From an uncultured Candidatus Saccharibacteria bacterium (lineage in GTDB: Bacteria; Patescibacteriota; Minisyncoccia; Phycocordibacterales; UBA9973): 64,000 nt of DNA. This document shows, in pieces, positions 1 through 64,000 of this stretch (position 1 is the first letter of the stretch; each line of letters begins with the position of its first letter). The notes beneath the pieces were generated by a model that saw only the letters and a list, made by a program, of their open reading frames with translations, was not told the DNA's origin and searched no databases. The position numbers were made by a program, and so were the translations under genes. The stretch is taken from contig CAZGNC010000001.1 of NCBI GenBank assembly GCA_964527235.1, positions 83,220 through 147,219 of the forward strand, in the 5' to 3' direction.

Positions 1-1
1 T

Positions 2-145
2 CTACAAAATGTGCTCAAGATTCCAGTTTATGTCGTAGACGACCCTCTTTCTGCTGTGGCGCGTGGTACAGGAGTTATACTAGATGATATTGAAGCTTAC
101 AAAGATGTTTTAATTGGGAACCAAGATGAGTTACCTCCTAGATAG
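2..145 (+). CDS. mreB: Rod shape-determining protein MreB, C-terminal fragment (runs off the window start)
   Basis: Frame-2 translation ...LKIPVYVVDDPLSAVARGTGVILDDIEAYKDVLIGNQDELPPR* matches the conserved MreB C-terminus (DPL..VARGTG). It is followed immediately by mreC. Confidence 0.75.
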   Translation, partial: LQNVLKIPVYVVDDPLSAVARGTGVILDDIEAYKDVLIGNQDELPPR

Positions 146-917
146 AAAATTAAAGAGAAAGAAGTTGGGCAAAATTGCTCTAGGTGTTTTAGGGCTTTTT
201 TTATTTTTTTATTTCAGAGTAGGAATTTTCGGTTTCTTTTCTAGCGTTTCAAGTTTTGTTTTTCGACCAGTTTTAAATTCAGGAAACATGGTGGGACAGA
301 GAGCGAGCGCTGTGTCGGCGTTCTTTCGGTCTAAAGATAGTTTCGTGGAAGAAAATGAAACTCTACGGAGAGACCTCGAAGCCACGTCTCTACGTCTAGC
401 GAATTACAATTCTATTCTCGATGAAAATATTAAATTGCGCGAAATTCTTGGTAGAAAAAAGGAAGACTCAAATATGATATTGGGTGCCATACTTTCCAAG
501 CCCAATCGTAGCCCATATGATACGTTGCTTATTGATATTGGAGAGAAGCATGGGGTGAAGGTAGGGGATTTGGTTCTGGCTTCTGGGTCCATTCCTATTG
601 GGAGGATTGCTGAAGTTTTCAGTAAATCTGCGAAGGTTGTTTTGTTTTCGACTTGGGGAGAAAGCAATCAAGTCGTTATCTCAGGTAAAGATATTTTTAT
701 CGACGCAGTTGGTCGCGGTGGAGGTAATTTCGAAATGGTGCTTTCTCGAGAGTTAGTCTTAGATAAAGGCACCGAAGTGCTTCTGCCTGGTAGTGACTCA
801 CGGGTTTTAGGAGTTGTAGAAACCACCATATCTGACCCCAGAGATGCGTTTAATAAAGTTTTAGTATTAAGTCTTGTAAACATTCAAGAACTCAAATTTG
901 TTCAAGTAGAAATATAA
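114..917 (+). CDS. mreC: Rod shape-determining protein MreC
   Basis: N-terminal TM segment, a coiled coil (LRRDLEATSLRLANYNSILDENIKLREIL), then beta-rich C-terminal domains, directly downstream of mreB. The track start is a TTG at 114; an in-frame ATG lies at 126. Confidence 0.8.
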   Translation: MGTKMSYLLDRKLKRKKLGKIALGVLGLFLFFYFRVGIFGFFSSVSSFVFRPVLNSGNMVGQRASAVSAFFRSKDSFVEENETLRRDLEATSLRLANYNSILDENIKLREILGRKKEDSNMILGAILSKPNRSPYDTLLIDIGEKHGVKVGDLVLASGSIPIGRIAEVFSKSAKVVLFSTWGESNQVVISGKDIFIDAVGRGGGNFEMVLSRELVLDKGTEVLLPGSDSRVLGVVETTISDPRDAFNKVLVLSLVNIQELKFVQVEI

Positions 918-919
918 TA

Positions 920-2119
920 ATGGAATTTAAGATTGAGAAAAAGTTAGCAAATAGTTTGGGCCGAGCGGGAGTACTCACGACACCACACGGGGTCATCGAG
1001 ACTCCAGCGTTTGTGCCTGTGGGCACGAAGGCCACAGTGAAGTCCCTCACCACTGAGCAGGTGAAAGACTTAGGTGCTCAGGTGGTGCTCGGTAATACTT
1101 ATCATCTTTATCTACAACCAGGTGACGAAATAGTGGCGAAGGCTGGAGGAATAGGAAAATTCATGAATTGGCCTGGACCGACCATGACTGATTCGGGAGG
1201 GTTTCAAGTTTTCTCTCTTGGAGCAGCTTATGGTAAAGATATATCAAAAATTGTAAAAATTACCGACCCGTCGCTGATGATTCCTGAGCGATTCGATGAT
1301 TCTCTGGCGCCCGCACTGGCGAAAATAGGAGCTGATGGAGTTTCTTTCAAATCCCATCTAGACGGTTCAATACACTACATAACTCCAGAGAAATCTATCG
1401 AGATTCAGCACAATCTCGGTGCAGATATTATTTTCGCATTTGATGAATGCACTTCACCTGCAGAAGATCTGCGTTACCAAGAAGAAGCTCTCGAGCGTAC
1501 TCATAGATGGGCTGAGAGAAGTTTAGTCCAACATAAAAAATTAAATACTGAAAACAAGATTGCATTATTTGGTATCGTGCAAGGCGGACGCGATGAAAAC
1601 TTACGCAAGAAATCAGCAGAGTTTATCTCTAGTTTAGACTTTGATGGTTTTGGTGTTGGAGGATCTTTCGCTAAAGAAGATATGTCGAGTGCGGTAAAGT
1701 GGGTCAACGAAATTCTTCCCGAAGATAAACCCAGGCACCTACTTGGCATTGGTGAACCTGAAGATCTATTTATGGGGATAGAAAACGGGGTGGATTTGTT
1801 CGATTGTGTCGCTCCTACTAGGTTAGGACGTAACGGAACTATATACACTAAAAAGGGAAGGATGCTCATAATGAACAAGCAATACCGAGATGATTTTTCT
1901 CCGATCGAGGCCGATTGCGGTTGTTATACTTGCAAGAATTATACTCGGGCCTACATCGCGCATATGTTCCACGGCAAGGAGATGCTAGGAGGGACGCTTG
2001 CCTCGACTCACAACTTATACTTCATAGTCAACCTAGTTAAGAAGATTAGGCAGTCTATTCTAGATGGCAATTTCTTTGAGTTTAAGGAGGAGTTCTTGGC
2101 ACAATATCTCCAGAAGTAG
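920..2119 (+). CDS. tgt: Queuine tRNA-ribosyltransferase
   Basis: LGNTYHLYLQPG; catalytic FDCVAPTRLGRNG; Zn-site CGCYTCKNYTRAYIAHMF. Confidence 0.9.
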   Translation: MEFKIEKKLANSLGRAGVLTTPHGVIETPAFVPVGTKATVKSLTTEQVKDLGAQVVLGNTYHLYLQPGDEIVAKAGGIGKFMNWPGPTMTDSGGFQVFSLGAAYGKDISKIVKITDPSLMIPERFDDSLAPALAKIGADGVSFKSHLDGSIHYITPEKSIEIQHNLGADIIFAFDECTSPAEDLRYQEEALERTHRWAERSLVQHKKLNTENKIALFGIVQGGRDENLRKKSAEFISSLDFDGFGVGGSFAKEDMSSAVKWVNEILPEDKPRHLLGIGEPEDLFMGIENGVDLFDCVAPTRLGRNGTIYTKKGRMLIMNKQYRDDFSPIEADCGCYTCKNYTRAYIAHMFHGKEMLGGTLASTHNLYFIVNLVKKIRQSILDGNFFEFKEEFLAQYLQK

Positions 2120-2125
2120 TTTGAT

Positions 2126-2154
2126 TTGACAAGTAACTTATAAAATGTTATACT
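2126..2154 (+). promoter_or_regulatory. Sigma-70 type promoter (TTGACA-17 nt-TATACT) upstream of the decarboxylase gene
   Basis: TTGACA at 2126-2131, a 17-nt spacer, TATACT at 2149-2154, about 60 nt upstream of the ATG at 2213. Confidence 0.55.
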
Positions 2155-2212
2155 TATATAGTTAGTTTTACTTTACAATTATTTCGCAGTTGCTATACTG
2201 TTTTACATTTAA

Positions 2213-3628
2213 ATGTCAGATAAAAAAGTTCGCAAAATAAAAAAGACAAAGAAGCCAGGAAAGAATTGGAGAAAATTTTGGAAACTTGGTGCGGATGAAT
2301 TTAACACTCAATTTCTAGGTGTGAACAAAGAAGGTGAGCTCACTGCTACCGAAGGCCATCACGTTTACAACCTCCACGACTTAGCACAGAAATACGGGAC
2401 ACCTCTTCAGGTGGTTTTCCCATTTCTTATTGAAGACCGACTGAAAGATCTGATCGGTTATTTCCAAGCGTATATGAAGATATACGGTTACAAGGGTAGA
2501 TTCTCTTATCATTACCCAATGAAAGTTAACCAGAACAAAGAATTTATTTTACCTATTCTCTCTGAGGGTGGAAATCTCGAAGTGACTTCTGCTAACGAGC
2601 TTTGGCTTGTGAAGAAACTCTGGGAAGGTGAGAAATTCAACAGCAAGATACGTGTGCTATGTAATGGTCCTAAGACTGATCAGTATATAGACCTGATCGA
2701 AGAGCTTCGCGGTAAGGGTATGAGCATCGTGCCTATCATTGAGGGCTACGAAGAGATAGAAAAATTTGTTAAGTATAAGGGTGATGTCGGCGTGCGCGTG
2801 GATTTAAATATTAAAGCTGACACTCATTGGGATAAAAAGTTCGACCGTTTCGGACTTTCTGAGAAAGACGTTTTGGATTTAGGTAAGATGAAGAATCTAA
2901 AAATTCTGCACTACCACCTAGGTTCACAGATTAAAACTCAGAAAAGTATTCTAGACGGTGTGAAGCACGCGTTTAGTATTTATGTGCAGGTTCAAAAGAC
3001 TAACCCATCTCTAGACACCCTAGATATCGGTGGTGGATTCGGCGTGCCTTACGAAAAGAAGAAATTCTATACTGCGAAAGGCGTTTCAAGTAAAATCATT
3101 AAAGTTCTTAAAAATCTTTCCGATAAAGCAGGCATCAGACACCCTAACTTAGCAGTTGAGTGGGGTCAATACATCGTAGCTCCTTCTCAGGTTACTCTCT
3201 ATAAAGTAATCTCAGAGAAAGCTATTCCGAAAGCTAATGCCAAGGCCTGGTATATAGTAGATGGTAGCTTCATGAATGACCTCAAGGATACTTGGGCGAT
3301 ACATCAGAAATGGCACACCATCCCAGCGAACAACATGGACGGTGCACTTAAGACCGTATGGCTTGCAGGTAGTACCTGTGACTCTGACGATAAATACACC
3401 GCCGGCGGTAACTATATCTTGCTTCCTAAGTTGCATGAGAATAAAGATCAATACGTCGCGCTTCTAGATACTGGTGCCTACCAAGATGCGCTAGCGTCTC
3501 ACCACTGTCTGCTTGCAGCACCGATGAAATTAATCGCTCAAGATGGTACTATTAAGATAGCTCGCAAGCGCGAGACACCTGAGTCTATCGGCAAACTCTT
3601 TGGCTGGACCAACGGGGATCATAAATAA
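2213..3628 (+). CDS. PLP-dependent fold-type III decarboxylase, biosynthetic arginine decarboxylase (SpeA)-like
   Basis: HYPMKVNQN (SpeA has YPIKVNQ) and DIGGGFGVPYE motifs of the Orn/DAP/Arg decarboxylase family. It is shorter than E. coli SpeA. Confidence 0.65.
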   Translation: MSDKKVRKIKKTKKPGKNWRKFWKLGADEFNTQFLGVNKEGELTATEGHHVYNLHDLAQKYGTPLQVVFPFLIEDRLKDLIGYFQAYMKIYGYKGRFSYHYPMKVNQNKEFILPILSEGGNLEVTSANELWLVKKLWEGEKFNSKIRVLCNGPKTDQYIDLIEELRGKGMSIVPIIEGYEEIEKFVKYKGDVGVRVDLNIKADTHWDKKFDRFGLSEKDVLDLGKMKNLKILHYHLGSQIKTQKSILDGVKHAFSIYVQVQKTNPSLDTLDIGGGFGVPYEKKKFYTAKGVSSKIIKVLKNLSDKAGIRHPNLAVEWGQYIVAPSQVTLYKVISEKAIPKANAKAWYIVDGSFMNDLKDTWAIHQKWHTIPANNMDGALKTVWLAGSTCDSDDKYTAGGNYILLPKLHENKDQYVALLDTGAYQDALASHHCLLAAPMKLIAQDGTIKIARKRETPESIGKLFGWTNGDHK

Positions 3629-3642
3629 TTTTCATTTTTAAA

Positions 3643-4116
3643 ATGAAGCAATCAATATTTTTTGTAATAATAGTTACTCTGTTTGCTGTTGTGAATTTTA
3701 TATGGGTGGAGAAGAAATATACTCCCGATACACCACCTCTAACTGTACAAGAAGCGAAAATAAAATATGCAGAGCTTGCTGGTAAAAAGATTAAAGTTGA
3801 TCTAGCTCAAAGCAAAGCCGAGCAGGAACTCGGTCTTTCGGGTAGATCTTCTTTAGCTCCCGATGAAGGACTGCTTTTTGTATTCGAAAATTCTGCCCAA
3901 CATCTTTTCTGGATGAAAGATATGAAGTTCGCTATTGATATTATCTGGATAGACGCAGATGGCAAGGTTGTATATATTAAAAAATCCGCAACCCCAGATT
4001 CTTACCCTGAAGTTTTCAAACCAACTTTAAATGCGAAATACGTTCTAGAAGTTTTAGCTGGATTTTCTGATAGTAATAATCTCAAAGAGGGGGATAGTGT
4101 CCTCTTTACATTCTAG
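3643..4116 (+). CDS. DUF192 (COG1430) family protein
   Basis: N-terminal TM segment; LGLSGRSSLAPDEGLLFVF...FWMKDMKFAIDIIWIDADGKVVYI matches the DUF192 signature. Confidence 0.8.
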   Translation: MKQSIFFVIIVTLFAVVNFIWVEKKYTPDTPPLTVQEAKIKYAELAGKKIKVDLAQSKAEQELGLSGRSSLAPDEGLLFVFENSAQHLFWMKDMKFAIDIIWIDADGKVVYIKKSATPDSYPEVFKPTLNAKYVLEVLAGFSDSNNLKEGDSVLFTF

Positions 4117-4128
4117 TTCTGAAATAGA

Positions 4129-4165
4129 AAATCCCCCGCTTTAGGCAGGGGATTCTCATTTTTTC
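4129..4165. terminator. Bidirectional intrinsic terminator shared by the DUF192 gene (+) and rnpB (-)
   Basis: Hairpin AATCCCC-cgctttaggca-GGGGATT flanked by T-runs on both strands. Confidence 0.6.
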
Positions 4166-4514
4166 ATGGGTATCTATAAGCCGAATTCTGTGTTTTAGCC
4201 GAAGCTAAAAGATAGTAATTTATCTAGGCCCACACTTGCGTGGGGGCTCAAGCGATTCTCTCCAACCAAGGTCGGAGCACGATCTTGCACAGGGGTAAGG
4301 GTTTAGCCGTTTCACTCCTAATGTTGCCATCAGGACTCACCCTTGGCTTGCGCTTTGGGTGTCCCTAGATTTTCACCTCGGGACGTCTCTGCTCGCACCT
4401 ATACATTGCTGTACACGGGGGTTACCCGCTACCTGTCTCTCCGACCAAGGTCGGAGCTGTGTTCGGACTTTCCTCTATAAAGACCGAAGTCTCTACAGTA
4501 ACTATCCAATACCC
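4166..4514 (-). ncRNA. rnpB: RNase P RNA, bacterial type A
   Basis: The reverse complement reads 5' GGGUAU...AGAGGAAAGUCCGAACACAGCUCC...GGUGAAAA...GCUUGAGCC...GGCCUAGAUAAAUUACUAUC...ACAGAAUUCGGCUUAUAGAUACCC 3'. This matches the P4 halves (GGAAAGUCCG / ACAGAA..CGGCUUAU), the CUUGAGCC...GGCCUAGAU block and P1 pairing (GGGUAU/AUACCC), with covariation CCGAA/UUCGG in P4. A near-identical 21-nt hairpin (GCUCCGACCUUGGUYGGAGAG) occurs twice inside the RNA. Confidence 0.9.
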
Positions 4515-4545
4515 ACGTCTGCATCCTAGCATATTTCCCCAAAAC

Positions 4546-4574
4546 TTGCATTATTTTTAGTAATATGATATACT
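4546..4574 (+). promoter_or_regulatory. Near-consensus sigma-70 promoter (TTGCAT-17 nt-TATACT) divergent from rnpB
   Basis: TTGCAT at 4546-4551, a 17-nt spacer, TATACT at 4569-4574. Confidence 0.55.
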
Positions 4575-4580
4575 GTATGC

Positions 4581-4663
4581 GTGAGTGTGAGGTAATTCTC
4601 ACCTTTATAGAACAACATAAGTGCCGCAAGACCCCGCCGTAAGGCGGGGTCTTGTTTTTCTTT
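4581..4663 (+). ncRNA. Candidate small RNA or attenuator leader (~83 nt) between the promoter and an intrinsic terminator, upstream of the Clp-like ATPase gene
   Basis: The predicted TSS lies about 7 nt after TATACT. There is an internal hairpin GUGAG..CUCAC, then the terminator CAAGACCCCGCC-guaa-GGCGGGGUCUUG followed by UUUUUCUUU. No ORF is present. Confidence 0.4.
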
Positions 4664-4691
4664 AGGGTTCTCTATGTGTTAGAATAAATCA

Positions 4692-6581
4692 ATGCATCCT
4701 GGATTAGTGTCTTGGAAAAACTTACTCGTTTATTCTTTTAACGCTTTTTCAACTCCGCTTCTTTTGAAGACCTTGTTTGATCCTTGGAAGAGGGATGATG
4801 ACGTGGGGAGGAACTCAACATTTCTAGAAAGATTCGTCTTCGCTATTATCTCTCGAGTTCTGGGATTTATTGCTAGACTTTTCTTGATTCTTGTTGGACT
4901 TATTTTTTATTTATTGACAGTCTGCACTTTCCCTATTTTCTTTTTTGTACCTTTTAAAATCTCTACTGAGTATTTACAGAGTCTTGGGAGCGTCGGCGCA
5001 TCTCTATCTTATGGTGATACATATACACTAAATGCGCACAGTCGTGACGTGCTCTCACCGATAGCATTGAAACTTTTCGGTAAGGAGAAAACCTTTCGAA
5101 TGATCGAACGTGGGCTCGATAAAGACACCAACCACAATGTTTTGCTTGTGGGCGAGACGGGCTCTGGTAAGACTACAGTAGTGGACTATCTCGGTCGCCT
5201 AGGTCGCTCGGGGCTTTCTTTCCCAGGTATTCGTAACCATCGCGTGGTGGAGCTTTTCATGGAGGGTATAAGTATTGAGGATTTCGATCAAGCTCTTCGT
5301 GAAGCCAACTCTGCGGGCAATGTCGTTCTTGTGATTGAGAACATTCATAGTTATGAAAATATTTTCGATAGGATTATGCCGTACCTGGTGACTTCGAGTT
5401 TGGGAGTTGTGGTGACCACAGATTTTGCTAATTACGACAGAGTGCTTAAAAATTATCCAGAATTTCTTTCTAAGTTTGAGAAGGTTGATGTTCTACCTTC
5501 TAACTTCGAAGACACAGTAAATATAATTAAGAACCATGTTCGTATTTCTGGCACTAGGATCAAAGACGATGCAGTTTTAGAAATAGTCCGACTCTCTGAT
5601 AGATATATCGGCAACCAACCGCAACCACTTAAGTCACTATTGATTCTAGAAGAGCTTCGCTCGCTCAGAAAGACTATCACTATCGAAGACGTCGAGCAGG
5701 TGATTTCAGACAAAACCAACATGCCGATAGGGGCACTAAGTCGCGACGAGCGCTCTGTGTTGGTGGGCCTAGAGGACGCTATGAAGCGCAAGATCATCGG
5801 CCAGGAAGAAGCAGTTAAAGACGTGTGTAACGCCCTACAGCGCCTCCGCACGGGTATATCTGACCCTAGTAAGCCTGCAGGAAGCTTCTTGTTCTTGGGG
5901 CCTACTGGTGTGGGTAAGACCTATACAGCCAAGATCTTAGCTGAGAGTTATTTCGGTAGAAAGAATGCGATGATACGTTTCGATATGACTGAATTTTCTC
6001 TACCTGAGTCAGTGCCTACTTTCGTAGATAGACTGGCGTCAGTTATTGAAGAAGCGCCACTTTCGCTAGTATTTCTAGACGAGCTTGAGAAGTCGAACAG
6101 AATGATTCAGAATTTATTTTTGCAAATTCTAGACGAGGGGGGGCTGACTCGCGGTACAGGTAGAGAAGTGTCTTTCAAAGATGCATTAATCATCGCTACG
6201 TCTAACGCTGGAAGCGCGACAATAATACAAAATCCAAATATTGATAAGAAGACTTTGGTAAGTGATTTAATTCGCAATAATATTTTTGCGCCAGAATTTT
6301 TAAACAGATTTAGTAGTGTGGTACTCTTTGGCCCGCTTAGCGCAGATGAGGTGAGGGAAGTCGCCAAGCTTCTGCTTAACGAACTAGCTCAGAGGTTGCT
6401 TGAAGATAAAAATATAAAATTAGAAATTACCGAAGCGCTTGTAGACAAGATAGCGTTAGCGGGATTTGATTTAGAATTCGGTGCACGACCTATCAAGCGC
6501 GCAATTGAAGATATTGTAGAAAATAAAGTAGCGGACTACATAATGGCAGGGAATACTGGCGGAACTTTAAAGATTTTATAA
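4692..6581 (+). CDS. Clp/Hsp100-family double AAA+ ATPase (ClpC/ClpB-like) with an N-terminal transmembrane anchor in place of the Clp N-domain
   Basis: Two TM helices (aa ~50-95); D1 Walker A LLVGETGSGKTT; D2 Walker A FLFLGPTGVGKTYTAKILAE; LVFLDELEKS; C-terminal D2-small domain GARPIKRAIEDIV. Confidence 0.8.
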   Translation: MHPGLVSWKNLLVYSFNAFSTPLLLKTLFDPWKRDDDVGRNSTFLERFVFAIISRVLGFIARLFLILVGLIFYLLTVCTFPIFFFVPFKISTEYLQSLGSVGASLSYGDTYTLNAHSRDVLSPIALKLFGKEKTFRMIERGLDKDTNHNVLLVGETGSGKTTVVDYLGRLGRSGLSFPGIRNHRVVELFMEGISIEDFDQALREANSAGNVVLVIENIHSYENIFDRIMPYLVTSSLGVVVTTDFANYDRVLKNYPEFLSKFEKVDVLPSNFEDTVNIIKNHVRISGTRIKDDAVLEIVRLSDRYIGNQPQPLKSLLILEELRSLRKTITIEDVEQVISDKTNMPIGALSRDERSVLVGLEDAMKRKIIGQEEAVKDVCNALQRLRTGISDPSKPAGSFLFLGPTGVGKTYTAKILAESYFGRKNAMIRFDMTEFSLPESVPTFVDRLASVIEEAPLSLVFLDELEKSNRMIQNLFLQILDEGGLTRGTGREVSFKDALIIATSNAGSATIIQNPNIDKKTLVSDLIRNNIFAPEFLNRFSSVVLFGPLSADEVREVAKLLLNELAQRLLEDKNIKLEITEALVDKIALAGFDLEFGARPIKRAIEDIVENKVADYIMAGNTGGTLKIL

Positions 6582-6595
6582 AAAAGAAAACAAAG

Positions 6596-6622
6596 AGGCC
6601 CCGTGCTTGCGCGCGGGGCCAT
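6596..6622. terminator. GC hairpin GGCCCCGTGC-ttgc-GCGCGGGGCC at the left boundary of the GC-rich island
   Basis: Perfect stem with a T-rich tract on the minus-strand side (TCTTTGTTTTCTTTTTT), so it terminates the minus-strand lipoprotein gene. It may also act on the Clp-like gene. Confidence 0.55.
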
Positions 6623-6672
6623 GAATGTCTCTCTTTGATGTCAGCCGAGAGACGATTGGCTGTTTGCTTCAA

Positions 6673-8298
6673 CTACGAACTTCCTTCAACCCTTCGCATC
6701 TCTGCGAGAAGGGTAGCTTCACCTCCGGGCTCGAGCGTAGCACGAGCTTCGCCGATGAGGTCGTTAGACCCCGGCTTGACGCATCGCGAGGTGTACTCGC
6801 CGGGCAACATCCCGCGGAGAGTGGTGGGGGTGGTGAAGATTCCCACGATCCCTCCGTTTGTCCGAACTTCGCACTGCATCTCGGGCAGGTTTGCCCGGAT
6901 GTTCAGTGTGCCGCCCATGATGCAGATCAGCTTGGCTGTCTTGCCGGCTTCCACAACAGCGCGTCCTTCGCCGATGATCTGGCCACCAGAGCCAGGCTTC
7001 ACGCATTTCCCGATGTATTCACCGGGTTGTCTGTTTGTGAGCGTGGTGTCGGTCAGCCACGCTCCAATGATGGTTCCGCCGAACGACACCTTCATCTCGA
7101 CGGGACCGTCGATGTTGTCGGTCAACACCAAGGTTCCCGTGGTTGGTGCCGGCGGTGGCGGCGGAGGTGGCGGAGCCACTTCCTTTTCCACATCGCAGTT
7201 CGACACCGTGCGTTGGTCGACGTTCACCGCGACGGGTGGAACCAGTCGCGACACGTATCCAGCGGGAGCCGTGTACGTGACCGAATAGAATCCAGCCTCG
7301 ACATTGATGCTGTCGGGCAGGGCGGGGAAGGACTTCAGCACAGACGAACTTCCAAGCTTCCGCACTTCAGCTTTCACGCCTGCAACTGTGCAGGTAGCGA
7401 GCAGCTTGCCCATGATTCTGGGCGGCGGCGGTGGAGCCGGCGGTTCCGGCTTGAGCGGGTTGTCACACACCGCGTTTGCTGAACCTCCTGCTGGCACCAC
7501 AGCGTAGGCCGTATCGGCCATACGCTTTCCTTCGGGGTCTTCGCATACAACCACGTAGCCTCCCGCCTTGACCTTGAGGTCGAAGTCGGTCGTTTGTGTG
7601 GTCAAGAGAGACCCGTAGAGCGCCGTGTATACCTTCGCGCGCATCCCTCTGGGTGAGGAATACACGTTGAGCACTCCGCTGTCCGACGCTATGGTCGGGA
7701 GCGGAGTGAGGTCGACGAGGAGCGTCTTCGTCGTTCGCGGATCTGGTGTCCATTCGGCCAGCCTGCTAGCATAGCCAGCGCGGCTGAGCGCGAAGATGTA
7801 CGATGACCCGTTACCGACGACGCTCGCCGTGTGAGGCGTCGTCGCATTTGTGAGCTTGGTCCAAGTGGTCGCACCGTTTGTGCGAGCCTGAGCCATGCTG
7901 TCTACCTTGGCCGTCATGCCGTCCTGTGTGCGGACGATGATGGTGGCCATGCTGTCGAGCGGCATCGTGGTCGACGGTTTGACCGTGACGCTGTCGGAGG
8001 CCTGGGTGTTTCCACCAGGGCCAGATGCGAACGCCCGGTATCGTACCGAACGCGACGGGTAGTCCGTCAACGTGTCGCACTTGGCGACAGTGAACCCTCC
8101 GGGTGACACCTGGATGGTGTTGAACCCAGTACCGCAGACTTCAATCTGCACCGGTTGCCCGGTCGTGATCGAGTCCTGCTTGATGTTGATCGTGACCGTT
8201 GGCGCTTCAGGCGCCGACGGTGGGGCTGTGATCTCTTCTACCGGATTGTTACATCCGGCGAGGATGACGAGCCCTACGATTGCAGCGAATCTTTTCAT
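6673..8298 (-). CDS. Secreted lipoprotein with PEGA-like domains, poly-Pro linkers and two C-terminal repeated beta domains (high-GC island)
   Basis: Start is placed at MKRFAAIVGLVILAGC (lipobox LAGC) with RBS GAGGAA 5 nt upstream. The track ORF extends a further 44 codons to 8430. PEPPAPPPPP and PPPPPPPPAP linkers. PEGA-like GFYSVTYTAPAGYVS. Duplicated ~60-aa C-terminal unit (PGEYIGKCVKPGSGGQIIGEGRAV / PGEYTSRCVKPGSNDLIGEARATL). About 60% GC. Confidence 0.7.
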   Translation of the reverse strand: MKRFAAIVGLVILAGCNNPVEEITAPPSAPEAPTVTINIKQDSITTGQPVQIEVCGTGFNTIQVSPGGFTVAKCDTLTDYPSRSVRYRAFASGPGGNTQASDSVTVKPSTTMPLDSMATIIVRTQDGMTAKVDSMAQARTNGATTWTKLTNATTPHTASVVGNGSSYIFALSRAGYASRLAEWTPDPRTTKTLLVDLTPLPTIASDSGVLNVYSSPRGMRAKVYTALYGSLLTTQTTDFDLKVKAGGYVVVCEDPEGKRMADTAYAVVPAGGSANAVCDNPLKPEPPAPPPPPRIMGKLLATCTVAGVKAEVRKLGSSSVLKSFPALPDSINVEAGFYSVTYTAPAGYVSRLVPPVAVNVDQRTVSNCDVEKEVAPPPPPPPPAPTTGTLVLTDNIDGPVEMKVSFGGTIIGAWLTDTTLTNRQPGEYIGKCVKPGSGGQIIGEGRAVVEAGKTAKLICIMGGTLNIRANLPEMQCEVRTNGGIVGIFTTPTTLRGMLPGEYTSRCVKPGSNDLIGEARATLEPGGEATLLAEMRRVEGSS

Positions 8299-8329
8299 GT
8301 GTTCCTCATCGGGGGTTCTTGTGTGGGAG

Positions 8330-9391
8330 CTACTTGCGTTCGCTTGGTGTCCATCGGAGCATGGCCCCGAGTCTCCATCCGATTCCTTTTGTGGGGTTGT
8401 TGGGTGTCTTAGCAAGAGTGTTCTGGCCATAGGTAATGTCTAGGTTCCAGATCGCTCTCGTATCCTTGGCGATCTGTAGTCCTGCGTCCAGACCTAGGCG
8501 ACCATAGTTGTTCTGCTGAACCCAGTTTCCGTTTACTCCCTCCGTGCCGGAGGTGCATGTAATCTCATCATGTCCACCGCCGGCGGTCAAGCCGAATGGG
8601 CCAGAGATGTCTCTCCTGATTCCAAGGTCGAACGATTTGTTCGCTTGGCTGCAGGTTCGACTTTGTCCTCTGGGCGAGTATCCAACCCGCCCTGTGAGTT
8701 CGAACGGGACGACGCGGGCCTTAGCAAAGAATCCCACACCAAATGTGAATGTCGAAAGGCGTTTTCTGCCTCCCGAAATCCCGTATCCGGGGCCGACAGC
8801 GAGGTCGATCCAGGACTCGTTCTTCTTCGCCTCTTCCTTCTTACCGCTGTCGGCGTTCGAGTTGTCGATCATCTTCTGGACCACCCCGGCGATTTGCGCC
8901 GTGGTGTCCTTCAGCGCACTGATGTCCTTCTTGGCCGACTGCATGTCGGTATTGAGCGTGTCGACTGCCTTGGTGACAGTCGCCAACGAGTCGTTCGGCG
9001 GTGCCGAGGCGACTGGGCAATCGAGGGAGATCATCACACCACGGTACTGCGGACCGCGTTGTGGTACTGCAATTCCCTTGGCATGAATTCGTCCGAGTTC
9101 GATCTTCTCGATCTCGTTCAGGATTCTTGTTACGTTACCTGCGCGGCGATCCGCGAGGTCTTGGTTCTGCTCCTTGTTGTTGGTTTTGTAGGGGGTTCCG
9201 TCTGCGAACCCCGTGACGTTGATATGGCACGAAGTGCCCGCGGCAATCGCAATCTCTTTCAATGCCAGACGGGTCTCGTCCTTACCAAGTGTGTACCCCA
9301 TGAAGGGGTATACGGTCGCCTTCGTTTCCTGCGCCTTGAGGGCGAAGGGGAAGATGGCGACCATGAGGATGGTCAGAATGAAGCGAAACAC
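8330..9391 (-). CDS. OmpA-domain protein with inverted architecture: N-terminal OmpA-like peptidoglycan-binding domain, coiled coil, C-terminal beta-rich (barrel-like) domain (high-GC island)
   Basis: GTG start with RBS AGGAG-acaaa-GTG. The track ORF is longer, with an upstream ATG. Signal peptide FRFILTILMVAIFPFALKAQE. OmpA-like motif INVTGFADGTPYK...NQDLADRRAGNVTRILNE. Coiled coil, then alternating-hydrophobic segments ending ...GWRLGAMLRWTPSERK. Confidence 0.65.
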   Translation of the reverse strand: MFRFILTILMVAIFPFALKAQETKATVYPFMGYTLGKDETRLALKEIAIAAGTSCHINVTGFADGTPYKTNNKEQNQDLADRRAGNVTRILNEIEKIELGRIHAKGIAVPQRGPQYRGVMISLDCPVASAPPNDSLATVTKAVDTLNTDMQSAKKDISALKDTTAQIAGVVQKMIDNSNADSGKKEEAKKNESWIDLAVGPGYGISGGRKRLSTFTFGVGFFAKARVVPFELTGRVGYSPRGQSRTCSQANKSFDLGIRRDISGPFGLTAGGGHDEITCTSGTEGVNGNWVQQNNYGRLGLDAGLQIAKDTRAIWNLDITYGQNTLAKTPNNPTKGIGWRLGAMLRWTPSERK

Positions 9392-9691
9392 TTTGTCTCC
9401 TGCGTTGTTGGTTGTGTGACTATTCTTCGGCTTCCCGGTAAGCGTTTGTGTTATTCTATAGCTTTTTTCGTAGTTGAAGTTGTCAAGGTACTGTGATGCC
9501 GGGGGATCCGGCCCACAGAGATTGTTCTCATAAAGACGGATTCCGACTACTGACCTATTACTAGCATAAAAAGTGCATTTTGTCAATGCCTAGCTTGACG
9601 TTTTTGGATTTTATGAAAAAGACAAAGCCGGGTAGCGTGGTGTTCGCTATCCCGGCTCGGATGTCCTCGTTGATGTCCCCTGAGGAAGGGG

Positions 9692-10210
9692 TTACCGCCA
9701 GGTGCGAATCATCACACCTGTGTGCAGACCAAGTGCCTGCTCTCCGTGGTTATTTCTTGTCCAGGCGAGGCCTGGGGCAAGGATGATGCCGAGCTTCTTG
9801 ACGTGCAATGTGTATGCTGGGCCAAGAATCAGGCCCATCTCGCGTTCTCGCTCATCGCGACAATTGTTTGCCTCTATGAGGGCACCTGCTGTGGCGCCCC
9901 ATGGACCACGAATCTCACGATGAATTGAGGCGACCAGAGCGCTCGAGCGTTCAGTGCAGTGATCCCGGGCATTTGCCCAGAATCCTCCCTCTACTTCGAT
10001 GTCGGTCCGATGGTCGATTCGTACGATGCCGATGACGGTCGGTTTGGTGCTCGATCTGCCGTTTGAACGCAGGTCGGACACTCCCGCGCCGAAGTTCAGG
10101 CGCGGGGACGGATTGTGTACGGTCTGGTGCGAGCTGTCTGCGGGTGAGTGTTGCGCATGAGAATTAGTAGCCCATGCGAGAATCGCAAGAAAAGAAATAA
10201 TTATACGCAC
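9692..10210 (-). CDS. Small outer-membrane beta-barrel (OMP_b-brl/porin-family-like) protein with signal peptide (high-GC island)
   Basis: GTG start with RBS GGAG-aatctc-GTG. Signal peptide MRIIISFLAILAWATNSHAQ. The ~150-aa mature part has amphipathic beta-strand periodicity. Confidence 0.5.
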   Translation of the reverse strand: MRIIISFLAILAWATNSHAQHSPADSSHQTVHNPSPRLNFGAGVSDLRSNGRSSTKPTVIGIVRIDHRTDIEVEGGFWANARDHCTERSSALVASIHREIRGPWGATAGALIEANNCRDEREREMGLILGPAYTLHVKKLGIILAPGLAWTRNNHGEQALGLHTGVMIRTWR

Positions 10211-10329
10211 GAGATTCTCCGCCCGGACGGTAATGTAATGTACAAAAATCGTCGGGATTTCCGGCGATCAATATATTTTTATCACAAACTTGCGCACTTG
10301 TCGATTTTAAAAATTTCTAGTTTATGTAT

Positions 10330-10357
10330 TTGACTTTATTTTTATAAATGTTAGAGT
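10330..10357 (+). promoter_or_regulatory. Promoter TTGACT-16 nt-TAGAGT for the micro-gene
   Basis: TTGACT at 10330-10335 and TAGAGT at 10352-10357. The perfect SD AAGGAGGTGA at 10376-10385 follows. Confidence 0.45.
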
Positions 10358-10389
10358 TTTTATTCCTCTAGATATAAGGAGGTGATTGC

Positions 10390-10452
10390 ATGTTCAGTTT
10401 CGCCGATTTCGTGAACGCCGTCTTCGAAGGGTGGAAGCCGCTGAAGAAGTAG
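10390..10452 (+). CDS. 20-aa micro-protein MFSFADFVNAVFEGWKPLKK with a perfect Shine-Dalgarno site
   Basis: AAGGAGGTGA-ttgc-ATG. Followed by a perfect 13-bp inverted repeat (10466-10492) and an intrinsic terminator. Confidence 0.45.
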   Translation: MFSFADFVNAVFEGWKPLKK

Positions 10453-10530
10453 CGTCACCGTCGAGCCTCTCGGCACACAGTGTGCCGAGAGGCCAGCAAT
10501 CAAGAGCTTGTTAAGCTCTGCAGTATTTAA

Positions 10531-10570
10531 GGACCCTGCTCGCCACCGCGCGACAGGGTCCTGCTTTTTT
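10531..10570 (+). terminator. Intrinsic terminator GGACCCTG..CAGGGTCC followed by TTTTTTG
   Basis: 8-bp GC stem and a T6 run, after the micro-gene and its inverted repeat. Confidence 0.6.
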
Positions 10571-10797
10571 GTCTTAATGTGCAGGAATCTCAGTACAAAT
10601 TTTTTCTTATTTTTCTTCAGGACTCGGTCACGAGTTACTAAGTATTTTATTTCATTACATTTATAAAATACAAAGTACTCGCGACCCCGCCTCGACCACG
10701 ACCTTCGGTCGGCTTCGCGGTCTCCGGCTTTCTCGTCCTGTACAATCTCGCAAAATGTAAAACCCCATTGCTTTCGCAATAGGGCTATAACATTTTG

Positions 10798-10870
10798 TGG
10801 ACCGTACAGGACTCGAACCTGCCACCCCCTCATTGCAAATGAGGTGCTCTACCAGATGAGCTAACGGCCC
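10798..10870 (-). tRNA. tRNA-Ala (anticodon UGC)
   Basis: Reverse complement GGGCCGUUAGCUCAUCUGGUAGAGCACCUCAUUUGCAAUGAGGGGGUGGCAGGUUCGAGUCCUGUACGGUCCA. Cloverleaf with G3:U70 in the acceptor stem, the Ala identity element. Anticodon loop UUUGCAA. The 3' end faces the GC-rich island, and a terminator-like hairpin lies at 10763-10784. Confidence 0.9.
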
Positions 10871-10880
10871 AGTAAAAGGT

Positions 10881-10908
10881 ATTCTAAACCATTTTATTAA
10901 TAATGCAA
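10881..10908 (-). promoter_or_regulatory. Promoter for tRNA-Ala (TTGCAT-16 nt-TAGAAT, minus strand)
   Basis: Reverse complement TTGCATtattaataaaatggttTAGAAT, ending about 10 nt upstream of the tRNA 5' end. Confidence 0.5.
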
Positions 10909-10985
10909 ATCAATAGCCGGTCTTGTTGTTGTTTTTTCTCTGTTTTCTGTTAGTATAATAAAAGTTCTCTAGAGAATTATTGTAT

Positions 10986-11058
10986 TCCGGGGTAGCTCAG
11001 CGGTAGAGCGGTCGCCTGTTAAGCGATTGGTCGTAGGTTCGATCCCTACCCCCGGAGC
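10986..11058 (+). tRNA. tRNA-Asn (anticodon GUU)
   Basis: UCCGGGGUAGCUCAGCGGUAGAGCGGUCGCCUGUUAAGCGAUUGGUCGUAGGUUCGAUCCCUACCCCCGGAG. Anticodon loop CUGUUAA; acceptor, D, anticodon and T stems all pair. Confidence 0.85.
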
Positions 11059-11084
11059 TCGTTTTTTGGGATAATCTAAATTAT

Positions 11085-11519
11085 ATGAAGCCATGTGCGT
11101 ACTGTACTAAACCAGAAGCGAAGGAAAGAACTATTATAAAAAATGATTTAGCTTTTGCTTTTCCAACTTATATTCCGATAACTCCAGGGCATACTTTGAT
11201 TTGTCCTATTCGTTGTGTGGCAAAATTTAGCGAATTGTCCAAAGAAGAATTATCAGCAATCTTTGAGCTACAAAATAAACTTAATATCGCACTATCCAAA
11301 GCGTTCGGGGCAGAGGGTTTTAACTATGCTTGGAACGAAGGAGAAATAGGTGGTCAAGATGTGCCACATTTTCATTTACATATGGTGCCAAGAAAGTCAG
11401 GAGATGCTGGTATATATGGGTATGATCCTAGGAAATTTCTTTATCGACCTGGCTCTCGCGAGAAAACCCCTGAAGATGAATTAAAGCACGTTGTTTCTTT
11501 TATCCAGAGTTTTCTTTAA
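11085..11519 (+). CDS. HIT-family (histidine triad) hydrolase
   Basis: HIT motif DVPHFHLHMVPR. Confidence 0.85.
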   Translation: MKPCAYCTKPEAKERTIIKNDLAFAFPTYIPITPGHTLICPIRCVAKFSELSKEELSAIFELQNKLNIALSKAFGAEGFNYAWNEGEIGGQDVPHFHLHMVPRKSGDAGIYGYDPRKFLYRPGSREKTPEDELKHVVSFIQSFL

Positions 11520-11726
11520 TTCAGAAATTGCTAAGATAATTTTGCGAGTTGGTGCCCAGCCCGAGTTTTGCGACGGCAAAGTGAGAGGCGCGGGAGATAT
11601 CCCTACCCTTGATGCAGACTTGACGAAAATTTTTTAATGTGCAAAATAAAAATTGGTTATCACTCTATTTGCGTTGGTTTTTATACGCAGATAGGTTCCT
11701 TATAAAACAACGCAGACAACGCGGAG

Positions 11727-12152
11727 ATGGAACAAATGGACTCACTGCATCTGGCTGGGAACTTGGGTTGGCAAATACTTCTGGCGGTCATTACGCCGGT
11801 TGTGGTTTCTGTCTTCGTGATTGTGAAAGTATTTATGCCCAACGTGAACCGTGAGGAAGAGAGGGCTGTGTCAGTATCCCTGGCACAGCGCGTGGCGTCT
11901 TCTAGCCACGGCGTCAGGAAAGTCGAGCCCAACAAAGGTGCAACTCGTCTCCATTTGTTTCCTCGTGACGGAAAGATGGAGGATTGCGTCCTCTGGTTCT
12001 TCTCCGGTCACCCTGATTTCAAGGAGGTGTCTCGAATTCCTGAGGACATCATGTTCACAGTGGAATTTGTGTTCACCGAGGTCCCCGTCAAAGGGCAAGC
12101 TCAGGAAGCTACGGGGTATCTTCGGTTAAAGAAGATGCCTCTGGTGTTGTAG
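11727..12152 (+). CDS. Hypothetical membrane-anchored protein, GC-rich, SD-driven (foreign-looking)
   Basis: N-terminal TM segment GWQILLAVITPVVVSVFVIVKVF. GGAG upstream of ATG. About 52% GC against an AT-rich background. An intrinsic terminator follows at 12161-12203. Confidence 0.45.
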   Translation: MEQMDSLHLAGNLGWQILLAVITPVVVSVFVIVKVFMPNVNREEERAVSVSLAQRVASSSHGVRKVEPNKGATRLHLFPRDGKMEDCVLWFFSGHPDFKEVSRIPEDIMFTVEFVFTEVPVKGQAQEATGYLRLKKMPLVL

Positions 12153-12160
12153 TTTGGTAT

Positions 12161-12203
12161 TCGCCCGACAGGTCGCCCGACCTCTCGGGCGATTCTGTTT
12201 TTG
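12161..12203 (+). terminator. Intrinsic terminator TCGCCCGA-cctc-TCGGGCGA followed by TTCTGTTTTTG
   Basis: Perfect 8-bp stem plus a T-run. Confidence 0.6.
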
Positions 12204-12428
12204 TATACAATTTTATTTTAATATAGCCATTCGAACATCCTCCCAAGTTTGGAGCATGTGAAAATCTTAAATCCACGCAAGTGGGCTTTTGATTTTTTAG
12301 ACGAGGGGAGAAAGCCAACCATTTGGCTTTCTTGTAGGGATCGAGAAGTTCACTCATGTTTTTTTTCACAAGAAGTTAATTGAATAAAATTAACATTCCT
12401 CTAAAAATTGATAAAATAGGGCTATTGT

Positions 12429-13013
12429 ATGAATAACGATGATATAAAACTAGTTGCACTGGCTAAGGAAAACCCGAAGGAATATGAGAAACTATACACT
12501 AAATATTCTGATAAGGTTTTCAACTATTTCTGGTATCGCACTGGACATGACAAGATGCTATCAGAAGATCTTATGCAAGAAACATTTTTGCGAGGGTTTC
12601 AGTATTTAGGCCGATTTAATAATCGAGGATACTCATACCTGACATATTTGATAACCATTGCTCACAATGTACTAGTTGACCACTATCGCAAGCCACAATC
12701 AGTGCCTTTTGAAGCTATTGATGATATCCCATACGAGGTTACAGAAGATATTGAAAATAAATCAGATGCCGAAGCGCTTTGGCGAGCCATCCAAGATTTG
12801 CCATCCCCAAATAGGGACAAGCTCCTCATGTATTATCAGCAGGATATGTCAATTAAGGATATTGCCACTGCTACCAACACTACGGAAAATGCGGTAAAGC
12901 TTTCGCTTTCTCGAACCAGGAAGAAACTCAAAGATCATCCGTACATCAAGGATATTCGTGGATTTGCAGATAAGAAACGCGAGCAGACCCACGCACAGTT
13001 TTTGGATAAGTAG
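12429..13013 (+). CDS. RNA polymerase sigma factor, sigma-70/ECF-like family
   Basis: Region 2 LMQETFLRGFQYLGRFN...YLTYLITIAHNVLVDHYRK. Region 4 HTH DMSIKDIATATNTTENAVKLSLSRTRKKL. Confidence 0.8.
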   Translation: MNNDDIKLVALAKENPKEYEKLYTKYSDKVFNYFWYRTGHDKMLSEDLMQETFLRGFQYLGRFNNRGYSYLTYLITIAHNVLVDHYRKPQSVPFEAIDDIPYEVTEDIENKSDAEALWRAIQDLPSPNRDKLLMYYQQDMSIKDIATATNTTENAVKLSLSRTRKKLKDHPYIKDIRGFADKKREQTHAQFLDK

Positions 13014-13309
13014 ACACCTTTTTTGGTTAAATACGTTTAATATTTTGACAGTGAGGTGGTCACTCACTGTGGTATAGAAAAAATCAATGATACTTAAGTC
13101 AAATAATGTGAATTCAAAACAAAAAGTGGCTCAAGGGATTCATTCTTTAAATTTCTGATGCCACATACCTCCACACAACTAAATAGTGCCAGTATAAAAG
13201 ATTGCATAAGCAAGCAAGAGAAGGCATATAGCTTTCTGGTGTACCACCAATCCCCCTTGTGATAGATCGACGTCAAGGGCATTAATAGAATCTAATCTTC
13301 AACATACCT

Positions 13310-13807
13310 ATGAATACAGCAATTAAAAAAGTAGACAATAATTCTCTTCAAAGACGAGATGAGTTTTTGGGTCCGTTCTCTTTAGTTGATAGATTCTTTG
13401 ATGATGCGCTCGATTCGTTCTCTATGATGTCGCCAAACCTGTTCCGTCATAGGACGCTAGGTAACGTCAGCACGCTGTTCCCCAAGGTAGATGTTGAGGA
13501 AACAGAGAATGAGATAAAGGTGACAGCCAATATTCCAGGAATCGACGCGGAAAATATAAATGTCGAGGTTGGAGATGATTATCTGTCGCTTTCCGGAAAA
13601 ATTGAGAAAGAGGATAAGTCTAGAGACAGGCAAGGCAAAGTGTATCGCTATGAACGTGAGTTCGGTGAGTTCCGCAGAGAGTTTGCACTCCCTGCGAGAG
13701 TAGATAAGGATGGAATAATTGCCAGGTCTAAAAATGGTGTACTCTCCATCATATTGCCCAAGTCTGAAGAAGAGAAGAAGAAAAAGGTTAAGGTAGAAGT
13801 TGAGTAA
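13310..13807 (+). CDS. Hsp20/alpha-crystallin family small heat-shock protein
   Basis: ACD core VDVEETENEIKVTANIPGIDAENINVEV...LSLSGKIE...FGEFRREFALP...NGVLSIILPK. Terminator at 13826-13858. Confidence 0.9.
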   Translation: MNTAIKKVDNNSLQRRDEFLGPFSLVDRFFDDALDSFSMMSPNLFRHRTLGNVSTLFPKVDVEETENEIKVTANIPGIDAENINVEVGDDYLSLSGKIEKEDKSRDRQGKVYRYEREFGEFRREFALPARVDKDGIIARSKNGVLSIILPKSEEEKKKKVKVEVE

Positions 13808-13825
13808 GTGAAAGAAATATTAAAC

Positions 13826-13858
13826 AAAAACCCGCTTATGAGCGGGTTTTTGTTTTGG
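13826..13858 (+). terminator. Intrinsic terminator AAAAACCCGCT-tatg-AGCGGGTTTTTGTTTTGG
   Basis: Stem plus a long T-run after hsp20. Confidence 0.7.
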
Positions 13859-13928
13859 TTTTTACCGAAGTAAATTTACTATCTATGTTTAGCTCGAAAA
13901 TTTAGATAACTTCTGGTATTATTTACTT

Positions 13929-14309
13929 ATGAAAACAAATAGTAACAAATACGTAGATGGGTTTGTGATACCAATAAAAAAGAAGGATGTAGAAGCTTAT
14001 AAAAAGATGGCGATAGCGGGTGCAAAGATGTGGAAAAAATACGGTGCCTTGGAGTATTTTGAATGCATAGCAGATGACATAGAAGTTAAAAAAGATATGC
14101 CACAAAAAGGCTTCGGCAAACTCGCAGGTCTTAAGCCCGATGAGACTGTTGTGTTTTCTTGGATAGTTTATAAATCCAAAGCTCATAGAGACCAAGTAAA
14201 TAAGAAAGTAATGAGTGACCCAAGCATGAATGATTTCGATCCTGCCACCATGCCAATCAACATGAAGCGTTTCGCTTCTGGAGGCTTTAAGCCGATAGTT
14301 GAATTCTAA
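13929..14309 (+). CDS. DUF1428 (YbaA-like) family protein
   Basis: KYVDGFVIPI..., FSWIVYKSKAHRDQVNKKVMSDP and GGFKPIVEF align with E. coli YbaA. Confidence 0.85.
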   Translation: MKTNSNKYVDGFVIPIKKKDVEAYKKMAIAGAKMWKKYGALEYFECIADDIEVKKDMPQKGFGKLAGLKPDETVVFSWIVYKSKAHRDQVNKKVMSDPSMNDFDPATMPINMKRFASGGFKPIVEF

Positions 14310-14384
14310 ATATTTAAATTGCTAAGATAATTTCCTGAGTATATAATTAAACAATTATATATAAGGTTTATTTTCTACAAGTAC

Positions 14385-15176
14385 ATGAAATCACTTTTTA
14401 AGAACCCTGTAACTATTTTTGCATCAACATACTTCCTCGTGGTTTTGGTTTGGGATCTAGTATTATTCATCGGCGCAGATAAAACCACATTCCTGCATTA
14501 CTGGTTTAATGCAGGTTATGGATTGATATATCTCGTTGCAGGCATTCTAGGAGTTGTGTATGCAAAGCGTATAGGACTAAGTAGTGTGTTTGGCAAGGCC
14601 TTTGCATTTATCGGAGCTAGTTTGGTGTCTTACGGGGTGGCTCAGTTTATTTGGTTCTTCTACAATTTCTTTCTGAACGTAGAGACACCATTTCCTTCTG
14701 TCGCTGATGTGTTTTTCCTCCTATTCTTTGTTTTGATATCAACTGGTTTCCTTTTCCTGTTGAACAATTTCAAGCAGTCGATTACAAAAGAGACCATAGC
14801 GCAATTCGCCTTAATGATCCCAGTTGTTTTTATTATCGCACTTTCGACTATTTTCAGACCCGATTTTTCCTCAGATTTAACATTTTGGCAAAATACTCTA
14901 AACATTATTTATCCAGTTAGTGACACTATACTTCTATGCATCATACTAATAATGCTCACTATCTCTGGTGGATACTTTAGAAGTACAGTAATATTCTTTG
15001 CTGTGGCGGGGATGGCGCAATTGATCGCTGATTTTATATTTACCCTAGATACAGCAAATGGTTCGTATTGGAATGGTGGGCTGGCGGACTTAGTTTTCAC
15101 TGTGGCCTCGTACTTATTCTTGCTAAGTCTTGTGTATTTTATGCAGAAGATGATTCAAGAACCCGCACAAGCTTAA
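14385..15176 (+). CDS. Hypothetical polytopic membrane protein
   Basis: About 8 predicted TM helices. No recognisable catalytic motif. Confidence 0.5.
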   Translation: MKSLFKNPVTIFASTYFLVVLVWDLVLFIGADKTTFLHYWFNAGYGLIYLVAGILGVVYAKRIGLSSVFGKAFAFIGASLVSYGVAQFIWFFYNFFLNVETPFPSVADVFFLLFFVLISTGFLFLLNNFKQSITKETIAQFALMIPVVFIIALSTIFRPDFSSDLTFWQNTLNIIYPVSDTILLCIILIMLTISGGYFRSTVIFFAVAGMAQLIADFIFTLDTANGSYWNGGLADLVFTVASYLFLLSLVYFMQKMIQEPAQA

Positions 15177-15208
15177 TGCTGTGCTTTCTCATCTAAATCA
15201 AAAAATAT

Positions 15209-16048
15209 ATGAAAAAAGAAATTAAATTATTGATATTAGTTTTTGTTATGTTAGGTCTTTGGACCAATGTTGCCTCTGCTCATCAGCCTCAAATAGTGAA
15301 AGGTGAGAATACTATAGTTGCTGATCCTGAAATATCGAAGGCGTATTATGGGCAGTTGAAAGGCGAGCCAGATGTTTTCTTTATCAGTGCTACCGAACCC
15401 TTTGATTTATACGTTAATGTTTTAGTCCCAGACATAGAAGGTCAGAAGAAAGACGTCTCTGCGGTGGTTCTCCAAAATGGCAAGCAGTTGGTGGTGCTTG
15501 ATGGCATGAACTATGAGTGGAAGGAATTCTTTGAACCTTTCGGTCGTGATAGCTACTTCATGGGTCCTGAATATAAATCTAAAGCTCCAAGGGGTGAATA
15601 TGAGATTCGCGTTTGGAGTTCACACAATGATAGTAAGTACGCACTTGCAATTGGCGAGATAGAAAAGTTCGGTCGCAAAGAAGGAATAGATTCGCTCAAA
15701 ACAGTATTGTCTCTAAAGAGTGATTTCTTTGGTAAATCTCGTGCAGGTCTCATCTTCTCATCTATCGGTTACGGGATGATAATAGCTCTCTATCTACTTG
15801 CTCTGCTAGTATTTTTTATTGCGAAGATTATTACCAAGAAATTCTCACATACTGTACCTAATAAAGCCAATAAAAATGTAGGCAAGAAAGATCGCCTAGT
15901 TCGCTTGGTTCTCGGGCTTGCCATCTTGTTCTTTGCTATCACTACTTCGTGGAATCCATTGATTATTTTCATCTCAGGGTTAGTGTTGTGCACCGCACTG
16001 TTCTCTTGGTGTGGGCTTTACTCACTGATGGGAAAGAATACTTGCTAG
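15209..16048 (+). CDS. Secreted protein with C-terminal DUF2892 (YgaP-like) membrane domain
   Basis: Signal peptide MKKEIKLLILVFVMLGLWTNVASA. C-terminal RLVRLVLGLAILFF...SWCGLYSLMGKNTC matches the DUF2892 GxCxxYxxxGxxTC signature. Confidence 0.6.
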   Translation: MKKEIKLLILVFVMLGLWTNVASAHQPQIVKGENTIVADPEISKAYYGQLKGEPDVFFISATEPFDLYVNVLVPDIEGQKKDVSAVVLQNGKQLVVLDGMNYEWKEFFEPFGRDSYFMGPEYKSKAPRGEYEIRVWSSHNDSKYALAIGEIEKFGRKEGIDSLKTVLSLKSDFFGKSRAGLIFSSIGYGMIIALYLLALLVFFIAKIITKKFSHTVPNKANKNVGKKDRLVRLVLGLAILFFAITTSWNPLIIFISGLVLCTALFSWCGLYSLMGKNTC

Positions 16049-16110
16049 TGGAGTATGCAATAGAAGGTCTGTGATATAATTATTTATTATAAGTATAAAT
16101 TTTATATTCT

Positions 16111-16482
16111 ATGGACACTACTCTTTTAGTCGCGAAAATATTAGGTATATATTTAGTGATTAGTGGTTTGTTTCTTTTAATAAGAGGGAAGAGCATTCCG
16201 CATCTTCTTAAAGATTTCTTTAATCATCCAGCTATAGTGTATCTAACTGGGGTTATTTTGGTTTTCCTTTCGTCGCTTTATTTACTACAGTACAACATCT
16301 GGGACGGCACTTGGAAGACAAGCGTTACTATGTTCGTATGGTTAGTATTACTTAAGGGGATTACCTACATATTTGCTCCTGAGTCGCTCTCTGACATGGC
16401 GGTGAAGAAGTCCCGTAAGCTTTTCGGAGTTTATGGTATCTTGGCTATTGCTGTCGGGTTCTACTTATTTTTCCTGATTTAA
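16111..16482 (+). CDS. Small hypothetical membrane protein (4 TM)
   Basis: Hydrophobic helices only. Confidence 0.45.
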   Translation: MDTTLLVAKILGIYLVISGLFLLIRGKSIPHLLKDFFNHPAIVYLTGVILVFLSSLYLLQYNIWDGTWKTSVTMFVWLVLLKGITYIFAPESLSDMAVKKSRKLFGVYGILAIAVGFYLFFLI

Positions 16483-16555
16483 GAATTAAATAAATTTTAA
16501 AAAGCATGCTATGATAGGGAAGTTAGTTTATTAGTATTAAAAATATACAAACAAT

Positions 16556-16675
16556 ATGGCAAAAAGAAGCACAACACTAAGTCCTAAGAAAAAGTCTCGC
16601 CGATCTCACAAGACCAAGAAGCGTCTCGAAGTAAAGCGACAGATGCTAGCTAAGAAAGCAGGGAAGAGAAAATAA
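16556..16675 (+). CDS. 39-aa extremely basic protein MAKRSTTLSPKKKSRRSHKTKKRLEVKRQMLAKKAGKRK (ribosomal-protein-like or nucleic-acid-binding)
   Basis: Not in the track because it is under 60 aa. It is an intact ORF followed by a bidirectional terminator at 16702-16735. The composition is Lys/Arg-rich, like small r-proteins (bL35-like KKATKRK tail). Confidence 0.4.
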   Translation: MAKRSTTLSPKKKSRRSHKTKKRLEVKRQMLAKKAGKRK

Positions 16676-16701
16676 ATAATAGTTCTGCCTAAAAAGTGCG
16701 A

Positions 16702-16735
16702 ACCCCCGACCGTGTGCAACGGTGCGGGGGTTTTG
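16702..16735. terminator. Bidirectional hairpin ACCCCCG...CGGGGGT with T-runs on both strands
   Basis: Serves the 39-aa basic gene (+) and the 36-aa GC-rich peptide gene (-). Confidence 0.5.
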
Positions 16736-16753
16736 GGCGCCTGGGGGTGTTTT

Positions 16754-16864
16754 CTAGAACATCCCCAGGGCGCGATCGATGCTGTCGGTGCCGATGGCGT
16801 CGAGCACGGCGCCGGCGGCGAGGGTTGCGGTAAAGATGAGGAAGTCGGCAATCTTACGACGCAT
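16754..16864 (-). CDS. 36-aa GC-rich peptide MRRKIADFLIFTATLAAGAVLDAIGTDSIDRALGMF with SD (foreign-looking)
   Basis: RBS GGAGA-cccgcc-ATG. Lies in a ~200-bp stretch of >60% GC. Hydrophobic core. Confidence 0.35.
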   Translation of the reverse strand: MRRKIADFLIFTATLAAGAVLDAIGTDSIDRALGMF

Positions 16865-17035
16865 GGCGGGTCTCCGGGTTGTGCCTAGCAAAGCTAGGCG
16901 GTGATTTGTGCAACTGAGTACATTATAGCACGTTTTATGCTCAAAAGTCAATAGGCAAAACACCTTATATTGACTGTGTTTTGTAGTGTTTTTAGGCGAT
17001 TTAACATAAAGCCATATTTGTGATACAATGTAGGT

Positions 17036-17719
17036 ATGGAAACAAAAGATAAACTAAAGGAATATGGCGTTTTTTGGGTAGCTTTGGCATTACTAGTATT
17101 TGCATTAATATTTTTCGTGTCAGCTAGAGGATTCTCTGCGCAAGGAAAATTCGTAGAAGTTAAAGGTCTTTCAGAGAGAATCGTTAAAGCTGATGTGGCT
17201 ATCTGGTCTATCAACTTTGAAGTTAAGTCTAACAACATTGATACTCTTTCTCTCGATATCGAAAAGAATATTTCCGGAATAAAATCTTTCCTAACAGAGA
17301 AAGGATTTGAAGCTTCTGAGATAAATATCGCTCCAGTAAATATTTATCAGGATACTTATCGTGATGCACTATTCCGATACAATGCGAACGTGCAAATGTC
17401 TGTATATACCAAGAAAGTTGACCTAGTGAAGTCTGCTTCAGGAGAGACTCTGTCTTTGGTTAAAAAGGGCGTAACTATGAATCAAAACATGGTAACCTTC
17501 GAATTCTCTGACCTAAATAGCATCAAGCCCGAAATGTTACAAGAAGCTATCAAGAATGCGAGAGTTTCAGCTACACAGTTTGCCAAGGATTCTGGTTCAG
17601 CCCTAGGTGGCGTGTCTCGCGCGAATCAGGGAGTTTTCGATATTACTGAGAAAGACCCAGGTTCTCCTGAGTACAAGAAAATCCGCGTAGTTTCAAGTTT
17701 GAGATTCTTATTAAAGTAG
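17036..17719 (+). CDS. SIMPL/DUF541-family protein with N-terminal TM anchor
   Basis: TM anchor FWVALALLVFALIFFV. C-terminal ...AIKNARVSATQFAKDSGSALGGVSRANQGVF resembles the SIMPL domain. Extended -10 TGATACAAT lies 6 nt before the ATG. Confidence 0.55.
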   Translation: METKDKLKEYGVFWVALALLVFALIFFVSARGFSAQGKFVEVKGLSERIVKADVAIWSINFEVKSNNIDTLSLDIEKNISGIKSFLTEKGFEASEINIAPVNIYQDTYRDALFRYNANVQMSVYTKKVDLVKSASGETLSLVKKGVTMNQNMVTFEFSDLNSIKPEMLQEAIKNARVSATQFAKDSGSALGGVSRANQGVFDITEKDPGSPEYKKIRVVSSLRFLLK

Positions 17720-17747
17720 CTAAATAATCAACGTTCTATCTTAGTCT

Positions 17748-17930
17748 ATGATGGAAGTATTGTTTAAAGTCTGGATGCTTATAGCGGTGTTGCCTTTTCT
17801 GATGGCGCAGAAGGGTCTTGAGATGTTGGCTGAGCATATGGGCAAAGAAAGCTGGACAGAGATACTCCCTGAGATATTGGTGGTTGTATTATCTATTGCT
17901 GTGATAGTTCTGATATTGCTTGGATACTAA
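17748..17930 (+). CDS. 60-aa two-TM membrane peptide (hypothetical)
   Basis: Two hydrophobic helices. Confidence 0.3.
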   Translation: MMEVLFKVWMLIAVLPFLMAQKGLEMLAEHMGKESWTEILPEILVVVLSIAVIVLILLGY

Positions 17931-18611
17931 TTATTCCAAAGCCTCAGTGTTGTTCCAAGTTAAGAGCTTCCACTCGGTTTTACTAAACCAGTGTGGAATA
18001 CAGAGGCATATAGTCATGCCGGCGTTGTTGATGGGGTTAAAATAGCTAAGCTCGTTATACTGTGAGGCAGTTAGCTTCTTGCCGTATAGCATGGATGCGA
18101 TGACCATTTTAAGAAATATTCCATGGGTCACCATTATTATTCTTTCTTCTTTTTGTCCCTTGATGAAGCGAAGTAGCTTGTGGGCTCTGTTTTTCAAATC
18201 TATGAAATTTTCTTCATCAGAATAGCGTAGATTATCTTCATGAAAGCTGTTGTCGATACGGTCGACTATTTGTTTTACTTCTTTTGAGTCAGCCTTTTTA
18301 CCGATTATTTCTGAAGGGTTCCTTCTTTCTACTAGAAGATCAGAAAAATGGATTTCCATGTCCAATTCTTTGGCAATTATTTCTGCGGTTTCTTTGGTGC
18401 GCTGATACGGACTTGCAAAGAGTATCTGGGGTTTGCCTCTTTTCTTTGGGAATTTTTGTGCAGTTTCTAGTGCCTGTCTACGACCGAGTTCAGTCAGAGA
18501 GCCTTCTGAGCCTTGCCTTATACCCTGGGCATTGAGCTCTGATTCTCCATGTCTAACGAAGTAAATAATTTTTCTAGCCATAGATAATATTTTAGCATAA
18601 CTGCCTTGCAA
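17931..18611 (-). CDS. Histidine phosphatase superfamily (phosphoglycerate mutase-like) protein
   Basis: IIYFVRHGESELN (RHG catalytic motif)...TELGRRQA. Extended -10 TGCTAAAAT lies 6 nt before the ATG. Confidence 0.85.
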   Translation of the reverse strand: MQGSYAKILSMARKIIYFVRHGESELNAQGIRQGSEGSLTELGRRQALETAQKFPKKRGKPQILFASPYQRTKETAEIIAKELDMEIHFSDLLVERRNPSEIIGKKADSKEVKQIVDRIDNSFHEDNLRYSDEENFIDLKNRAHKLLRFIKGQKEERIIMVTHGIFLKMVIASMLYGKKLTASQYNELSYFNPINNAGMTICLCIPHWFSKTEWKLLTWNNTEALE

Positions 18612-18665
18612 CGACTATGGATTCTTGGATTTTGGCTTATTTTCTTGCTATACTGCAATTAATTT

Positions 18666-19352
18666 ATGAACAACAATTTACCTAGAGTTTCTGCGGTTGT
18701 GGCAGCATATAGAGAGAGACCTCGCATAGGTAGTGTACTCGAAACTTTACTTGCCTCAGATGTATTGAGTGAAGTGGTGCTGGTGGATGATGGGTCAGGT
18801 GACGGTACTGAAGAATACGTGCGAAAAGAATTCCCAGCTGTGCGATTGCTAGTAAATGAGCGCAACCACGGTAAAGCATACTCAATGGATAAAGGAGTGA
18901 AAGCATCTACTGGGGATGTGATATTTTTCTGTGATGCAGACCTGGTGGGGCTAACACCCGAAATGGTTAGAGATATGGTGAGCCCGGTGATAGAGAATAA
19001 GTACGATATGTTTATTGGCATACGTAATAATGTAATGCAGAAATCATTTCTGCCCTTTGCTCTAAACTCTGGTGAGCGCACGATGCGTAAAGAGGTTTGG
19101 CAGAGGTTGCCTCAGTTTTATAAGTTCAGATTTCGCATAGAGGCAGGGCTTAACTTTATGGTGTATTTTATGGGGCGACGTGGTTTGGGTTACAGGGTGA
19201 TGCCGTACTTTCAGACATTAAAAGAAAAGAAATATGGTTTTTGGCGTGGGGAGTGGCAACGCCAGAAAATGAATTTAGATGTGGTGACTGGCTGGGTGAG
19301 AGCTTTCTTTGAATTTTTATTTTTGGCGAAAATTCTAGGTAAAAAGTTATAA
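18666..19352 (+). CDS. Glycosyltransferase family 2
   Basis: VVLVDDGSGDGT...HGKAYSMDKG...FFCDADL. Confidence 0.85.
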   Translation: MNNNLPRVSAVVAAYRERPRIGSVLETLLASDVLSEVVLVDDGSGDGTEEYVRKEFPAVRLLVNERNHGKAYSMDKGVKASTGDVIFFCDADLVGLTPEMVRDMVSPVIENKYDMFIGIRNNVMQKSFLPFALNSGERTMRKEVWQRLPQFYKFRFRIEAGLNFMVYFMGRRGLGYRVMPYFQTLKEKKYGFWRGEWQRQKMNLDVVTGWVRAFFEFLFLAKILGKKL

Positions 19353-19361
19353 AATATATTT

Positions 19362-19970
19362 ATGGTAGAACAACTCACATGGTTACGGGAAGTAATAATT
19401 AATTATCCTTCGTTTCAATACGTGACGATATTCTTGGGCGCTGCGCTTGGAGGGGAGGTAGCACTTTTTACGTTAGCATTTCTGGCGGCGCAGAAAATAA
19501 TTTCTCCTATCGCCTTGGTTTTATTGAGCTTGGTTGGCACGATGTGTTCTGATTCTATGTGGTTCCTGTTGGGTCGGACAAATCCTGCCAAGAAATTCAT
19601 CTATCATCGTTATACTACTTCGACCATTACAGTTATAGCTGAAGCAATACGCAGAGTAAGTCGAGGGAGTCATCTGATGGCTCTGATATTTGCAAAATTT
19701 CTAGTTGGGACTCGTATTGTGATGCTCCTTTACCTTAGTAATTTAGAGTTTTCTTTTAAGGAATTTATCCGCTATAATGTGGTCGCTACCTTAATCTGGC
19801 TTCTGGTGGTTATACCGACTGGGTATCTCTCGGGTTTGGGCTTTACGTATGTAGCAGAAGTTTTCCAGAATATTTATGCCGGGCTAGGGTTTGTCTTTTT
19901 GGTTTTGATAGTTATAGTTATACTTCAATTATGGTTAAAAAAGATATTCATCCACATGCGCGACCGATAG
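19362..19970 (+). CDS. DedA/SNARE-associated (TVP38/TMEM64) family membrane protein
   Basis: VTIFLGAALGGEVALFTLAFLAAQK...LVGTMCSDSMWFLLGR. Confidence 0.55.
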   Translation: MVEQLTWLREVIINYPSFQYVTIFLGAALGGEVALFTLAFLAAQKIISPIALVLLSLVGTMCSDSMWFLLGRTNPAKKFIYHRYTTSTITVIAEAIRRVSRGSHLMALIFAKFLVGTRIVMLLYLSNLEFSFKEFIRYNVVATLIWLLVVIPTGYLSGLGFTYVAEVFQNIYAGLGFVFLVLIVIVILQLWLKKIFIHMRDR

Positions 19971-20701
19971 CTTTGAAAGGCGGAGGTGAATTGGCGTTTT
20001 TGCTTATTCACGGATACACCGGAAGTCCTACAGACTTTAACGGTTTGCCGGCGTTCTTGGAGAAGAATTTACAGGCTTCGGTATATGCGCCACTTCTGCC
20101 TGGGCACGGAACTGTAGTAGAAGATCTTGTCGGACTAACCAAGGATGATTTTATAAAAAGTGCTGAGCAAGAGCTCGAACATCTTCTTTCTAAACATAAA
20201 AAGGTAATAGTTGGTGGGCATAGTTTTGGTGGGCAGATAGCGCTGCATTTATCGGCTAGATATCCAGTACACGGAGTGGTGGTGACGGCGGCTCCAGTGA
20301 AGCCAGCGATACTTCTGACTATTCCTTGGCTATATGAGGTGTATAAGTTTTTATTCAGGAAAAAGTTTTTCAATAAATCTCACTCTAAAGAGCAGATACA
20401 GGCTAGAAGAAATGCTAGCTCTTTCTCGTACGATAAAATGCCGGCTTATGGGTTGCGATTGATTTTAGATATGAATAAAGACCTAAAGAAAATACTAAAA
20501 AACACAACAAGCCCTATGCTGAGTTTCTACGTGAAAAAGGATGGTGTTGCTGATGCTGAAAGTGGCGCAGAGATCGAAAGACTGATTTCTTCCGTTGAAA
20601 AACGGACACACACACTAGACTCTCTAGAGCATGGAGTTTTCTTTACTGAAGACGCTCCGCAGATATACCAGGAAGTTGTGGAATTCTTTAAAGATAGATA
20701 A
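19931..20701 (+). CDS. Alpha/beta-hydrolase fold esterase
   Basis: GxSxG nucleophile elbow GGHSFGG. HGYTGSP oxyanion-region motif. Confidence 0.75.
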   Translation: MVKKDIHPHARPIALKGGGELAFLLIHGYTGSPTDFNGLPAFLEKNLQASVYAPLLPGHGTVVEDLVGLTKDDFIKSAEQELEHLLSKHKKVIVGGHSFGGQIALHLSARYPVHGVVVTAAPVKPAILLTIPWLYEVYKFLFRKKFFNKSHSKEQIQARRNASSFSYDKMPAYGLRLILDMNKDLKKILKNTTSPMLSFYVKKDGVADAESGAEIERLISSVEKRTHTLDSLEHGVFFTEDAPQIYQEVVEFFKDR

Positions 20702-20758
20702 TGCTTGACTTAGGCTGTGAGTATTTTAAGATAATATTGAATATACACCGGAGCGTGT

Positions 20759-20923
20759 ATGAGTGCATTCGATAAGGGGCAGCGCGGTGATGAGACCATC
20801 AAGACCGAGCTCCCAACGTTTCGTCTGAAGCCAAGCCCAATTCCGCACTTGGCTACTCCAGAGGATAACGGAGAGTGCAGGAGGCCGTTGCCTCCTGCGA
20901 CGCAGGGGAAAGACCCTCAGTGA
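20759..20923 (+). CDS. Possible 54-aa hydrophilic ORF in a GC-rich intergenic module (alternatively an ncRNA)
   Basis: GGAG-cgtgt-ATG. ~58% GC patch (20740-20990) between AT-rich genes. Weak terminator-like hairpin at 20946-20975. No homology recognised. Confidence 0.2.
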   Translation: MSAFDKGQRGDETIKTELPTFRLKPSPIPHLATPEDNGECRRPLPPATQGKDPQ

Positions 20924-21014
20924 TCATACATGGGGGCAGGTAAAGGGGGCCGATTGCAGCACAGCGCAGTCGGTCCTTTGTACTTTAATGCCCCAAATAT
21001 GATATAATGTAATT

Positions 21015-21413
21015 ATGAAAATCAACTTATTAAGCAAGAATATGGAGCTCACAGAGGCCATATATGAGTATGTTGAGAAGAGGGTTACTAATTTAGAAAA
21101 ATTATTAGGCAAGATTGAGGAGAGTGGTGGGGAAGTTTCTGTAGTGTTCGAAGTTTCTCAGAGTAGTAAGCGTCACAAGTCAGGAGATATTTTCCATGCA
21201 GATTGTTTAGTAAAAATAAAAGGCGAAGAATATTATGCTAGTGCTGATGAGAGTGATCTATATGCCGCTGTAGATAAAATCAAAGACACTCTATTTAGAG
21301 AAATAAGTAAAGACAAAGATCGCACTCAGACACTACTTCATCGTGGAGCTCGTAGCGTAAAGAAAATGCTCAAGGGCCTCTCAAAGAGAAATCCTTTCAC
21401 CTCTAAATATTAA
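21015..21413 (+). CDS. hpf: Ribosome hibernation-promoting factor / RaiA (S30AE family)
   Basis: MKINLLSKNMELTEAIYEYVEKRVTNLEKL matches the HPF N-terminus (MQLNITGHN.E.T.AL...V..K..KL). Confidence 0.75.
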   Translation: MKINLLSKNMELTEAIYEYVEKRVTNLEKLLGKIEESGGEVSVVFEVSQSSKRHKSGDIFHADCLVKIKGEEYYASADESDLYAAVDKIKDTLFREISKDKDRTQTLLHRGARSVKKMLKGLSKRNPFTSKY

Positions 21414-22223
21414 TTAGTTTCTAAAGTCTATCTCTTTGCCACCTTCAGGGATTACTTTTTCTATTATAAATTTCCCGTCTTCTAGTCTAGCTTTGGTTAT
21501 GATTATTCTTTTGCCGTCTTTGAAAAAGAAGGTTCTGGGCCAGTGTGCATAGGCACGGAATTTATTGTAATTTTTCGTAGCATCGTCGTTTAAATCTATA
21601 AGCCCGTCCTCTTTCTTTATTTTCTTACAGAAAGTCGCTTCATTTTCTGATTGTGGAGTTTCTTTGGTGTTACCTGCAATTAAATCAGGTAGAATTTTAA
21701 CCAACAATTCTCCGCCTACTTTTATCAGCCTAGCTCTGAGTTCTGGAGCAGTTTCATCTGGCATTATGGCTGTTTCTTCTAGGGCTATAATTGGCCCTGA
21801 GTCCATCTTGTAAGCCATCTTTTGGATTGTAACGCCAGTGATCGTATCACCGTTAAGAATCGCCGATTCTACTGGTGAGGCGCCACGGTATTTGGGCAGC
21901 ATGGAATAATGGATATTGATTGAGCCTAATCTAGGGGCGTTTAATATATCCTCTGGAATTATTTTCCCATAAGCTACTACAATAGATAAATCAAATTTAG
22001 ATACGTCAGGGTTTTCAGTTTGCGTATAGGGGATATTGTTCTTTTCTGCCCAGACTTTAACGGGTGGAGGAGTAACAAGCATTTTACGGCCTTGAGGTTT
22101 ATCTTCTCCTGTAACAATTAATGCTGGAATGTATCCTGAGTTTTTAAGTATTTCAAGAGTTTCTGACGCTACATCAGGAGTACCCCAAAACACGAAATTA
22201 AGTTTCTCGTTTGAATTATGCAT
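21414..22223 (-). CDS. fmt: Methionyl-tRNA formyltransferase
   Basis: FWGTPDVASETLEIL; formyltransferase core SINIHYSMLPKYRGASPVESAILNGD. Confidence 0.85.
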   Translation of the reverse strand: MHNSNEKLNFVFWGTPDVASETLEILKNSGYIPALIVTGEDKPQGRKMLVTPPPVKVWAEKNNIPYTQTENPDVSKFDLSIVVAYGKIIPEDILNAPRLGSINIHYSMLPKYRGASPVESAILNGDTITGVTIQKMAYKMDSGPIIALEETAIMPDETAPELRARLIKVGGELLVKILPDLIAGNTKETPQSENEATFCKKIKKEDGLIDLNDDATKNYNKFRAYAHWPRTFFFKDGKRIIITKARLEDGKFIIEKVIPEGGKEIDFRN

Positions 22224-22227
22224 ACTC

Positions 22228-22767
22228 TTATCCTATGTGCTCTGCTTTAATATCTTTCGCGTGGTCGATAAACAATACGCCGTTGAGATGGTCTGTCTCG
22301 TGCTGGAATATTTGTGCCAAGAGCCCTGATGCACCTCGGGTGAATTTCTTGCCTTTTTCGTCATAAGCAGTTACTGTGGCTTTCTTTGACCGCCAGGTTT
22401 TCCCATATAGCGGGCGCACTGAAAGACAGCCTTCAGGCATCCATTCTTTGTCGCGGGATAGTTTAGAAATCTTTGGATTTATAAATACCACATCTTCAAC
22501 CTCAGCATTATTAAGTTCAGCCAGAGATTCTTCTTGAAGGTCTTCTTTGCCAAAATCTTTTAGGAATATTCTTCCTGATACCAAGAAAATTCTAAGCGAA
22601 TATCCTATCTGTGGAGCTGCTATCGCCACGCCGTCGCTCTGGCTCCTGAGTGATTGAGACATTTCAGCCAAGATTTTCTTAATTTTAGTAGAAGCAATTT
22701 GCTCTAGAGGAACTTCTTTGGCTATCTTCCTGAGAACTTTTTCTTCTTTTTGAAGAATTTTCTTCAT
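22228..22767 (-). CDS. def: Peptide deformylase
   Basis: Motifs GVAIAAPQIG, EGCLS and HETDHLNG. Confidence 0.9.
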   Translation of the reverse strand: MKKILQKEEKVLRKIAKEVPLEQIASTKIKKILAEMSQSLRSQSDGVAIAAPQIGYSLRIFLVSGRIFLKDFGKEDLQEESLAELNNAEVEDVVFINPKISKLSRDKEWMPEGCLSVRPLYGKTWRSKKATVTAYDEKGKKFTRGASGLLAQIFQHETDHLNGVLFIDHAKDIKAEHIG

Positions 22768-22771
22768 TGTT

Positions 22772-24070
22772 TTATTTTAGCTCTTTTATGTATTCTAAGA
22801 GTTTGCTTAGTTTGACTGTTTCTTGGGAGCGGTTAGTCATATTGCGTACGATAACAGCGTTATCGAGTGCTTCCTTAACCCCGAAAATTATAGCGTAGGG
22901 GATGGCGAGTCTTTCTGCTACTGCTAGCTGGGATCCCAGACTGTCTTTAGATAGTGAATGAGCTATCGGTATGTGTGCCTTACGGAGAATTTCTATAATG
23001 TTTAGACTTTTCAATTTTGCCTCATTGCCAAGCTGAATGAAGTAAATTTTTGGTTTTTTAACAATGCGAGGAGAGAGCTTCTTGTACCATTTAGCTTCTA
23101 TGACTCGATCTACACCGATAGAGAAACCAACTCCAGGGACATCCTTCTTGCTCCCAATTTGACGAGCCAGGTAATCATATCTACCTCCTGAGGCTATCTG
23201 CATAGGTCCTACGCCTTCTTCACCGCTTTCAGAATAAACTTCGAATACTGTTCGGGTGTAATAAGAAAGACCGCGAACTAGATTCTTATTGATGTTGTAC
23301 GGAATACCCATTTCTTCGAGGTACTCCAATACTTCTTTGAAGTGTTTCTTGCAAGACGCGCACAGGAAGCTAACTGCATCTGGAGCGTTCTCGTTTATTT
23401 CTTTTGTTTTTTCTTCTTTAGAGTCTAGGATGCGAAGGGGATTGGTCTTTAGTCTTTGTCTATCAATTGCGCCCAGGCTGTTGATGTGCTTTTTGTAGTA
23501 GTTGGTTAGTTCTTTGATATATCCACCACGGCATTCTTTATCCCCGATAGAATTTATCTCTATTGAAAGATTTTCTGCACCGGCTTCTTCTAGGATACTC
23601 ATACCTGTTTTAATAACGAAAGCGTCCATAATACTCTTGTCGCTTCCTAGTGAATCAAGATCGAACTGCCAGAATTGTCGATAACGTCCGCGCTGAGGTT
23701 TGTCATGGCGGAAGACTGGTCCGTATTGATAGAACATTACAGGCTGAGGCATAGCTTGCATACCATGCTCTATGTATGCGCGCATTAGAGGAGCAGTGTG
23801 TTCTGGGCGCATTGCTAAATGATCACCGCCCTTGGTTCGCAAGGTATACATTTCTTTATCTACGATATCAGTACCTTCGCCGACGCTACTGGTGAACACA
23901 TCTTCGTTTTCAAGTATTGGAGTTTCTATTGGTTTAAAGCCATAATACACTGCTACTTCTTGAGCCTTTTCGAATAGACCTTGAAAAGCATAATATTCTT
24001 CACTAACAATATCCCTCATTCCTTTTGGAGAGGTGTAATCTTTCTGTTTGGTTTTTGAATCTTTAGACAT
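22772..24070 (-). CDS. hisS: Histidyl-tRNA synthetase
   Basis: Class II motifs. GMRD near the N-terminus and the HisRS-specific GGRYDYL. Confidence 0.9.
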   Translation of the reverse strand: MSKDSKTKQKDYTSPKGMRDIVSEEYYAFQGLFEKAQEVAVYYGFKPIETPILENEDVFTSSVGEGTDIVDKEMYTLRTKGGDHLAMRPEHTAPLMRAYIEHGMQAMPQPVMFYQYGPVFRHDKPQRGRYRQFWQFDLDSLGSDKSIMDAFVIKTGMSILEEAGAENLSIEINSIGDKECRGGYIKELTNYYKKHINSLGAIDRQRLKTNPLRILDSKEEKTKEINENAPDAVSFLCASCKKHFKEVLEYLEEMGIPYNINKNLVRGLSYYTRTVFEVYSESGEEGVGPMQIASGGRYDYLARQIGSKKDVPGVGFSIGVDRVIEAKWYKKLSPRIVKKPKIYFIQLGNEAKLKSLNIIEILRKAHIPIAHSLSKDSLGSQLAVAERLAIPYAIIFGVKEALDNAVIVRNMTNRSQETVKLSKLLEYIKELK

Positions 24071-24080
24071 TTTATTAATT

Positions 24081-24692
24081 TTATTTCACACTTCCTGGGA
24101 GCAAATCCATATCACTTACCGGCAATAAGCGTAGGAAGGCCCTACCCACTAAAAGATCTTTTTTTACTGGACCCCAATATCTAGAGTCTGAGCTTGCATC
24201 TCTGTTGTCGCCCATAACAAAGTATTCGTCGTTACCTAATTCAAAATGCATAGCTTCGTCATTGGAGGGATTTTTTATAAAATATTGATCAATCTTGAAC
24301 CCCTCTTTGTTTTCTTTGTTGGTTATGGTGACAGTCTCTCCCTTTATATCAACGGTTTCATTTGGGAGCCCAATGATTCTTTTTATAAAGAATTTTGTGG
24401 TGTCCTTGGGGTATTTAAATATCACTACATCAAGTCTTTGAGGTTCGCCGAGGCGATAAGATAATTCATCTACAATTAGATAATCTGAATTTTCAAAAGT
24501 AGGAACCATTGAAGACCCAGATACTATGAAAGGCTGGGCTATAAACACTCTCACAGGCACCACGACGGCTATTGCTACTAAAGCAAAACCGGCAAATTCT
24601 AATATAGATTGGCCGAGGGTTTTTAAGGGAGTGGGGCTGGTTTCTCTCGAACCAACTTCTTTTTCTAATTCCATGCTTATAATATAGCACAA
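24081..24692 (-). CDS. lepB: Signal peptidase I
   Basis: Catalytic-Ser box GSSMVPTF and box E GDNRDASSDSRYWG. TM anchor. Confidence 0.9.
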   Translation of the reverse strand: MCYIISMELEKEVGSRETSPTPLKTLGQSILEFAGFALVAIAVVVPVRVFIAQPFIVSGSSMVPTFENSDYLIVDELSYRLGEPQRLDVVIFKYPKDTTKFFIKRIIGLPNETVDIKGETVTITNKENKEGFKIDQYFIKNPSNDEAMHFELGNDEYFVMGDNRDASSDSRYWGPVKKDLLVGRAFLRLLPVSDMDLLPGSVK

Positions 24693-24770
24693 AAAAGTAT
24701 TGACACAACACCTATATGTGTTTTGAAATAAAATTTGCCACTTCGGTGTTTTGAGTGGTATTATGAATGC

Positions 24771-25304
24771 ATGAAATTATTAGTTGGTCTTGGAAATCCT
24801 GGAGAGGAATACGAAAACACTAGGCACAATACTGGACGTATTGTGGTAGGTTTGGTTGAGAAGAAGCTCGAAGATAGTAATTTAAAAATAAAATACCTCA
24901 CACCAGACACCTTTATGAATAATTCAGGTAAGGCTGTTGCGCCGTTAGTGAAGTCTAAAAAAGATTTGAAAGATTTAGTGGTAGTGTACGACGATATTGA
25001 TTTACCACTAGGTAAGATGAAAATTTCTTTTAATCGTTCTTCTGGTGGTCACAATGGTCTAGGATCTATCATAAAGTCACTAAAGACTGAAGAATTTGTT
25101 CGTATTCGAATAGGTATCGCGCCATCGACACCATCTGGAAAAATAAAAAAGCCAAAAGGTGAGAAAGCCACACTTAACTTCCTCCTAGGAGAGTTTAAAA
25201 AGCCAGAACTCGAAGTTTTGAAAAAACTCTCAAAGAACGTTGCTCTCGCAGTAGAAACTATCTTTACTGAAAGCAAAGATAAGGCGATGACTTTATATAA
25301 TTAG
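24771..25304 (+). CDS. pth: Peptidyl-tRNA hydrolase
   Basis: Start is placed at MKLLVGLGNPGEEYENTRHNTG (the track ORF begins 12 codons upstream). Extended -10 TGGTATTAT lies 6 nt before this ATG. Confidence 0.85.
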   Translation: MKLLVGLGNPGEEYENTRHNTGRIVVGLVEKKLEDSNLKIKYLTPDTFMNNSGKAVAPLVKSKKDLKDLVVVYDDIDLPLGKMKISFNRSSGGHNGLGSIIKSLKTEEFVRIRIGIAPSTPSGKIKKPKGEKATLNFLLGEFKKPELEVLKKLSKNVALAVETIFTESKDKAMTLYN

Positions 25305-25305
25305 C

Positions 25306-28300
25306 TTATACTTCCTTCACGGCTTCAATGATGATGCTTTTTTCGCCGTTGCGATTTGAGATTTTGCCAGTGAGTGCGATGCATTTTTCAGCGACTAGGA
25401 CATCTATGAAGTCTTTGAATATAGAAGGGAAAGTCACGGCTTCTATTGATCCTGTGAAATCAGCTATTTTAATAAACGCCATGCGTTCGTTTTTCTTGGT
25501 AACTACTTGCCGTACATTTTCTATGATTCCGGCAATTGTTACCGGCAGACCGTTGCCTAGTTCTTCTTTTATTTTTTTAATATTTACATCACGTTTCTCG
25601 AGTTTTTCACGAAGCCTGTCTAGCGGGTGGCCTGAGATATATAATCCTAGAAGTTCTTTCTCCCATAGTAGCTTTTCTGCCATGCTTGAGGGGGTGCCTT
25701 CTTTGAGCTTAAAGCCCACACTACTTGTTTCTGGTAAATCTCCAAAAAGAGAAACCTGGTTTTGATTCTGCGTGCCGGATTCTTTGTTGTAGGCAAGCAT
25801 GTCCTCGAGGTTGGATAACAATTTTCCTCTTTCTTCCCAGTCATCGAAACAGCCCGATTTAATTAAAGCCTCCATAGATTTCTTGTTTAGATTTTTGTGT
25901 TTGATTCTATCTAGGAAATCAGTGATTGATTTAAATTTACCTTTTGCTTTTCTCTCTTCGATTATTGCATCAGAGATATCAGTGCCGAGATTTTTAATTG
26001 TATAAAGTCCGAATCTTATCTTTTCACTTTTGTGATCTTTGTCTACTAGAATTTCATTTCCTCCTGGTAGGCAAGTGAAGCCTCCGAAACTTTCATTGAT
26101 GTGAGGCGGAAGCACTTGGATTTTCATATTTTTGCACTCCTCGATGATCTCAGCGATTTTCTCTACGTCCCCAGATTCGGCTGTTAGTATCGCAGCCATG
26201 TATTCCACTGGGTAATGAGCTTTCATGTACGCAGTCTGATAAGCCACTCGTCCGTAGCTCGCAGCGTGGGCCTTATTGAATCCATAAGCCTGGAAAGGTT
26301 CGAAAAGTTTCCATAAATCTTCGGCAAACTTTTTCGTCTGACCATTTTTGATAACTCCTTTCACGAATTTTTCATGCTGAGCTGCCATCTCTGCTGGGAT
26401 CTTTTTACCCACAGCTTTACGGAATTTATCTGCTTCTTCCCAGTTGTAACCTGCAAGTTCGAGTGCGCAGAAAAGTAGATCGTCCTGATACACAATCAAT
26501 CCATAAGATTCAGTTAAGAAATTCTTCATTCTAGGGTCTAGATATTTTATGAGGTTTGGATTGTGTTTACGTTTGATGTATTCAGGAATTGTCTCCATTG
26601 GTCCAGGACGATACAGTGCCACCATGGCATTGATGTCGTGAATCGAAGTTGGTTTGAGTTCTTTGAGATAACGAGTCATCCCAGAGCCGTTGAGCTGGAA
26701 CAATCCTTCGGTCTGGCCCTTAGCCAATAGAGAGAAAGTTTTCTTGTCGTCCAGTGGAATTTTCTCGATGTCGATTTCAATACCGTAGAACTTTTTCACT
26801 AATCTAACTGCATCTCCGAGAATAGCTAAGTTGCGAATTCCCAAGAAGTCGAATTTTAGTAGCCCAGCATCTTCGACGCTGTACATGTCGTACTGAGTTA
26901 TTATTTTCCCACCCTTTGGGTCGAGCTGTGTTGGTACGTACTCATATAGTGGTCCTGGAGCTATAACCACACCTGCGGCGTGCACTGAGATGTGCCTTAC
27001 GCAACCTTCTAACTTCTTTGCGAGATTAATTATTTCTTTAGTGTCTTTTTCTTTTTCGTATGCTTCTTTGAGTTCTGGGACTATCTCCATGGCATGATCT
27101 ATCGTCATGGGCATTCCTTGAGACCCCATTGGAATCATTTTGGAAATTCTATCACCGATGCCGTATGGATATCCCTGAGCACGAGCCACGTCACGAACCG
27201 CACCACGAGCCATCATAGTACCGAAGGTACCAATTTGAGCGACTTTGTCAGCGCCGTATTTTGATTTCGCGTACTCAATCATTTCATCGCGACGGTTGTC
27301 AGCGTAATCCATGTCGATATCGGGAGCCGAAGGACGAAATGGGTTTAAGAATCTTTCGAACGGGAGTTTGTACTCTATTGGGTTCATGTTGGTGATGCCA
27401 ATCAGGTAAGTAACCATAGAGCCTGCCACCGATCCGCGGATTGTTGTGAGTATTCCGTTTTCTCTAGCGTGGCGCAGTAGGTCTCCCACCACAAGAAAGT
27501 AAGGGGAGTAACCTTTATCGAAAATAATTTTCAGTTCGTATTCTAGACGATCAACTATTTCTTTAGTTTCTTCTAGTCCGCGATTTTTGATACCTGCGTA
27601 TGCAAGCTGGCGGAGTTTGTCATTATAAGACATGCCTTCTTCTATCTTTAAGTCAGGGAAAACCCAACGCCCGAGATCTAGCTCGAGGTCGCACATGTTG
27701 GCGACTTTTACAGTGTTAGTTACTGCCTCGGGGGTGTCTTTGAAAATTTCGAATGCTTCCTCGGTACTAATGAAAGAGAAGTTGTCGTTTGAGAATTCGA
27801 ATTTACTTGCGTCTTTTATGTCTCCTTGAGTGTTGATTTGTAGCAGTGTTTTGTGGGCGTCGTGGTCGTCAGCACATGGGTAATGTGAGTCTTGGGTAGC
27901 TACAAGGTCGACGTTGTGTTTGTGAGCTAGCTTTATCAAAGATTCACGCACAAATGCATCCTTCTCTACAGTAGGATGTTTTTGAATTTCTATAAAGTAA
28001 TTTTCTTTGCCGAAAATATCCTGATAGTCGGTTATGATTTTGTCAGCTGCTTCGAAATCTTCACGCAGAACTGCCTGAGAGAGCTCACCACCTAAACATC
28101 CTGAAAGCGCAATAATACCGTCAGAGTATTCACGTAGGATTTCTTTATCCATTCTGGGTTTGTAGTAGTAGCCTTCGAGGTTGGCGAGTGTGACAAGGCG
28201 GATAAGGTTTTTGTAGCCCTGCATGTTTTTCGCAAGTAGGGTCAGGTGGTAGTAGCGCTTAGTGCCGTTGGCTTCAGTTGTCTTATCTTTACGACTTCCG

Positions 28301-28524
28301 GCTGTCATGTATGCTTCAACACCAATAATAGGCTTAACACCGGCCTTCTTGGCTAATTTATAGAACTCTATTGCGCCGTACATGTTGCCGTGGTCAGTGA
28401 TAGCTATAGCGGGCATATTGAACTTCTTGGCTAGGTTAACTAAATCCTCAAGTTTTGAAAGCCCGTCTAGAAGGGAGTAGTGGCTGTGGGTATGCAGATG
28501 TACGAAGCTTTTTTCCATGCCCAT
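25306..28524 (-). CDS. dnaE: DNA polymerase III alpha subunit
   Basis: N-terminal PHP domain [14 protein letters not shown]. 1072 aa with the polymerase core. The likely true start is MEKSF at 28518, placed 8 nt after a TATAAT box. Confidence 0.95.
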
Positions 28525-28565
28525 TGATTATACTAGTTTTTTATTTTTTTGGTATAATTAAAATT

Positions 28566-29588
28566 ATGAAAAAAATAAGAGTTGGAATTAATGGTTTCGG
28601 TAGAATCGGACGAGCTTTTTTGAAAATAGCGTGGGAACGTCCAGAATTGGAGATAGTTGCAGTAAATGATTTGGGGGATGTGCACAACTTAGCTTATTTA
28701 TTAAAACATGACACAGTCTACAGAGAGTGGAAGCATGAGATAAGCGCTGAAGGACAGATAATTAAAATTGATGGAAAGGAAGTGAAAGTTCTAGCCGAGA
28801 AAGATCCTGCGATGCTTCCTTGGAAGGATTTAGAAGTAGATGTAGTTGTAGAGTCTACTGGACTTTTCACTTCTTACGATAAAGCTAATGCACACATTAA
28901 AGCTGGCGCTAAGAAAGTTGTAATTTCTGCCCCTTCAAAAGGTGGAGACGACAGTGTGCATGGAGAGACAATACTACTTGCGGTGAATGAAGAAAAATTC
29001 GGAACTTGTGATGTTACCTCGAATGCTTCTTGTACCACGAATGCAGCTTCTCCACTTATAGCGATACTTGATGAAACATTAGGAATCGAGAAAGCGATTT
29101 TAAGTACAGTGCATGGCTATACTGCATCTCAAGCATTAGTTGATGGTCCAAGCAAGAAAGACATGCGTGAAGGTCGTGCAGCAGCGCAAAACATAGTGCC
29201 TTCTTCTACAGGAGCAGCTATCGCAGTAACGAAAGCTTTTACCAAACTCGAAGGACTCTTTGACGGGATATCTATCCGCGTGCCAGTACCAGCGGGGTCT
29301 ATTGCGGATATTACTTTCATTTCCAAAAAAGAAACTACAGCTGAAGAAGTAAATGAAATATTGAAGAAAGCTGCGTCTGATAAAAGATGGCAAGGAGTTT
29401 TCGCTGTTACCGAAGAGCCACTCGTTTCGAGTGATATATTGGGCAATTCCCATGCATCCATCGCAGACCTCGAGATGACTCGAGTGGTGGGTGGTAATTT
29501 AGTGAAAGTTTTAGGTTGGTATGACAATGAAATGGGGTATACATATACGCTTGTAGACCACGTTATCAAAACAGGTCAGTTGATTTAG
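28566..29588 (+). CDS. gap: Glyceraldehyde-3-phosphate dehydrogenase
   Basis: INGFGRIGR NAD-binding motif; active-site ASCTTN. Start is at MKKIRVG. Extended -10 TGGTATAAT lies 7 nt before the ATG, so the transcript is likely leaderless. Confidence 0.95.
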   Translation: MKKIRVGINGFGRIGRAFLKIAWERPELEIVAVNDLGDVHNLAYLLKHDTVYREWKHEISAEGQIIKIDGKEVKVLAEKDPAMLPWKDLEVDVVVESTGLFTSYDKANAHIKAGAKKVVISAPSKGGDDSVHGETILLAVNEEKFGTCDVTSNASCTTNAASPLIAILDETLGIEKAILSTVHGYTASQALVDGPSKKDMREGRAAAQNIVPSSTGAAIAVTKAFTKLEGLFDGISIRVPVPAGSIADITFISKKETTAEEVNEILKKAASDKRWQGVFAVTEEPLVSSDILGNSHASIADLEMTRVVGGNLVKVLGWYDNEMGYTYTLVDHVIKTGQLI

Positions 29589-29592
29589 TTAC

Positions 29593-29937
29593 ATGAAAAC
29601 TATAAAAAGTTACAGACTTCTTTTTCCACTTAGTCTTGTATTGCTTTTAATTGTTGCTGCCTCCGAAATGAATTTAAACCTAGAATTACGTTATGATGTA
29701 GCTATCCTTTTATTATTTTTCGGTTTAGTACTATTTGTTTTTAGCTTACTTGATATTATCTTATGTCTCGCTCGCGAAAAGATGAGTTTTGGACTAATAC
29801 CCCTTAATCAGAAATTTTCGAAAACGCTAAAATATTTTGGTTTAACAATAATCATCATAATTACAGTCATTATCGCAATTATCCTTGCCTACCTCGTGTT
29901 TTTTGTGTGGCAGGTTTCATTTGGGCACTGGTGGTGA
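29593..29937 (+). CDS. Hypothetical small membrane protein (3 TM)
   Basis: Hydrophobic helices, no motif. Confidence 0.4.
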   Translation: MKTIKSYRLLFPLSLVLLLIVAASEMNLNLELRYDVAILLLFFGLVLFVFSLLDIILCLAREKMSFGLIPLNQKFSKTLKYFGLTIIIIITVIIAIILAYLVFFVWQVSFGHWW

Positions 29938-30025
29938 TTAAAGTTGTATCTCCAAATTACCTTGATCTATTTTAGGAGTTATTGCGATAAGGTTGCTTTG
30001 TGTGGTGGTGTGGTATAATCATTAT

Positions 30026-30505
30026 ATGAAAATTTTTGTTGGAACAGATCATGCGGGGTATGTTTTAAAAGAGAAACTTGTGGTTTTGCTCAAGGGTCTT
30101 GGGCACGAAGTAGTTGATAAAGGAGCTTTCGGATACAACGAAGAAGATGATTATCCTGATTTTGTTATACCAGTAGCAGAAGAAGTTTCCAAGAATCCAG
30201 ATACCGTAAAAGGGATTATATTAGGAGCCACAGGTCAAGGAGAAGCTATGGTTGCTAATAAATTTCCTCATGTTCGTGCAGTTGTATATTATGGTGAAGC
30301 ACATAGTGTGGTGGATGATGAAGCCGATGTGGTAGAAAGATCCAGGGCGCATAATAATTCTAATATTCTTTCTTTGGGCGCCAGATATCTCACAGAAGAA
30401 ATTATGACTAATGCTGTTGCGTTGTGGCTCCAAACACCATTTAGTGAAGGAGAAAGACACATTCGTCGTTTGGCAAAAATTGATAAAATAAAAATAAATG
30501 GTTGA
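30026..30505 (+). CDS. rpiB: Ribose-5-phosphate isomerase B (RpiB/LacAB family)
   Basis: MKIFVGTDHAGYVLKEKLVVLLKGLGHEVVD. Extended -10 TGGTATAAT lies 6 nt before the ATG. Confidence 0.85.
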   Translation: MKIFVGTDHAGYVLKEKLVVLLKGLGHEVVDKGAFGYNEEDDYPDFVIPVAEEVSKNPDTVKGIILGATGQGEAMVANKFPHVRAVVYYGEAHSVVDDEADVVERSRAHNNSNILSLGARYLTEEIMTNAVALWLQTPFSEGERHIRRLAKIDKIKING

Positions 30506-31190
30506 AGTAATTCCGGCAATTTTGCCGAAAAATTATGAAAATCTGAAAAACGACGTCGCGCTCGTGCGTGGGGTTGTTCCTCTAGTTCAAATAGATATAT
30601 GCGATGGAGTTTTCACCAAGTCTCGGACTTGGCCTTTCTTGGGTGGGGATTTCGATATTCACTTCAAGGCGATAATGAATGAAGAGGAAGGGATGCCTTT
30701 TTGGGAAGATATCGACTTTGAGCTTGATTTGATGGTAGCTGACGCGGTGGAGAATTTCGATATTTATACCAAACTTGGTCCGAAAAGTATTATTTTTCAC
30801 ATAGAAGCAGTAGGGAATTTGGAAAGTTTCAAGGATTTCATCGAAGGTATAGATATGTATATCAGAGATAGTATGAAAATTGGGGTAGCTATTAATCCTT
30901 CAACTCCACTTGAAAATATTTTCCCACTAATTTCTCACATTGATTTTGTGCAATGCATGGGTAACGACACATTGGGGCACCACGGTGTAGAACTAGATGA
31001 AAAAGTATATGAGAGAATAAAAATTTTACGAGAAAAGTATTCTGATCTACCCATCGCTATCGATATAGGTGTTGATCAAGACACAGCACCAGCATTAGTA
31101 GAAGCAGGAGTTACTAAACTTGTCTCAGGCTCTGCTATTTTCAACACTGATGATATAATTGATACTGTAGAACGTTTTCGAAATTTATAA
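30498..31190 (+). CDS. rpe: Ribulose-phosphate 3-epimerase-like (TIM barrel)
   Basis: VIPAILPKNYENL...VQIDICDGVFT and C-terminal VSGSAIF align with Rpe (IAPSILSADF...HFDVMDNHYVPN...VAGSAIF). Confidence 0.65.
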   Translation: MVEVIPAILPKNYENLKNDVALVRGVVPLVQIDICDGVFTKSRTWPFLGGDFDIHFKAIMNEEEGMPFWEDIDFELDLMVADAVENFDIYTKLGPKSIIFHIEAVGNLESFKDFIEGIDMYIRDSMKIGVAINPSTPLENIFPLISHIDFVQCMGNDTLGHHGVELDEKVYERIKILREKYSDLPIAIDIGVDQDTAPALVEAGVTKLVSGSAIFNTDDIIDTVERFRNL

Positions 31191-31191
31191 T

Positions 31192-32052
31192 ATGCTAAGC
31201 GACAAGAAAATTTTAGATTTAGAATTACAAGCGAACGAAGTTCGTAAATCTATTATTGAGATGTTGGTAGAAGCAGGTAGTGGTCACACAGCAGGGCCTC
31301 TGGGCATGGCTGATATTTTCACGCTTTTTTATTTTGATATTTTAAAAAATGATCCCAAGAACACTTCTTGGGAAGATCGTGACCGACTAGTGCTTTCCAA
31401 TGGACACATTGCTCCAGTTTTGTATTCTGCTATGGCGCATGCAGGGTATTTCCCAGTTTCTGAGCTTAAAACTTTACGTAAATTTGGGACTAGGCTTCAA
31501 GGTCATCCACACAGAGAGTTTATGCCTTGGCTCGAGACGTCATCAGGCCCTCTCGGCGCAGGACTTTCCCAGGCTGTTGGTATGGCGCTAGCTGATAGAA
31601 TCGATAAGAAAGATGGAGATAGATATATATATTGTTTTATGTCTGATGGTGAGCTCGGAGAAGGGAATTCCTGGGAGGCAATAATGCTTGCAGGGAAAAA
31701 TCAATTACGAAATCTCATCGCTATTATTGATAGAAACAATATTCAGATCGACGGGAACACAGAAGACGTGTTGCCCCTCGAACCTCTTGCTTCAAAATGG
31801 AAAGCTTTTAATTGGCATGTGATTGAAGTGTCAGGACATGATTTTCTGGCGCTTAAGCAAGCAGTAGTTGAAGCGCAAGCAATATTTGAAAAGCCGACAG
31901 TGATAATAGCACACACCATCCCAGGTAAAGGTGTGCATGAATTTGAGCGAGATTATACCTGGCACGGTAAACCACCCTCAAAAGAAGAAGCCAAGATGGC
32001 CCTGGCTGAGCTTCATACTCTTGGTGGTAAAATAAAAAGTGAACATCAATAA
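31192..32052 (+). CDS. Transketolase, N-terminal (thiamine-diphosphate-binding) subunit of a split enzyme
   Basis: GHTAGPLGMADIF and MSDGELGEGNSWEA (TPP-binding GDG-like motif). Confidence 0.85.
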   Translation: MLSDKKILDLELQANEVRKSIIEMLVEAGSGHTAGPLGMADIFTLFYFDILKNDPKNTSWEDRDRLVLSNGHIAPVLYSAMAHAGYFPVSELKTLRKFGTRLQGHPHREFMPWLETSSGPLGAGLSQAVGMALADRIDKKDGDRYIYCFMSDGELGEGNSWEAIMLAGKNQLRNLIAIIDRNNIQIDGNTEDVLPLEPLASKWKAFNWHVIEVSGHDFLALKQAVVEAQAIFEKPTVIIAHTIPGKGVHEFERDYTWHGKPPSKEEAKMALAELHTLGGKIKSEHQ

Positions 32053-32054
32053 AA

Positions 32055-33059
32055 ATGCTTAATCCAAAATTAAAATTAAATCCTAAAATTTTCTCTCAAG
32101 ATGTAGAGCAAGCCCCTATTCGTAAAGGTTTCGGCGAAGGTTTAGTAAAAGCAGGGGAAGAAAACTCCCAAGTGGTTGCCCTGTGTGCAGATCTCACAGA
32201 GTCTACTCAGATGCACCTTTTCAAAGCGAAATTTCCTGAAAGGTTTGTAGAGATTGGTGTAGCAGAACAGAATCTCGTTACCGTGTCTTCAGGAATGTCT
32301 GCGATGGGCAAGATCCCTTTTTGTTCTTCTTATGCGATGTTTTCTCCTGGAAGAAATTGGGAACAAATTCGCACTACTATTGCTTATAACGATAGGAAGG
32401 TTGTGGTAGTGGGAAGCCACGCCGGAATTTCTGTGGGCCCAGATGGCGGAACTCATCAAGCCCTAGAAGACATTGCACTCATGCGAGTAATTCCTAACAT
32501 GGATGTAATTTCTCCATGTGATGTTATAGAGGCTAAGAAAGCGACACTTGCTTTAGCGAAATCTAAACGACCTGCGTATCTACGCCTAGCACGTGAGAAA
32601 ACTCCAGTAATTACAACCGAAGAAACCCCGTATGAAATAGGTAAGGCAGAAATATATTGGATGCCTGAAGTCGGTGTAGCGCAAGTAGGTATTGTTGTGA
32701 CTGGTGGTTTAATTTCTCGTGCATTATTCGCTGCGAAAGAATTAGAAGAAGAGGGAATCAAGACTAAAGTATTAAATCTCTCTTCCATTAAACCATTAGA
32801 CTCTGATGCGATACTAAAATTAGCTAAAGAAGTAAATGCAATAGTGACAGTTGAAGAACATCAAGTCGCTGGGGGGATGGGCAGCGCGGTTTCTGAATTT
32901 CTTTCTCAGAATTATCCAGTTATTGTTGAGCGTGTCGGTGTGCGGGATCAGTTTGGACAATCAGGTACCCCAGATGAGCTAATAGAGCACTATGGCATGG
33001 GGAAGAATTCTATAAAAGAGTCTGTTAAAAAGGTTCTAAAGTCCAAAAGAGCGCAATAA
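32055..33059 (+). CDS. Transketolase, C-terminal (pyrimidine-binding) subunit
   Basis: GVAEQNLV and GSHAGISVGPDGGTHQALEDIALMRVIPNM. Confidence 0.85.
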   Translation: MLNPKLKLNPKIFSQDVEQAPIRKGFGEGLVKAGEENSQVVALCADLTESTQMHLFKAKFPERFVEIGVAEQNLVTVSSGMSAMGKIPFCSSYAMFSPGRNWEQIRTTIAYNDRKVVVVGSHAGISVGPDGGTHQALEDIALMRVIPNMDVISPCDVIEAKKATLALAKSKRPAYLRLAREKTPVITTEETPYEIGKAEIYWMPEVGVAQVGIVVTGGLISRALFAAKELEEEGIKTKVLNLSSIKPLDSDAILKLAKEVNAIVTVEEHQVAGGMGSAVSEFLSQNYPVIVERVGVRDQFGQSGTPDELIEHYGMGKNSIKESVKKVLKSKRAQ

Positions 33060-33118
33060 TTTGTTATTGTGGATAACTTTATTTATAAGCTTAAGCTCTA
33101 GGGTGATATAATTAATTT

Positions 33119-36100
33119 ATGAAAAAATTCATAATTGGCTTTTTATTTTTTGGAACTTTTTTATTGATTCCAAGTATTAGTCTTGCTCAGACTTCAGGAT
33201 TTGGTGGTTATGATCCTAATAAGCCTCCAGCAGGTTATGATGCTGATTGTTGGGCAACTAAATTTTCTAGCCAAGGCGTGGGAGTTGACCTAAGAACAGG
33301 AAAGAGTGTTGATTTCCATTGTCGTGCTTTGACTGATAATACTACTGCGAAGTTTCCCAATGATTGGTATCAATGGACTGCTCAGCAATGGCAAACCATG
33401 TTTGCGGATGTGAAAACCAATCCTTATATCAAAGGTACCGTCACCGCGACGACTTTTTCTTGGGCAGAACAAGCTTATAACCAGGCTGGCATAAAAGCTG
33501 CGGCTGATTTAATGGCGCATAACTTAACAGTATCTCAAGCTGTTTCGGGAAATTGGCCAGGAGGACCTAATTATAAACCAGTTACTACTTCTTCCAATTC
33601 CACCAGTTCAGCAACTGTTGATGTAAAAGCAGATGGTCAGGATGGAGGAGTGAGTGTTCCAGCTTTTTCTAATGTTTCTATCTCTTGGACTTCAAGCGGT
33701 ATGAATGTTTGTAATATTTCTGCTCCAGATGCAAGTTCTCGTGTTTCCAATAGCGGTTCTTTAACAATGACCGTCCCATCTAGAATTGGATACACAAATA
33801 ATTGGCCATATACGATTTATTGTCTGGATTCAGGTGGTCAGAGATTTTCAGATACAGTTACAGTGAGTGCTACTCCAGCGTCTTTCCCTGCGAAGCCTGC
33901 ACCAATACCATTCATTGCTACTATGGCTAGTGGTTCTGATTGCCAGGCTGTAAATATTTCTTGGGGTTCATATGATTTAAATACAGCTTCAAGTTTCAAT
34001 ATATATCGAGATAGTATTAAAGTTGGTAGTGTAAACGCTAATGTATATAACTATCAGGACACAGGTCTGGTTGTCGGTAAAACTTATAGATATACAGTAC
34101 GAGCTGTTGGTACAAATGGTGAGTCTTTAGATTCGAATGCATCCTCATCTATTCCTAGTGGTTCTTGCAGTTCGTCAAATCCTAATCCCTCAACTATCAC
34201 ATACCCAACTCCAACCCTACCCACAACCACGACAACTACCACCAAAACTACACCCAACGTATTACCAGTAGGTTGTTCTACTACCGCAGGGCTAAGTCCA
34301 ATAACAGGAATTGCTTGCTCGAGTAATGGTGCAACAACCTACTATACTTCTTCAACTCCTACAGTGAAGGCCTCAGGATCATTGCCAATAAATCTTATCG
34401 CTTCTCCGTCTTCGATTTCTGCTGGTCAGGCGTCTACAATTGCGTGGAGTTCTACGGGGTTCACATCTTGTTCTAGTATAGATTTTTATGTTCCAAGAGG
34501 GAATTCAACTGCGGGTTCTGCTGTGGTGTATCCATCTAGAACCACAACATTTTGGATTGAATGTACAAAATCTTCTGGTGTAGAACAAAAGTCAGTCACT
34601 ATAACTGTAGGTGGCACTGGTAGTTCGTCTTCTGGTGGTTATGTGCCTCCCACCACGACTCTACCTATTGGAACAACACCACCTACTGTTGGCACTCCAA
34701 CGGTTGTACCGTCTTCTTACTGTGTTGGTAATGTTTTACCTACCATTCCGACCCCACCAGGACCGGTACCAACAGGTTGGGATGGTGTGTACACACGCGC
34801 TATTGATTTGATGGCGACAATGCAAAACAACATGAGTACCAACTATGTACTCGCGGCTCAATATAATTTACTTTCTGCTATGTTGGGAGCTCAGGGTGGG
34901 CAAAATGATTACACTCCGCCAGCAAATATCGCACCATTTCATACCTGGGTTAATTTAGTTTACAGAGCAGGGAGTGCTTGGGTGGGTGAAAGGGCTGTTA
35001 CAGGTCCTAATGGGCAAGGAATTCTACAAACTACCACTACTGGATCGTCACTATCTCAGTTGTTAAATTCTTACGGTGTTAATTGGCTACCTACATGTCC
35101 AGGGTCTTCTGGAACTGGTTCAGGAAGTGCCGTAATAACTTCTTTTACTGCGTCTCCTGATTCAATTTCTTCTGGAAATTCTTCAACTCTTTCTTGGACT
35201 ACAAGAAATGCTTCTTCCTGTGAAATAATAGGATCAATTAATGAAACAGTTCCAGTAAATGGGAAAAAAGTTGTTAGCCCTTCGGAGACTTCGTATTATG
35301 TTTTGCAGTGCACGAGTGCCAATGGGGTTACTGGTGTCGGGAAATATGTAACTGTCGATGGTTTACCTTTTGTGCCGAAAAATCCTGTGATTTCTATAGA
35401 TGTGTCTCCAAATATTATTACAGTTCCTCCTCTGACTTCAAGGACAATTGATGCGACTGTTAGCTGGAGCACAACTAATGCCATAACATGTTCAGGTGAC
35501 TTTGATGTTAATAGTGGTTCTGTAAAAAAAGCTCTTTCTGGATCAGAAATTGTTAAGATTCAAGTACCACCTAGTGCCTCGGGTGATACAGAAAGACATG
35601 TATTTACTTTGACTTGTGGAGGGGTGGGCACTAATAACATTTCTAAGTACACTACTTTAGATGTTAAGATCAGCAATGCGTCTCAGTCAAATTCTACAAA
35701 ATTTAAGGTTGGAGATAGTGTGTCTACTACTTCAATGTTGAACGTTCGTAGTTCAGCATCGATCAATGGTCAGGTATTAGGTACTCAAGCCAGGGGCGCA
35801 GTAGGTAAAATTATTAGCGGTGGTAATTACATAGATGGATATTATTGGTGGCAGGTTGATTATGTGAATGGCGATGACGGATGGAGTGCAGAGAACTATT
35901 TAACCAAGAGCACAAGTTCTTCTAGTACATCTTCTGGTGTACCTGCGTCTGTGAATGTAACTGGAGTTAAAGATGGGGATACAGTTTCTGGCACCTTGCA
36001 ACTCGGATTTGATTTTACTGGTGATACTTGTACATCCACTGATGGTGTTACCAAAGCCCCTTGCTCCTTGAATTGGCATACAGTAATTCTTTTAAGGAAT

Positions 36101-36580
36101 GACTCCGTGACTCAGGATTTTCTAGGATACAGAAACAGTTCTGATCCTTTTATTACAACACTAGATACAAAAACTTTAGCCGATGGTTGGCATGTAATTA
36201 TGGTTAGACCACAAGTAAATGTTCCTGTTGGGTTTACTCTAGACATGACGAAAGCGATTTATTTTAAAGTTGATAACAACAAGGCCGCGAAAACAACTCT
36301 TATAACTTCTCCTTTGGGTGTATCAACGACTAATGGAGGCACAATACAAGTAGATGCTCAGACCTCAAATTCTGCTGCCAATGTTCAATTTTTTGTTGGC
36401 AACGGCATATATCAAACAGTTGCCCCAATAAATGGCAAAGCCAGCGTGAATGTGTCTTATTCACAATTCAAGAACAATACAGGTATTCCTTTGTGGCCTG
36501 TACAGATATGTGCTCAGGCTAATTTCTCAGCAACTGGAGGTTTCTCTACCAGCACACCTGATTGTGTGTTTGTTAAATAG
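33119..36580 (+). CDS. 1153-aa secreted multidomain surface protein (Ig/FN3-like repeats plus a bacterial SH3-like domain)
   Basis: Signal peptide. FN3-like ...GKTYRYTVRAVGTNGES. Thr/Pro linker TPTLPTTTTTTTKTTP. Repeated ~90-aa Ig-like units (SISSGNSSTLSWTTRNASSCEI / SISAGQASTIAWSSTGFTSCSS). SH3b-like KVGDSVSTTSMLNVRSSASINGQVLGTQARGAVGKI...WWQVDY. Confidence 0.6.
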   Translation: MKKFIIGFLFFGTFLLIPSISLAQTSGFGGYDPNKPPAGYDADCWATKFSSQGVGVDLRTGKSVDFHCRALTDNTTAKFPNDWYQWTAQQWQTMFADVKTNPYIKGTVTATTFSWAEQAYNQAGIKAAADLMAHNLTVSQAVSGNWPGGPNYKPVTTSSNSTSSATVDVKADGQDGGVSVPAFSNVSISWTSSGMNVCNISAPDASSRVSNSGSLTMTVPSRIGYTNNWPYTIYCLDSGGQRFSDTVTVSATPASFPAKPAPIPFIATMASGSDCQAVNISWGSYDLNTASSFNIYRDSIKVGSVNANVYNYQDTGLVVGKTYRYTVRAVGTNGESLDSNASSSIPSGSCSSSNPNPSTITYPTPTLPTTTTTTTKTTPNVLPVGCSTTAGLSPITGIACSSNGATTYYTSSTPTVKASGSLPINLIASPSSISAGQASTIAWSSTGFTSCSSIDFYVPRGNSTAGSAVVYPSRTTTFWIECTKSSGVEQKSVTITVGGTGSSSSGGYVPPTTTLPIGTTPPTVGTPTVVPSSYCVGNVLPTIPTPPGPVPTGWDGVYTRAIDLMATMQNNMSTNYVLAAQYNLLSAMLGAQGGQNDYTPPANIAPFHTWVNLVYRAGSAWVGERAVTGPNGQGILQTTTTGSSLSQLLNSYGVNWLPTCPGSSGTGSGSAVITSFTASPDSISSGNSSTLSWTTRNASSCEIIGSINETVPVNGKKVVSPSETSYYVLQCTSANGVTGVGKYVTVDGLPFVPKNPVISIDVSPNIITVPPLTSRTIDATVSWSTTNAITCSGDFDVNSGSVKKALSGSEIVKIQVPPSASGDTERHVFTLTCGGVGTNNISKYTTLDVKISNASQSNSTKFKVGDSVSTTSMLNVRSSASINGQVLGTQARGAVGKIISGGNYIDGYYWWQVDYVNGDDGWSAENYLTKSTSSSSTSSGVPASVNVTGVKDGDTVSGTLQLGFDFTGDTCTSTDGVTKAPCSLNWHTVILLRNDSVTQDFLGYRNSSDPFITTLDTKTLADGWHVIMVRPQVNVPVGFTLDMTKAIYFKVDNNKAAKTTLITSPLGVSTTNGGTIQVDAQTSNSAANVQFFVGNGIYQTVAPINGKASVNVSYSQFKNNTGIPLWPVQICAQANFSATGGFSTSTPDCVFVK

Positions 36581-36592
36581 TATATTGTCAGC

Positions 36593-37594
36593 CTAGTTTT
36601 CTTTAGGAGTATAAGACGCAGGGGCTACAGAGAGGAACTTTTCAAGACTTTCTCTACTGAGTAGCCCTTCTTGCGCTCCTACTTTCTGAACTACAGACAT
36701 TGAGTTTATTGGCCCCCATTTTAGTGCTTCAAGAGGGGATTTACCAAGCGCTATGGCTGAGGTCAAGGTAGAAGAAAATGCATCTCCTGCGCCAGTTCTT
36801 TCAACTGGGGGAGCTATATCTGGGTATATTGGTATGTGCCAAAGCTTGTTGTCTTCATACAGATATGCGCCATTAGGGCCGTCACTTATTGATACAATTT
36901 TAGGACCTAGGTTGCGGATCCCTTCAGAAAGAGTTCGAACATCCTTCGTGTCTATGCCCAGTATCCTCTGAGCTTCTTCTAGGTTACAGAAGAATATCTC
37001 AGTTCTTTGGTATATTTCTTTTAGTTTTTCTGTGCCGAGTTTCATCTGAAAAGTCCCTGGTTGGAATGCGAGCTTAACATCTCTATTTTCTCTAAGATAT
37101 TTGGCAATTTCTTTATGATATTCTAGAGAATTTTCCCCCAAAGAGCTTAGATATACCCAAGCCACCTTAGGCATACCAAGAAATGGCTTAGGGAATTTGT
37201 AAGAAAATTTTTCGTGTTTGATTAGGATGGTTCGATCTACATCATAAGACAAAACATAGTGGTAATTTGTTTTCTTACCTTTCTCTTTTGTGACGAATTT
37301 TGTTTCTATGCCATCATTTTTTAAACTTTTCAGGCATTCTTCACCATCTTTGTCGTCACCGATGTTGGTAATTAAAGCTGAGTGAAGTCCTAACCGTGAA
37401 GCAGAAACGGCGGCATTTGCACTATTGCCTACAGCGGGTAAAACTTTAACATCTTCATAAGGAACTTTATCACCGAAACGCAGACATAATTCACAAGAGT
37501 CTGTATCGATCTTGCAGTGCACATGTGCATCTTTTAACTTTATAAAAGCATCAACAACCACATCACCAATAGCTAAGAAATCAATTTTTTTCAT
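36593..37594 (-). CDS. PfkB-family carbohydrate kinase (ribokinase-like)
   Basis: C-terminal PfkB signature ERTGAGDAFSSTLTSAIALG. N-terminal LAIGDVVVDAF. Confidence 0.8.
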   Translation of the reverse strand: MKKIDFLAIGDVVVDAFIKLKDAHVHCKIDTDSCELCLRFGDKVPYEDVKVLPAVGNSANAAVSASRLGLHSALITNIGDDKDGEECLKSLKNDGIETKFVTKEKGKKTNYHYVLSYDVDRTILIKHEKFSYKFPKPFLGMPKVAWVYLSSLGENSLEYHKEIAKYLRENRDVKLAFQPGTFQMKLGTEKLKEIYQRTEIFFCNLEEAQRILGIDTKDVRTLSEGIRNLGPKIVSISDGPNGAYLYEDNKLWHIPIYPDIAPPVERTGAGDAFSSTLTSAIALGKSPLEALKWGPINSMSVVQKVGAQEGLLSRESLEKFLSVAPASYTPKEN

Positions 37595-37926
37595 CCTGTT
37601 AGAAGTTAAAATTAAATTATAATACCCAAACAATTCTCGTTATTGAAATTTGTAACGGGATTTATGTTAAAATTATATCATACAATATGAAATTTTTCTT
37701 AATTTTTGTTATTTTCTTGGTCTTGCTTGCAGTTTTGGTTTTTGTGTTGCGTAAAACCAAAAATCAGACAAAAATCGGCGACGATTTTGAGATTCTGGAG
37801 TAGTAATTTCGACAAGTTAGGGCACTGAACTTTTCGGTGTAATTTTTCGCGTAAAAAGTTATGCACAACTGTTGAAAAACCCTATATTGCAAAAGAAAAA
37901 TATGCTAAAATTAACTTGTTACACTA

Positions 37927-40900
37927 ATGAAATTAAGTAACAAAAAATTGAGCGGGAAAAAGGGTCCTAGAATGCTTTTCGGCGTTCAGGTTTTTTTCAT
38001 AACTTTTGCTCTAATTTTAAATTTATTTTTCACAAGTTTTGCTAACGCTACTGCTGGCGTTCCTCTAGTCATAAATTTTCAAGGACGATTGATGGATAAT
38101 GCGGGTGATCTTTTGGGTGGACCTTCTGGAACAGACTATTGTTATAAATTTTCTATTTATGACGCTACCACTGGAGGATCTAAAATTTGGCCGACAGGTT
38201 CTCCTTCGACTATGACCATCGTAACTCGTGAAGGAGTCTTCGATGCAAGTATCGGAGATACTGGTGCTGGAGGCGATGCGTTGGATTTAGCTTTCACTGA
38301 CGACCAGGCATATGTAAATGTTGAAGTTGCAGCTAAGGTGGGTGGCTCATGTACTACAGGTGGTGATGAAGTTTTCGAAACTCTATCACCTCGTCCGAGA
38401 ATTGTTTCTTCGGCTTTCGCTATAAATTCTAAAACTGTTGGAGGATTCACTCCAGCGCAATCCGCAACCAACAACCAGATTCCAGTTCTAACTTCTGGTT
38501 CACTTATACTTAGTCACGCAACTACTGCTGGTATAACCTCGTCAGGCGCAAACCCTCTTGCAGTAGATGCCGGTGCTTCTGGGGTATTAAATATTAACGG
38601 AACTTCAACAGGAGACATTCTAATCGGTGGAGGTTCTGGTTCTACTGGTTGTACGATTACTAACTCCTCTGGAGCATTTGCTTGTTCTGCTGGTATCTCG
38701 GGTACTACTGGCACTTTCTCAGGAGCCATCGCTGCTAACGGAGGCATCACATTCGACGCATCTACCGACACCATCGGAGCATTCACTGCAGCAGGGACGA
38801 TCGACATGAATGCAAACATCATTACCAACATCGGTAATGCTGGCACAGACTTCACAGCAACAGGAGGCTTAACATTAGACGACATACTCACAGTTAATGA
38901 CGACCTTACTGTTGCACTTTCAGGAAATGAGAACGTAGAGATTACTGATGGAGCTACTCCAACAACAGACATATTAAGCATCATAGCTGATGGAGCTTCA
39001 ATCACTAATGATGCTAACGCTTTAGAAATTGACTTTACCACAGGTGACGGAGCTAACGTAACTCAATCAGGATTACAGATTGATCTAGCTTCTGGAGGTA
39101 CTGCTTCTGGAGATACCATCTACGGTATCCATTTAACCATGGATGCAGCCGATGCTTCAACCCAAGACGCAATTTTCGTAAATGGTAACTTCGATACTAT
39201 CCTCGGTGGTACGACTGCTGGCACTTCAATATTCGACTTCACCAACTTCGATGTTACTTCTGCGGGAGCTATTTCTGGACTTAGTTTAGATCTTACAAGT
39301 GCAACACAAGCGACGATTAACCTAACTGATAGTGGTGACACATCTGGTCTTGGTATTATTAACTTTAAAGGAGGAGCTACTACAAGATTTCAAATACTTG
39401 GTAGAAACGATGTAACTACCGGCAATACTTTAACTTTCACCGATGGAACCAATGAACTTGTAAGAATTACCGACAATGGTCGTGTGGGTATCGGATCAAC
39501 TGACCCTGAAGACCTCCTCGAAGTTCAAGGAGCCGAAGCCACAGATTCAGTGTTAGTACTTGATGCTGACGATGGTGATGATGCTGCTGACACATGGTTT
39601 GTAAAATCTGTTGCTACAAGTAACTCTCTTTCAATACTAAATGATGTCACAGAAAGATTCGCTTTAACTTCTGCAGGGAATCTTCAGTTTGATGGAACAC
39701 TTACCTCAGGCTCCGGCAACACCGTCCTCACTCTCTCTACCGGTATGATTGATGCAGATGCACTTACTCTAACAACAGCCGCAGACGGAGGTACAGGTAC
39801 TTCTTCAGGCTCAGGACTTATTGTAAGAAGTGATGGTATAGGATTACTACAAGGTTGTACTGATGGACAAGTGCTGGCATGGGTAGAGTCTACTGATACT
39901 TGGGATTGTGCGACAGCGAGTGGAGGAGTATCTGACGGAGACAAGGGAGATGTAACAGTTTCGGGTTCTGGGGCAACCTGGACTGTGGACTATACTTCTT
40001 CTGATGGAGTAGGTGGCACCTCAACATCTGGGGGGCTCGAACAAGGCACAGGAGGCATAGGATTATTACAGGGTTGTGCTGATAATGAAATTTTGAAATG
40101 GAATGATGGCACTTCTGTCTGGGCGTGTGCTACTGACGCTACATCTGCTGGTGCTGGAGTTTCTACAATTCAAGAAGGAGATAGCACCATAGAAGGTTCA
40201 GCTTCGACTATAGATTTCTTAGCTGCTGATTTTACAGTTACAAGTTCTCCAGCCGGTGAAGCGAACATAGTAATTGATTACACAAACTCAGGAATAACTC
40301 GAAACAGCCAGAACGAAGCAATAACTGGTGACTGGGGCTTTACTTTAGGAGCGGGAGAGGCTATAGATTTTGTTGCTGGGGCTGCGCCAACTGTAGACAT
40401 GGTAGAAATTGGAAATACTGGTCAAGGGACCACTACTACTGGCGTTGATGGATTAGAAATAAATTTCGTAACAGCAGCGGTGGCTGGTTCAGTAGAGAAC
40501 TCTGCTTTAGAGATTATCCTTGATCCTTCAGGAGCCACAGAAGCAGGAGATCAAGTTAATGCTGTTGACATAGCCAACATAACCAATCCAACAGGGCTAA
40601 CTACAGGAGTGAGAGTTGGTAGTGGGTACGATGTCGGTATCGCTTTCAGGGATTCTGCTGGAGATTATGTAGGATTTAAAGCTCCTGCAGATGTAACAAC
40701 AACTACGACTTGGACACTACCAGCTGCGGATGCTGCGGGATGTTTTAAATCTGATGGCTCTGGAAACATGTCTATAAGTTCTTGCGGTGATACTAAGGTT
40801 CAGGTCTATGATTCCAACACTACTTATACAGTTCCCGCTGATGCTCAGATGATAATAATTGAAGCTATCGGTGGAGGAGGATCTGGAGGTGGTGGTGCGC

Positions 40901-43740
40901 TTGGCAACATTGCTCAGGTTGCGGGTGGAGGAGGTGGAGGAGGTGGAGCTTACTACCTTGGAACTTTCGCAGTGAGTGATCTAGGAGGAGCAAACTCAGT
41001 GCTCCAGATTACAAGAGGTGCAGGAGGATCTTCTCCTAACTTAACAGTTGATGGTAACTCAGGAGGAGCGAGCTGTGTTTCTACATCTTCTTCTTGTGGA
41101 GGTACTGTTTATCATCGAGCTTACGGCGGTGGCGGTGGATCGGCTTCAGCTAACAACACTGCAAACGGTGGCGGTGGAGGTGGTGGAGGAGGAGGTGCTA
41201 CAAGTGCTGGTAACAATGCTGCTGCGGCGAACCGTGTCGGAGGTACAGGAGGTCTGCCGGGTCCTGCTGCTGTGGGTATTGCCTCCGATGGACTTGGAGG
41301 AGGAGGAGGAGCGACTGGAGCCGGAACTGGTGCCGATGGAGGTAACTCAGGCTGGGGAGGTGCAGGAGGAGGAGCGTCATCTACAAACGGTGCTGCGACA
41401 ACTGGACGTGGAGGTAACTCAGCGCGTGGAGGTGCGGGTGGCGGAGGTGGTGCTTCCTGTACGATTTCACCTTGTACTACTGCACGTGTCGGGCAGATTG
41501 GAGGATCTGGCGGAAATGGACAATTTGCTGGAGGTGCTGGAGGTACTGCTCCTGGAGGAGATGGATCAGCGGGAACAAATGCCGCTGCGAATAGTGCATT
41601 TGGAGGAGGTGGAGGAGGTGGAGGAGGTTCTAACCAGGCAGCTTCTGGTGTCCCAGGAGATGGAGGTGCAGGAGGTGTTCCTGGCGGAGGAGGTGGAGGA
41701 GGTGGAACAGCGATTAACAACACTGCCTGTGCTGCCAATTGTCAGGGTACAGGAGGAGCCGGAGGTAATGGGCGCGTGAGAATCACTACTCTACGTGGAG
41801 CCGGAGCAGACTTGGCTGAAATGTATGCCACAAATGACGACGAACTTAAGGCGGGTGATGTTGTTGCGTTAGATCCAGAACTTAAGGCGGGTGTTAAAAA
41901 GACAACTAGGGCTTATGATCCAAACGTGATTGGTGTTATTTCCACGGATCCAGGAATTACTATAGGTAACATTGACCAAGATCCTACCGCTCGTCCAGTG
42001 TTGCTTGCCCTAGCGGGTCGTGTGCCGGTGAAAGTAAGTATGGAAAACGGACCTATTAATCCGGGAGATTTATTGACACCTTCTTCTGTGCCTGGAGTTG
42101 CGATGAAGTCTACTAAAGCAGGAATTATTATAGGGCAAGCTCTTACCAAATTTGATCAATCGATAGTAGACCTAGGTGACGCACCACACCCCACAGGATA
42201 TTTGATGATGTTTATAAAAAATAGCTATGCTAATGGAAGTACATTAGCTCAAGTAATACCAGGCCTAGAGTTATCTGACGGTCCGCCAATTGCCACAGAA
42301 GAAGATAATAATATTCCAAGTGAAAATGATGCTGGTGTTGCAAACAGCGAAGCCGATACTGATCCACCAGAATCAGAAGAGGGTTCTACAGAGCTTCCAA
42401 TACCAGAAGTGACTGCGAAAAATGATGTTGGAATTTTTGCTCTTAAATATTTCATGGATAAAAAGGGCGAACTAAGCGAGTCTGTAAGCTTCTCTGAAGT
42501 TATGGCAGACAGAGTTAGTGCTGGACTTGAAGTTATTACTCCTACTCTAACTGCAGACACTGTTCGAACTAACACGATAACCACTTCAACGGGTAAAGAT
42601 ATAAATTTGGTTTTGGGCCCAGATGGTAAGTTTGTAATTGGAGGATCTTCTGAGGTCACTACTAATGAAGACGGCTCAACTTCGACCATAGAGACAGAAC
42701 CACCGGTGATCACCTTTGACTCTCTAGGTAATGCTATATTTGCAGGCAAAATTACCGCTAATGAAATTTCTATAAATTCTGTAGAGGGGATTCAGTCGAT
42801 AATCGCGCAGTTGTCTCAATTAAGCCAAGGTCAAGCTGGACTCACATTAACTGCGTCTGCTCTCGATGCGCTTACTTTAGCCTTAGAAGAGAGTAAGAAT
42901 AAAATTCTTGGTTTAGAGACCACAACCACAGACCTAGCGACTCGACTTGGAGTTATTGAAGTAATGTTGAATGCAAATGCTTTCGATGCACTGACCTCTC
43001 TCACTACTGGCAACTTAGCAGTGTCGGGAGACAGTACTTACACAGGGCAAGCACAATTTGACGGACTTTCATTCTTCAATAACGAAGCGAAGTTTAGTGG
43101 CTTGGTAACTTTTGATCAAGAAGTTGAATTTAAAGCCCCACCATTGTTTAATAAAGATACTGCTGGGTTCGCTCTTATTCATGAGGGAGACAGGAGAGTT
43201 AGCGTGACTTTTGACAAACCTTATGTTATGACTCCTATAGTGAATGTTAGTATGTCGTTTGAGACTACAGACAACATAGATGATGTCTCTGCGATGTCGC
43301 TCTTTGACTCAGATATACGTTTTGTTACTTTAGACAAAAGTAATACAGGGTTCACCATACTTTTGAATCAAAATGCACCTATGAATATTAGGTTTTCGTG
43401 GATAGCATTAGGGGTACGTGATCCTAAGATTATAGAGAGTATTGCTGAAGGTTTAGTTATTAATCCTCCCGAGACAAACGATGACACTATCCCAATTCCA
43501 ATACCTGTACCCAACAATAACCCTGCACCAAGTCCCGAAGTTGTACCATTAGAGAATCCTTCTGGTGGTGTGGAGATACCTCCTACCGGAGACACAACAG
43601 GAGGCGTGATTGAAGACTCTACTTCTACGGAGGAGATTGTACCCGAGCCTGAGCCTGAAGTTGAAGATTCAAGTGAGCCTCCCGCGCCAGAGTCGTCTGC
43701 GGACTCGAGTAGTCCTGATGGTGGAAGCACTGCACCATAG
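37927..43740 (+). CDS. 1937-aa giant Gly/Thr-rich fibrous cell-surface protein (tail-fibre-like adhesin architecture)
   Basis: N-terminal TM/signal. Gly/Thr-rich repeats. Duplicated GLLQGCTDGQVLAWVESTDTWDCAT / GLLQGCADNEILKWNDGTSVWACAT motifs. Poly-Gly tracts. A coiled-coil segment. Pro-rich C-terminus. Confidence 0.6.
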   Translation: MKLSNKKLSGKKGPRMLFGVQVFFITFALILNLFFTSFANATAGVPLVINFQGRLMDNAGDLLGGPSGTDYCYKFSIYDATTGGSKIWPTGSPSTMTIVTREGVFDASIGDTGAGGDALDLAFTDDQAYVNVEVAAKVGGSCTTGGDEVFETLSPRPRIVSSAFAINSKTVGGFTPAQSATNNQIPVLTSGSLILSHATTAGITSSGANPLAVDAGASGVLNINGTSTGDILIGGGSGSTGCTITNSSGAFACSAGISGTTGTFSGAIAANGGITFDASTDTIGAFTAAGTIDMNANIITNIGNAGTDFTATGGLTLDDILTVNDDLTVALSGNENVEITDGATPTTDILSIIADGASITNDANALEIDFTTGDGANVTQSGLQIDLASGGTASGDTIYGIHLTMDAADASTQDAIFVNGNFDTILGGTTAGTSIFDFTNFDVTSAGAISGLSLDLTSATQATINLTDSGDTSGLGIINFKGGATTRFQILGRNDVTTGNTLTFTDGTNELVRITDNGRVGIGSTDPEDLLEVQGAEATDSVLVLDADDGDDAADTWFVKSVATSNSLSILNDVTERFALTSAGNLQFDGTLTSGSGNTVLTLSTGMIDADALTLTTAADGGTGTSSGSGLIVRSDGIGLLQGCTDGQVLAWVESTDTWDCATASGGVSDGDKGDVTVSGSGATWTVDYTSSDGVGGTSTSGGLEQGTGGIGLLQGCADNEILKWNDGTSVWACATDATSAGAGVSTIQEGDSTIEGSASTIDFLAADFTVTSSPAGEANIVIDYTNSGITRNSQNEAITGDWGFTLGAGEAIDFVAGAAPTVDMVEIGNTGQGTTTTGVDGLEINFVTAAVAGSVENSALEIILDPSGATEAGDQVNAVDIANITNPTGLTTGVRVGSGYDVGIAFRDSAGDYVGFKAPADVTTTTTWTLPAADAAGCFKSDGSGNMSISSCGDTKVQVYDSNTTYTVPADAQMIIIEAIGGGGSGGGGALGNIAQVAGGGGGGGGAYYLGTFAVSDLGGANSVLQITRGAGGSSPNLTVDGNSGGASCVSTSSSCGGTVYHRAYGGGGGSASANNTANGGGGGGGGGGATSAGNNAAAANRVGGTGGLPGPAAVGIASDGLGGGGGATGAGTGADGGNSGWGGAGGGASSTNGAATTGRGGNSARGGAGGGGGASCTISPCTTARVGQIGGSGGNGQFAGGAGGTAPGGDGSAGTNAAANSAFGGGGGGGGGSNQAASGVPGDGGAGGVPGGGGGGGGTAINNTACAANCQGTGGAGGNGRVRITTLRGAGADLAEMYATNDDELKAGDVVALDPELKAGVKKTTRAYDPNVIGVISTDPGITIGNIDQDPTARPVLLALAGRVPVKVSMENGPINPGDLLTPSSVPGVAMKSTKAGIIIGQALTKFDQSIVDLGDAPHPTGYLMMFIKNSYANGSTLAQVIPGLELSDGPPIATEEDNNIPSENDAGVANSEADTDPPESEEGSTELPIPEVTAKNDVGIFALKYFMDKKGELSESVSFSEVMADRVSAGLEVITPTLTADTVRTNTITTSTGKDINLVLGPDGKFVIGGSSEVTTNEDGSTSTIETEPPVITFDSLGNAIFAGKITANEISINSVEGIQSIIAQLSQLSQGQAGLTLTASALDALTLALEESKNKILGLETTTTDLATRLGVIEVMLNANAFDALTSLTTGNLAVSGDSTYTGQAQFDGLSFFNNEAKFSGLVTFDQEVEFKAPPLFNKDTAGFALIHEGDRRVSVTFDKPYVMTPIVNVSMSFETTDNIDDVSAMSLFDSDIRFVTLDKSNTGFTILLNQNAPMNIRFSWIALGVRDPKIIESIAEGLVINPPETNDDTIPIPIPVPNNNPAPSPEVVPLENPSGGVEIPPTGDTTGGVIEDSTSTEEIVPEPEPEVEDSSEPPAPESSADSSSPDGGSTAP

Positions 43741-43757
43741 TTGTTAATTAAAATAAT

Positions 43758-44753
43758 ATGGAAGTTACAAAAAATAAAAAAAATAATATTAAATCAGCCA
43801 CTCTGTGTATTATTGTTTTTTTTGTTGGTTTTTTTGTGCATAATTTCTTTCCAAGAGATCATCACTTAGAATGTGAACCCGATAAGTTTAGGTATATCAA
43901 TATTGACTTTGTCTGCAGTAAAAAACCAGTAGTAGAAAAGTATGCATATGCAGCTCTTAAAGGAGAGCTTATGGGCATGATCCAGCAGTCGAAAGAAGAA
44001 AATAAAATTACTTCAGCTTCTATCTACTTTAGAGATTTGCAAGGGGGCCCCACTATGGGAATCGAAGAATATGTTAAGTTTTCACCAGCTAGCTTATTGA
44101 AATTGTCAATGTTGTTGACGTATCTATCTTTAGCTGAAGCAAATCCCCAAATTCTAGAAAGGCAGTTTTCCTTCTCGCGTTTCGAGGAGGAGTGGAAGCA
44201 GTACTATCCAGCTCAGCAACAAATTCAAGAAAATATATCATATAGCATCAACGACATGCTGAATTTTATGATACGTTTTTCTGATAATCGTTCTTATTAT
44301 GCACTGTTGGATTATTTAACTGAATTGAGTCCCAATGAGAGTATTTTACAGAAAACTTTCTTTGACTTAGGAATTGTTGACCCAAAAGATTTTATAGATC
44401 AAACTATCTCCGTGAAGGCCTACGCTTCTATATTTGTGGGTCTATATAATAATGCATTTTTTAGTGAAAAGGAGACTTCAGAAAAGGCTCTCGAAATACT
44501 TGTACGCACAGATTTTAACGAAGGCCTAGTGAAAGGCTTGCCTCCAGGTATGGTGGTGGCGCATAAATTTGGTGAAAGAGATGGGCTTCCAGGAGGGATT
44601 AAGCAGCTGCATGATTGTGGCATTGTTTATTTCCCTGAGAATCCATATCTGTTGTGTGTGATGACGAGAGGTAAAGATTTTCAAAAACTATCAGATACTA
44701 TAGGTATTATTTCTGCGATGGTGTATAAAGAATTTAACGATAGAAGTATCTGA
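43758..44753 (+). CDS. Class-A beta-lactamase-like serine hydrolase (PBP fold) with N-terminal TM anchor
   Basis: S-x-x-K (PASLLK), SDN (FSDNRSY) and KTG-equivalent (HKFGE) motifs in canonical order. Confidence 0.6.
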   Translation: MEVTKNKKNNIKSATLCIIVFFVGFFVHNFFPRDHHLECEPDKFRYINIDFVCSKKPVVEKYAYAALKGELMGMIQQSKEENKITSASIYFRDLQGGPTMGIEEYVKFSPASLLKLSMLLTYLSLAEANPQILERQFSFSRFEEEWKQYYPAQQQIQENISYSINDMLNFMIRFSDNRSYYALLDYLTELSPNESILQKTFFDLGIVDPKDFIDQTISVKAYASIFVGLYNNAFFSEKETSEKALEILVRTDFNEGLVKGLPPGMVVAHKFGERDGLPGGIKQLHDCGIVYFPENPYLLCVMTRGKDFQKLSDTIGIISAMVYKEFNDRSI

Positions 44754-44756
44754 TTT

Positions 44757-46799
44757 ATGATTAAAGACAAAATAGTGTGGCAGAAAATTTCTAAATATGT
44801 TGTTTTCTTTGTACTGCTTTCATTTCTAGGTTTATTAATTACCTATAAAATACCCCTCCCAGCGGCGGAAGATTTACCTCGCCAGATGGCCAATGGGCGA
44901 GATATTTTACAGGGGAATTTTGAAGTTCTAACTAACAACTTTTATTCTTATACTGAGCCTAGTCACTATTTTGCCAATCACCATTGGCTTTATGGAGTAT
45001 TTGCGTATTTACTTCACGGGGCTGTTGGGTGGAGTGGAATGGTGATATTTAAGATCCTATTCATTTTTGCGACCTTTACACTATTGTTTTTAACGGCCTT
45101 AAGGAAAGCGGACTTTTGGTTGGTTTCACTATTTTCTGTGCCTACTATAATCATGATAGCAGGTAGATCTGGGTTGCGTCCTGAGTTGTTTGGGTATTTT
45201 TTTGTTGTTGTTTACATTTATTTTTTGCTTAGATTTGAAGAGAACCCAAAAAGCAACAAAATTTTCTGGTTGATTCCAGCTCAGATATTGTGGGCGAATC
45301 TACATATAACTTTCCCTATCGGAGTCATGATAACTGGCGCCTTTCTATTGGAAAAAATTATTATTCGACAAACAGCTTGGTCCTGGAAAAGGCTTAGCTT
45401 AGAGGGGTTAAGGCAAATTTACAATGATGTAATTGTGAAAAAGCTCGTGGCCCTAGTTGTTTTCCTGGCTATTGCGAGCTTCGTCAATCCGCTTGGAATA
45501 GGCGGTGTAATTTATTCCCTAACGGCCAATGTGGGAGCTGATTCTCTCGTGAAAAGCTCCGAAGTGCAAAATATATTCTCTACTATTGATGATATTCCTA
45601 AATGGGCTAGTACTCCTGTAGCTCTTGTTATTCCTATTATTATAGTAACTCTAGCCAGCTTTGTTGTCGGTTTTAAAAAGAAAAATATATTCTTCTTTTT
45701 AATGTACTTAGGTGTATCTGTGTTGGCGTATGTGATGTTAAGGGGAGCTCCATTTTTGGGAATTGTATTTCTACTTGCTGCTTCTGCTAATTTTAACGAT
45801 GTCTTTATTAAAGGTAAGTATTGGGTGATGGAGAGAATAAAAGTAAATAGAGAATATGGGGAAATTATCCTAAATGCAGTATTAGTTCTTTCTGTTGTAT
45901 TGTTTGTTTGGGTAAATCATGTTGATTTTTTATTTGGTCGTGAGTTGGGAGTAGGGCTCGAGAGGAACTCAGAAGATTCTGCTAGGTTTTTCATTGATAA
46001 CAATCTCAAAGGTCCAGTTTTTAATGATACGGACATAGGTAGTTATCTATCTTTTTATTTATATCCTAAAGAAAGAATATACACAGATAATAGATTTGGT
46101 GATGCATATTCGGATAATTTTTTCAGAAATAGTTACGTGAATGCAGTTACAAGTGAAGCTGATTGGCAAGAAGTTTCTGCAAAATATAAATTCAATGTTA
46201 TTTTTATGTATCAGTACGACCAAGGATACAATATGCGGGACTTTCTTTTCAGAAGAATACGAGACAAGAATTGGGTCTTTGTATATGCGGACAGATTTAG
46301 TGTGATTTTAGTTAGGAATATACCAGAGAATAAGGATGTCATAGAAAAATACGCAATCAATATAGATAATATCGATAAAAGATTAGCTCATATGTCTGAG
46401 CATTATGATGGTTATAACCAAGTTGCTGTGGCGGACATCTACGCTCTTATGGGTGAGCCTGCTTGGGCTATGGCTAACTATGCTGTGGCAGTAGCCGAAA
46501 ACCCAAGATGGGCCAAGATATGGTTTACCATGGGAAAGATGGAATTGCAGAGAGCTGATTGGGTTGGTTCTAATCCTGCCTTGGCGTTGATGTATTTACA
46601 CCAAGCCATAGATAGGGGATGGAAGACTACGAATTCTTATAGTTTTTTGGCTCTAGCGTATTATAGGCTCGGGCAGCTCGATAAGGTTGAAGAAGCTGTA
46701 AAGGAAGAATTAAAGATAAATCCAAAAAGTGAAGACGCCCAGGCGTGGTTGAAAACAATTGCACGTGAAAAAGCTAAAAGACAAGAAAATGCAAAATAA
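44757..46799 (+). CDS. Polytopic membrane protein with C-terminal TPR repeats (PMT/ArnT/DUF2723-type glycosyltransferase architecture)
   Basis: More than 10 TM helices, then TPR-like repeats (ANYAVAVAENPRWAKIWFTMGKMELQ...). Confidence 0.4.
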   Translation: MIKDKIVWQKISKYVVFFVLLSFLGLLITYKIPLPAAEDLPRQMANGRDILQGNFEVLTNNFYSYTEPSHYFANHHWLYGVFAYLLHGAVGWSGMVIFKILFIFATFTLLFLTALRKADFWLVSLFSVPTIIMIAGRSGLRPELFGYFFVVVYIYFLLRFEENPKSNKIFWLIPAQILWANLHITFPIGVMITGAFLLEKIIIRQTAWSWKRLSLEGLRQIYNDVIVKKLVALVVFLAIASFVNPLGIGGVIYSLTANVGADSLVKSSEVQNIFSTIDDIPKWASTPVALVIPIIIVTLASFVVGFKKKNIFFFLMYLGVSVLAYVMLRGAPFLGIVFLLAASANFNDVFIKGKYWVMERIKVNREYGEIILNAVLVLSVVLFVWVNHVDFLFGRELGVGLERNSEDSARFFIDNNLKGPVFNDTDIGSYLSFYLYPKERIYTDNRFGDAYSDNFFRNSYVNAVTSEADWQEVSAKYKFNVIFMYQYDQGYNMRDFLFRRIRDKNWVFVYADRFSVILVRNIPENKDVIEKYAINIDNIDKRLAHMSEHYDGYNQVAVADIYALMGEPAWAMANYAVAVAENPRWAKIWFTMGKMELQRADWVGSNPALALMYLHQAIDRGWKTTNSYSFLALAYYRLGQLDKVEEAVKEELKINPKSEDAQAWLKTIAREKAKRQENAK

Positions 46800-47535
46800 T
46801 TTCAATAATAAAAAAGTTGTTGGTGTAATTTTAGCTTATAAACATGCTAGCTTTTTAAGAGACTTGTATCAGAAAATTCCTTTTGGAGTGGTGGATAGTG
46901 TTTTTATAACCAATGATGATTCTGGAGATGGGATAGAAGAGATTGCTCGAGAATTACAAATACCATGTTTTAGTCATGCACGACTTGGCTATGGTGGCAA
47001 CATGAAGTATGGTATGCAGAAAGCCCTAGAGATGGGTGCGGATTATGTTGTGGAGATTCATGGAGATGGGCAGTATGACCTTGCTTTTGTCGAACTTGCA
47101 ATAAAGAAAATGGAGGAGGAGAGGCTTGATTTAGTTTTAGGTAGTAGGTTTTTGAACTCGAAGCAGGCTTTGTGCGATGAAATGCCTATTGAGAAATATA
47201 TAGCCAATGTTGGTTTGTCTTTGATAGAGAGATTGGTTCTTGGGGTTGGGATTACTGAATTTCATACAGGGGCTAGGGTCTATAGTAGAAAAGCTATTGA
47301 AAGCGTTGATTTATCAAGAACTTCCAATAATTTTCTTTTTGGGTTTGAGATAATAGCGCAGATTATTTATCATAATTTGAAAATTGGCGAAGTGCCAGTT
47401 AGGTGTTATTATGCGAAAGAGCATACTACAATTGGCTTTAAAGATAGCGTTGTATATGCATTATTGAATATGAAGGTCTTATTACTTTATGTTTGGGCTA
47501 GGCTTGGTTTTAATACTAGGTTATTTCATAAATAA
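46789..47535 (+). CDS. Glycosyltransferase family 2 (dolichol/polyprenol-phosphate sugar transferase-like)
   Basis: VGVILAYKHASFLRDL...TNDDSGDG...EIHGDGQYD. Confidence 0.7.
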   Translation: MQNNFNNKKVVGVILAYKHASFLRDLYQKIPFGVVDSVFITNDDSGDGIEEIARELQIPCFSHARLGYGGNMKYGMQKALEMGADYVVEIHGDGQYDLAFVELAIKKMEEERLDLVLGSRFLNSKQALCDEMPIEKYIANVGLSLIERLVLGVGITEFHTGARVYSRKAIESVDLSRTSNNFLFGFEIIAQIIYHNLKIGEVPVRCYYAKEHTTIGFKDSVVYALLNMKVLLLYVWARLGFNTRLFHK

Positions 47536-47541
47536 TTTTTA

Positions 47542-48321
47542 ATGAGTCACAACAATACAATGAAAGGAGTTATCTTGGCGGGCGGCCGAGCGACAAGGTT
47601 GCACCCATTAACTTTGGTGACCAACAAGCATCTATTGCCGGTTTTTAATAAACCTGTAATTTATTATGTTATAGAGAAAATGGTTAGGTTAGGTATAGAT
47701 AAAATAATGATAGTCACTTCCCCAGAACATGTTGAAGACTTCATAAAGTTACTTGGCTCAGGCGAGGGTTTCAAGCCTAATGGTAGAGGAAGTCAAATAC
47801 AGATAGTCTATGGTATACAGAATGAACCCAATGGAATCGCGCAAGGTTTATGGATTGCTAAGGATTATGTCGGCCAGGATGCGTGTATGCTGTGTTTAGG
47901 GGATAATATTATCGAAGATGATTTAGAAAGCCAAGTTAGAGGTTTTACAGAAGGATCTGCGATATTTTTAAAGGAAGTAGAAGATCCTAGTGCTTTTGGT
48001 GTTGCTGAAATAGATACAAATGGTAATGTGTTGGGGATAGAAGAGAAACCTAAAATTCCAAAATCTAATTTTATTGTTACAGGTGTGTATTTATATGACA
48101 ACACTGTCTTCGATAAATTTGAAGGTATACAGAAATCAGATAGGGGTGAATATGAGATAAACTACATAAACAATCAATATATCAAAGAGGGGAAGATGAA
48201 GGCGCATTTTTTACATAAAGCTTGGTTCGATACTGGAACTTTTGAAGGATTGGCAGAAGCGAATAAATATATGGAAGAAAAAGCTAAAACTATTGATAGT
48301 ACTAAATCACATGACATATAA
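47542..48321 (+). CDS. rmlA: Glucose-1-phosphate thymidylyltransferase-like sugar nucleotidyltransferase
   Basis: MKGVILAGGRATRLHPLTLVTNKHLLPVFNKPVIYY. Confidence 0.85.
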   Translation: MSHNNTMKGVILAGGRATRLHPLTLVTNKHLLPVFNKPVIYYVIEKMVRLGIDKIMIVTSPEHVEDFIKLLGSGEGFKPNGRGSQIQIVYGIQNEPNGIAQGLWIAKDYVGQDACMLCLGDNIIEDDLESQVRGFTEGSAIFLKEVEDPSAFGVAEIDTNGNVLGIEEKPKIPKSNFIVTGVYLYDNTVFDKFEGIQKSDRGEYEINYINNQYIKEGKMKAHFLHKAWFDTGTFEGLAEANKYMEEKAKTIDSTKSHDI

Positions 48322-49270
48322 AAAAACTATATTGATAACAGGGGGAGCTGGGTTCATTGGTAGTAATTTTTTAAATATCTGGGTAAAAAAATACCCTGAT
48401 TATTTTTTTGTAAATATTGATTCTCTAACGTATGCCTCTGATATGTCTAACGTCTTGGTTGAGAAGATGGAAAATTATAATTTCCAGAAGATGGATATTA
48501 GAGATTTTAATTCTCTAGATCTTTTATTCAAAGAGTTTAATTTTACAGATATAATAAATTTTGCCGCGGAGAGTCATGTGGATGTTAGTATTGATAATCC
48601 TAAGATATTTTTAGAGACTAATATTGTTGGGACATACAATCTGCTTGAACTAGCTCGAAAGTACAATATAAAAAGGTTTTACCAGATATCTACTGATGAG
48701 GTTTACGGTTCTCTTGCGATAGATGATAAGCCCTTCACTACAGATTCCATTTTGAATCCTAGTAGCCCATATAGCGCAAGTAAGGCAAGTGCTGACATGT
48801 TGGTCTCTGCCTATCATAAAACCTATGGCCTGGATACTGTTATTTCTAGAAGCACTAATAACTACGGCCCCAATCAAGATAATTCTAAATTCATACCTAA
48901 ATTTATTGAGAATTTAATAAAAGGGGAGAAAGTTCCTTTGTATTCAAATGGTCAGCATGTACGTGATTGGATATATGTGTTAGATCATGTGGAAGCTATT
49001 GATGTTGTATTTCATCGTGGTATTTCGGGCGGTGTGTATAACATAGGTTCTAATCAAGAATTTACGAATAGGGAAGTCGTCAATAAACTTCTAGAGTTGT
49101 CTGGGCGAGATGAGTCGTACATAGATAATGTGCCTGACCGCTTGGGGCATGATTTTCGTTATGCATTAGACACCAAAGAAATGTTTGAAGAATTTGGTTG
49201 GCAAGCGCGTACTAGTTTTATTGAAGGCATACAAAAGACATTTGATTTCTATAAGGAGAAGCGTGTTTAA
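48311..49270 (+). CDS. rmlB: dTDP-glucose 4,6-dehydratase
   Basis: ILITGGAGFIGSNF Rossmann motif; catalytic YSASKASADMLV (YxxxK); YQISTDEVYGS. Confidence 0.9.
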   Translation: MTYKKTILITGGAGFIGSNFLNIWVKKYPDYFFVNIDSLTYASDMSNVLVEKMENYNFQKMDIRDFNSLDLLFKEFNFTDIINFAAESHVDVSIDNPKIFLETNIVGTYNLLELARKYNIKRFYQISTDEVYGSLAIDDKPFTTDSILNPSSPYSASKASADMLVSAYHKTYGLDTVISRSTNNYGPNQDNSKFIPKFIENLIKGEKVPLYSNGQHVRDWIYVLDHVEAIDVVFHRGISGGVYNIGSNQEFTNREVVNKLLELSGRDESYIDNVPDRLGHDFRYALDTKEMFEEFGWQARTSFIEGIQKTFDFYKEKRV

Positions 49271-49273
49271 ACT

Positions 49274-49663
49274 ATGAAGACGCAACTTTATCAAACAATT
49301 CGGTATGTCTTAGCTGGAGCGACAGGGGCTGGGATAAATTTCTTGATTTACTTTATACTTCTTAGGTTTTTAAATGTATGGTATGTTCTGGCGTCCATTG
49401 TTTCATTTACCCTCTCTCTTTTTGCAGGTTTTTATTTACAAAAACATTTCACTTTTCGTAATTTCTCTAGTCATAATATTAAAAATCAAATGGCGCAATA
49501 TTATGCTTTTTCTGTTTTAAATTTAGTTATCAATGTTGCAATCTTAGCTTTCTTGGTGGAGATAATAATGATGGGTAAAGTTATATCTAAGGTTATTACC
49601 CTAATTATAATCTCTCTCTGGAGTTATTTTATTTATCAAAAGATTATATTTAAAAACCCTTAG
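49274..49663 (+). CDS. GtrA-family membrane protein (polysaccharide biosynthesis or flippase-associated)
   Basis: 4 TM segments. YVLAGATGAGINFLIYFILL...FYLQKHFTFRN is typical of GtrA. Confidence 0.65.
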   Translation: MKTQLYQTIRYVLAGATGAGINFLIYFILLRFLNVWYVLASIVSFTLSLFAGFYLQKHFTFRNFSSHNIKNQMAQYYAFSVLNLVINVAILAFLVEIIMMGKVISKVITLIIISLWSYFIYQKIIFKNP

Positions 49664-50613
49664 ATTGTATTATTACGAGCCATTTGTGTCAGCTCTTGAA
49701 CTCGCAGTCCATCTTCGAAAGAAGGGGTCATTTGTTGGCCGTTCTGACATGCCTTTATAAATCTTTTTGCCAAAATTCTAATTATTTTTACTCGCTGGTC
49801 TTCGTTTCCTACCTGTTTGTCTCTTTTTGTCTTTAGTATTTTGATTTTTTTACCATTTAATTGTGTTGATATTTGGAAATTATCCACTACGCTATTTTGA
49901 GTTGATAATATTATAGTGCCTTTCTCGCACTCAAATACTAGTTTATGTTCTATTAAGTTTGGGTGTACACATGATACGTGCACATCTCCAATAACCCCGT
50001 TTTTGAATTGGATAGATAGATCCACAGTTGTTTCTGCATACCTTGGTCTATCTTTAGGATAAGTAAGTTTAGCCTTTATGGTTTTTATTGGACCTGCAAA
50101 ATGTTCTAGGTAGTAAAGTCCATGAGAGAAATAAAAAGACAACACCCCGCCTCCTTCTTGTGTGTTATTTTTCCAGGAGTATTGGCTGTTTTTTATACTA
50201 TTAGCTAGCCATGCCCAATTCACTGAGATTTTCTTTAATTTGCCAAATTTTTTTGTGTCTAAGAGTTCTTTAACTTTTCTCCATTCTGCAATTTCAGGAA
50301 ATTCAAAATCTACACAAGTTATAATTTTATGTTTTCTAGCAAGTTTGGCTAGTGATTTACCTTGAGCTAGGTTTGCTGATAAGGGTTTTTCTGCGAATAC
50401 GTGTAGGCCCTGACTCAGAGCTTTTTGGGCGATATTGTATTGTTGACTCGGAGGTACCGCTATTGCTACTGCATCTAGGGATTTATTTTTTAATACATCT
50501 ACCCATTCGTGTCCAGGGAAAACTCCAACTACTTCACAATCTTTCAGCGAGCTGAATGCTGGCAGTAGTCCTATTTTACCAAAATTTGAACCGATGATAG
50601 CTAGGCGTATCAT
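49660..50613 (-). CDS. Gfo/Idh/MocA-family NAD(P)-dependent sugar oxidoreductase
   Basis: MIRLAIIGSNFGKIGLLPAF Rossmann N-terminus; EKPLS motif. Confidence 0.75.
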   Translation of the reverse strand: MIRLAIIGSNFGKIGLLPAFSSLKDCEVVGVFPGHEWVDVLKNKSLDAVAIAVPPSQQYNIAQKALSQGLHVFAEKPLSANLAQGKSLAKLARKHKIITCVDFEFPEIAEWRKVKELLDTKKFGKLKKISVNWAWLANSIKNSQYSWKNNTQEGGGVLSFYFSHGLYYLEHFAGPIKTIKAKLTYPKDRPRYAETTVDLSIQFKNGVIGDVHVSCVHPNLIEHKLVFECEKGTIILSTQNSVVDNFQISTQLNGKKIKILKTKRDKQVGNEDQRVKIIRILAKRFIKACQNGQQMTPSFEDGLRVQELTQMARNNTI

Positions 50614-51893
50614 TTTATGCTTGAATTTTTTATTATTCTAAAATTAGGCAATGGTATAACGAAATCTGATTTTAACCCAGCTCTTTTCAGTCTTGTGGTT
50701 ATGACTTCTTGGTAGTGCCAAGAAAGTATCACCACAAAGTCGGGTTGGTCCTTGAAAAGTATTTTTTCCTTCACTATAGGTATGTGTTTGCCAGGAAGAT
50801 ACATGCCTAGTTTTAGTGAATTATGTAGTTCAGCTAGGTAGGGCATTAATTCCTTATCTACACCGTAGTAATTTAATAATGTAGATGCGCGTCCCGGACA
50901 TGATTTCCCAACTACAGTTTTACCAGACTTTTTTGCGTTTATTATGAAACTCATGAAATCTAGACGAGCTTTTTTTACTTTTTGTGCAAATTCTCGATAA
51001 GTTTCAATTCGTTCTAGGCCAGCATCCTTTTCTAGTTTTAGTAGATTCTTTACATTTTCACTAACTGGTCTGTTCTTACCTTTCATTACATGGATTCTAA
51101 TATTACCACCATACCTACTTCCTCGTTCTACATCCGTTACGGTGAAGTCATATTGGTCAAAAAGCACAACAAGAGATTTCAGTGAATAAGTTCTTAGATG
51201 TTCGTGGTATATAGTATCAAACTGAACTTCCTTTATTACATCCATAAGATAGTGTGTTTCAGAAATGAATACTCCGTCATCTTCTAGTAAGTTATAAACA
51301 CCCATGATTACTTCACCCAATGTCTGTATGTGGGCGAAGACGTTTGTGGTAGTTATAATCTTCGCCCTACCATATTTTTCTAATATTTCTTTTGATGTGT
51401 CTATGTCAAAAAATTTCTGCAACGTTTTTATCCCATGCTTGTTAGCATATTTAGCCATGTTTGTAGGTTCTATTCCTAGTGTTTTTATCCCTTTTGATTT
51501 AAAGCCACTAAGTAACGTGCCGTCGTTGGATCCTATATCTATAACTAGGTCGTTTTTATTCAGAGAGTATCTTTCTGTTAAAGAATTTGCAATATCTTTC
51601 TGGTACACAACTAGTGGCTTGGATATGCCAGTACGGTAGGGGTATTCTGGATAATAAACTTCTCCTCCATCAACACAGTAGTCAATTTGGATCAAGGTAC
51701 ATTTTTCACACCACATCATGTGTAGTGGGTAAGTTTTCTCAGGGGTGTTTAAAGTCTTGTTTGTTAACAGGCTGTCGCAAGGTGGCTGGTGGCCCAAATC
51801 TAGTATGAGTCGGAGTTTATCATTGGCACATACTTGGCACTTATTTATCGGGCCTGTCTTTATTGAGTGGTGTCGAGGATATTTCAGCTTCAT
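50610..51893 (-). CDS. NDP-hexose C-methyltransferase-like class I SAM methyltransferase (TylCIII-type)
   Basis: N-terminal Cys-rich C-x-x-C...C (CQVCAND...PPCDS). SAM motif VIDIGSNDGTLLSGF. C-terminal C-methyltransferase-like domain. Confidence 0.65.
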   Translation of the reverse strand: MKLKYPRHHSIKTGPINKCQVCANDKLRLILDLGHQPPCDSLLTNKTLNTPEKTYPLHMMWCEKCTLIQIDYCVDGGEVYYPEYPYRTGISKPLVVYQKDIANSLTERYSLNKNDLVIDIGSNDGTLLSGFKSKGIKTLGIEPTNMAKYANKHGIKTLQKFFDIDTSKEILEKYGRAKIITTTNVFAHIQTLGEVIMGVYNLLEDDGVFISETHYLMDVIKEVQFDTIYHEHLRTYSLKSLVVLFDQYDFTVTDVERGSRYGGNIRIHVMKGKNRPVSENVKNLLKLEKDAGLERIETYREFAQKVKKARLDFMSFIINAKKSGKTVVGKSCPGRASTLLNYYGVDKELMPYLAELHNSLKLGMYLPGKHIPIVKEKILFKDQPDFVVILSWHYQEVITTRLKRAGLKSDFVIPLPNFRIIKNSSIK

Positions 51894-51996
51894 ATGGTTG
51901 TGTCTATTTAATCACGTTATCGTATAATTTACAAATTAAATATTTTATTAAAACCATAGCTTCCTTTTTTTAATAATCATTGTTATAATTCACCCC

Positions 51997-52380
51997 ATGA
52001 GGAAATTAAACATAATTCTAGTTCTTCTTATAGTTGTTTTGAGTGCAACAACTTTTTATTTTTACAGGAATAGTCAAATTTCTAAAGGTCCTGGATCAAA
52101 AACTATTGATCAAACTGAAGCCAAAGCCCTATCTGACAAAGTGGGGAAATTAATAATGTTACCTTCGGATGAAATTCCTACAATCGCGACCGTTTCAGAC
52201 CCTGAGGCTCTCAAAGATCAGTCTTTCTTTGTTGATGCAAAGAAGGGTGACAAGGTTCTGATATATTCAAATGCCAAAAAGGCAATCCTTTATGACCCAG
52301 TAGCCAACAAGATCATAACAGTTGCCCCTCTTGATACTAAAAACCAAAATCCAAATTCTACCCAATCCGGAACTCCATAA
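51997..52380 (+). CDS. Small TM-anchored hypothetical protein, paralog 1 of a tandem pair
   Basis: Shares GKLIMLPSDEIPTIATVSDPEALKDQSFFVDAKKGDKVLIYSNAKKAILYDPVANKII with the next gene. Extended -10 TGTTATAAT lies 7 nt before the ATG. Confidence 0.55.
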   Translation: MRKLNIILVLLIVVLSATTFYFYRNSQISKGPGSKTIDQTEAKALSDKVGKLIMLPSDEIPTIATVSDPEALKDQSFFVDAKKGDKVLIYSNAKKAILYDPVANKIITVAPLDTKNQNPNSTQSGTP

Positions 52381-52433
52381 TAATTGACTTTTGTAGTTGT
52401 ATTTCTGAAATAGAACTATGTTATAATATTTAA

Positions 52434-52874
52434 ATGAGAAAGTTTGCCTGGGAGCATCTTCCGTTGATTTTGGTGTTTTTGCTCGTTGTTGTGGGCTCTT
52501 TGACTGAATATTTTTATGAAAATGATGTCGTGTATGAGAACCCCAATTTAATTGCTGAAAGTCAGGTCAGTGTTTATACAGAAAAGATTGGTAGGCTGGT
52601 GTTTCTACCAAAGGATGAGATACCAAGTGTTGCCACAGTGTCTGAGCCAGAACTTCTAAATAATCAGATATTTTTCGCAGAAGCGAAGAAGGGATATATA
52701 GTGCTTATTTATTCAAACGCAAAGAAGGCTATATTGTATGACCCAATAGCAGACAAAATTATTGCCATGGCTTCAGTCAATATAGGTGATGTAGAGCAAT
52801 CAGCTGAAATGTTGCCGGATTTACAGCCTGGGCAATTTAAAGAGTCAGACACGACAACAGAGAATCAATTTTAG
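52434..52874 (+). CDS. Small TM-anchored hypothetical protein, paralog 2
   Basis: GRLVFLPKDEIPSVATVSEPELLNNQIFFAEAKKGYIVLIYSNAKKAILYDPIADKII. Confidence 0.55.
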   Translation: MRKFAWEHLPLILVFLLVVVGSLTEYFYENDVVYENPNLIAESQVSVYTEKIGRLVFLPKDEIPSVATVSEPELLNNQIFFAEAKKGYIVLIYSNAKKAILYDPIADKIIAMASVNIGDVEQSAEMLPDLQPGQFKESDTTTENQF

Positions 52875-52890
52875 ATTAAAATATTTATTC

Positions 52891-53967
52891 ATGCGATTTT
52901 TAGATCTTAAAAAATATTTTCCAGAAACCATACTCATCGTATTTTTTCTATTGTTCGGTGTTGCTTACTTTGCAAGTGCAGAGACTCTGACTAGTACGAA
53001 TTTTATTATCAAAGATCCAGTGATAGGCACAGGAGGGGGCTACGGATCTTCTGCTAGTTTTCAATTGCTTTCTGAGGGTGATAAAGTTTTGACCGGAGCA
53101 GGCTCATCTACTTCTTTTATTGGGCATTATGGATTTTTATATTATCCATTCATTACTGAAGCTGTGCTTACCGCCGTTGCCAATGGTTCTGATGGCGACC
53201 TGACTTGGACTGCCTCTGATGCTGGACAAGGCTGGACTGTATCAGGCTACAACGTGGGTAAGGCGACAGCACCTGGCGGTCCTTATACTTACATTGATGT
53301 CGGCAATGTGTTGCTTTATAGTTATGACAATCTTGCACCCGGGGATTACTGCTTTGTGGTGCAGACTTATGATGTGTTTGATTATGTGATTGCTACATCT
53401 AATGAAGACTGTATAACGATATTACCCACCATTGTTTTCGACTTAGACACTGAGGCTGGCGGTGGCACAGGAGAATCTTCTACTCCATATAGTGTAGGTT
53501 TGGGAGTTATCTCGACCTCAGACACCCGTGTCTCTGGAACTACCGATGGCATACAGATGATTGTCGCTGAAGGAGAGACAAATGCTACGAGTGGCGTGGT
53601 AGTCACTGTGCGTAATACGAATGGTGCAAATGGTCTGGCTTCCACCTCAGTGCCTGCTGATGATATCGATAGTGCTGATGGCACCATGGCTGATGGCACA
53701 GAGAACTATGGTTTATGTGTGGCGACTGCAGGACTTACTGGGTTTGCTCGATCTTCACCTTACAATTCTGGTACTTGTGCGACCGATTCCGAAACCAATG
53801 ACATTCAGGGTTTGACTTCAGTGGGGGAGAATATATTAAATTCTGCGACGGTACCGATGGTGGGAGGTCATGCTGAGATTATAGTCAATGGCGCCATTAG
53901 CAACATCACTCCTGCTCATTCGGATTACACCGACACCTTAACTTTCATTGCGACCAGCACATTTTAG
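52891..53967 (+). CDS. Secreted cell-surface protein, paralog A (divergent N-terminal half, conserved C-terminal ~190 aa)
   Basis: Signal peptide ...AYFASAET. The C-terminal region is ~80% identical at protein level to paralog B (SSTPYSVGLGVISTSDTRVSGTTD...HSDYTDTLTFIATSTF). Confidence 0.6.
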   Translation: MRFLDLKKYFPETILIVFFLLFGVAYFASAETLTSTNFIIKDPVIGTGGGYGSSASFQLLSEGDKVLTGAGSSTSFIGHYGFLYYPFITEAVLTAVANGSDGDLTWTASDAGQGWTVSGYNVGKATAPGGPYTYIDVGNVLLYSYDNLAPGDYCFVVQTYDVFDYVIATSNEDCITILPTIVFDLDTEAGGGTGESSTPYSVGLGVISTSDTRVSGTTDGIQMIVAEGETNATSGVVVTVRNTNGANGLASTSVPADDIDSADGTMADGTENYGLCVATAGLTGFARSSPYNSGTCATDSETNDIQGLTSVGENILNSATVPMVGGHAEIIVNGAISNITPAHSDYTDTLTFIATSTF

Positions 53968-54067
53968 TAGTTATCCACAGAGGCATTTTATACTGTGAAA
54001 GTATTATATAGTATAATTAAGGCATAATTTATTAACAAAATTTTAATTTATTAATTAATATAAAAAT

Positions 54068-55225
54068 ATGATAAAGAAATTAGGTAGTTTGTCTTTCGCC
54101 AAGTTCGTTAGCGGTTTCACTATATTGGCTATACTCACAGTTATGGCTGCTCCACAGCCAGCACAAGCTGCGTCAGTCACTAGTGCCAAGGCTACATTTG
54201 GTAGACTGAAGGCAAGTACTGCCAATGAATACGGCACCATTGAATTCGCTACTCCCACAGGCATACAGACTGGAGGTGCTGATACCATAAGCTTTACTTT
54301 CAGTGCTGACTTTACTCTAGCTGCTGAGTCCGCAAACAACTTCGACATAGAGCTTGGAGACAGTGCTACTTGTTCTTCTGCTGTTTATACCGATGAAGTT
54401 GTTGCGTTGACTGCTTCGGCTACAGATTGGGGAGTGGATGTGACTGGCAATGTGATAACTCTTTCTCCTGAAACTGACCAGACTCTTACAGCAGGATTCT
54501 GTATGAGACTTGTTTGGGGTACAGCTGCTACAACTGGAGCTACTGGTTCTGCGAGTACTATAACTAACGGAGCTGCAGACGATGATGACACGATAGTTAT
54601 CGGTGGAGTTTTTGGTGATTCAGGAACTATTACAGTAGACATAATCGACGATGATCAAGTTACAGTTACTGCAACAGTAAACCAGAGTATTACTTTCGAC
54701 CTAGACACCTCTGTGGCTGATGGCGAAACATCTACTCCTTACTCTGTTGCTTTGGGCACAATAACAGTAACCGATACAAGAGTTTCTGGAAGCACTGATT
54801 CTGTTAATATGATTATTGCTGAGTTAGACACAAACGCTTCTGGCGGTGCTGTGGTGACTGTAAGAAATGCTAATGGTGCCAACGGCCTAGCTTCTACTTC
54901 AGTGCCAGCAGACAACATAGGTAGTGCAGATGGTACCATAGCAGATGGCACTGAGAACTATGGTCTGTGTGTTATGTCAGTAACGCAAACTGCTGGTACT
55001 CTAGCAAAAGCGTCTCCATATAACGCTGGAACATGTGCAACTAACTCTGAGACCAACGACATACAAGGCTTAACTACTACTGGAGAAAATATTTTAAACT
55101 CTTCTTCTGCTCCTATCGCAGGAGGACATGCTGAGATCGCAGTTAACGCTGCTATCTCTGGGGTTACAGTAGCGCATTCTGATTACACTGACACTCTGAC
55201 TTTCGTTGCGACCGGAACTTTCTAG
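54068..55225 (+). CDS. Secreted cell-surface protein, paralog B
   Basis: Signal peptide ...AAPQPAQAAS. C-terminal TSTPYSVALGTITVTDTRVSGSTD...HSDYTDTLTFVATGTF. The DNA is only ~70% identical to paralog A, so the duplication is old. Confidence 0.6.
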   Translation: MIKKLGSLSFAKFVSGFTILAILTVMAAPQPAQAASVTSAKATFGRLKASTANEYGTIEFATPTGIQTGGADTISFTFSADFTLAAESANNFDIELGDSATCSSAVYTDEVVALTASATDWGVDVTGNVITLSPETDQTLTAGFCMRLVWGTAATTGATGSASTITNGAADDDDTIVIGGVFGDSGTITVDIIDDDQVTVTATVNQSITFDLDTSVADGETSTPYSVALGTITVTDTRVSGSTDSVNMIIAELDTNASGGAVVTVRNANGANGLASTSVPADNIGSADGTIADGTENYGLCVMSVTQTAGTLAKASPYNAGTCATNSETNDIQGLTTTGENILNSSSAPIAGGHAEIAVNAAISGVTVAHSDYTDTLTFVATGTF

Positions 55226-55249
55226 TACCAATAACTTAATTTTTGGATA

Positions 55250-56281
55250 ATGAAAAACCACTCAAATTGCAGAGTATTGCTAACACTTTTCACGATAATA
55301 ACACTCGGCATTTGTTTGTATCCGGGAAACGCTGATGCGATAACCATAACTCCAACTCGCTTTGAGGTGAGTGGCAACCCAGGAGAAACTCTAAGCTATG
55401 AGATACTACTTATAAACGAAACTGAATCCTCAGAAACTTTTTACCCTTCGTTTTCAAACTTTGAAGCTCAAGGGGACACTGGTAGCCCTGCTTTCACTGA
55501 GCCTACTGATGATCTAGGAACTTGGATGTCGGCCGACATGTCGTCGGTGTATCTTGCACCAAGACAGCAGAAGATAGTTCCATTTAAAATTCAAATACCT
55601 AAAGATGCAGAACCAGGAGGGCATTTTGCTGTGATATTCTGGGGTACTTCTCCTCCCAATGGAGCTCCTGGTGTCGCAGTTGGTGCCAAGACTGGAGTTC
55701 TTGTCCTTCTTTCTGTGAATGGAGATGTTCGAGAGGAGGCGGGGTTGTTGGATTTCAATACTAAAGATAAAAAGTTTTTCTATAAGACCTTACCAGTTTC
55801 CTTTGAATATAGATTGAGAAATGACGGAGGAGACAGAATAAAACCAAATGGTGTTATAAAAGTAAGAAACACTTTCTTCTTGCCATCTGAGAAATTAGAT
55901 GCAAACCCTGTACAGGGAAACGTCTTACCAAGCAGTACACGAAAGTTCAAGATTGATTGGGTTGAATATGAAAGAGCTCTAGATTATGTGCCACCTACTG
56001 GAGTATTCAAGAAATTCTGGAGTGAGACAGTCTATCAATGGAGAAACTTCGCAGTTGGCTTGTATTCAGCAAATCTAAACATAGAATACGGTACGCAAGG
56101 CGCTAAAGCTAAAAGCACATCTTTCTTCTTTGTCTTTCCTTGGCAACTTGTATCAGTGTTGTTACTAATATTTATTATAGTCTTCTGGGGTGGTAAGAAA
56201 ATTATCAGACGCTACAATAGATTTATAATCGAGAAGGCAAGGGCTGGTATGCATTTACCGTCCGATTCTTCTCATGTCTAA
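55250..56281 (+). CDS. Cell-surface protein with signal peptide and C-terminal TM anchor plus basic tail (DUF916-like architecture)
   Basis: SP ...CLYPGNADA. C-terminal VLLLIFIIVFWGGKKIIRRYNRF. Confidence 0.4.
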   Translation: MKNHSNCRVLLTLFTIITLGICLYPGNADAITITPTRFEVSGNPGETLSYEILLINETESSETFYPSFSNFEAQGDTGSPAFTEPTDDLGTWMSADMSSVYLAPRQQKIVPFKIQIPKDAEPGGHFAVIFWGTSPPNGAPGVAVGAKTGVLVLLSVNGDVREEAGLLDFNTKDKKFFYKTLPVSFEYRLRNDGGDRIKPNGVIKVRNTFFLPSEKLDANPVQGNVLPSSTRKFKIDWVEYERALDYVPPTGVFKKFWSETVYQWRNFAVGLYSANLNIEYGTQGAKAKSTSFFFVFPWQLVSVLLLIFIIVFWGGKKIIRRYNRFIIEKARAGMHLPSDSSHV

Positions 56282-57167
56282 TTCTTTTAAATTTTATCTT
56301 GTTTTTTCTTTAGCTCTATTTGTTTCTTGTTTTTGCGTTAGAGTTGTTTTGGCACAAACTGGACCAGTTACTGAGAATGTGAATGTAACTGCCAGGGTTG
56401 GCGAGGAAGTAGTAGTCACTCCTGGAGGCCCTAGCGGGGGTAGTGTGGCTTCGCCAGCTACTGCGGTGAGATTTTCTGGACAGGCTTACCCTAACGCAAG
56501 TGTTAAGCTTTTAAAGTGGGGTCAAGAACAGGTGGAAGTGTTTGCAGATCAAAACGGAAATTTCTCTATTACGTTGCCAGAATATTATGATGCTAGTGTG
56601 CTTTACTCGCTTACCGCTGAGGATATATTCGGGAACAGGTCTCTAATAATCAACTATCCTCTGGTTGTTAAGGTTGGCTTTGTTACGCATCTAAGTGGTG
56701 TGCGATTTGCTCCAACAATAGTGACAGATAAAACTGAAGTTAAATCCGGAGACTATTTAACGGTTAGCGGCTATGCATTACCAAGTCAGAATATGGAAAT
56801 ATTAGTAGATGGGGCAGCGAAGCGTAATTTTTCCTTAGTTTCAAATTCTGATGGAACTTACAAGATAGTCTTACCACTCTCTCTCTTGCCGAAAGGTGAA
56901 TACACAGTTTCTATACACTATATAAACGATGATCGATTTAGTAAATTAGTAAAATTTATAATAGGTGAGTTGAATATTCTTAATGCTGACATATTACTAA
57001 ACATTCCGGGGGATTGTAATACTGATAAAATAATAAACTTAGTTGATTTCTCAGTGCTAGCATTCTGGTATGGTAAACCCAATCCGCCTGTGTGTGTTGA
57101 TACGAATGCAGACAAGAAAATCGACTTGATAGACTTCTCAATATTAGCTTTTTATTGGACTGGATAA
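56274..57167 (+). CDS. Secreted protein with C-terminal dockerin-like domain
   Basis: Signal peptide. Two tandem Ca-binding dockerin segments GDCNTDKIINLVDFSVLAFWY and DTNADKKIDLIDFSILAFYW, with D/N at positions 1, 3, 5, 9 and 12 plus the following aromatic/Leu pattern. Confidence 0.7.
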   Translation: MSNSFKFYLVFSLALFVSCFCVRVVLAQTGPVTENVNVTARVGEEVVVTPGGPSGGSVASPATAVRFSGQAYPNASVKLLKWGQEQVEVFADQNGNFSITLPEYYDASVLYSLTAEDIFGNRSLIINYPLVVKVGFVTHLSGVRFAPTIVTDKTEVKSGDYLTVSGYALPSQNMEILVDGAAKRNFSLVSNSDGTYKIVLPLSLLPKGEYTVSIHYINDDRFSKLVKFIIGELNILNADILLNIPGDCNTDKIINLVDFSVLAFWYGKPNPPVCVDTNADKKIDLIDFSILAFYWTG

Positions 57168-57168
57168 T

Positions 57169-58053
57169 ATGAATAAATATTTACGATACTTTTTTATAGG
57201 AATTATTTTTTTTCTCAGTCCTCTAGCCACCATACTAGCAGCGGAGGTTTCTTTCGATGCACCGAAGCAAGTATACTTAGGTGAAGTTTTTAATGTTCCG
57301 GTAAATGTGGACAGTGGTGGGGTAATGATTAATTCTGTTGATTTGTCTATAGATTTCAATGAAGATATGATTGTTTTTTCAGGCTATAAGAGTGATGACG
57401 GAATTGTGAAGCTATGGGTTAAATCCCCAACTGACGAGAATGGTGTGCTCAAAATGAGTGGGATTATTCCTGGTGGAGTGTCAGGCCTGTATGATCCTAA
57501 AGAGAGTGGATTAAGAGCCGTGCCAGTGGTAAGTTTAATTTTCACTGCAAATAAGACTGGCAATGCCGAATTTTATTTTACAGATTCTAAAGTTTTCAAA
57601 CATGATGGTAAGGGTACTGAGATTGAACATCAACGATCTAGCGCTTCAGTCACGATTGTAGATGATCCAGATTCTGATCCTAGTATCGTTAAAGATATAA
57701 ATATTACTGATACTGATAAACCAGAGCCCTTCGAGATGGTTTTCCTAAATTCAGCATTCTTTGGTCGCACACCTTCTATGATTATTTTTGAAACTACTGA
57801 CAAAACTTCTGGGGTTAAGGAGTTTCGCATGAAGGCTGTAGGTGATACATGGTTTACGGTAAAAAGTCCGTATCCTGTGTCTAAAGGTCTTTTCCCTAGG
57901 AGTGTGGTTGTTAGGGCTTATGATTTTTATGATAATTTTCAAGAAAGTTCTGTGAGAGTGCCAGGCATCATGGGTTCGAAGTTCTTCTGGGGCTTTGTTG
58001 TCTGGTTGTTGTTTTGTTTGGGAGTATATAAAGTGTTAAAATATAAATCATGA
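57169..58053 (+). CDS. Cohesin-like domain protein with C-terminal TM anchor
   Basis: SP, then AEVSFDAPKQVYLGEVFNVPVNVDSGGVMINSVDLSIDFNEDMIVFSGY...GVLKMSGII, the cohesin beta-sandwich pattern. C-terminal TM FFWGFVVWLLFCLGVY. Confidence 0.6.
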   Translation: MNKYLRYFFIGIIFFLSPLATILAAEVSFDAPKQVYLGEVFNVPVNVDSGGVMINSVDLSIDFNEDMIVFSGYKSDDGIVKLWVKSPTDENGVLKMSGIIPGGVSGLYDPKESGLRAVPVVSLIFTANKTGNAEFYFTDSKVFKHDGKGTEIEHQRSSASVTIVDDPDSDPSIVKDINITDTDKPEPFEMVFLNSAFFGRTPSMIIFETTDKTSGVKEFRMKAVGDTWFTVKSPYPVSKGLFPRSVVVRAYDFYDNFQESSVRVPGIMGSKFFWGFVVWLLFCLGVYKVLKYKS

Positions 58054-59168
58054 GAGCTATTTTAAATTCCAAGGTCTTCAGTATATTGCTGTTTGGCTTC
58101 CTAATAGCTAATGTGGCTCACGCACAAACTCCTAGCGTATTTTTCAGCACACCGCCTAAGCAGATTCACGAGGGTGAGAGGCTGACTGTTGATGTAAAAA
58201 TTCAATCACCAGGTAAGTCCGTAAACGCTATTTCTGGAGTTATTTCGTATCCAGAAAGTTTGGTGAATGTCGCTTCAATTTCAAAAGACAAGAGCATCAT
58301 CAATATTTGGACCCGTGAACCGAAAGCCAGTAAGGGCCGAATTGTGTTTGAGGGTGTTGCGCTCAATCCAGGATTCGAAGGTTACAATGGTTTGGTTTTT
58401 AGGATTACCTTTGAAGCAAAACGCACAGGCACTGTGTTCCTCAAGATTACCGAAGGGGCGGTGTTGGCGAACGATGGTCGGGGTACGAATGTTCTAGCTA
58501 GTTTGGGTTCTACTAACTTCAATATTATCCAAGGTCTTACTCCTGCACCAACTATTGCCGAAGTAATAACCCCAGAAGGTGGCACCAAGCTAACCGCCTT
58601 GCCTGTCATCATTGAATATTCACCTTTAGTTAATACTAAAGAAGGACTCTTTGTAAAAGGTAAAGGCGAGCCGAATGCTCTAACCAAGATTGTTTTCAAA
58701 GATGTCTCAGTCAAGTCTATAGGCGAGCAATTAATTGCAATGCTTCAGACTAAGAAGAAAAAGCTTAATGAAGTTTTGGTTCAAAACGATGAGATTGGCG
58801 GATTCAATTATATTAGCCCTAAGAACTTAGTTGCAGGGGTGTATAATGCAACGCCGTTCTTGGTTGAAGAGAGTACCAACACAGAGAAGCCTGGTTTTGG
58901 TGTTCAGCTTCTGGTTGACGATAGTAAGATAGTGAAGTGGCTTGTGGTGTTGATAAATGTATTAGGATTGTTGATTCCGGTTGTCGCATTGATCGTTGTT
59001 ATATACTTTATTCCTTGGTATTCCTTTAGACGAATGCGGGTGATTAAGAAGAAGCTTGGGTTAGAAGAGGAACAGCTAGACCTCACCGAGCATCAGCTAG
59101 AACGGCAAGACAAAAGTCAGGATAAGCCTCTTATTCCACCTTTCATACCACCCACAGGTACGCAATAA
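58050..59168 (+). CDS. Cohesin-like domain protein with C-terminal TM anchor and coiled-coil or Pro-rich tail
   Basis: SP, then PPKQIHEGERLTVDVKIQSPGKSVNAISGVISYPESLVNVASI...GLVFRITFEAKRTGTVFLKITEGAVL. C-terminal TM WLVVLINVLGLLIPVVALIVVIYFIPWY. Confidence 0.6.
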   Translation: MRAILNSKVFSILLFGFLIANVAHAQTPSVFFSTPPKQIHEGERLTVDVKIQSPGKSVNAISGVISYPESLVNVASISKDKSIINIWTREPKASKGRIVFEGVALNPGFEGYNGLVFRITFEAKRTGTVFLKITEGAVLANDGRGTNVLASLGSTNFNIIQGLTPAPTIAEVITPEGGTKLTALPVIIEYSPLVNTKEGLFVKGKGEPNALTKIVFKDVSVKSIGEQLIAMLQTKKKKLNEVLVQNDEIGGFNYISPKNLVAGVYNATPFLVEESTNTEKPGFGVQLLVDDSKIVKWLVVLINVLGLLIPVVALIVVIYFIPWYSFRRMRVIKKKLGLEEEQLDLTEHQLERQDKSQDKPLIPPFIPPTGTQ

Positions 59169-59211
59169 TTTCGTTGTTTTATCTACTTAATGTGATATTA
59201 TTAATGGCAAG

Positions 59212-60306
59212 ATGAGGATGTCTAGGTATAATTTTATACTCGCTTTAGTTCTATTTTTGGCTGCTTTTCCAGTATTTGGACAGACAAGTGATTTACTTTC
59301 CCCTGAAGAAGAATTATGGTTAAAGTCTCGCAACAATACCATAGTAGTTTATCCCGAGAAAAACAATCCTCCTTTTTCTTACACTAGTGCCAGTGGCAAC
59401 ATTCAAGGTCTAGCCATTGATTTCATTGAACTAATCGCTGAAAAAATAGATGCTAAGGTTGTTTATTTATTGCCACAGTCTCGCAGCCAAGTTTTAAATG
59501 ATTTCAAACAAGGCAAGGGTGATGTTGTGATCGGTGTTATGGACACAGAGAGTCGAGGCGCAGAACTTATTTTTTCTGATTCTTTTGTCACCGTGCCGAC
59601 TGTGATAGTAGTTAGGAAAGATTTTGAAAAAAGAAAAGCTCTAACTCTCAATGATTTTAACGGGAAGAGAGTTGCGATGGTTGATGACTCTGCTTTGGAG
59701 GAATATGTGAAGAAAAATTATCCCAGAGTTGTTATAGAAGACGTTACCGATGACGAGGTGAGTTTACAGCAGGTCATACTTGGTGAAGTCGATGCTGCAG
59801 TGATGGATATAGCATCTCTATCTTTTTATCTTTCAAAGCAAGTTCTTAGTAGTGTAAAAGTAGTAGGGAATACTGGGCTTGATTACAAGCCTGCCATGGC
59901 GCTTCTCCCCAACAACACCATTCTGCAATCAATATTAGAGAAGGGCATGACTCAGATTAGCACCACTGATCGCAGTGTTTTAAATGACAAATGGATTATT
60001 ACACCAGGAGAACCCGAGACAGAAAGCCCCGTCTTAGATATCTTTCAGGGACATGCTGATATTATAGTACCTTATGCTTTGCTGGTTTTAGTATTAGTTA
60101 TTGTTGCTTTCAGGCTTGTGTCTCATAGGCGCCATGATTTAGAGCATTTACATAAAGTAGATACAGTGGTAGATCTTAAAAAAGAAGTCTCTGAGCTAGA
60201 GAGCACTAACGACATATTGGCTGCTGAGATGAGATTGATAAAAGAAAAAGAAGATAAACTTCAAGAGAAAATAAACTCTATAGCCCAAGAACACACACAA
60301 CCATAG
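59212..60306 (+). CDS. Periplasmic substrate-binding (SBP_bac_3-like) domain fused to a TM helix and C-terminal coiled coil, with no output domain
   Basis: SP. SBP-like NTIVVYPEKNNPPFSY...GLAIDFIELIAEKI. TM IIVPYALLVLVLVIVAF. Coiled coil to the C-terminus. Confidence 0.55.
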   Translation: MRMSRYNFILALVLFLAAFPVFGQTSDLLSPEEELWLKSRNNTIVVYPEKNNPPFSYTSASGNIQGLAIDFIELIAEKIDAKVVYLLPQSRSQVLNDFKQGKGDVVIGVMDTESRGAELIFSDSFVTVPTVIVVRKDFEKRKALTLNDFNGKRVAMVDDSALEEYVKKNYPRVVIEDVTDDEVSLQQVILGEVDAAVMDIASLSFYLSKQVLSSVKVVGNTGLDYKPAMALLPNNTILQSILEKGMTQISTTDRSVLNDKWIITPGEPETESPVLDIFQGHADIIVPYALLVLVLVIVAFRLVSHRRHDLEHLHKVDTVVDLKKEVSELESTNDILAAEMRLIKEKEDKLQEKINSIAQEHTQP

Positions 60307-60405
60307 AAGTGCTTAAAAATTTCTTTACTTTTTAGGGGTGTATTCACACCAAAATGTATTGCGTTAATATCTCAATATAGTAAAATTAAGCTAAGTAGAT
60401 ATTTT

Positions 60406-61212
60406 ATGGTGAGTCAAAAAAAATCTTCAAATTTTAATTCAAAAAACACTTCTAAAAAAAGTAATGTTTTGCGCGTTCAAGTAGATGGAATTTACAAGAA
60501 AAGAAAATTTACTGAAGTAAAAGACGAAAAAGTTGTATGCAATTTAAGTAGTATAGATAGTGATAAAGTTGAAGAAATTAATTCAGTAGATGATAACAGG
60601 CGTCTATTTCTGAAAGCTGCTGGTGTTGCTGGTTTGGGCTTGGCGGCAGGGGCTTTATTTCCAAAAGGTGCTGAGGCGTACGTTGCTGGTAGTACGCCGA
60701 CTTCAAATGTCGTGGGGTCTAAGGACGCTTCAAACGTCCGAATAAATCCAGCCAAAGAAGATGGCAACTTAGCAACTATTGCTGGGAAAGACTTTGCCAC
60801 ACAGACAACCCTGGCGGCGATGAAAGCCAAGACGGATTTACTGACTTTCGATGGTAGTAATAATCTTCTAACTGCGTCTAGTGGTGGAGCTTCATCTGTT
60901 AAAATAAAAGATACTTCGAATACCGAAGTAAACCCTGCCACAGAAGATAGCATGATGTTGCTTAGAAGAATTCTAAGACAAATGGACTCATTGGCTGTCG
61001 TAGATTCTGCGCAAAGACAGAAAGTCACAGTTGAAGGTGCAACTATTACAAGTGGAACCATTACGACAGTAACCACAGTAACCACAGTTTCTACTCTAAC
61101 TTCAGCAACTAACTTAGTTGCACTCGGAGGTGTGGATGGTAGGTATTTATATATTGATACTGCACGAAATGCTTCAGCGAATGGTATTAGAGGTAACTTA
61201 TTATTTTCATAA
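60406..61212 (+). CDS. Hypothetical Thr-rich protein with an internal twin-arginine-like motif (NRRLFLKAAGVAGLGLAAGALF)
   Basis: RRLFLK plus a hydrophobic stretch at aa ~64-90. Ends at a TAA that is in frame with, and 3 nt before, the next large ORF. Confidence 0.45.
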   Translation: MVSQKKSSNFNSKNTSKKSNVLRVQVDGIYKKRKFTEVKDEKVVCNLSSIDSDKVEEINSVDDNRRLFLKAAGVAGLGLAAGALFPKGAEAYVAGSTPTSNVVGSKDASNVRINPAKEDGNLATIAGKDFATQTTLAAMKAKTDLLTFDGSNNLLTASSGGASSVKIKDTSNTEVNPATEDSMMLLRRILRQMDSLAVVDSAQRQKVTVEGATITSGTITTVTTVTTVSTLTSATNLVALGGVDGRYLYIDTARNASANGIRGNLLFS

Positions 61213-61215
61213 TAT

Positions 61216-64000
61216 ATGGCTGTTACAAATAATCTTAAAGCTCAAGTAGATTTACCCGTATGGGAATGGTGTAGATTTGCCCCTACTGCTTCTGTTGCTC
61301 TTTCAGGTATGGCCACCGCTGATGATGGGACAGCTAGGTTTATATATTACATGACAACAGCGACTTTCTATCGCTATGATACTTATGCTGATACATGGCA
61401 ACAGCTCGCTACTCCTAACACTACTCCTGTTACTATTCTTTCTTTACGATATACAGGATTTCGTGGTTATCACGGTAGAGTGTTGAGTGCGACAAGTACC
61501 ACAGTGCAAATTCCTGGCCTTAGGGGGCCAACGCTAAATGGTAAGACTTTAAAAATATTAAGTGGCACGGGTATGGGTCAGGAGAGAGTGTTGACTTACA
61601 CGGGGGAAACTATTCATGATGCTGGGGTTATCACAGGTACCACGACAGCTACATTGGTGGACTCCACAAAGAAGTGGAGGTTCAATCAATGGTCGGGTTA
61701 CCTTGTTGGTATAACTTTCGGTACAGATGCGACTCAGTACAAGAAGATTCTATACAATGATGCTACCACTCTTTATATCCAGGATTCAAACTTACAACCA
61801 CAGGATCCATGGAATAACCAGATTTTCGTTGCAGCAGCACCTTATGCATTACCTGTTACTACTGCAGGTTCTCAGGCACATTTTCAGATTTTATCTAGTA
61901 CATTCTCAGTAGCTTCATGGGATGTTACTCCGGATTATACTTCTTACTTTACTACCACAACTGGTGGAATTTATTTACTTTCCTCAGCCGCTGCTGCGCC
62001 ATTCTTTACTTTACAGTATTACGATATTATCCATGATTCATGGCAAACTAAAACTTGTAACCAGGGTTTAATTCAGGCTGCATTTGGTACTGATTGTACT
62101 TTTGAAAGATTGGCAAAGACAGGTACAGCTTTTCTTTCATCAACTGCTACGGCTGGGTCAGCACGTACTGTCACTGATTCTGTGCAGACTTTAACAGTAG
62201 ATAGATATGCCAATTATAGAATTTTAATCACTGGCGGTACTGGTATTGGTCAAAGCCGAAGAATCATTTGCAACACTACCACCGTGTTTACAGTCAATAA
62301 GGCCTGGGATGTTACACCTGACAATACTTCTACTTATGAAATATGGGGAGATTACGACAAAGCATTTATGGCAGGAGGTGCAGCAGGTGCTTTGTATGCT
62401 TATTCTCCGAGTAATGATTTTTGGATGCAGGGACAGAGCTTCGATGATGGAATTGTAGCTAACATCGCAGTAAAGATGAATGGCTGGGAAGCCCTAGGTG
62501 TAACTTCTGGAGTAAGAATTGCTTCGGGAGTTACAGCAGTGAATCCTGTTCCGACCGCGGGTGGGACAGGATATGTGGTTGGAGATATTTTAACTTGCTC
62601 TGTTGGTGGTACAGGTGCTCGTGTGATAGTTACTTCTACTACATTTTCTGGTTCCTCTGGTGTTGTCACCGGTATTGAACTTGTTGCCTCTGGTACTGTA
62701 ACTGGTTTTACTACAGGCACTGGTAAGGCTACTACCGGTGGTACTGGTACAGGATGCACAATAGAAATAACTTCAGTGGGGGCTACTTGTTTAGTAACCA
62801 CTGCTTCAGCAAACTGGTTTAAGACAGGGGATTCTGTAACTTTCTCTGGTTGCACCGAAGCTGCATATAATGCTGCCCATACTATCTTAGGAGTTGGAAG
62901 TACTACAACTTTTGATGTTGCTGTTTCTGCTACAGCTAACATGGCAGCAAGTAATTCTCAGTCGACAACTGTTATAGTTGACCCTACAAAGAGCTGGACG
63001 ACTAATGAGCACGTAGGTAAGTTGGTGCACCTTTCTGTGGCTGGTACTGCACCTACTGCGCAGATAAGATGGATTACCGCGAATACTGCAACAACTTTAA
63101 CTGTTGCAACTATAGTTGCGGGTGTTAATGGTACTTCAAAGTATGCAATTTACGATTCTAAAGTCTTCGGAACTGATAATCAATTCAAACCAGCTAATCA
63201 GCAAAATTGGGGTCATGCTTCTAGTGGATCTACCACTACTTTAGTAGATTCTTCAAAAAGTTGGGTTACCAACTGTTGGGCGGGTTATAAACTTCGCATA
63301 GAGTCTGGCACTGGCTTCGCTTCGGGAATTATTTCTATTGTTTCAAATACTGCTACGACTTTAACCTATGCGTCACAATCTTTTACCCCTGATGCTACTA
63401 CTCACTATGAAATTGCTGATAGTTGGGGTTTGATAACTGCCGGTGGTACTACTACACCTGTTACCGAAACGACTACGAAAAACTGGACTACTAACATGTG
63501 GGCAGGAAAAAGATTGCGAATCACAGGAGGCACAGCTTTAGGGCAGGAGGGAACTATAACCTCAAACACTGCTACAGCTCTCACCACTGCAGCGCTTACT
63601 TTGACTGATACGACTTCTACATATGCAATTCTTGGCATCCCAGCTCGTGGTGCAGGTATTCAGTTGATTTGGCTATGGAATAATTCAGATTCCACCACTA
63701 AGGGTAAATATATGTTCTTGCCGAGAGGTGGAGCGTCTAACACTGCTGATATATATGACATCACGACCTCTCGTTGGATATATGGGTACTTTTATTCACC
63801 GCAGGCAGAAACTCTTACCACTGGGTCAATGTATGCATATGATGGTCATAACACTATTTACTTCCAAAAAGATGCAACAGGAAGAGTGTATGCATATAAT
63901 TTTACCACCAATGATATTAAATTATTAGGTACTATACCTTACGGACACTCCACGGCTATAGTTGGTAATAGAATGGAGATAATAGAAACAGCAGATGGTT
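61216..64000 (+). CDS. Partial (>928 aa, open at the window end) giant repeat protein with ~50-aa [ST]K-x-W-x-x-N-x-W-x-G...GTG-x-GQ...NT-x-T-x-LT repeats and a C-terminal Kelch/beta-propeller-like region
   Basis: Frame 1 from the ATG at 61216 stays open to position 64000. It is absent from the track because no stop lies in the window. Repeats include STTVIVDPTKSWTTNEHVGKLVHL..., STTTLVDSSKSWVTNCWAGYKLRIESGTGFASG...NTATTLTY and TKNWTTNMWAGKRLRITGGTALGQEGTITSNTATALT. Confidence 0.6.
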   Translation, partial: MAVTNNLKAQVDLPVWEWCRFAPTASVALSGMATADDGTARFIYYMTTATFYRYDTYADTWQQLATPNTTPVTILSLRYTGFRGYHGRVLSATSTTVQIPGLRGPTLNGKTLKILSGTGMGQERVLTYTGETIHDAGVITGTTTATLVDSTKKWRFNQWSGYLVGITFGTDATQYKKILYNDATTLYIQDSNLQPQDPWNNQIFVAAAPYALPVTTAGSQAHFQILSSTFSVASWDVTPDYTSYFTTTTGGIYLLSSAAAAPFFTLQYYDIIHDSWQTKTCNQGLIQAAFGTDCTFERLAKTGTAFLSSTATAGSARTVTDSVQTLTVDRYANYRILITGGTGIGQSRRIICNTTTVFTVNKAWDVTPDNTSTYEIWGDYDKAFMAGGAAGALYAYSPSNDFWMQGQSFDDGIVANIAVKMNGWEALGVTSGVRIASGVTAVNPVPTAGGTGYVVGDILTCSVGGTGARVIVTSTTFSGSSGVVTGIELVASGTVTGFTTGTGKATTGGTGTGCTIEITSVGATCLVTTASANWFKTGDSVTFSGCTEAAYNAAHTILGVGSTTTFDVAVSATANMAASNSQSTTVIVDPTKSWTTNEHVGKLVHLSVAGTAPTAQIRWITANTATTLTVATIVAGVNGTSKYAIYDSKVFGTDNQFKPANQQNWGHASSGSTTTLVDSSKSWVTNCWAGYKLRIESGTGFASGIISIVSNTATTLTYASQSFTPDATTHYEIADSWGLITAGGTTTPVTETTTKNWTTNMWAGKRLRITGGTALGQEGTITSNTATALTTAALTLTDTTSTYAILGIPARGAGIQLIWLWNNSDSTTKGKYMFLPRGGASNTADIYDITTSRWIYGYFYSPQAETLTTGSMYAYDGHNTIYFQKDATGRVYAYNFTTNDIKLLGTIPYGHSTAIVGNRMEIIETADG

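Follow-up and report, generated by a model that had tools for sequence, protein, structure and literature searches.

General trans-encoded small RNAs (sRNAs), such as those of enterobacteria and Firmicutes, are about 80 nt long, are transcribed from their own sigma-70 promoter and end at a Rho-independent terminator. They comprise a 5' stem-loop, a conserved single strand and a terminator hairpin followed by a U tail; they are non-coding, and their intergenic sites are unrelated to the neighbouring genes. The element analysed here has the same architecture. In contrast to those sRNAs, it matches none of the 4227 families of Rfam at the gathering score, its host is a Patescibacterium, and it is conserved throughout a class-level clade and linked to rnpB, as would rather be expected of housekeeping RNAs. 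The latter (4.5S/SRP RNA, 6S RNA and tmRNA) share with it a single copy, a strong, constitutive-looking promoter, clade-wide conservation and a stable-RNA-gene setting. However, with ~80 nt and two simple hairpins the element is unlike 6S RNA, and it has neither the tRNA-like nor the tag-coding parts of tmRNA. Compared by eye with the consensus features of SRP RNA, it appears to have none of the domain IV motifs and not to fold into one hairpin closed by its own ends; its sole long hairpin, also judged by eye, has a GC stem of variable sequence, capped by GNRA or UUCG loops. Finally, terminator-based leaders (rnk_pseudo RF01772 and the His/Leu leaders) similarly have a promoter-proximal hairpin and then an intrinsic terminator upstream of a gene, but the present element has no leader peptide or alternative pairing, and the gene downstream of it is variable and has its own promoter.

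We scanned the window (i.e. the whole 64-kb stretch of DNA analysed) with the 4227 covariance models of Rfam 15, as had been proposed in an earlier interpretation made from the letters alone (hereafter the sequence-only reading). At the gathering score, only rnpB and two tRNAs were detected in the window; the element itself matched no family, the SRP, 6S and tmRNA models included. A permissive scan of positions 4500-4720 gave at best 32.6 bits for rnk_pseudo (RF01772; gathering score 55) and 28.6 bits for BTnc231 (gathering score 80.4), and both sub-threshold matches are driven by the terminator hairpin. SRP models were found neither in the gathering-score scan of the window nor among the 30 permissive matches. 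A full-text literature search returned no description of a small RNA of Patescibacteria (CPR), nor of an RNA like the present one. The element thus represents a new sRNA family, absent from Rfam and of familiar architecture, in a phylum that is essentially uncharted for such RNAs. Its conservation and organization indicate that it is very probably an independent small non-coding RNA gene, conserved across Paceibacteria-type Patescibacteria. Patescibacteria are extremely numerous, their genomes are tiny and few of their regulators are known. With its ~80 nt, single copy, strong promoter, invariant motif and persistent place next to RNase P RNA, the element is a tangible candidate for a function carried out by RNA in these organisms.

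Promoter, predicted transcript and homologous copies

The promoter, the 5' hairpin, the strong terminator and the minus-strand rnpB gene are all present in the sequence at the positions given by the sequence-only reading (Table 1). The transcript is predicted to start at G4581 and to end within the U run (4655-4663).

Table 1. Predicted features of the sRNA locus and its immediate surroundings, in window coordinates
Feature	Position	Strand	Description
rnpB, RNase P RNA type A	4161..4517	-	RF00010, 112 bits, full length, model positions 1-367
Putative rnpB promoter	4523..4551	-	Extended -10 TGCTAGGAT (4531-4523) and -35 ATGCAA (4551-4546), read from the sequence
sRNA promoter, -35 hexamer TTGCAT	4546..4551	+	Read from the sequence; TTGCnn exactly 17 bp from the -10 in 68/68 homologs
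sRNA promoter, extended -10 TGaTATACT	4566..4574	+	TG at 4566-4567, TATACT at 4569-4574; TG and TAnnnT in 68/68 homologs
Predicted sRNA transcript, 78-83 nt	4581..4663	+	Covariance model match at 4581-4658, 89 bits
5'-terminal hairpin	4581..4608	+	Arms GUGAGUGUGAG (4581-4591) and CUCACCUUUAU (4598-4608); loop GUAAUU (4592-4597)
A-rich linker AGAACAACAUAAGUGCCG, predicted single-stranded	4609..4626	+	Runs into GUGCCGCA (4621-4628), of which 4627-4628 lie within the terminator stem
Intrinsic terminator	about 4626-4663	+	Stem CAAGACCCCGCC/GGCGGGGUCUUG, loop GUAA (4639-4642), U run 4655-4663
Putative promoter and ATG of the Clp-like gene	4677..4694	+	TGTTAGAAT (4677-4685), downstream of the terminator and 6 nt before the ATG

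We collected 69 homologous copies of the sRNA (68 distinct) in contigs of Patescibacteria, many of which originate from the Hainich or Rifle sites. Homologs of the Clp-like protein encoded downstream provided loci from genomes (L010 and L013) and from assemblies (L082, L084, L088, L089 and L092). In this sample, all lineages with rnpB upstream of the Clp-like gene (eight lineages) were found to have the element there as well. These copies share the promoter, the GUGAGUGUGAGG and GUGCCGCA blocks, and a terminator whose complementary arms have diverged, and the Clp-like proteins that flank sRNA and rnpB are only 55-80% identical across lineages. A DNA pattern search of metagenome contigs yielded 72 further loci, which together with the earlier ones represent 64 distinct variants, all with both promoter and terminator (64/64). 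The pattern demanded GTGAGTGTGAGG, CTCAY and GTGCCGCA, so that the invariance of these blocks is partly built in, and the test of block invariance rests on the 13 independently retrieved lineages only. As an ascertainment control, an independent sample was obtained through homologs of the arginine decarboxylase encoded upstream. In all five of its loci rnpB is followed by the sRNA, with scores of 69-91 bits; the 5' block differs in three of the five, and GUGCCGCA is unchanged in all.

The covariance model built from the 64 variants gives true copies 67-104 bits, and nothing else exceeds 30 bits. It detected the sRNA once in each locus and once in the 64-kb window, and it can be used to annotate the sRNA in thousands of metagenome-assembled genomes. 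A phage origin was considered and rejected; the one IMG/VR match (L165) is a chance hit in high-GC DNA, without promoter or terminator.

The geometry of the promoter (TTGCnn, 17 bp, TG-extended -10) is kept in 68 of the 68 copies with sufficient upstream DNA. The distance between the end of the -10 and the conserved GUG is 6 nt in 66 copies and 7 nt in the other two; the conserved GUGAGUGUGAGG block thus begins 6-7 nt past the -10, and the onset of sequence conservation in the sRNA coincides with the predicted +1, G4581. By hexamer count, the promoter does not rank among the best matches of the window, as had been claimed at first: TTGCAT matches TTGACA at only three of six positions, and for this reason our consensus scan did not list it. 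It is persuasive only by virtue of the TG extension and of its conservation among homologs.

Hairpins and linker of the predicted RNA

The predicted 84-nt RNA folds with -37.6 kcal/mol, corresponding to a z-score of -6.35 relative to 200 shuffles. Covariation of its hairpins among related genomes, proposed as a check by the sequence-only reading, was found for both helices, to different extents. The terminator stem (4626-4655) has 13 pairs, including nine G-C pairs, and is followed by TTTTTCTTT up to position 4663. In the model alignment of the 69 sequences, both sides have changed in eight of 11 pairs of this helix, with 99.7% of the cells paired; hence, the arms differ in sequence among lineages and have kept their complementarity. 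The observed covariation score was reached by none of 500 shuffles, and sliding the 3' partners as a control reduced pairing to 45-58%. In loci L115, L123, L156, L118 and L117, the terminator loop carries an insertion of 12-16 nt with a shared GCUCUUGAUUYRUCUUGGGC sequence, which has the look of a conserved motif of the loop or of a small additional stem.

In the 5' hairpin, the upper five base pairs, in which GUGAG (4587-4591) pairs with CUCAC (4598-4602), are solid. The six lower ones are mostly G-U or A-U pairs, and this G-U-rich half is weak, with 70-90% pairing; the copy of the window has a U4586/C4603 mismatch. In the same alignment, 93.8% of the cells of the hairpin are paired, with compensatory changes in two pairs (pair 8, U-A to A-U in L169, and pair 9, G-C to A-U in L166) and one-sided variation in six. 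Several pairs are converted to G-U or G-C in L167. The loop measures 4 to 9 nt among the copies.

The linker between the hairpins runs into GUGCCGCA, which is invariant in 69 of the 69 copies; these comprise the 13 lineages whose retrieval did not depend on the DNA pattern. A mutual-information scan of all column pairs of the sRNA alignment returned terminator pairs only and thus revealed no pairing partner of the linker inside the RNA, no pseudoknot and no extra helix. Coupled substitutions occur in the linker (C..A versus U..U), and they are not of the pair type; ACAUAA and AUGUAU are found as linker variants. As there is no further pair-type covariation, the ~20-nt A-rich linker is probably single-stranded. 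The invariant part (AACAAYRUAnGUGCCGCAAA) would be the likeliest recognition surface of the sRNA, and it offers a specific bait for searches of targets or partners. Resemblances to a complement of the 16S decoding site, a Shine-Dalgarno-like GAGG, an AAYAAYAA-like Hfq motif and boxA were set aside as too short.

Linkage to rnpB and possible functions

In 56 of the 64 variants and in the five arginine decarboxylase loci (5/5), the sRNA promoter is directly preceded by the rnpB gene; among the lineages with sufficient sequence, it is the immediate 5' neighbour in ~61 of 64. The pair is maintained where the outer flanks differ, for instance in L088 with a ribonucleotide reductase gene upstream. 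There are three exceptions with enough upstream DNA: in L141 and L108 the sRNA follows a tRNA-Tyr gene, and in L115 a protein-coding gene. The orientation of rnpB is about evenly split (28 plus, 28 minus) between a divergent arrangement and a tandem one, with its own terminator in between. In about half of the lineages, rnpB with its promoter and a bidirectional-looking terminator is thus inverted in place between the DUF192 gene and the sRNA, e.g. L084 992-1300 (+) and L166 4442-4740 (+) versus L167 4240-4548 (-). Close relatives often differ in the orientation of rnpB, the two states being intermingled, which implies repeated inversions.

The surroundings show further synteny. The order arginine decarboxylase, DUF192, rnpB, sRNA is found in the window (2213-4116) and in L082, L084, L089 and L166-L170 (L167 4731-5642). 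Polyamine-related genes are often found just 3' of the sRNA as well, coding for agmatinase, agmatine deiminase-like, GlnA-like or deoxyhypusine synthase proteins. The pair of stable RNA genes lies within a polyamine gene neighbourhood.

In the window, the -35 hexamer of the putative rnpB promoter, ATGCAA, is the reverse complement of that of the sRNA, and hence both hexamers occupy the same 6 bp. L082 has an equal rnpB promoter geometry, with TGCTATAAT, 17 bp and ATGCAA. Binding of RNA polymerase to the two putative promoters might thus be mutually exclusive. This overlap in the divergent arrangement, together with the likeness of GTGAG-T-GTGAG...CTCAC to repeated half-sites of a repressor, would agree with a DNA-level element, that is, a divergent promoter/operator of rnpB insulated by a terminator and giving rise to no functional RNA. 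Several observations make this extremely unlikely. The element is intact in the approximately half of lineages in which rnpB is reversed and has its own terminator in between, and it is also intact after tRNA-Tyr or beside neither RNA gene. The spacer that separates GTGAG from CTCAC varies in length by 5 nt, and such variation of the loop fits an RNA hairpin and not a dimeric DNA operator of fixed spacing. Moreover, pairing is maintained by compensatory changes, and conservation runs on through the linker to the terminator.

Collectively, these features suggest how an independent sRNA gene might operate. The sigma-70-type promoter (TTGCAT, 17 bp and TG-extended TATACT) is positioned for a start at G4581, and the transcript would consist of a hairpin beginning at +1, then ~20 nt of A-rich single strand ending in GUGCCGCA, and lastly the GC-rich intrinsic terminator, which would release an RNA of ~78-83 nt at 4658-4663. 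The two terminal hairpins may protect the ends of the RNA, and the linker would be read by a partner, either another RNA through base pairing or a protein. A cis coupling to the Clp-like ATPase gene is not supported, as this gene appears to use its own extended -10 and to be leaderless, and the sRNA would act in trans. It is thus pictured as a free-standing, trans-acting and probably abundant RNA.

A promoter close to the consensus, a single copy and a setting next to rnpB or tRNA-Tyr suggest constitutive, high expression, as of a housekeeping RNA or one of global reach, and speak less for a niche regulator. One specific version of this proposal is that the sRNA is an unrecognised housekeeping RNA of Paceibacteria, acting as a component or a regulator in 5' maturation of tRNAs by RNase P, leaderless translation or ribosome biogenesis. 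It fits the placement next to rnpB or tRNA-Tyr, the near-consensus promoter and the invariance of GUGCCGCA; we regard it as rather unlikely. A narrower role as an accessory RNA of RNase P or of tRNA maturation, whether it contributes a part in trans, acts as a regulator or mimics a substrate, appears more doubtful still. The linkage speaks for it, as rnpB adjoins the sRNA in ~61 of 64 lineages in either orientation, even when both outer flanks have changed, and as the two exceptions with an RNA gene as a neighbour have tRNA-Tyr. Nevertheless, rnpB is a complete type A RNA (model positions 1-367), and neither contiguous complementarity nor intermolecular covariation with it was detected. In addition, the arginine decarboxylase and DUF192 genes are often syntenic too, so that the linkage may be in part inherited gene order. 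A split RNase P with one helix provided in trans was considered and deemed unlikely, since the alignment of rnpB covers the type A model completely. A link with RNase P or a housekeeping role, if true, would make the sRNA of greater interest.

We searched for partners and targets of the sRNA. Comparison of its alignment with a MAFFT alignment of 49 cognate rnpB sequences showed, column by column, Watson-Crick-consistent covariation in scattered single columns only. The complement of the 5' 12-mer matches the window at three sites, one of which is the sRNA itself, for 3.2 expected, and the complement of the linker matches only itself. RNAduplex predictions between the linker and 57 gene starts gave a best value of -18.6 kcal/mol, equalled by 0.7% of random windows (~0.4 expected), at a site located upstream of the likely promoter of its gene. 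Hence, no significant complementary target site was found within the window.

The Clp-like gene and leaderless starts

The gene downstream of the sRNA in the window codes for a 629-residue Clp-like protein with AAA_2 and ClpB_D2-small domains, which has hundreds of homologs of the same length with 65-80% identity, labelled Patescibacteria, Paceibacterota or Nomurabacteria. Its ATG (4692-4694) begins 28 nt past the U run of the terminator, in agreement with the gap of about 30 nt in the sequence-only reading. An extended -10 of the form TGnTAnAAT is located 6-7 nt before the ATG of the Clp-like gene in 19 of the 19 distinct orthologous loci inspected, and this spacing is kept in the Nomurabacteria loci devoid of the element (L001-L009, L011 and L012). 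As the TGTTAGAAT motif of the window lies 6 nt before the ATG, its +1 would fall on the A of the start codon, and the position of this putative promoter suggests a leaderless mRNA of the Clp-like gene, with transcription independent of the sRNA.

These data bear on the other proposal of the sequence-only reading, namely that the terminator conditionally stops transcripts from the promoter at 4546-4574 before they reach the Clp-like gene, in the manner of an attenuator or a riboswitch-like leader. The element is on the same strand as the Clp-like ORF and 28 nt upstream of it, the same arrangement occurs in 13 lineages, and the weak sub-threshold, terminator-driven Rfam matches are to leader families. 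However, among the 55 loci with enough downstream sequence, a Clp-like gene follows the element in only 13, the downstream gene is a different one in 42 and it is convergent in 10. These other genes code for GlnA-like proteins, agmatinase, UvrB, small coiled-coil proteins and others, with agmatine deiminase-like genes among the convergent ones. The Clp-like gene has its TGnTAnAAT motif 6-7 nt before the ATG, also in orthologs without the element, and a read-through RNA would have a 111-nt leader devoid of a Shine-Dalgarno sequence. The arms of the terminator vary freely, which leaves no possibility of a conserved antiterminator, and the mutual-information scan showed no alternative pairing. 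Thus, we found no constant association with a same-strand gene, no sign that such a gene depends on the promoter of the element and no conserved antiterminator. Given the variable downstream gene and the Clp-like gene's own promoter, we rejected an attenuator, which we consider very unlikely.

The independent sRNA, which had also been put forward from the sequence alone, is strongly supported: the element has its own promoter (68/68), conservation that sets in at +1, a covarying terminator of its own and no conserved reading frame. It occurs in 69 contigs regardless of the downstream gene, and conservation of promoter and terminator whatever gene follows argues for this interpretation.

Leaderless starts do not seem to be restricted to the Clp-like gene. 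Among the ORFs of the window with 60 or more residues, 15 have an extended -10 (TGnTAnnnT) 6-7 nt before their ATG, as compared with 0.16 expected from Markov shuffles. They include sites at 4677-4694, 17021, 21000, 28550, 30011, 33104, 51981, 52419 and 58034 on the plus strand, and at 27154, 24689 and 18597 on the minus strand. Leaderless mRNAs thus appear to be common in this Patescibacterium, and their extensive use matters for the annotation of gene starts in such organisms.

The sRNA itself might then be a leaderless mRNA for a micro-protein, with the GUG at +1 as a start codon (GUG AGU GUG AGG, i.e. MSVR...). In its favour, the transcript begins with GUG, leaderless translation seems common in this genome, and the first four codons are conserved as nucleotides. 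However, past codon 4 the frame gives a product of four residues, of ten residues or one that continues through the terminator, depending on the length of the loop; variation of the synonymous type is absent, and the start codon is buried within an 11-bp hairpin. This makes a micro-ORF highly improbable. The statement that the transcript has no ORF was too strict in one respect, as a 21-codon ORF can be read and there is a GUG at the predicted +1, but it holds in that neither frame is conserved. The 21-codon ORF runs from an ATG at 4578 to a TAA in the terminator loop and is missing in L010 and L013. The aligned copies share no conserved reading frame, and a small ORF was therefore rejected.

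Two further features were observed around Clp-like genes. In L081, the contig of the closest relative (80% identity of the Clp-like protein), which stops at the start of the Clp-like gene, a gene for a large serine recombinase (Resolvase/Recombinase/Zn_ribbon_recom; 2210-3372, minus strand) is located just 3' of the Clp-like gene. Lastly, the Nomurabacteria loci L001-L007, which do not have the sRNA at this place, have in common another conserved block of non-coding sequence, which precedes the ATG of the Clp-like gene by ~40-170 nt (~2830-2960 in locus coordinates) and reads ..AACTTCATAATATATGGAATATTCCTGTGAACCGACTTAAATTAA..AAATTTCAACTTTTTCAGTATAACAGAT..TTTTGTCTA; it could be another regulatory element or RNA.

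Follow-up and report, generated by a model that had tools for sequence, protein, structure and literature searches.

How did a block of GC-rich DNA with three predicted envelope genes come to lie between a ClpB-like gene and a tRNA-Ala gene of a CPR-like bacterium, and why has it been kept there? An earlier note, made from the sequence of the window (the whole stretch of 64,000 nucleotides analysed here), had proposed a diderm donor; the CPR-like host that it described, an ultra-small bacterium, is assigned to Candidatus Nomurabacteria/Paceibacterota. The observation of a three-gene envelope cassette of foreign composition is confirmed. The locus contains the following features:

4692-6581, plus strand: ClpB-like AAA+ ATPase with an N-terminal membrane segment (Pfam AAA_2, ClpB_D2-small)
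6598-6620: GC-rich hairpin GGCCCCG...CGGGGCC where the ClpB-like and lipoprotein genes converge, followed by a T-run on the minus strand
~6600 to ~10200/10210: GC-rich island of 3.6 kb, between the ClpB-like gene and tRNA-Ala
6673-8298, minus strand: lipoprotein gene, 541 aa; Shine-Dalgarno (SD) sequence GAGGAA at 8302-8307
8330-9391, minus strand: gene for a secreted OmpA-like protein, 353 aa; GTG start; SD AGGAG at 9397-9401
9557-9657, minus strand: putative control region between the small gene and the OmpA-like gene, as read from the sequence
9692-10210, minus strand: gene for a small secreted protein, 172 aa; GTG start; SD GGAG at 10217-10220
10242-10268, minus strand: hairpin and T-run directly upstream of the small gene
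10330-10575, plus strand: accessory micro-gene or small-RNA unit; promoter-like TTGACT-16-TGtTAGAGT at 10330-10357
10390-10452, plus strand: micro-ORF of 20 codons, MFSFADFVNAVFEGWKPLKK; SD AAGGAGGTGA at 10378-10387
10576-10796, minus strand: spacer between tRNA-Ala and the cassette; GC-rich hairpin block at 10679-10745; motif CAGGACGAGAAA at 10729-10740
10797-10870, minus strand: tRNA-Ala(UGC), conserved, which anchors the locus on the right
10986-11058, plus strand: tRNA-Asn(GUU)

Composition and boundaries of the island

The composition of the window is not uniform, and windowed GC, GC3 and tetranucleotides all bear out the proposed high-GC island. Between 6600 and 10200 the GC content is 55-63% in a genome of about 40% (0.55-0.63 in each 200-nt window, elsewhere ~0.33-0.46). 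The shift is located at synonymous sites: the three true island genes have GC3 values of 0.71 (lipoprotein), 0.68 and 0.58, and about 50 host ORFs range from 0.23 to 0.44. The tetranucleotide L1 distance between the island and the remainder of the window is 0.61, about 9 SD outside the distribution of other 3.6-kb windows (0.196 +/- 0.047, maximum 0.33), and the TETRA z-score correlation is 0.28 compared to 0.54 +/- 0.10 for such windows.

The left boundary is the hairpin at 6598-6620, where the GC step is located. The GC-rich block is real but ends at ~10210 and not at 10750 as originally drawn. It does lie 3´ of tRNA-Ala, but a mixed spacer of ~590 nt (10211-10796) separates the two. The part of this spacer next to the tRNA matched no family in an Rfam search. 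Its motif CAGGACGAGAAA is present in three copies in the related contig L001, and it holds sequences that partly resemble the 3´ end of tRNA-Ala, one of which, TCCTGTACGGTC, is a 12-nt exact match in L001; these are at most putative att scars.

The island genes and their signals

The lipoprotein starts at MKRFAAIVGLVILAGC; the ORF listed up to 8430 (GC3 0.69) is an upstream extension and was rejected as the true start. A signal peptide with the lipobox LAGC (Cys16) is followed by a Cys-containing domain and, C-terminal of it, by at least four PEGA/transthyretin-like beta-sandwich modules separated by poly-Pro linkers, so the sequence agrees with the lipoprotein first described. The PEGA assignment held only in part: orthologues match PEGA (2.4e-8, one of four), SdrD_B (4.7e-5) and CarboxypepD_reg (5.7e-5), but the window copy has no PEGA match in Pfam, its sole match being a proline-rich artefact, and the call is weak.

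The OmpA-like protein has a signal peptide (...FPFALKAQ), an OmpA-like peptidoglycan-binding domain at about residues 40-125 (motif GFADGT...NQDLADRRAGNV), a predicted long helix at ~133-182, putatively a coiled coil, which joins the wall-binding to the barrel-like domain, and a beta-rich C-terminus paralogous to the small protein (hhalign probability 92%, E 6.4e-7). The proposed OmpA-domain, helix and barrel-like architecture thus stands at fold level, with Pfam OmpA at 25.3 bits in three of four orthologues, below the curated cut-off of 27.2. Profile matches in the PDB were OmpA, YiaD, RmpM, OprF, YfiB and MotB (best E 0.003). As a whole, the AF2 model is of poor quality (pLDDT 41); with its OmpA-like part, Foldseek found 3td5, MotB, OprF-C and Pal with E down to 7e-5. 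The OmpA-like domain by itself is no sign of a diderm, since MotS of Bacillus subtilis, a monoderm, is among its structural matches. The small protein is predicted to be an 8-stranded antiparallel beta-barrel of outer membrane type, which agrees at fold level with the earlier reading; its gene is missing from L005.

Known proteins resemble these products in part. OmpM has the same order of an N-terminal cell-wall-binding and a C-terminal beta-barrel-like domain, but the wall-binding domain in the window protein is OmpA-like and not SLH, its barrel is small (~8 strands, as judged from its paralogue, the small protein) and not a porin, and its organism probably has no outer membrane. With the OmpA/OprF family (N-terminal 8-stranded barrel, C-terminal OmpA-like domain) it shares both domain types at fold level and the peptidoglycan-binding motif D...N..L...RA..V; the domain order, however, is inverted and a helix of ~50 residues is inserted. 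Sequence searches against barrel families gave no match. The small protein has 6-12% sequence identity to NspA, OmpX/Ail and OmpW and no Pfam match, and in contrast to these barrels it ends in ...RTWR with no terminal aromatic residue and belongs to a host without known BAM machinery or outer membrane. CPR cells have been described as monoderm (PMC8871954), which leaves no obvious membrane for a barrel and counts against the explanation preferred below.

All four SD motifs reported earlier (GAGGAA, AGGAG, GGAG and AAGGAGGTGA) were found. A survey of ~52 host ORFs agrees with the claim that the flanking genes lack SD sequences and carry an extended -10 box close to the ATG: AGGAG occurs upstream of only one of them, ~20 nt from the start, and ~19 have a TAnnnT hexamer, often with TG, beginning 12-14 nt before the ATG. 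Thus, judged by sequence, host genes look leaderless, and island genes have Shine-Dalgarno sites. The putative control region contains a terminator-like hairpin with a T-run 3´ of the small gene (9615-9657) and a sigma-70-type promoter-like element (TTGACA at 9581-9586, 17-nt spacer, TGcTAGTAAT at 9557-9563), which would give the OmpA-like gene a 5´ UTR of ~165 nt. This region is conserved in L001, L005 and L007 as blastn blocks; a 78% "protein" match across it was spurious.

In the hairpin upstream of the small gene (10242-10268) the stem sequence differs among lineages and pairing is kept: L007 has a perfect 8-bp stem (ATCATCGG/CCGATGAT), and in the window and in L001 the stem varies by one mismatch or a G-T pair. 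The plus-strand 20-aa micro-gene with its SD was found as described. Its unit has three hairpins, including a perfect 14-bp stem (10465-10493) and a terminator (10532-10570), and an RNA fold z of -5.0. In the alignment with L007, promoter and 3´ hairpins are nearly invariant; the micro-ORF is poorly conserved yet open there, and encodes a hydrophobic peptide of 24 aa with KK at its tail. The unit is missing from L001, L005 and L088.

Distribution, exchange and selection

The tRNA-Ala-linked insertion was found in other assemblies, as the earlier note had suggested looking for. The tRNA-Ala/cassette junction recurs in L001, L005, L007 and L088 and the ClpB/lipoprotein junction in L001, L006, L008 and L089, all from other samples and independent assemblies (L088 and L089 are taken as one genome by assumption). 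In these related Nomurabacteria (L001, L005-L008, L088, L089) the cassette has the same locus and gene order and 57-63% GC. The ClpB-like gene is a host gene outside the island and its conserved left-hand anchor, with identities of 94-95% in L001 and L008 and 61-69% in ~40 Nomurabacteria/Paceibacterota MAGs; the ClpB tree was built by NJ from this one gene and carries no support values. L009 is an empty-site arrangement, ClpB...tRNA-Ala(c)-tRNA-Asn(+), with an 836-nt gap that holds a YceG/MltG gene only. The clade-wide, mosaic and laterally exchanged nature of the island is invisible from the window alone.

When 1.84 billion representative proteins were searched exhaustively with HMMER, no island homologues appeared outside this clade, and a database of 5.8 billion clusters contains only four homologues of the lipoprotein. 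The diderm donor cannot be shown, since every detectable homologue lies in the same CPR clade. Best hits within the host's own lineage had been named in advance as evidence against import; literally this is what was found, but the matches are orthologues that lie in further copies of this GC-rich island and therefore show no native origin.

The island genes are under purifying selection, with dN/dS of 0.13-0.31 (lipoprotein 0.13-0.19, with mosaic alleles) compared to 0.03 for ClpB. Lineages with 66% identity in the adjacent ClpB-like gene share one lipoprotein segment at 85% DNA identity, which shows lateral exchange between divergent Nomurabacteria. Between L089 and L008 the 3´ end of the lipoprotein gene has 90% protein identity and a dS of 0.51, and the adjacent ClpB-like protein 66% with saturated third positions (37% identity); the identity step lies at the position equivalent to the hairpin at 6598-6620 and coincides with the GC step. 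Third codon positions in the island drift net toward A/T: GC-to-AT versus AT-to-GC changes number 161:89 in the island and 110:129 in the flank (chi-square p = 6.5e-5), polarised by parsimony, which is biased toward common-to-rare changes.

Origin and possible role of the cassette

The explanation we prefer, at a probability of roughly 55%, is an old envelope cassette from a foreign GC-rich source, retained in one Nomurabacteria subclade as a functional, fast-diversifying and recombining unit. Since no donor lineage was found, the case for foreign origin is drawn entirely from composition and AT-ward flux. Further observations count against it. The GC-to-AT over AT-to-GC ratio of 1.8 is below the ~4 calculated for pure decay to host composition, and lineages that have reached saturation at the synonymous sites of ClpB retain a GC3 of ~0.7 in the island, so that either recent spread, which was shown for some segments only, or a force that maintains GC is needed.

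In another reading, native CPR genes rose in GC locally without any donor, possibly by GC-biased gene conversion at a recombination hotspot or by selection on the transcripts. It would account for a locus that clearly recombines, for homologues confined to one CPR clade and for GC3 uniformly near 0.7 across lineages, and the same interval in other Nomurabacteria does hold secreted proteins and lipoproteins, unrelated and at native GC. We nevertheless consider it unlikely: the flux is neither at equilibrium nor toward GC, SD-led translation and long leaders are unlike host gene organisation, and the neighbours in L039 and L042 have no detectable homology to the island genes. To our knowledge, a rise in GC3 from ~0.35 to ~0.7 far exceeds the effects of bacterial gene conversion.

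Recent uptake from a present GC-rich diderm host of the symbiont, possibly by competence and independently in each lineage, is quite unlikely. It would fit the OM-barrel, OmpA-like and lipoprotein folds, the high GC in every lineage and the segments that are far younger than the host genomes, but a recent donor should leave recognisable homologues, and none were found beyond this clade among ~15 billion public proteins. Furthermore, locus and gene order are always the same, and within the clade the small gene and ClpB have matching dS values (0.89 and 0.76), as vertical descent predicts there.

The position on the 3´ side of the tRNA gene, the spacer motifs that partly resemble the tRNA-Ala 3´ end and the presence or absence of the micro-gene among lineages would suit the remnant of an integrase-driven element or prophage aimed at that end. 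This is distinctly improbable, since neither the island nor its surroundings contain an integrase, phage or plasmid gene, and viral contigs, phage records and plasmid records gave no matches. As noted earlier, integrase and att repeat are lacking: the tRNA 3´ end has no flanking direct repeat at the far boundary (the pattern matched only the tRNA itself in the window), the look-alikes all lie between tRNA and cassette and hence do not bracket it, and among eight loci examined none has an integrase with intact att repeats beside the cassette. With tRNA-linked genomic islands the cassette shares foreign composition near a tRNA gene and an empty site in a relative (L009); unlike them, it has neither integrase nor att repeats, is separated from the tRNA by the spacer and is fixed across a clade instead of being strain-specific. 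A chimera of a GC-rich diderm fragment and a CPR contig, made in assembly or binning, is effectively refuted: the GC steps at both ends are sharp and the three Logan contigs L002-L004, whose sequence is the same as that of the window, are confined to the GC-rich part and do not span a junction, but both junctions recur in diverged copies across different samples and assemblers, which cannot all be one artefact.

In Enterobacteria and Streptococcus pneumoniae, hypervariable loci for surface structures such as O-antigen and capsule have conserved flanks and atypical GC, and are exchanged by recombination. The island is like them in having a fixed place, with the ClpB-like gene and tRNA-Ala as conserved anchors, an atypical composition, very divergent mosaic alleles and an allele age unrelated to host-genome divergence. 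It differs in that it encodes three structural envelope proteins and not enzymes of polysaccharide synthesis, that its GC is above and not below that of its hosts, which are CPR, and that it has no identified outside gene pool.

Under the preferred explanation, the cassette would have been acquired once, long ago, by an ancestor of a single subclade of Nomurabacteria, where it came to lie between the ClpB-like gene and tRNA-Ala; its GC-rich donor is beyond identification today. Without mobility genes of its own it would persist because its genes are functional, diversifying by fast protein evolution and by recombination between lineages that replaces whole modules. Transcription would start at the cassette's own AT-rich promoters and yield 5´ leaders with Shine-Dalgarno sites. 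The lipoprotein may be anchored in the cytoplasmic membrane with its beta-sandwich modules projecting on rigid poly-Pro spacers, the second protein may grip peptidoglycan by its OmpA-like domain and carry a small beta-barrel at the tip of a helical stalk, and the third protein would be a free copy of the same barrel. The three proteins together may serve as a module for the surface or for host contact, under diversifying pressure.

A GC-rich island beside tRNA-Ala

From ~6600 to ~10200 the DNA has a GC content of 0.55-0.63 in 200-nt windows, and on both sides of this block the values are 0.33-0.46. The island carries three genes on the minus strand and lies between a ClpB-like gene and a pair of tRNA genes:

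4692-6581, plus strand: ClpB-like AAA+ ATPase gene
6673-8298, minus strand: lipoprotein gene, true start MKRFAAIVGLVILAGC
8330-9391, minus strand: gene of the OmpA-like protein, GTG start
9692-10210, minus strand: gene of the small barrel protein, 172 aa
10330-10575, plus strand: micro-gene unit with a promoter-like site, a strong Shine-Dalgarno motif, a 20-codon ORF (10390-10452), three hairpins and a terminator
10797-10870, minus strand: tRNA-Ala(UGC)
10986-11058, plus strand: tRNA-Asn

The GC3 values of the three island genes are 0.71, 0.68 and 0.58, and those of about 50 host ORFs are 0.23-0.44. Since host surface proteins with an equally high GC2 (0.54) still keep a low GC3 of 0.26-0.31, the GC shift in the island is not an amino-acid effect. 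The tetranucleotide L1 distance between the island and the rest of the window is 0.61, compared with 0.196 +/- 0.047 (maximum 0.33) for other 3.6-kb windows, and the TETRA correlation is 0.28 versus 0.54 +/- 0.10, making the island the tetranucleotide outlier of the window. Both its synonymous-site and its oligonucleotide composition are atypical, as in horizontally acquired DNA. The island described in the earlier note is real, with GC, GC3 and tetranucleotides all atypical, and that description was largely accurate. Its placement directly adjacent to tRNA-Ala was overstated, however: the island does lie beside the tRNA locus, but the GC-rich block ends at ~10210 and a mixed spacer of ~590 nt intervenes.

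A second GC peak at 41.1-41.8 kb was rejected as another island, being the Gly-rich low-complexity part of a surface protein:

37927-43740, plus strand: secreted protein of 1937 aa whose long core is Gly-rich and of low complexity, local GC 0.59-0.62, GC3 only 0.28

Its neighbour, a 1153-aa protein (33119-36580), is of similar composition. On the plus strand of the island, ORFs of 285 aa and 308 aa were taken as by-products of GC-rich DNA and not as genes, as was a 157-aa ORF on the minus strand at 10360-10833. The small barrel gene, 9692-10210 on the minus strand, seems to lack an annotation in the NCBI record, and a product with its exact sequence is recorded solely in Logan assemblies. Elsewhere in the window, paralogues of these proteins were looked for and not found.

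Each of the three island genes has a Shine-Dalgarno motif 6-8 nt upstream, whereas AGGAG was found upstream of only one of ~52 host ORFs, at about 20 nt from the start, which bears out the claim that the island genes use such motifs and the host genes do not. About 19 of the 52 host ORFs have a TAnnnT -10 hexamer, often extended to TGnTAtAAT, with its first base 12-14 nt ahead of the ATG (for example upstream of 17036, 21015, 24081, 28566, 30026, 33119, 51997 and 52434). This layout, read from the sequence, is as expected for leaderless mRNAs and implies that such mRNAs would be widespread in this Nomurabacteria genome. The gene of the OmpA-like protein is preceded by a terminator and by a promoter, TTGACA-17-TGcTAGTAAT, with a predicted leader of about 165 nt, and this promoter and leader region is kept in the relatives.

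Envelope proteins encoded by the cassette

The products of this CPR cassette are envelope proteins whose folds are of the outer-membrane type. The lipoprotein has a lipobox of the form [LVI][ASTVI][GAS]C after its signal peptide, read by eye as MKRFAAIVGLVILAG|C in the window; in the relatives it is LAGC (L001 and L005) or LTAC (L007). The Cys-containing N-terminal domain is followed by repeated beta-sandwich modules joined by PPPPP linkers. PEGA (PF08308) was matched by one of four lipoprotein orthologues (2.4e-8), and two orthologues match SdrD_B (4.7e-5) and CarboxypepD_reg (5.7e-5); the window copy matches none of these families, and the precomputed matches were flagged as faint.

The second protein has an OmpA-like fold (beta-alpha-beta-alpha-beta-beta) with the D / N-x2-L-x3-R-A-x2-V binding motif, present as GFADGT...NQDLADRRAGNV. 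The Pfam OmpA model (PF00691) gives 25.3 bits (E 2e-5), below the curated cut-off of 27.2, and three of four orthologues match it. When the orthologue profile was compared with the PDB, domains of OmpA, YiaD, RmpM, OprF, YfiB or MotB made up 23 of the 24 matches at E<=1 (best E 0.003), and these matches span the N-x2-L-x3-R-A motif. Taken as a whole the AF2 model is of low quality (pLDDT 41), with residues ~40-125 at 55-77, and with this part Foldseek retrieved 3td5, 5u1h, OprF-C, MotB, Pal and TagL (E 7e-5 to 1e-2, target TM up to 0.69). The domain is followed by a predicted helix at ~133-182 and a beta-rich C-terminus.

The small protein is a paralogue of this C-terminus (hhalign probability 92%, E 6.4e-7). 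Its predicted model consists of a signal helix and eight long antiparallel strands (pLDDT 63), that is, an up-and-down eight-stranded barrel of the OmpA-TM / OmpX / NspA / OmpW fold after a signal peptide. None of three orthologues matched a known OMP barrel family, or any other Pfam family, at E<=5, except for an irrelevant match to GH5_C at 0.028, and the C-terminus (...GVMIRTWR) has its aromatic residue in the penultimate and not in the terminal position.

In the OmpA-like stalk protein the wall-binding domain, helix and barrel follow one another in an order reminiscent of the OmpM/SlpA tethers found in diderm Terrabacteria (10.1101/2021.05.31.446380). By definition OmpM combines SLH with an outer-membrane barrel (10.1101/2021.05.31.446380), and Pfam found no N-terminal SLH domain in the window protein, only the OmpA-like domain. 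Since the OmpA-like domain replaces SLH, the protein is not a member of the OmpM/SlpA family.

The micro-gene unit was also found in L007, a related locus, with a nearly unchanged promoter, nearly unchanged 3' hairpins and compensatory changes in hairpin 1. The L007 peptide differs (MIELFLLVFGGLDLFEGIKGRTKK, 24 aa), but it too is short, hydrophobic and ends in a KK tail. With an RNA fold z of -5.0, the transcript is highly structured. The unit is absent from the related loci L001, L005 and L088; it is not core to the cassette, and it resembles an accessory of the small-RNA or type-I-toxin-like kind.

Distribution and origin of the cassette

The ClpB-like flank places the genome in Candidatus Nomurabacteria/Paceibacterota (CPR); the gene is 95% identical in the MAG contig L008 and 61-69% in about 40 other MAGs. 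Homologues of the island proteins are extremely rare, and every one lies in the same genomic context:

L001: DUF1428, tRNA-Asn, tRNA-Ala, small barrel, OmpA-like protein, lipoprotein, ClpB-like gene
L005 and L088: tRNA side of the locus
L006, L008 and L089: ClpB side of the locus
L007: entire cassette

In each related locus the cassette has a GC content of 57-63% and the flanks ~36-45%. The samples in which the clade occurs include SRR14271365/72/73, SRR29305605, SRR25018358 and SRR11509474. An assembly chimera, one of the alternatives raised in the earlier note, is excluded by this recurrence of the cassette in the same context. More distant Nomurabacteria are without it, and one of them, L009, has the order ClpB, YceG/MltG gene, tRNA-Ala (complementary strand, 836 nt downstream) and tRNA-Asn, which is the empty-site arrangement.

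In two further distant Nomurabacteria the interval between ClpB and tRNA-Ala holds other secreted proteins and lipoproteins of native GC, including coiled-coil and beta-rich ones (L039, 11992-14334; L042, 5251-8568). These ClpB-adjacent proteins were rejected as low-GC homologues of the cassette (hhalign probability below 1%). Since secreted proteins with no detectable relation to the cassette occupy the same interval, this position is apparently a variable locus for envelope proteins throughout the group. Beyond the tRNA genes, the window has HIT, a GC-rich orf141, an ECF-type sigma factor and an Hsp20-like gene between tRNA-Asn and DUF1428 (11085-13927). These genes are missing from L001 (7095-7317), thus both sides of the tRNA pair are variable. 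The GC-rich gene (11727-12152, plus strand, GC3 0.61), likewise absent from L001, encodes 141 aa with one TM segment and no Pfam match, and its upstream region (ACAACGCAGAC...) resembles that of the OmpA-like gene (ACAACGCAGGAGAC). A class A bacterial RNase P RNA is encoded immediately upstream of the ClpB-like gene (4161-4517, minus strand); in L008 an RNase P RNA segment (1337-1649) aligns in the opposite direction to the flanks, suggesting a local inversion or rearrangement.

The outer-membrane-type folds had led to the proposal of a diderm donor. The folds stand; the donor is unproven, because it was deduced from them and no homologue outside the clade was found in the databases searched, nor a phylogeny nested in another lineage. 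An exhaustive HMMER search with the small protein, covering 1.84 billion representatives of ~15 billion proteins, returned its own family plus P0011, a eukaryote-type zinc-knuckle protein and thus spurious. Word-indexed searches with the lipoprotein and the OmpA-like protein returned clade members only. In JGI metagenome contigs the OmpA-like profile found nothing and the lipoprotein profile only L089, and viral contigs, phage records and plasmid records (tblastn for plasmids) yielded no island homologues. The OmpA-like domain is itself no proof of a diderm donor since it also occurs in monoderms: MotS of Bacillus subtilis was among its structural matches.

A decayed classic integrative island is not supported. 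In agreement with the earlier note, no tyrosine or serine integrase ORF was found between 4692 and 11100, nor in the L001 flanks, and no direct repeat of the tRNA-Ala 3' end was found at the distal boundary: 15- and 20-nt patterns of the tRNA end matched only the tRNA itself, and repeat finding and mismatch scans gave nothing at that boundary. The spacer motif (GACCGAGATTCCTGTACGGT)CAGGACGAGAAA, which partly equals the tRNA-Ala 3' end (TCCTGTACGGTC), occurs once in the window (10576-10796) and three times in L001; the regions concerned are window 10576-10796, L001 7620-8010 and L007 38-706. A motif GAGGC(G/A)GGGTCG(C/T)GA is common to the spacer, L005 and L088. Att repeats in the spacer were rejected, as CAGGACGAGAAA and the look-alikes of the tRNA end do not bracket the cassette. 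Rfam searches at relaxed E-values with the spacer and the leaders of the window and L001 gave chance-level matches only.

Evolution and possible function

The dN/dS of the island genes is 0.13-0.31 (ClpB ~0.03), showing that they are under purifying selection and therefore functional. Between genomes with flanks 83-87% identical in DNA the proteins have diverged strongly: the lipoproteins share 42-57% identity, the OmpA-like proteins 36-41% and the barrels 55-60%. The divergence of the alleles is mosaic. Over lipoprotein columns 1-120 the closest partners of L005 are L001 and the window (61-90%), with L007 as the outlier (14-34%), and over columns 121-360 the partner of L005 is L007 (77-92%). 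For the OmpA-like protein, L005 pairs with L001 in the C-terminal half (68-85%) and with L007 in the OmpA-like domain (69-82%).

Between L089 and L008, identity over the final ~790 nt of the lipoprotein gene is 75-98% (mean 85%; protein 90%, dS 0.51), in contrast to 50-70% for the adjacent intergenic region and ClpB-like gene (protein 66%, third positions at 37% and saturated), and this step in identity lies at the same place as the step in GC. Cassette segments have therefore passed from one divergent Nomurabacteria lineage to another, or have entered both out of a common pool, long after these lineages had separated. A neighbour-joining tree, which carries no support values, joins L089 to the window clade as its sister, and the empty-site L009 and L022 stand beside them. 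Between L001 and L007, the dS of the small gene (0.89) matches that of ClpB (0.76), which is what vertical descent within the close clade would give.

Among parsimony-polarised third-position singletons, GC-to-AT changes outnumber AT-to-GC changes in the island (161 versus 89), compared with 110:129 in the ClpB flank (chi-square p = 6.5e-5). The island is therefore not at equilibrium and is moving toward the composition of the host, which is what one expects of foreign DNA. For pure host mutation pressure a ratio of ~4 was calculated, more than the 1.8 observed, and in all lineages the island GC3 remains ~0.7; either the alleles are young compared with their hosts, as shown for some segments only, or the decay is slowed. 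This persistence of high GC in a low-GC genome bears on the speed at which acquired DNA drifts toward host composition.

The locus is a cassette for orphan proteins, confined to one clade and foreign in composition, conserved in position, mosaic and laterally exchanged, a kind of hypervariable surface locus or genomic island. One old acquisition would have placed it between the ClpB-like gene and tRNA-Ala, where it was probably kept as a working envelope module and diversified through rapid evolution of its proteins and the swapping of modules among lineages. The membrane-anchored lipoprotein would project its sandwich domains on poly-Pro spacers, accompanied by a stalk protein that may bind peptidoglycan and bear a small barrel, and by the free barrel paralogue.

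CPR bacteria are described as monoderm (PMC8871954). It might be that these monoderm, host-dependent bacteria produce true membrane barrels which, as the cells themselves would offer no outer membrane, insert into that of a bacterial host, with one barrel tethered to peptidoglycan via the helical stalk and the OmpA-like domain, the poly-Pro/PEGA lipoprotein acting as spacer or adhesin, and alleles traded between Nomurabacteria lineages that track different hosts; in a second version the clade itself would have an outer-membrane-like layer. We consider this host-attachment reading, with both its versions, improbable.

The locus is a clear natural example of foreign genes retaining Shine-Dalgarno sites and leaders of their own within an otherwise leaderless-looking genome. 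CPR bacteria are tiny, uncultivated and mostly attached to other cells, and they are regarded as being without an outer membrane; to our knowledge, the mechanism of their attachment is largely unknown. A locus with outer-membrane-type barrels and a peptidoglycan anchor is thus a concrete and testable candidate for the cell-cell interface, and the cassette offers a testable link to CPR cell-surface biology.

What the first reader, a model, noticed from the sequence alone, without database searches (positions are those of the whole stretch)
10330..10570. Self-contained micro-gene: promoter, perfect SD, 20-codon ORF, perfect 13-bp inverted repeat and terminator
TTGACT-16-TAGAGT, then AAGGAGGTGA-4-ATG, encodes MFSFADFVNAVFEGWKPLKK. 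It is followed by CCTCTCGGCACAC/GTGTGCCGAGAGG and a GC-stem/T6 terminator. Such a cleanly built ~200-nt unit inside the foreign GC island could be a regulatory leader peptide, a small toxin or type I TA-like element, or a dual-function sRNA.
Basis: seen in the sequence. Interest (0 to 1): 0.5.

Follow-up and report, generated by a model that had tools for sequence, protein, structure and literature searches.

The report
Orphan 20-codon micro-gene in CPR bacterium
A complete miniature gene (promoter, ribosome-binding site, 20-codon reading frame, three hairpins, terminator) really is there, as a roughly 260-bp insertion found only in this one uncultivated Patescibacteria lineage, but nothing like it turned up in any database searched, so its function is a guess.

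Summary
The host is a ~40% GC Patescibacteria (Paceibacteria-like) bacterium whose own genes have essentially no Shine-Dalgarno (SD) sequences. The micro-gene carries a 12-nt perfect SD, unique in the 64 kb.

The 20-codon ORF shows a strong coding-type GC periodicity (GC1/2/3 = 0.45/0.30/0.85, p = 8e-4). Its codon usage matches the adjacent GC-rich envelope-protein genes, not the host.

The unit (about 10307/10333 to 10567) is missing from the same intergenic spot in the closest relative with data (ClpA-like protein 94% identical) and in a more distant one. It is therefore a lineage-specific indel in a hypervariable locus next to tRNA-Ala.

No homologue of the peptide or the DNA was found in Rfam, Pfam, NCBIfam, PHROGs, PDB, 5.8 billion proteins, GTDB genomes, JGI metagenomes, IMG/VR, phages or plasmids.

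Leader-peptide attenuation is excluded. A type I toxin-antitoxin reading is not supported.

Best guess (about 0.4): an orphan, autonomously expressed small-protein gene for an amphipathic 20-aa peptide. Rivals are a non-functional relic of imported DNA and an sRNA. Conservation cannot be tested. Interest is moderate.

The parts
10330..10357 (+). Sigma-70-type promoter-like site: -35 TTGACT (10330-10335), 16-nt spacer, TG (10349-10350), -10 TAGAGT (10352-10357). The implied transcription start is about 10364.
   Evidence: 9 of 12 matches, TG present. At chance level on its own. Host tRNA-Ala has a comparable TTTGCA-17-TAGAAT site, so this promoter type is plausible in the host.
10365..10369 (+). 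CCUCU at the predicted 5' end of the transcript. It is predicted to pair with the SD (anti-SD, 5-bp hairpin, dG -5.6 kcal/mol).
   Evidence: the SD bases have an unpaired probability of about 0.01 in the ensemble. This is a prediction only.
10375..10386 (+). Shine-Dalgarno sequence TAAGGAGGTGAT: 12 nt complementary to the canonical 16S rRNA 3' tail, with the GGAGG core 7 nt from the AUG.
   Evidence: unique in the window; 44 host ORFs reach at most 6 nt; only 2 of 44 have any SD-like 4-mer.
10390..10452 (+). 20-codon ORF plus TAG stop, encoding MFSFADFVNAVFEGWKPLKK.
   Evidence: GC1/2/3 = 0.45/0.30/0.85, p = 8e-4, and synonymous codon usage is island-like rather than host-like (log2 likelihood ratio 9.7). 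Helical hydrophobic moment (muH) 0.41, p about 0.03 against shuffles.
10383..10389 (+). UGAUUGC, the spacer between SD and AUG. It is predicted to pair with GCAAUCA at 10496-10502, a long-range helix that encloses the ORF and the palindrome.
   Evidence: A 7-bp helix, not statistically compelling; prediction only.
10465..10493 (+). Perfect palindrome GCCUCUCGGCACAC-A-GUGUGCCGAGAGGC (13 bp plus a 3-nt loop as RNA, dG -26.5 kcal/mol), 13 nt after the stop codon, with no U-tract after it.
   Evidence: Logan contig L001 breaks inside it.
10503..10519 (+). Second perfect hairpin, AGAGCUU-GUU-AAGCUCU (dG -7.7 kcal/mol).
10520..10529 (+). Single-stranded AU-rich linker (GCAGUAUUUA) just before the terminator.
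   Evidence: unpaired probability 0.7-1.0. The resemblance to Hfq-binding modules of sRNAs is from general knowledge and was not tested.
10530..10570 (+). Intrinsic terminator: stem AGGACCCUG / CAGGGUCCU with an inner 4-bp stem, then GC, then U6 (dG -23.7 kcal/mol).
   Evidence: It persists when the ORF is forced single-stranded.
10307..10567 (.). Extent of the lineage-specific indel relative to L003 and L002. The left edge lies between 10307 and 10333 depending on the alignment; the right edge lies in the terminator T-run.
   Evidence: Homology with L003 stops at about 10307 and resumes at 10579 (83% identity).
9692..10210 (-). Divergently transcribed neighbour: a 172-aa signal-peptide protein of the GC-rich locus. 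Its conserved promoter-like site (TCGACA 10304-10299) lies 25 bp from the micro-gene's -35.
10797..10870 (-). tRNA-Ala(TGC), convergent with the micro-gene. Its 3' end faces the micro-gene and the GC-rich locus.

Best explanation
The feature is an orphan, autonomously expressed small-protein gene. It is carried on a roughly 235-260-bp lineage-specific insertion at the tRNA-Ala-proximal edge of a GC-rich, hypervariable envelope-protein locus, in a Patescibacteria (Paceibacteria-like) genome.

Proposed mechanism, with the basis for each step:
1. A sigma-70-type promoter with an extended -10 starts a transcript of about 205 nt near 10364. The motif is shown; transcription is inferred.
2. The 25-nt leader begins with CCUCU, which can mask the 12-nt SD and so dampen or gate initiation (predicted).
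3. Ribosomes that engage the SD translate a 20-residue peptide. This is inferred from the SD, its spacing, and the GC3-rich, island-type codon usage.
4. The peptide is a single amphipathic helix (residues about 2-16) with a cationic PLKK tail and no signal peptide. Its most likely action is at a membrane or on a membrane protein, in the way phenol-soluble-modulin-like or other small amphipathic peptides work (inferred from physico-chemistry only).
5. The perfect palindrome, the second hairpin and the terminator form a translation-independent 3' block that ends the transcript before the convergent tRNA-Ala. They probably also protect it from 3' exonucleases (the structure is predicted; the role is inferred).

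The unit shares the expression style of the neighbouring GC-rich genes (SD-led, GC3-rich) rather than that of the SD-free host. It therefore probably came from the same gene pool as that locus.
For: - Anatomy confirmed.
- The SD is unique in 64 kb and 12 nt long, at optimal spacing, in a genome where 2 of 44 ORFs have any SD-like 4-mer.
- The ORF has coding-type periodicity in exactly the SD-AUG frame: GC3 0.85 against 0.45 and 0.30, p = 8e-4.
- Synonymous codon usage fits the three adjacent GC-rich genes far better than the host genes (log2 likelihood ratio 9.7).
- Those three genes also have SD-like motifs at their probable starts (GAGGA, AGGAG, GGAG).
- The 42-codon ORF in the alternative frame has GC3 0.43, so it does not look coding.
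- The peptide's helical hydrophobic moment (muH) is 0.41, peaking at 100-110 degrees, p about 0.03 against shuffles. That is in the range I computed for PSM-alpha and PSM-mec peptides, and unlike Ibs, ErmCL or TnaC (the comparison sequences are from memory).
- The whole unit behaves as one indel: it is absent at the same site in L003 (ClpA-like 94% identical, backbone DNA 81-85%) and in L002.
- The left junction and the ORF are reproduced in an independent assembly.
Against: - No homologue of the peptide or the DNA exists in any collection searched. Purifying selection on the frame therefore cannot be shown.
- GC3 periodicity proves a coding origin, not present-day translation.
- The host seems not to use SD-led initiation, so the SD may be inert or behave abnormally there. 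The 16S 3' end of this organism was not available.
- The promoter match is no better than chance for AT-rich DNA.
- No exporter or partner gene is evident.
- Twenty residues and a hydrophobic-moment p of 0.03 are thin grounds for a function.
- There is no expression data.
Confidence: 0.4

Rival explanations
1. Non-functional relic. The GC-rich body (10390-10562) is the 3' end of a gene, its last 20 codons plus its terminator hairpins, from the GC-rich gene pool. It was left behind or imported by recombination in this integration hotspot. The promoter-like and SD-like sequences in the adjoining AT-rich DNA make it only look like a gene.
For: - The composition switches abruptly from 24% GC (10300-10389) to 57% (10390-10562), right at the ATG.
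- A stop codon followed by a perfect U-less hairpin and then a terminator is typical gene-end architecture.
- All stems are perfect, and the unit is absent from relatives. Both fit recency rather than selection.
- The locus is a hotspot. L003 carries repeats resembling the tRNA-Ala 3' end, L005 has a serine-recombinase element at the neighbouring tRNA-Asn, and there are many indels around the tRNAs.
- The promoter match is at chance level.
- L003 has a GGAGG-4-ATG at the equivalent site, so an SD-ATG may have pre-existed.
Against: - The junction would have to fall exactly on an ATG placed 7 nt after the only 12-nt perfect SD in 64 kb, in an SD-depleted genome. That is improbable by chance.
- No protein among 5.8 billion shares even three 5-residue words with the peptide, so no parent gene is known.
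Confidence: 0.25
2. Regulatory small RNA, possibly dual-function. The structured transcript of about 205 nt is itself the effector, base-pairing with targets through its single-stranded stretches. The ORF is secondary or incidental.
For: - The predicted structure is very stable (-93.7 kcal/mol, z = -6.2).
- The SD is masked in the ensemble.
- A single-stranded AU-rich stretch lies directly before a strong terminator. From general knowledge this resembles the 3' module of many trans-acting sRNAs.
- It has its own promoter and terminator in an intergenic region.
- Precedents such as RNAIII/hld and psm-mec couple a PSM-type peptide to a regulatory RNA (general knowledge).
Against: - No Rfam family matches, even at E up to 10.
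- There are no homologues, so no covariation can be assessed.
- No extended complementarity exists elsewhere in the window beyond 11-13-nt chance matches.
- GC3 periodicity in the SD-AUG frame is not expected of a purely non-coding RNA.
- The z-score mostly restates three perfect hairpins.
- Whether Hfq or ProQ-type chaperones exist in this lineage is unknown.
Confidence: 0.2
3. Type I toxin-antitoxin-like module. A structured, translationally masked mRNA encodes a small toxic membrane peptide held in check by an antisense RNA, and the module stabilises the variable locus.
For: - The peptide is small, with a hydrophobic N-terminal part and a cationic tail.
- The SD is predicted to be sequestered by a 5' anti-SD, and a long-range 5'-3' helix encloses the ORF. 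From general knowledge this is reminiscent of hok, tisB and aapA1 mRNAs.
- It sits at the edge of a variable, island-like region.
Against: - The peptide is amphipathic, not a transmembrane helix: H 0.21 and muH 0.41 against IbsC at 0.71 and 0.19, with D6, N9 and E13 in the core.
- No promoter-like site on the opposite strand passes the scan between 10330 and 10680. By eye, the best candidate matches only 8 of 12 positions.
- There are no direct or inverted repeats that could give a trans antitoxin, beyond AT-rich chance matches.
- No Pfam or NCBIfam toxin family matches.
Confidence: 0.07
4. Leader peptide of a transcription or translation attenuator, either active or orphaned by loss of its downstream gene.
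For: - A short ORF is followed by hairpins and a terminator.
- Four of the 20 codons are Phe, all TTC.
Against: - There is no gene downstream on the strand. The next feature is the convergent tRNA-Ala, 227 nt away.
- The three hairpins are independent perfect stems with no alternative antiterminator pairing. All persist when the ORF is constrained to be ribosome-covered or stalled.
- The Phe codons are not consecutive.
- The peptide's hydrophobic moment is unlike that of ErmCL or TnaC.
Confidence: 0.03

Closest known systems
Phage/island 'morons' (autonomous promoter-gene-terminator cassettes inserted between resident genes)
   Same: It is a complete transcription unit with its own promoter and terminator. 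It is present as a single indel relative to close relatives. Its codon composition differs from the host's. It sits in a tRNA-adjacent integration hotspot.
   Different: No prophage or phage-like genes flank it: PHROGs gives only weak hits (best E 0.026) for the neighbouring proteins. The cargo is only 20 codons. No homologous cassette was found in IMG/VR or INPHARED.
Alpha-type phenol-soluble modulins and psm-mec / RNAIII-hld (staphylococcal amphipathic peptides, some encoded inside regulatory RNAs, one on a mobile element)
   Same: The peptide is about 20 residues with no signal peptide. It is a single amphipathic helix with comparable H and muH. It is encoded in a short, highly structured transcript at the edge of a variable locus.
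   Different: There is no sequence similarity and no Pfam or NCBIfam hit. No Pmt-like exporter or agr-like regulator is nearby. The host is a Patescibacteria bacterium. Activity is untested. The comparison rests on physico-chemistry and on peptide sequences recalled from memory.
Type I toxin mRNAs (hok, tisB, ibs, aapA1)
   Same: It is a small ORF in a stable mRNA, with a predicted anti-SD/SD hairpin and a 5'-3' long-range helix.
   Different: The peptide is not a transmembrane helix. No antitoxin RNA signal was found.
SD-led exceptions in SD-poor bacteria (e.g. rpsU autoregulation in Flavobacteria; general knowledge, not checked in the literature here)
   Same: A strong SD stands out in a genome whose genes otherwise lack SDs.
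   Different: The lineage is unrelated and the gene is not a ribosomal protein. Whether the anti-SD is present, free or sequestered in this organism is unknown.

Membership tests
Transcription-attenuation leader peptide | A regulated gene or operon lies downstream on the same strand. | tested here: not met
   After the terminator the next feature is the convergent tRNA-Ala at 10797-10870 (-).
Transcription-attenuation leader peptide | Mutually exclusive terminator and antiterminator structures are coupled to ribosome position. | tested here: not met
   Constrained folds with the ORF single-stranded, or with a ribosome stalled early, keep the palindrome, hairpin 2 and the terminator unchanged.
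Type I toxin-antitoxin | The toxin is a small hydrophobic peptide that forms a transmembrane helix. | tested here: not met
   Mean hydrophobicity 0.21, muH 0.41, with D6, N9 and E13 inside the hydrophobic part. Ibs and TisB controls differ.
Type I toxin-antitoxin | An antisense or adjacent antitoxin RNA is complementary to the toxin mRNA. | tested here: inconclusive
   No opposite-strand promoter-like site at the scan's threshold. No meaningful repeats within about 400 nt. No RNA data are available.
Type I toxin-antitoxin | The toxin mRNA has a sequestered ribosome-binding site or a long-range fold. | tested here: met
   SD unpaired probability is about 0.01. The 10383-10389 / 10496-10502 helix appears in both the MFE and the centroid structure. 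Prediction only.
Known RNA family (Rfam 15) | A covariance-model match at or near the gathering score. | tested here: not met
   Only the tRNAs and RNase P RNA match in the window. In 10150-10900, nothing apart from the tRNA scores above 21.4 bits, against family cut-offs of 44-100.
Phenol-soluble-modulin-like peptide | An amphipathic helical peptide of about 20-25 residues, made without a signal peptide. | tested here: met
   muH 0.41 at 100 degrees (0.51 at 110), p about 0.03 against shuffles. No signal sequence.
Phenol-soluble-modulin-like peptide | Sequence membership in a PSM, delta-lysin or other small-protein family. | tested here: not met
   No Pfam, NCBIfam, PHROGs or PDB hit at E up to 10, or up to 1 for PHROGs.
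Phenol-soluble-modulin-like peptide | Membrane-lytic or surfactant activity and a dedicated exporter. | not testable with these tools
   This needs synthetic peptide assays. No ABC exporter is adjacent in the window.
Moron-type cassette | Own promoter and terminator, and present or absent as a unit between conserved flanks. | tested here: met
Moron-type cassette | Resides within a prophage or other recognisable mobile element. | tested here: not met
   No integrase or phage genes lie between ClpA and the tRNAs in the window. Only att-like repeat remnants were seen, in L003.
Dual-function sRNA | A demonstrated base-pairing target and a translated ORF. | not testable with these tools
   No complementarity above chance in the 64-kb window. 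The rest of the genome and expression data are unavailable.

The most novel reading that the evidence does not exclude
In a Patescibacteria genome that has abandoned Shine-Dalgarno-led initiation, this unit is a purpose-built SD-dependent micro-cistron. It has a 12-nt perfect SD, gated by a 5' anti-SD, driving a PSM-like amphipathic peptide from a structured RNA. That would make it the first dual-function RNA/peptide effector described in a CPR episymbiont. Its output would depend on the availability of ribosomes with a free anti-SD tail, and its product would act on the symbiont's or its host cell's membrane.
Probability: 0.07. Interest if true: 0.75.

Novelty: new member of a known kind. Interest (0 to 1): 0.38.

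Why it matters
If the peptide is made, it would be a rare documented small protein in the Candidate Phyla Radiation. These organisms live attached to other cells, and their effectors are almost unknown. It would also show an SD-led gene working inside an SD-free translation regime.

The context is useful whatever the gene does. It shows that the 'GC island' is a genus-wide, fast-evolving envelope-protein locus next to a tRNA integration hotspot. That is the kind of place where lineage-specific accessory units appear.

If the unit is only a relic, it is a clean example of how imported DNA can mimic a complete gene.

Tried and rejected
**RNA families**
- Rfam at gathering score and at E up to 10 gave nothing for the unit.
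- It is not a tmRNA or tRNA.

**DNA searches**
- Exact or degenerate pattern scans returned 0 hits:
  - the palindrome, the terminator, SD-ATG and a 12-codon back-translation in IMG/VR;
  - a 10-codon pattern with free third positions in GTDB genomes and in JGI metagenomes.
- blastn 'distant' against INPHARED phages and PLSDB plasmids gave only chance matches of 21-43 nt.

**Peptide searches**
- The peptide doubled to 40 aa found no candidate sharing three 5-residue words among 5.8 billion proteins.
- Pfam, NCBIfam, PHROGs and PDB gave nothing.
- A literature string search gave nothing.
- Looking up the spurious alternative-frame (42 aa) and antisense (157 aa) ORFs, as proxies for other copies, found nothing on record.

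**Copies and relatives**
- There are no paralogues or second copies in the window or in the fetched loci.
- Relatives of the neighbouring 172-aa gene number only two beyond the identical contig. The GTDB and JGI scans added none.
- Closer relatives found through the ClpA-like cluster (L008, L009) have contigs that end before the site.

**Structural and element hypotheses considered and rejected**
- MITE or IS605-like element: the 12-nt AT-rich inverted repeat 10340-10351 / 10657-10668 does not match the indel boundaries and is near chance.
- Integron attC, rolling-circle single-strand origin (a lone TAGCGT), and a 16S fragment (only the 12-nt SD matches): all rejected by inspection.
- DGR template or variable repeat: the unit has no second copy, and the one long repeat in the window is ordinary paralogy.
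- Attenuator.
- An att-like copy of the tRNA-Ala 3' end elsewhere in the window: none within 3 mismatches.
- Assembly chimera: unlikely, because two junctions would be needed within 260 bp and the left one is independently reproduced.

**Sample identity**
- The sample accessions appear in no paper in the library searched.
Full report
**1. Observation**

- Promoter: TTGACT (10330-10335), a 16-nt spacer, TAGAGT (10352-10357), with a TG two bases upstream of the -10.
- Ribosome-binding site: AAGGAGGTGA (10376-10385), 4 nt before the ATG at 10390.
- ORF: 20 codons ending in TAG at 10450-10452, encoding MFSFADFVNAVFEGWKPLKK.
- Inverted repeat: perfect, with arms of 14 nt rather than 13 (10465-10478 / 10480-10493).
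- Second perfect hairpin, 7 bp, at 10503-10519.
- Interrupted GC-rich stem (10530-10562), followed by GC and T6.

An RNA fold of 10365-10575 gives -93.7 kcal/mol, z = -6.2 against dinucleotide shuffles.

Not every element is individually meaningful.
- The promoter match is at chance level for this AT-rich stretch (3 sites against 2.7 expected in 2 kb).
- A 20-codon open frame has about a 50% chance in sequence of this composition.
- The z-score largely restates three perfect stems.

What is beyond chance is the ribosome-binding site and the codon structure, covered in sections 2 and 3.

**2. Host and setting**

The ClpA-like protein encoded just left of the GC-rich block (4692-6581) has hundreds of close homologues. 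Their source names are 'Patescibacteria group bacterium', 'Candidatus Paceibacterota', 'Pacebacteria' and 'Nomurabacteria'. The window therefore comes from a CPR bacterium of about 40% GC.

Its genes do not use Shine-Dalgarno sequences.
- Of 44 host ORFs, only 2 have any GGAG/GAGG/AGGA between -20 and -4. That is below the 12% background.
- 14 have a -10-like box a few bases before the start codon, which suggests frequent leaderless mRNAs.

Against this background, the micro-gene's TAAGGAGGTGAT is a 12-nt perfect complement to the canonical 16S 3' tail, with the GGAGG core 7 nt from the AUG. It is unique in the 64 kb.

The three genes of the adjacent GC-rich block encode:
- a PEGA-like, proline-rich lipoprotein (585-aa ORF);
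- an OmpA-like protein (418-aa ORF);
- a 172-aa signal-peptide protein.

All three have shorter SD-like motifs at their probable starts.

**3. Coding signal**

In the SD-AUG frame the ORF has GC1/GC2/GC3 = 0.45/0.30/0.85 (Fisher p = 8e-4; about 2e-3 after allowing for three phases).
- Host genes have GC3 of about 0.26-0.43.
- The three GC-rich neighbours have GC3 of 0.58-0.69.
- Synonymous codon choice fits the neighbours far better than the host (log2 likelihood ratio 9.7).
- The 42-codon alternative frame has GC3 0.43.
- The 3' hairpin region shows no periodicity.

So these 60 nt are, or recently were, protein-coding sequence in exactly the frame the SD selects, written in the same dialect as the neighbouring locus.

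**4. Comparative evidence**

The 172-aa neighbour has only two homologues among 5.8 billion clustered proteins, plus an identical copy on a short Logan contig that breaks inside the palindrome. Scans of GTDB species genomes and JGI metagenomes added none.

L003 is a congener of the window genome.
- ClpA-like protein is 94% identical.
- Backbone DNA is 81-85% identical, against 72-75% in the alignable parts of the GC-rich block.
- The arrangement is the same: ClpA, three GC-rich genes, tRNA-Ala, tRNA-Asn.

L002 is more distant.

In both relatives the conserved 5' region of the 172-aa gene is present. Homology to the window stops at about 10307. In L003 it resumes at 10579-10642 (83% identity). 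The micro-gene is simply absent. The unit is therefore one indel of about 235-260 bp, and a gain in the window's lineage is the parsimonious reading.

Further context on the locus:
- The 'GC island' is not a recent import into this genome alone. L003 has the same GC-rich block, and L009 carries homologues of two of its genes. Its proteins are only 43-58% identical between genomes whose ClpA is 94-95% identical. It is a hypervariable envelope-protein locus.
- More distant relatives (L005, L006; ClpA 77-80% identical) have ClpA, tRNA-Ala and tRNA-Asn on one strand, with no such block. L005 carries a large serine-recombinase element abutting tRNA-Asn.
- L003 carries two or three short repeats that resemble the 3' end of tRNA-Ala.
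- Together these mark the tRNA pair as an integration hotspot. The micro-gene lies on the side faced by the 3' end of tRNA-Ala.

**5. Database searches for the unit itself**

All were negative.

| Target | Result |
|---|---|
| Rfam, gathering score and E up to 10 | nothing for the unit |
| Peptide against Pfam, NCBIfam, PHROGs, PDB | nothing |
| Doubled peptide against 5.8 billion proteins | no candidate |
| Degenerate 10-12-codon patterns in IMG/VR, GTDB genomes, JGI metagenomes | 0 hits |
| Exact palindrome, terminator and SD-ATG in IMG/VR | 0 hits |
| blastn against phage and plasmid collections | chance matches only |
| Literature string search | nothing |
| Second copy in the window or fetched loci | none |

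**6. Mechanistic readings**

*Attenuation is excluded.* There is no downstream gene on the strand. The three 3' stems are independent and persist whether the ORF is free, covered by ribosomes or stalled.

*A type I toxin is not supported.* The peptide is amphipathic: H 0.21, helical moment 0.41 peaking at 100-110 degrees, p about 0.03. It has acidic and polar residues inside the hydrophobic part, unlike Ibs or TisB. No opposite-strand promoter-like site or complementary repeat was found. The mRNA does show predicted SD masking by the 5'-terminal CCUCU and a 7-bp long-range helix (10383-10389 / 10496-10502).

*Three readings remain.*
- (a) A genuine orphan small-protein gene, my best estimate at about 0.4.
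- (b) A relic: the last 20 codons and terminators of a GC-rich gene, joined to AT-rich DNA (about 0.25).
  - For it: the sharp compositional switch at the ATG, the perfect (young) stems and the hotspot context.
  - Against it: the junction would have to coincide with an ATG placed optimally behind the only 12-nt SD in an SD-depleted 64 kb.
- (c) A structured sRNA, possibly dual-function (about 0.2).
  - For it: the single-stranded AU-rich stretch before the terminator and the stable fold.
  - Against it: the codon periodicity.

**7. Comparison with known systems**

Functionally the unit most resembles a moron-type autonomous cassette whose cargo is a PSM-like amphipathic peptide. psm-mec and RNAIII/hld are the nearest analogies for a peptide embedded in a structured RNA on a variable element. 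It is not a member of any of these families. It has no sequence relationship to them, no phage context and no exporter, and the type I TA and attenuator definitions fail on tested features.

The most unusual aspect is a maximal SD in an SD-free CPR genome. Whether that SD is functional depends on the organism's 16S 3' tail, which was not in the data.

**8. Verdict**

It is best filed as a new, orphan member of a known kind (a small ORF or moron-like cassette), with function unproven.

Interest is moderate at 0.38. The anatomy and the SD contrast are striking, and CPR small proteins are essentially unexplored. But there is a single sequence, no conservation and no expression evidence.

Noticed in passing
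window, whole (e.g. starts at 920, 2213, 4692, 28524(-), 33119): Host genes essentially lack Shine-Dalgarno motifs: 2 of 44 ORFs against a 12% background. About a third have a TATAAT-like box 4-11 nt before the start codon, which suggests widespread leaderless or non-SD initiation in this Patescibacteria genome.
   Followed up: partly
window 6600-10210; L003 10001-13460; L009 3798-6443: The GC-rich three-gene block (55-62% GC in a 40% GC genome) encodes a PEGA-like, proline-rich lipoprotein, an OmpA-like protein and a 172-aa secreted protein. Homologous genes are found in congeneric genomes, and L003 (the relative measured) shows the same GC-rich composition. These proteins are only 43-58% identical where the flanking ClpA-like protein is 94-95% identical, so this is a hypervariable envelope locus that keeps its high GC3. 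Assemblies of relatives often break here.
   Followed up: partly
window 10797-11058; L005 2022-3709; L006 6533-6794: More distant relatives have ClpA, tRNA-Ala and tRNA-Asn all on one strand, with no GC block. In the window and in L003, tRNA-Ala plus the block are inverted. L005 has a 499-aa large serine recombinase abutting tRNA-Asn. The tRNA pair looks like an integration hotspot.
   Followed up: partly
L003 9750-9960 (minus strand); window 10571-10643 and 10729-10740: Short repeats (TTTCTCGTCCTG followed by GACCGTACAGGAATCTCGGTCAT) resemble the 3' end of tRNA-Ala. They occur 2-3 times between the 172-aa gene homologue and tRNA-Ala in L003, with degenerate remnants in the window. They may be att-site relics. 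No further copy lies elsewhere in the window within 3 mismatches.
   Followed up: partly
L003 about 9895-9975 (minus strand): At the spot where the window has the micro-gene, L003 has GGAGG-4-ATG opening a 26-codon ORF (MVFSSWSYRNLGHFLLILSQDSVTSY). Its 3' half is homologous at the DNA level to window 10579-10641, but with a 2-nt indel that breaks the frame. It could be coincidence or the trace of an older micro-ORF.
   Followed up: partly
window 10248-10268: A 21-nt hairpin (ATCGTCGGGATTTCCGGCGAT) sits in the conserved 5' region of the 172-aa gene, just downstream of its TCGACA-18-AAAAAT promoter-like site. It is kept in L002 and L003, with base changes on both arms of the stem.
   Followed up: no
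window 11063-13927: The block holding the HIT-family, ECF-type sigma factor and Hsp20 genes is largely absent from L003. Only two fragments of 71-95 nt align there. This is another large indel beside the tRNA pair.
   Followed up: no
window 40850-41780: The second GC peak (55%) is not an island. It is a run of GGAGGTGGAGGAGGT-type glycine-rich repeats inside the 1937-aa ORF (37927-43740), which has no Pfam match.
   Followed up: no
window 52891-53967 and 54068-55225: Two adjacent paralogous genes of unknown function share a stretch of about 200 nt at 72-83% identity. The differences are spread over all bases, so this is ordinary paralogy and not a DGR template/variable repeat pair.
   Followed up: yes
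window 4161-4517 (-): A bacterial class A RNase P RNA (112 bits, just above the gathering score of 100) lies immediately upstream of the ClpA-like gene.
   Followed up: no
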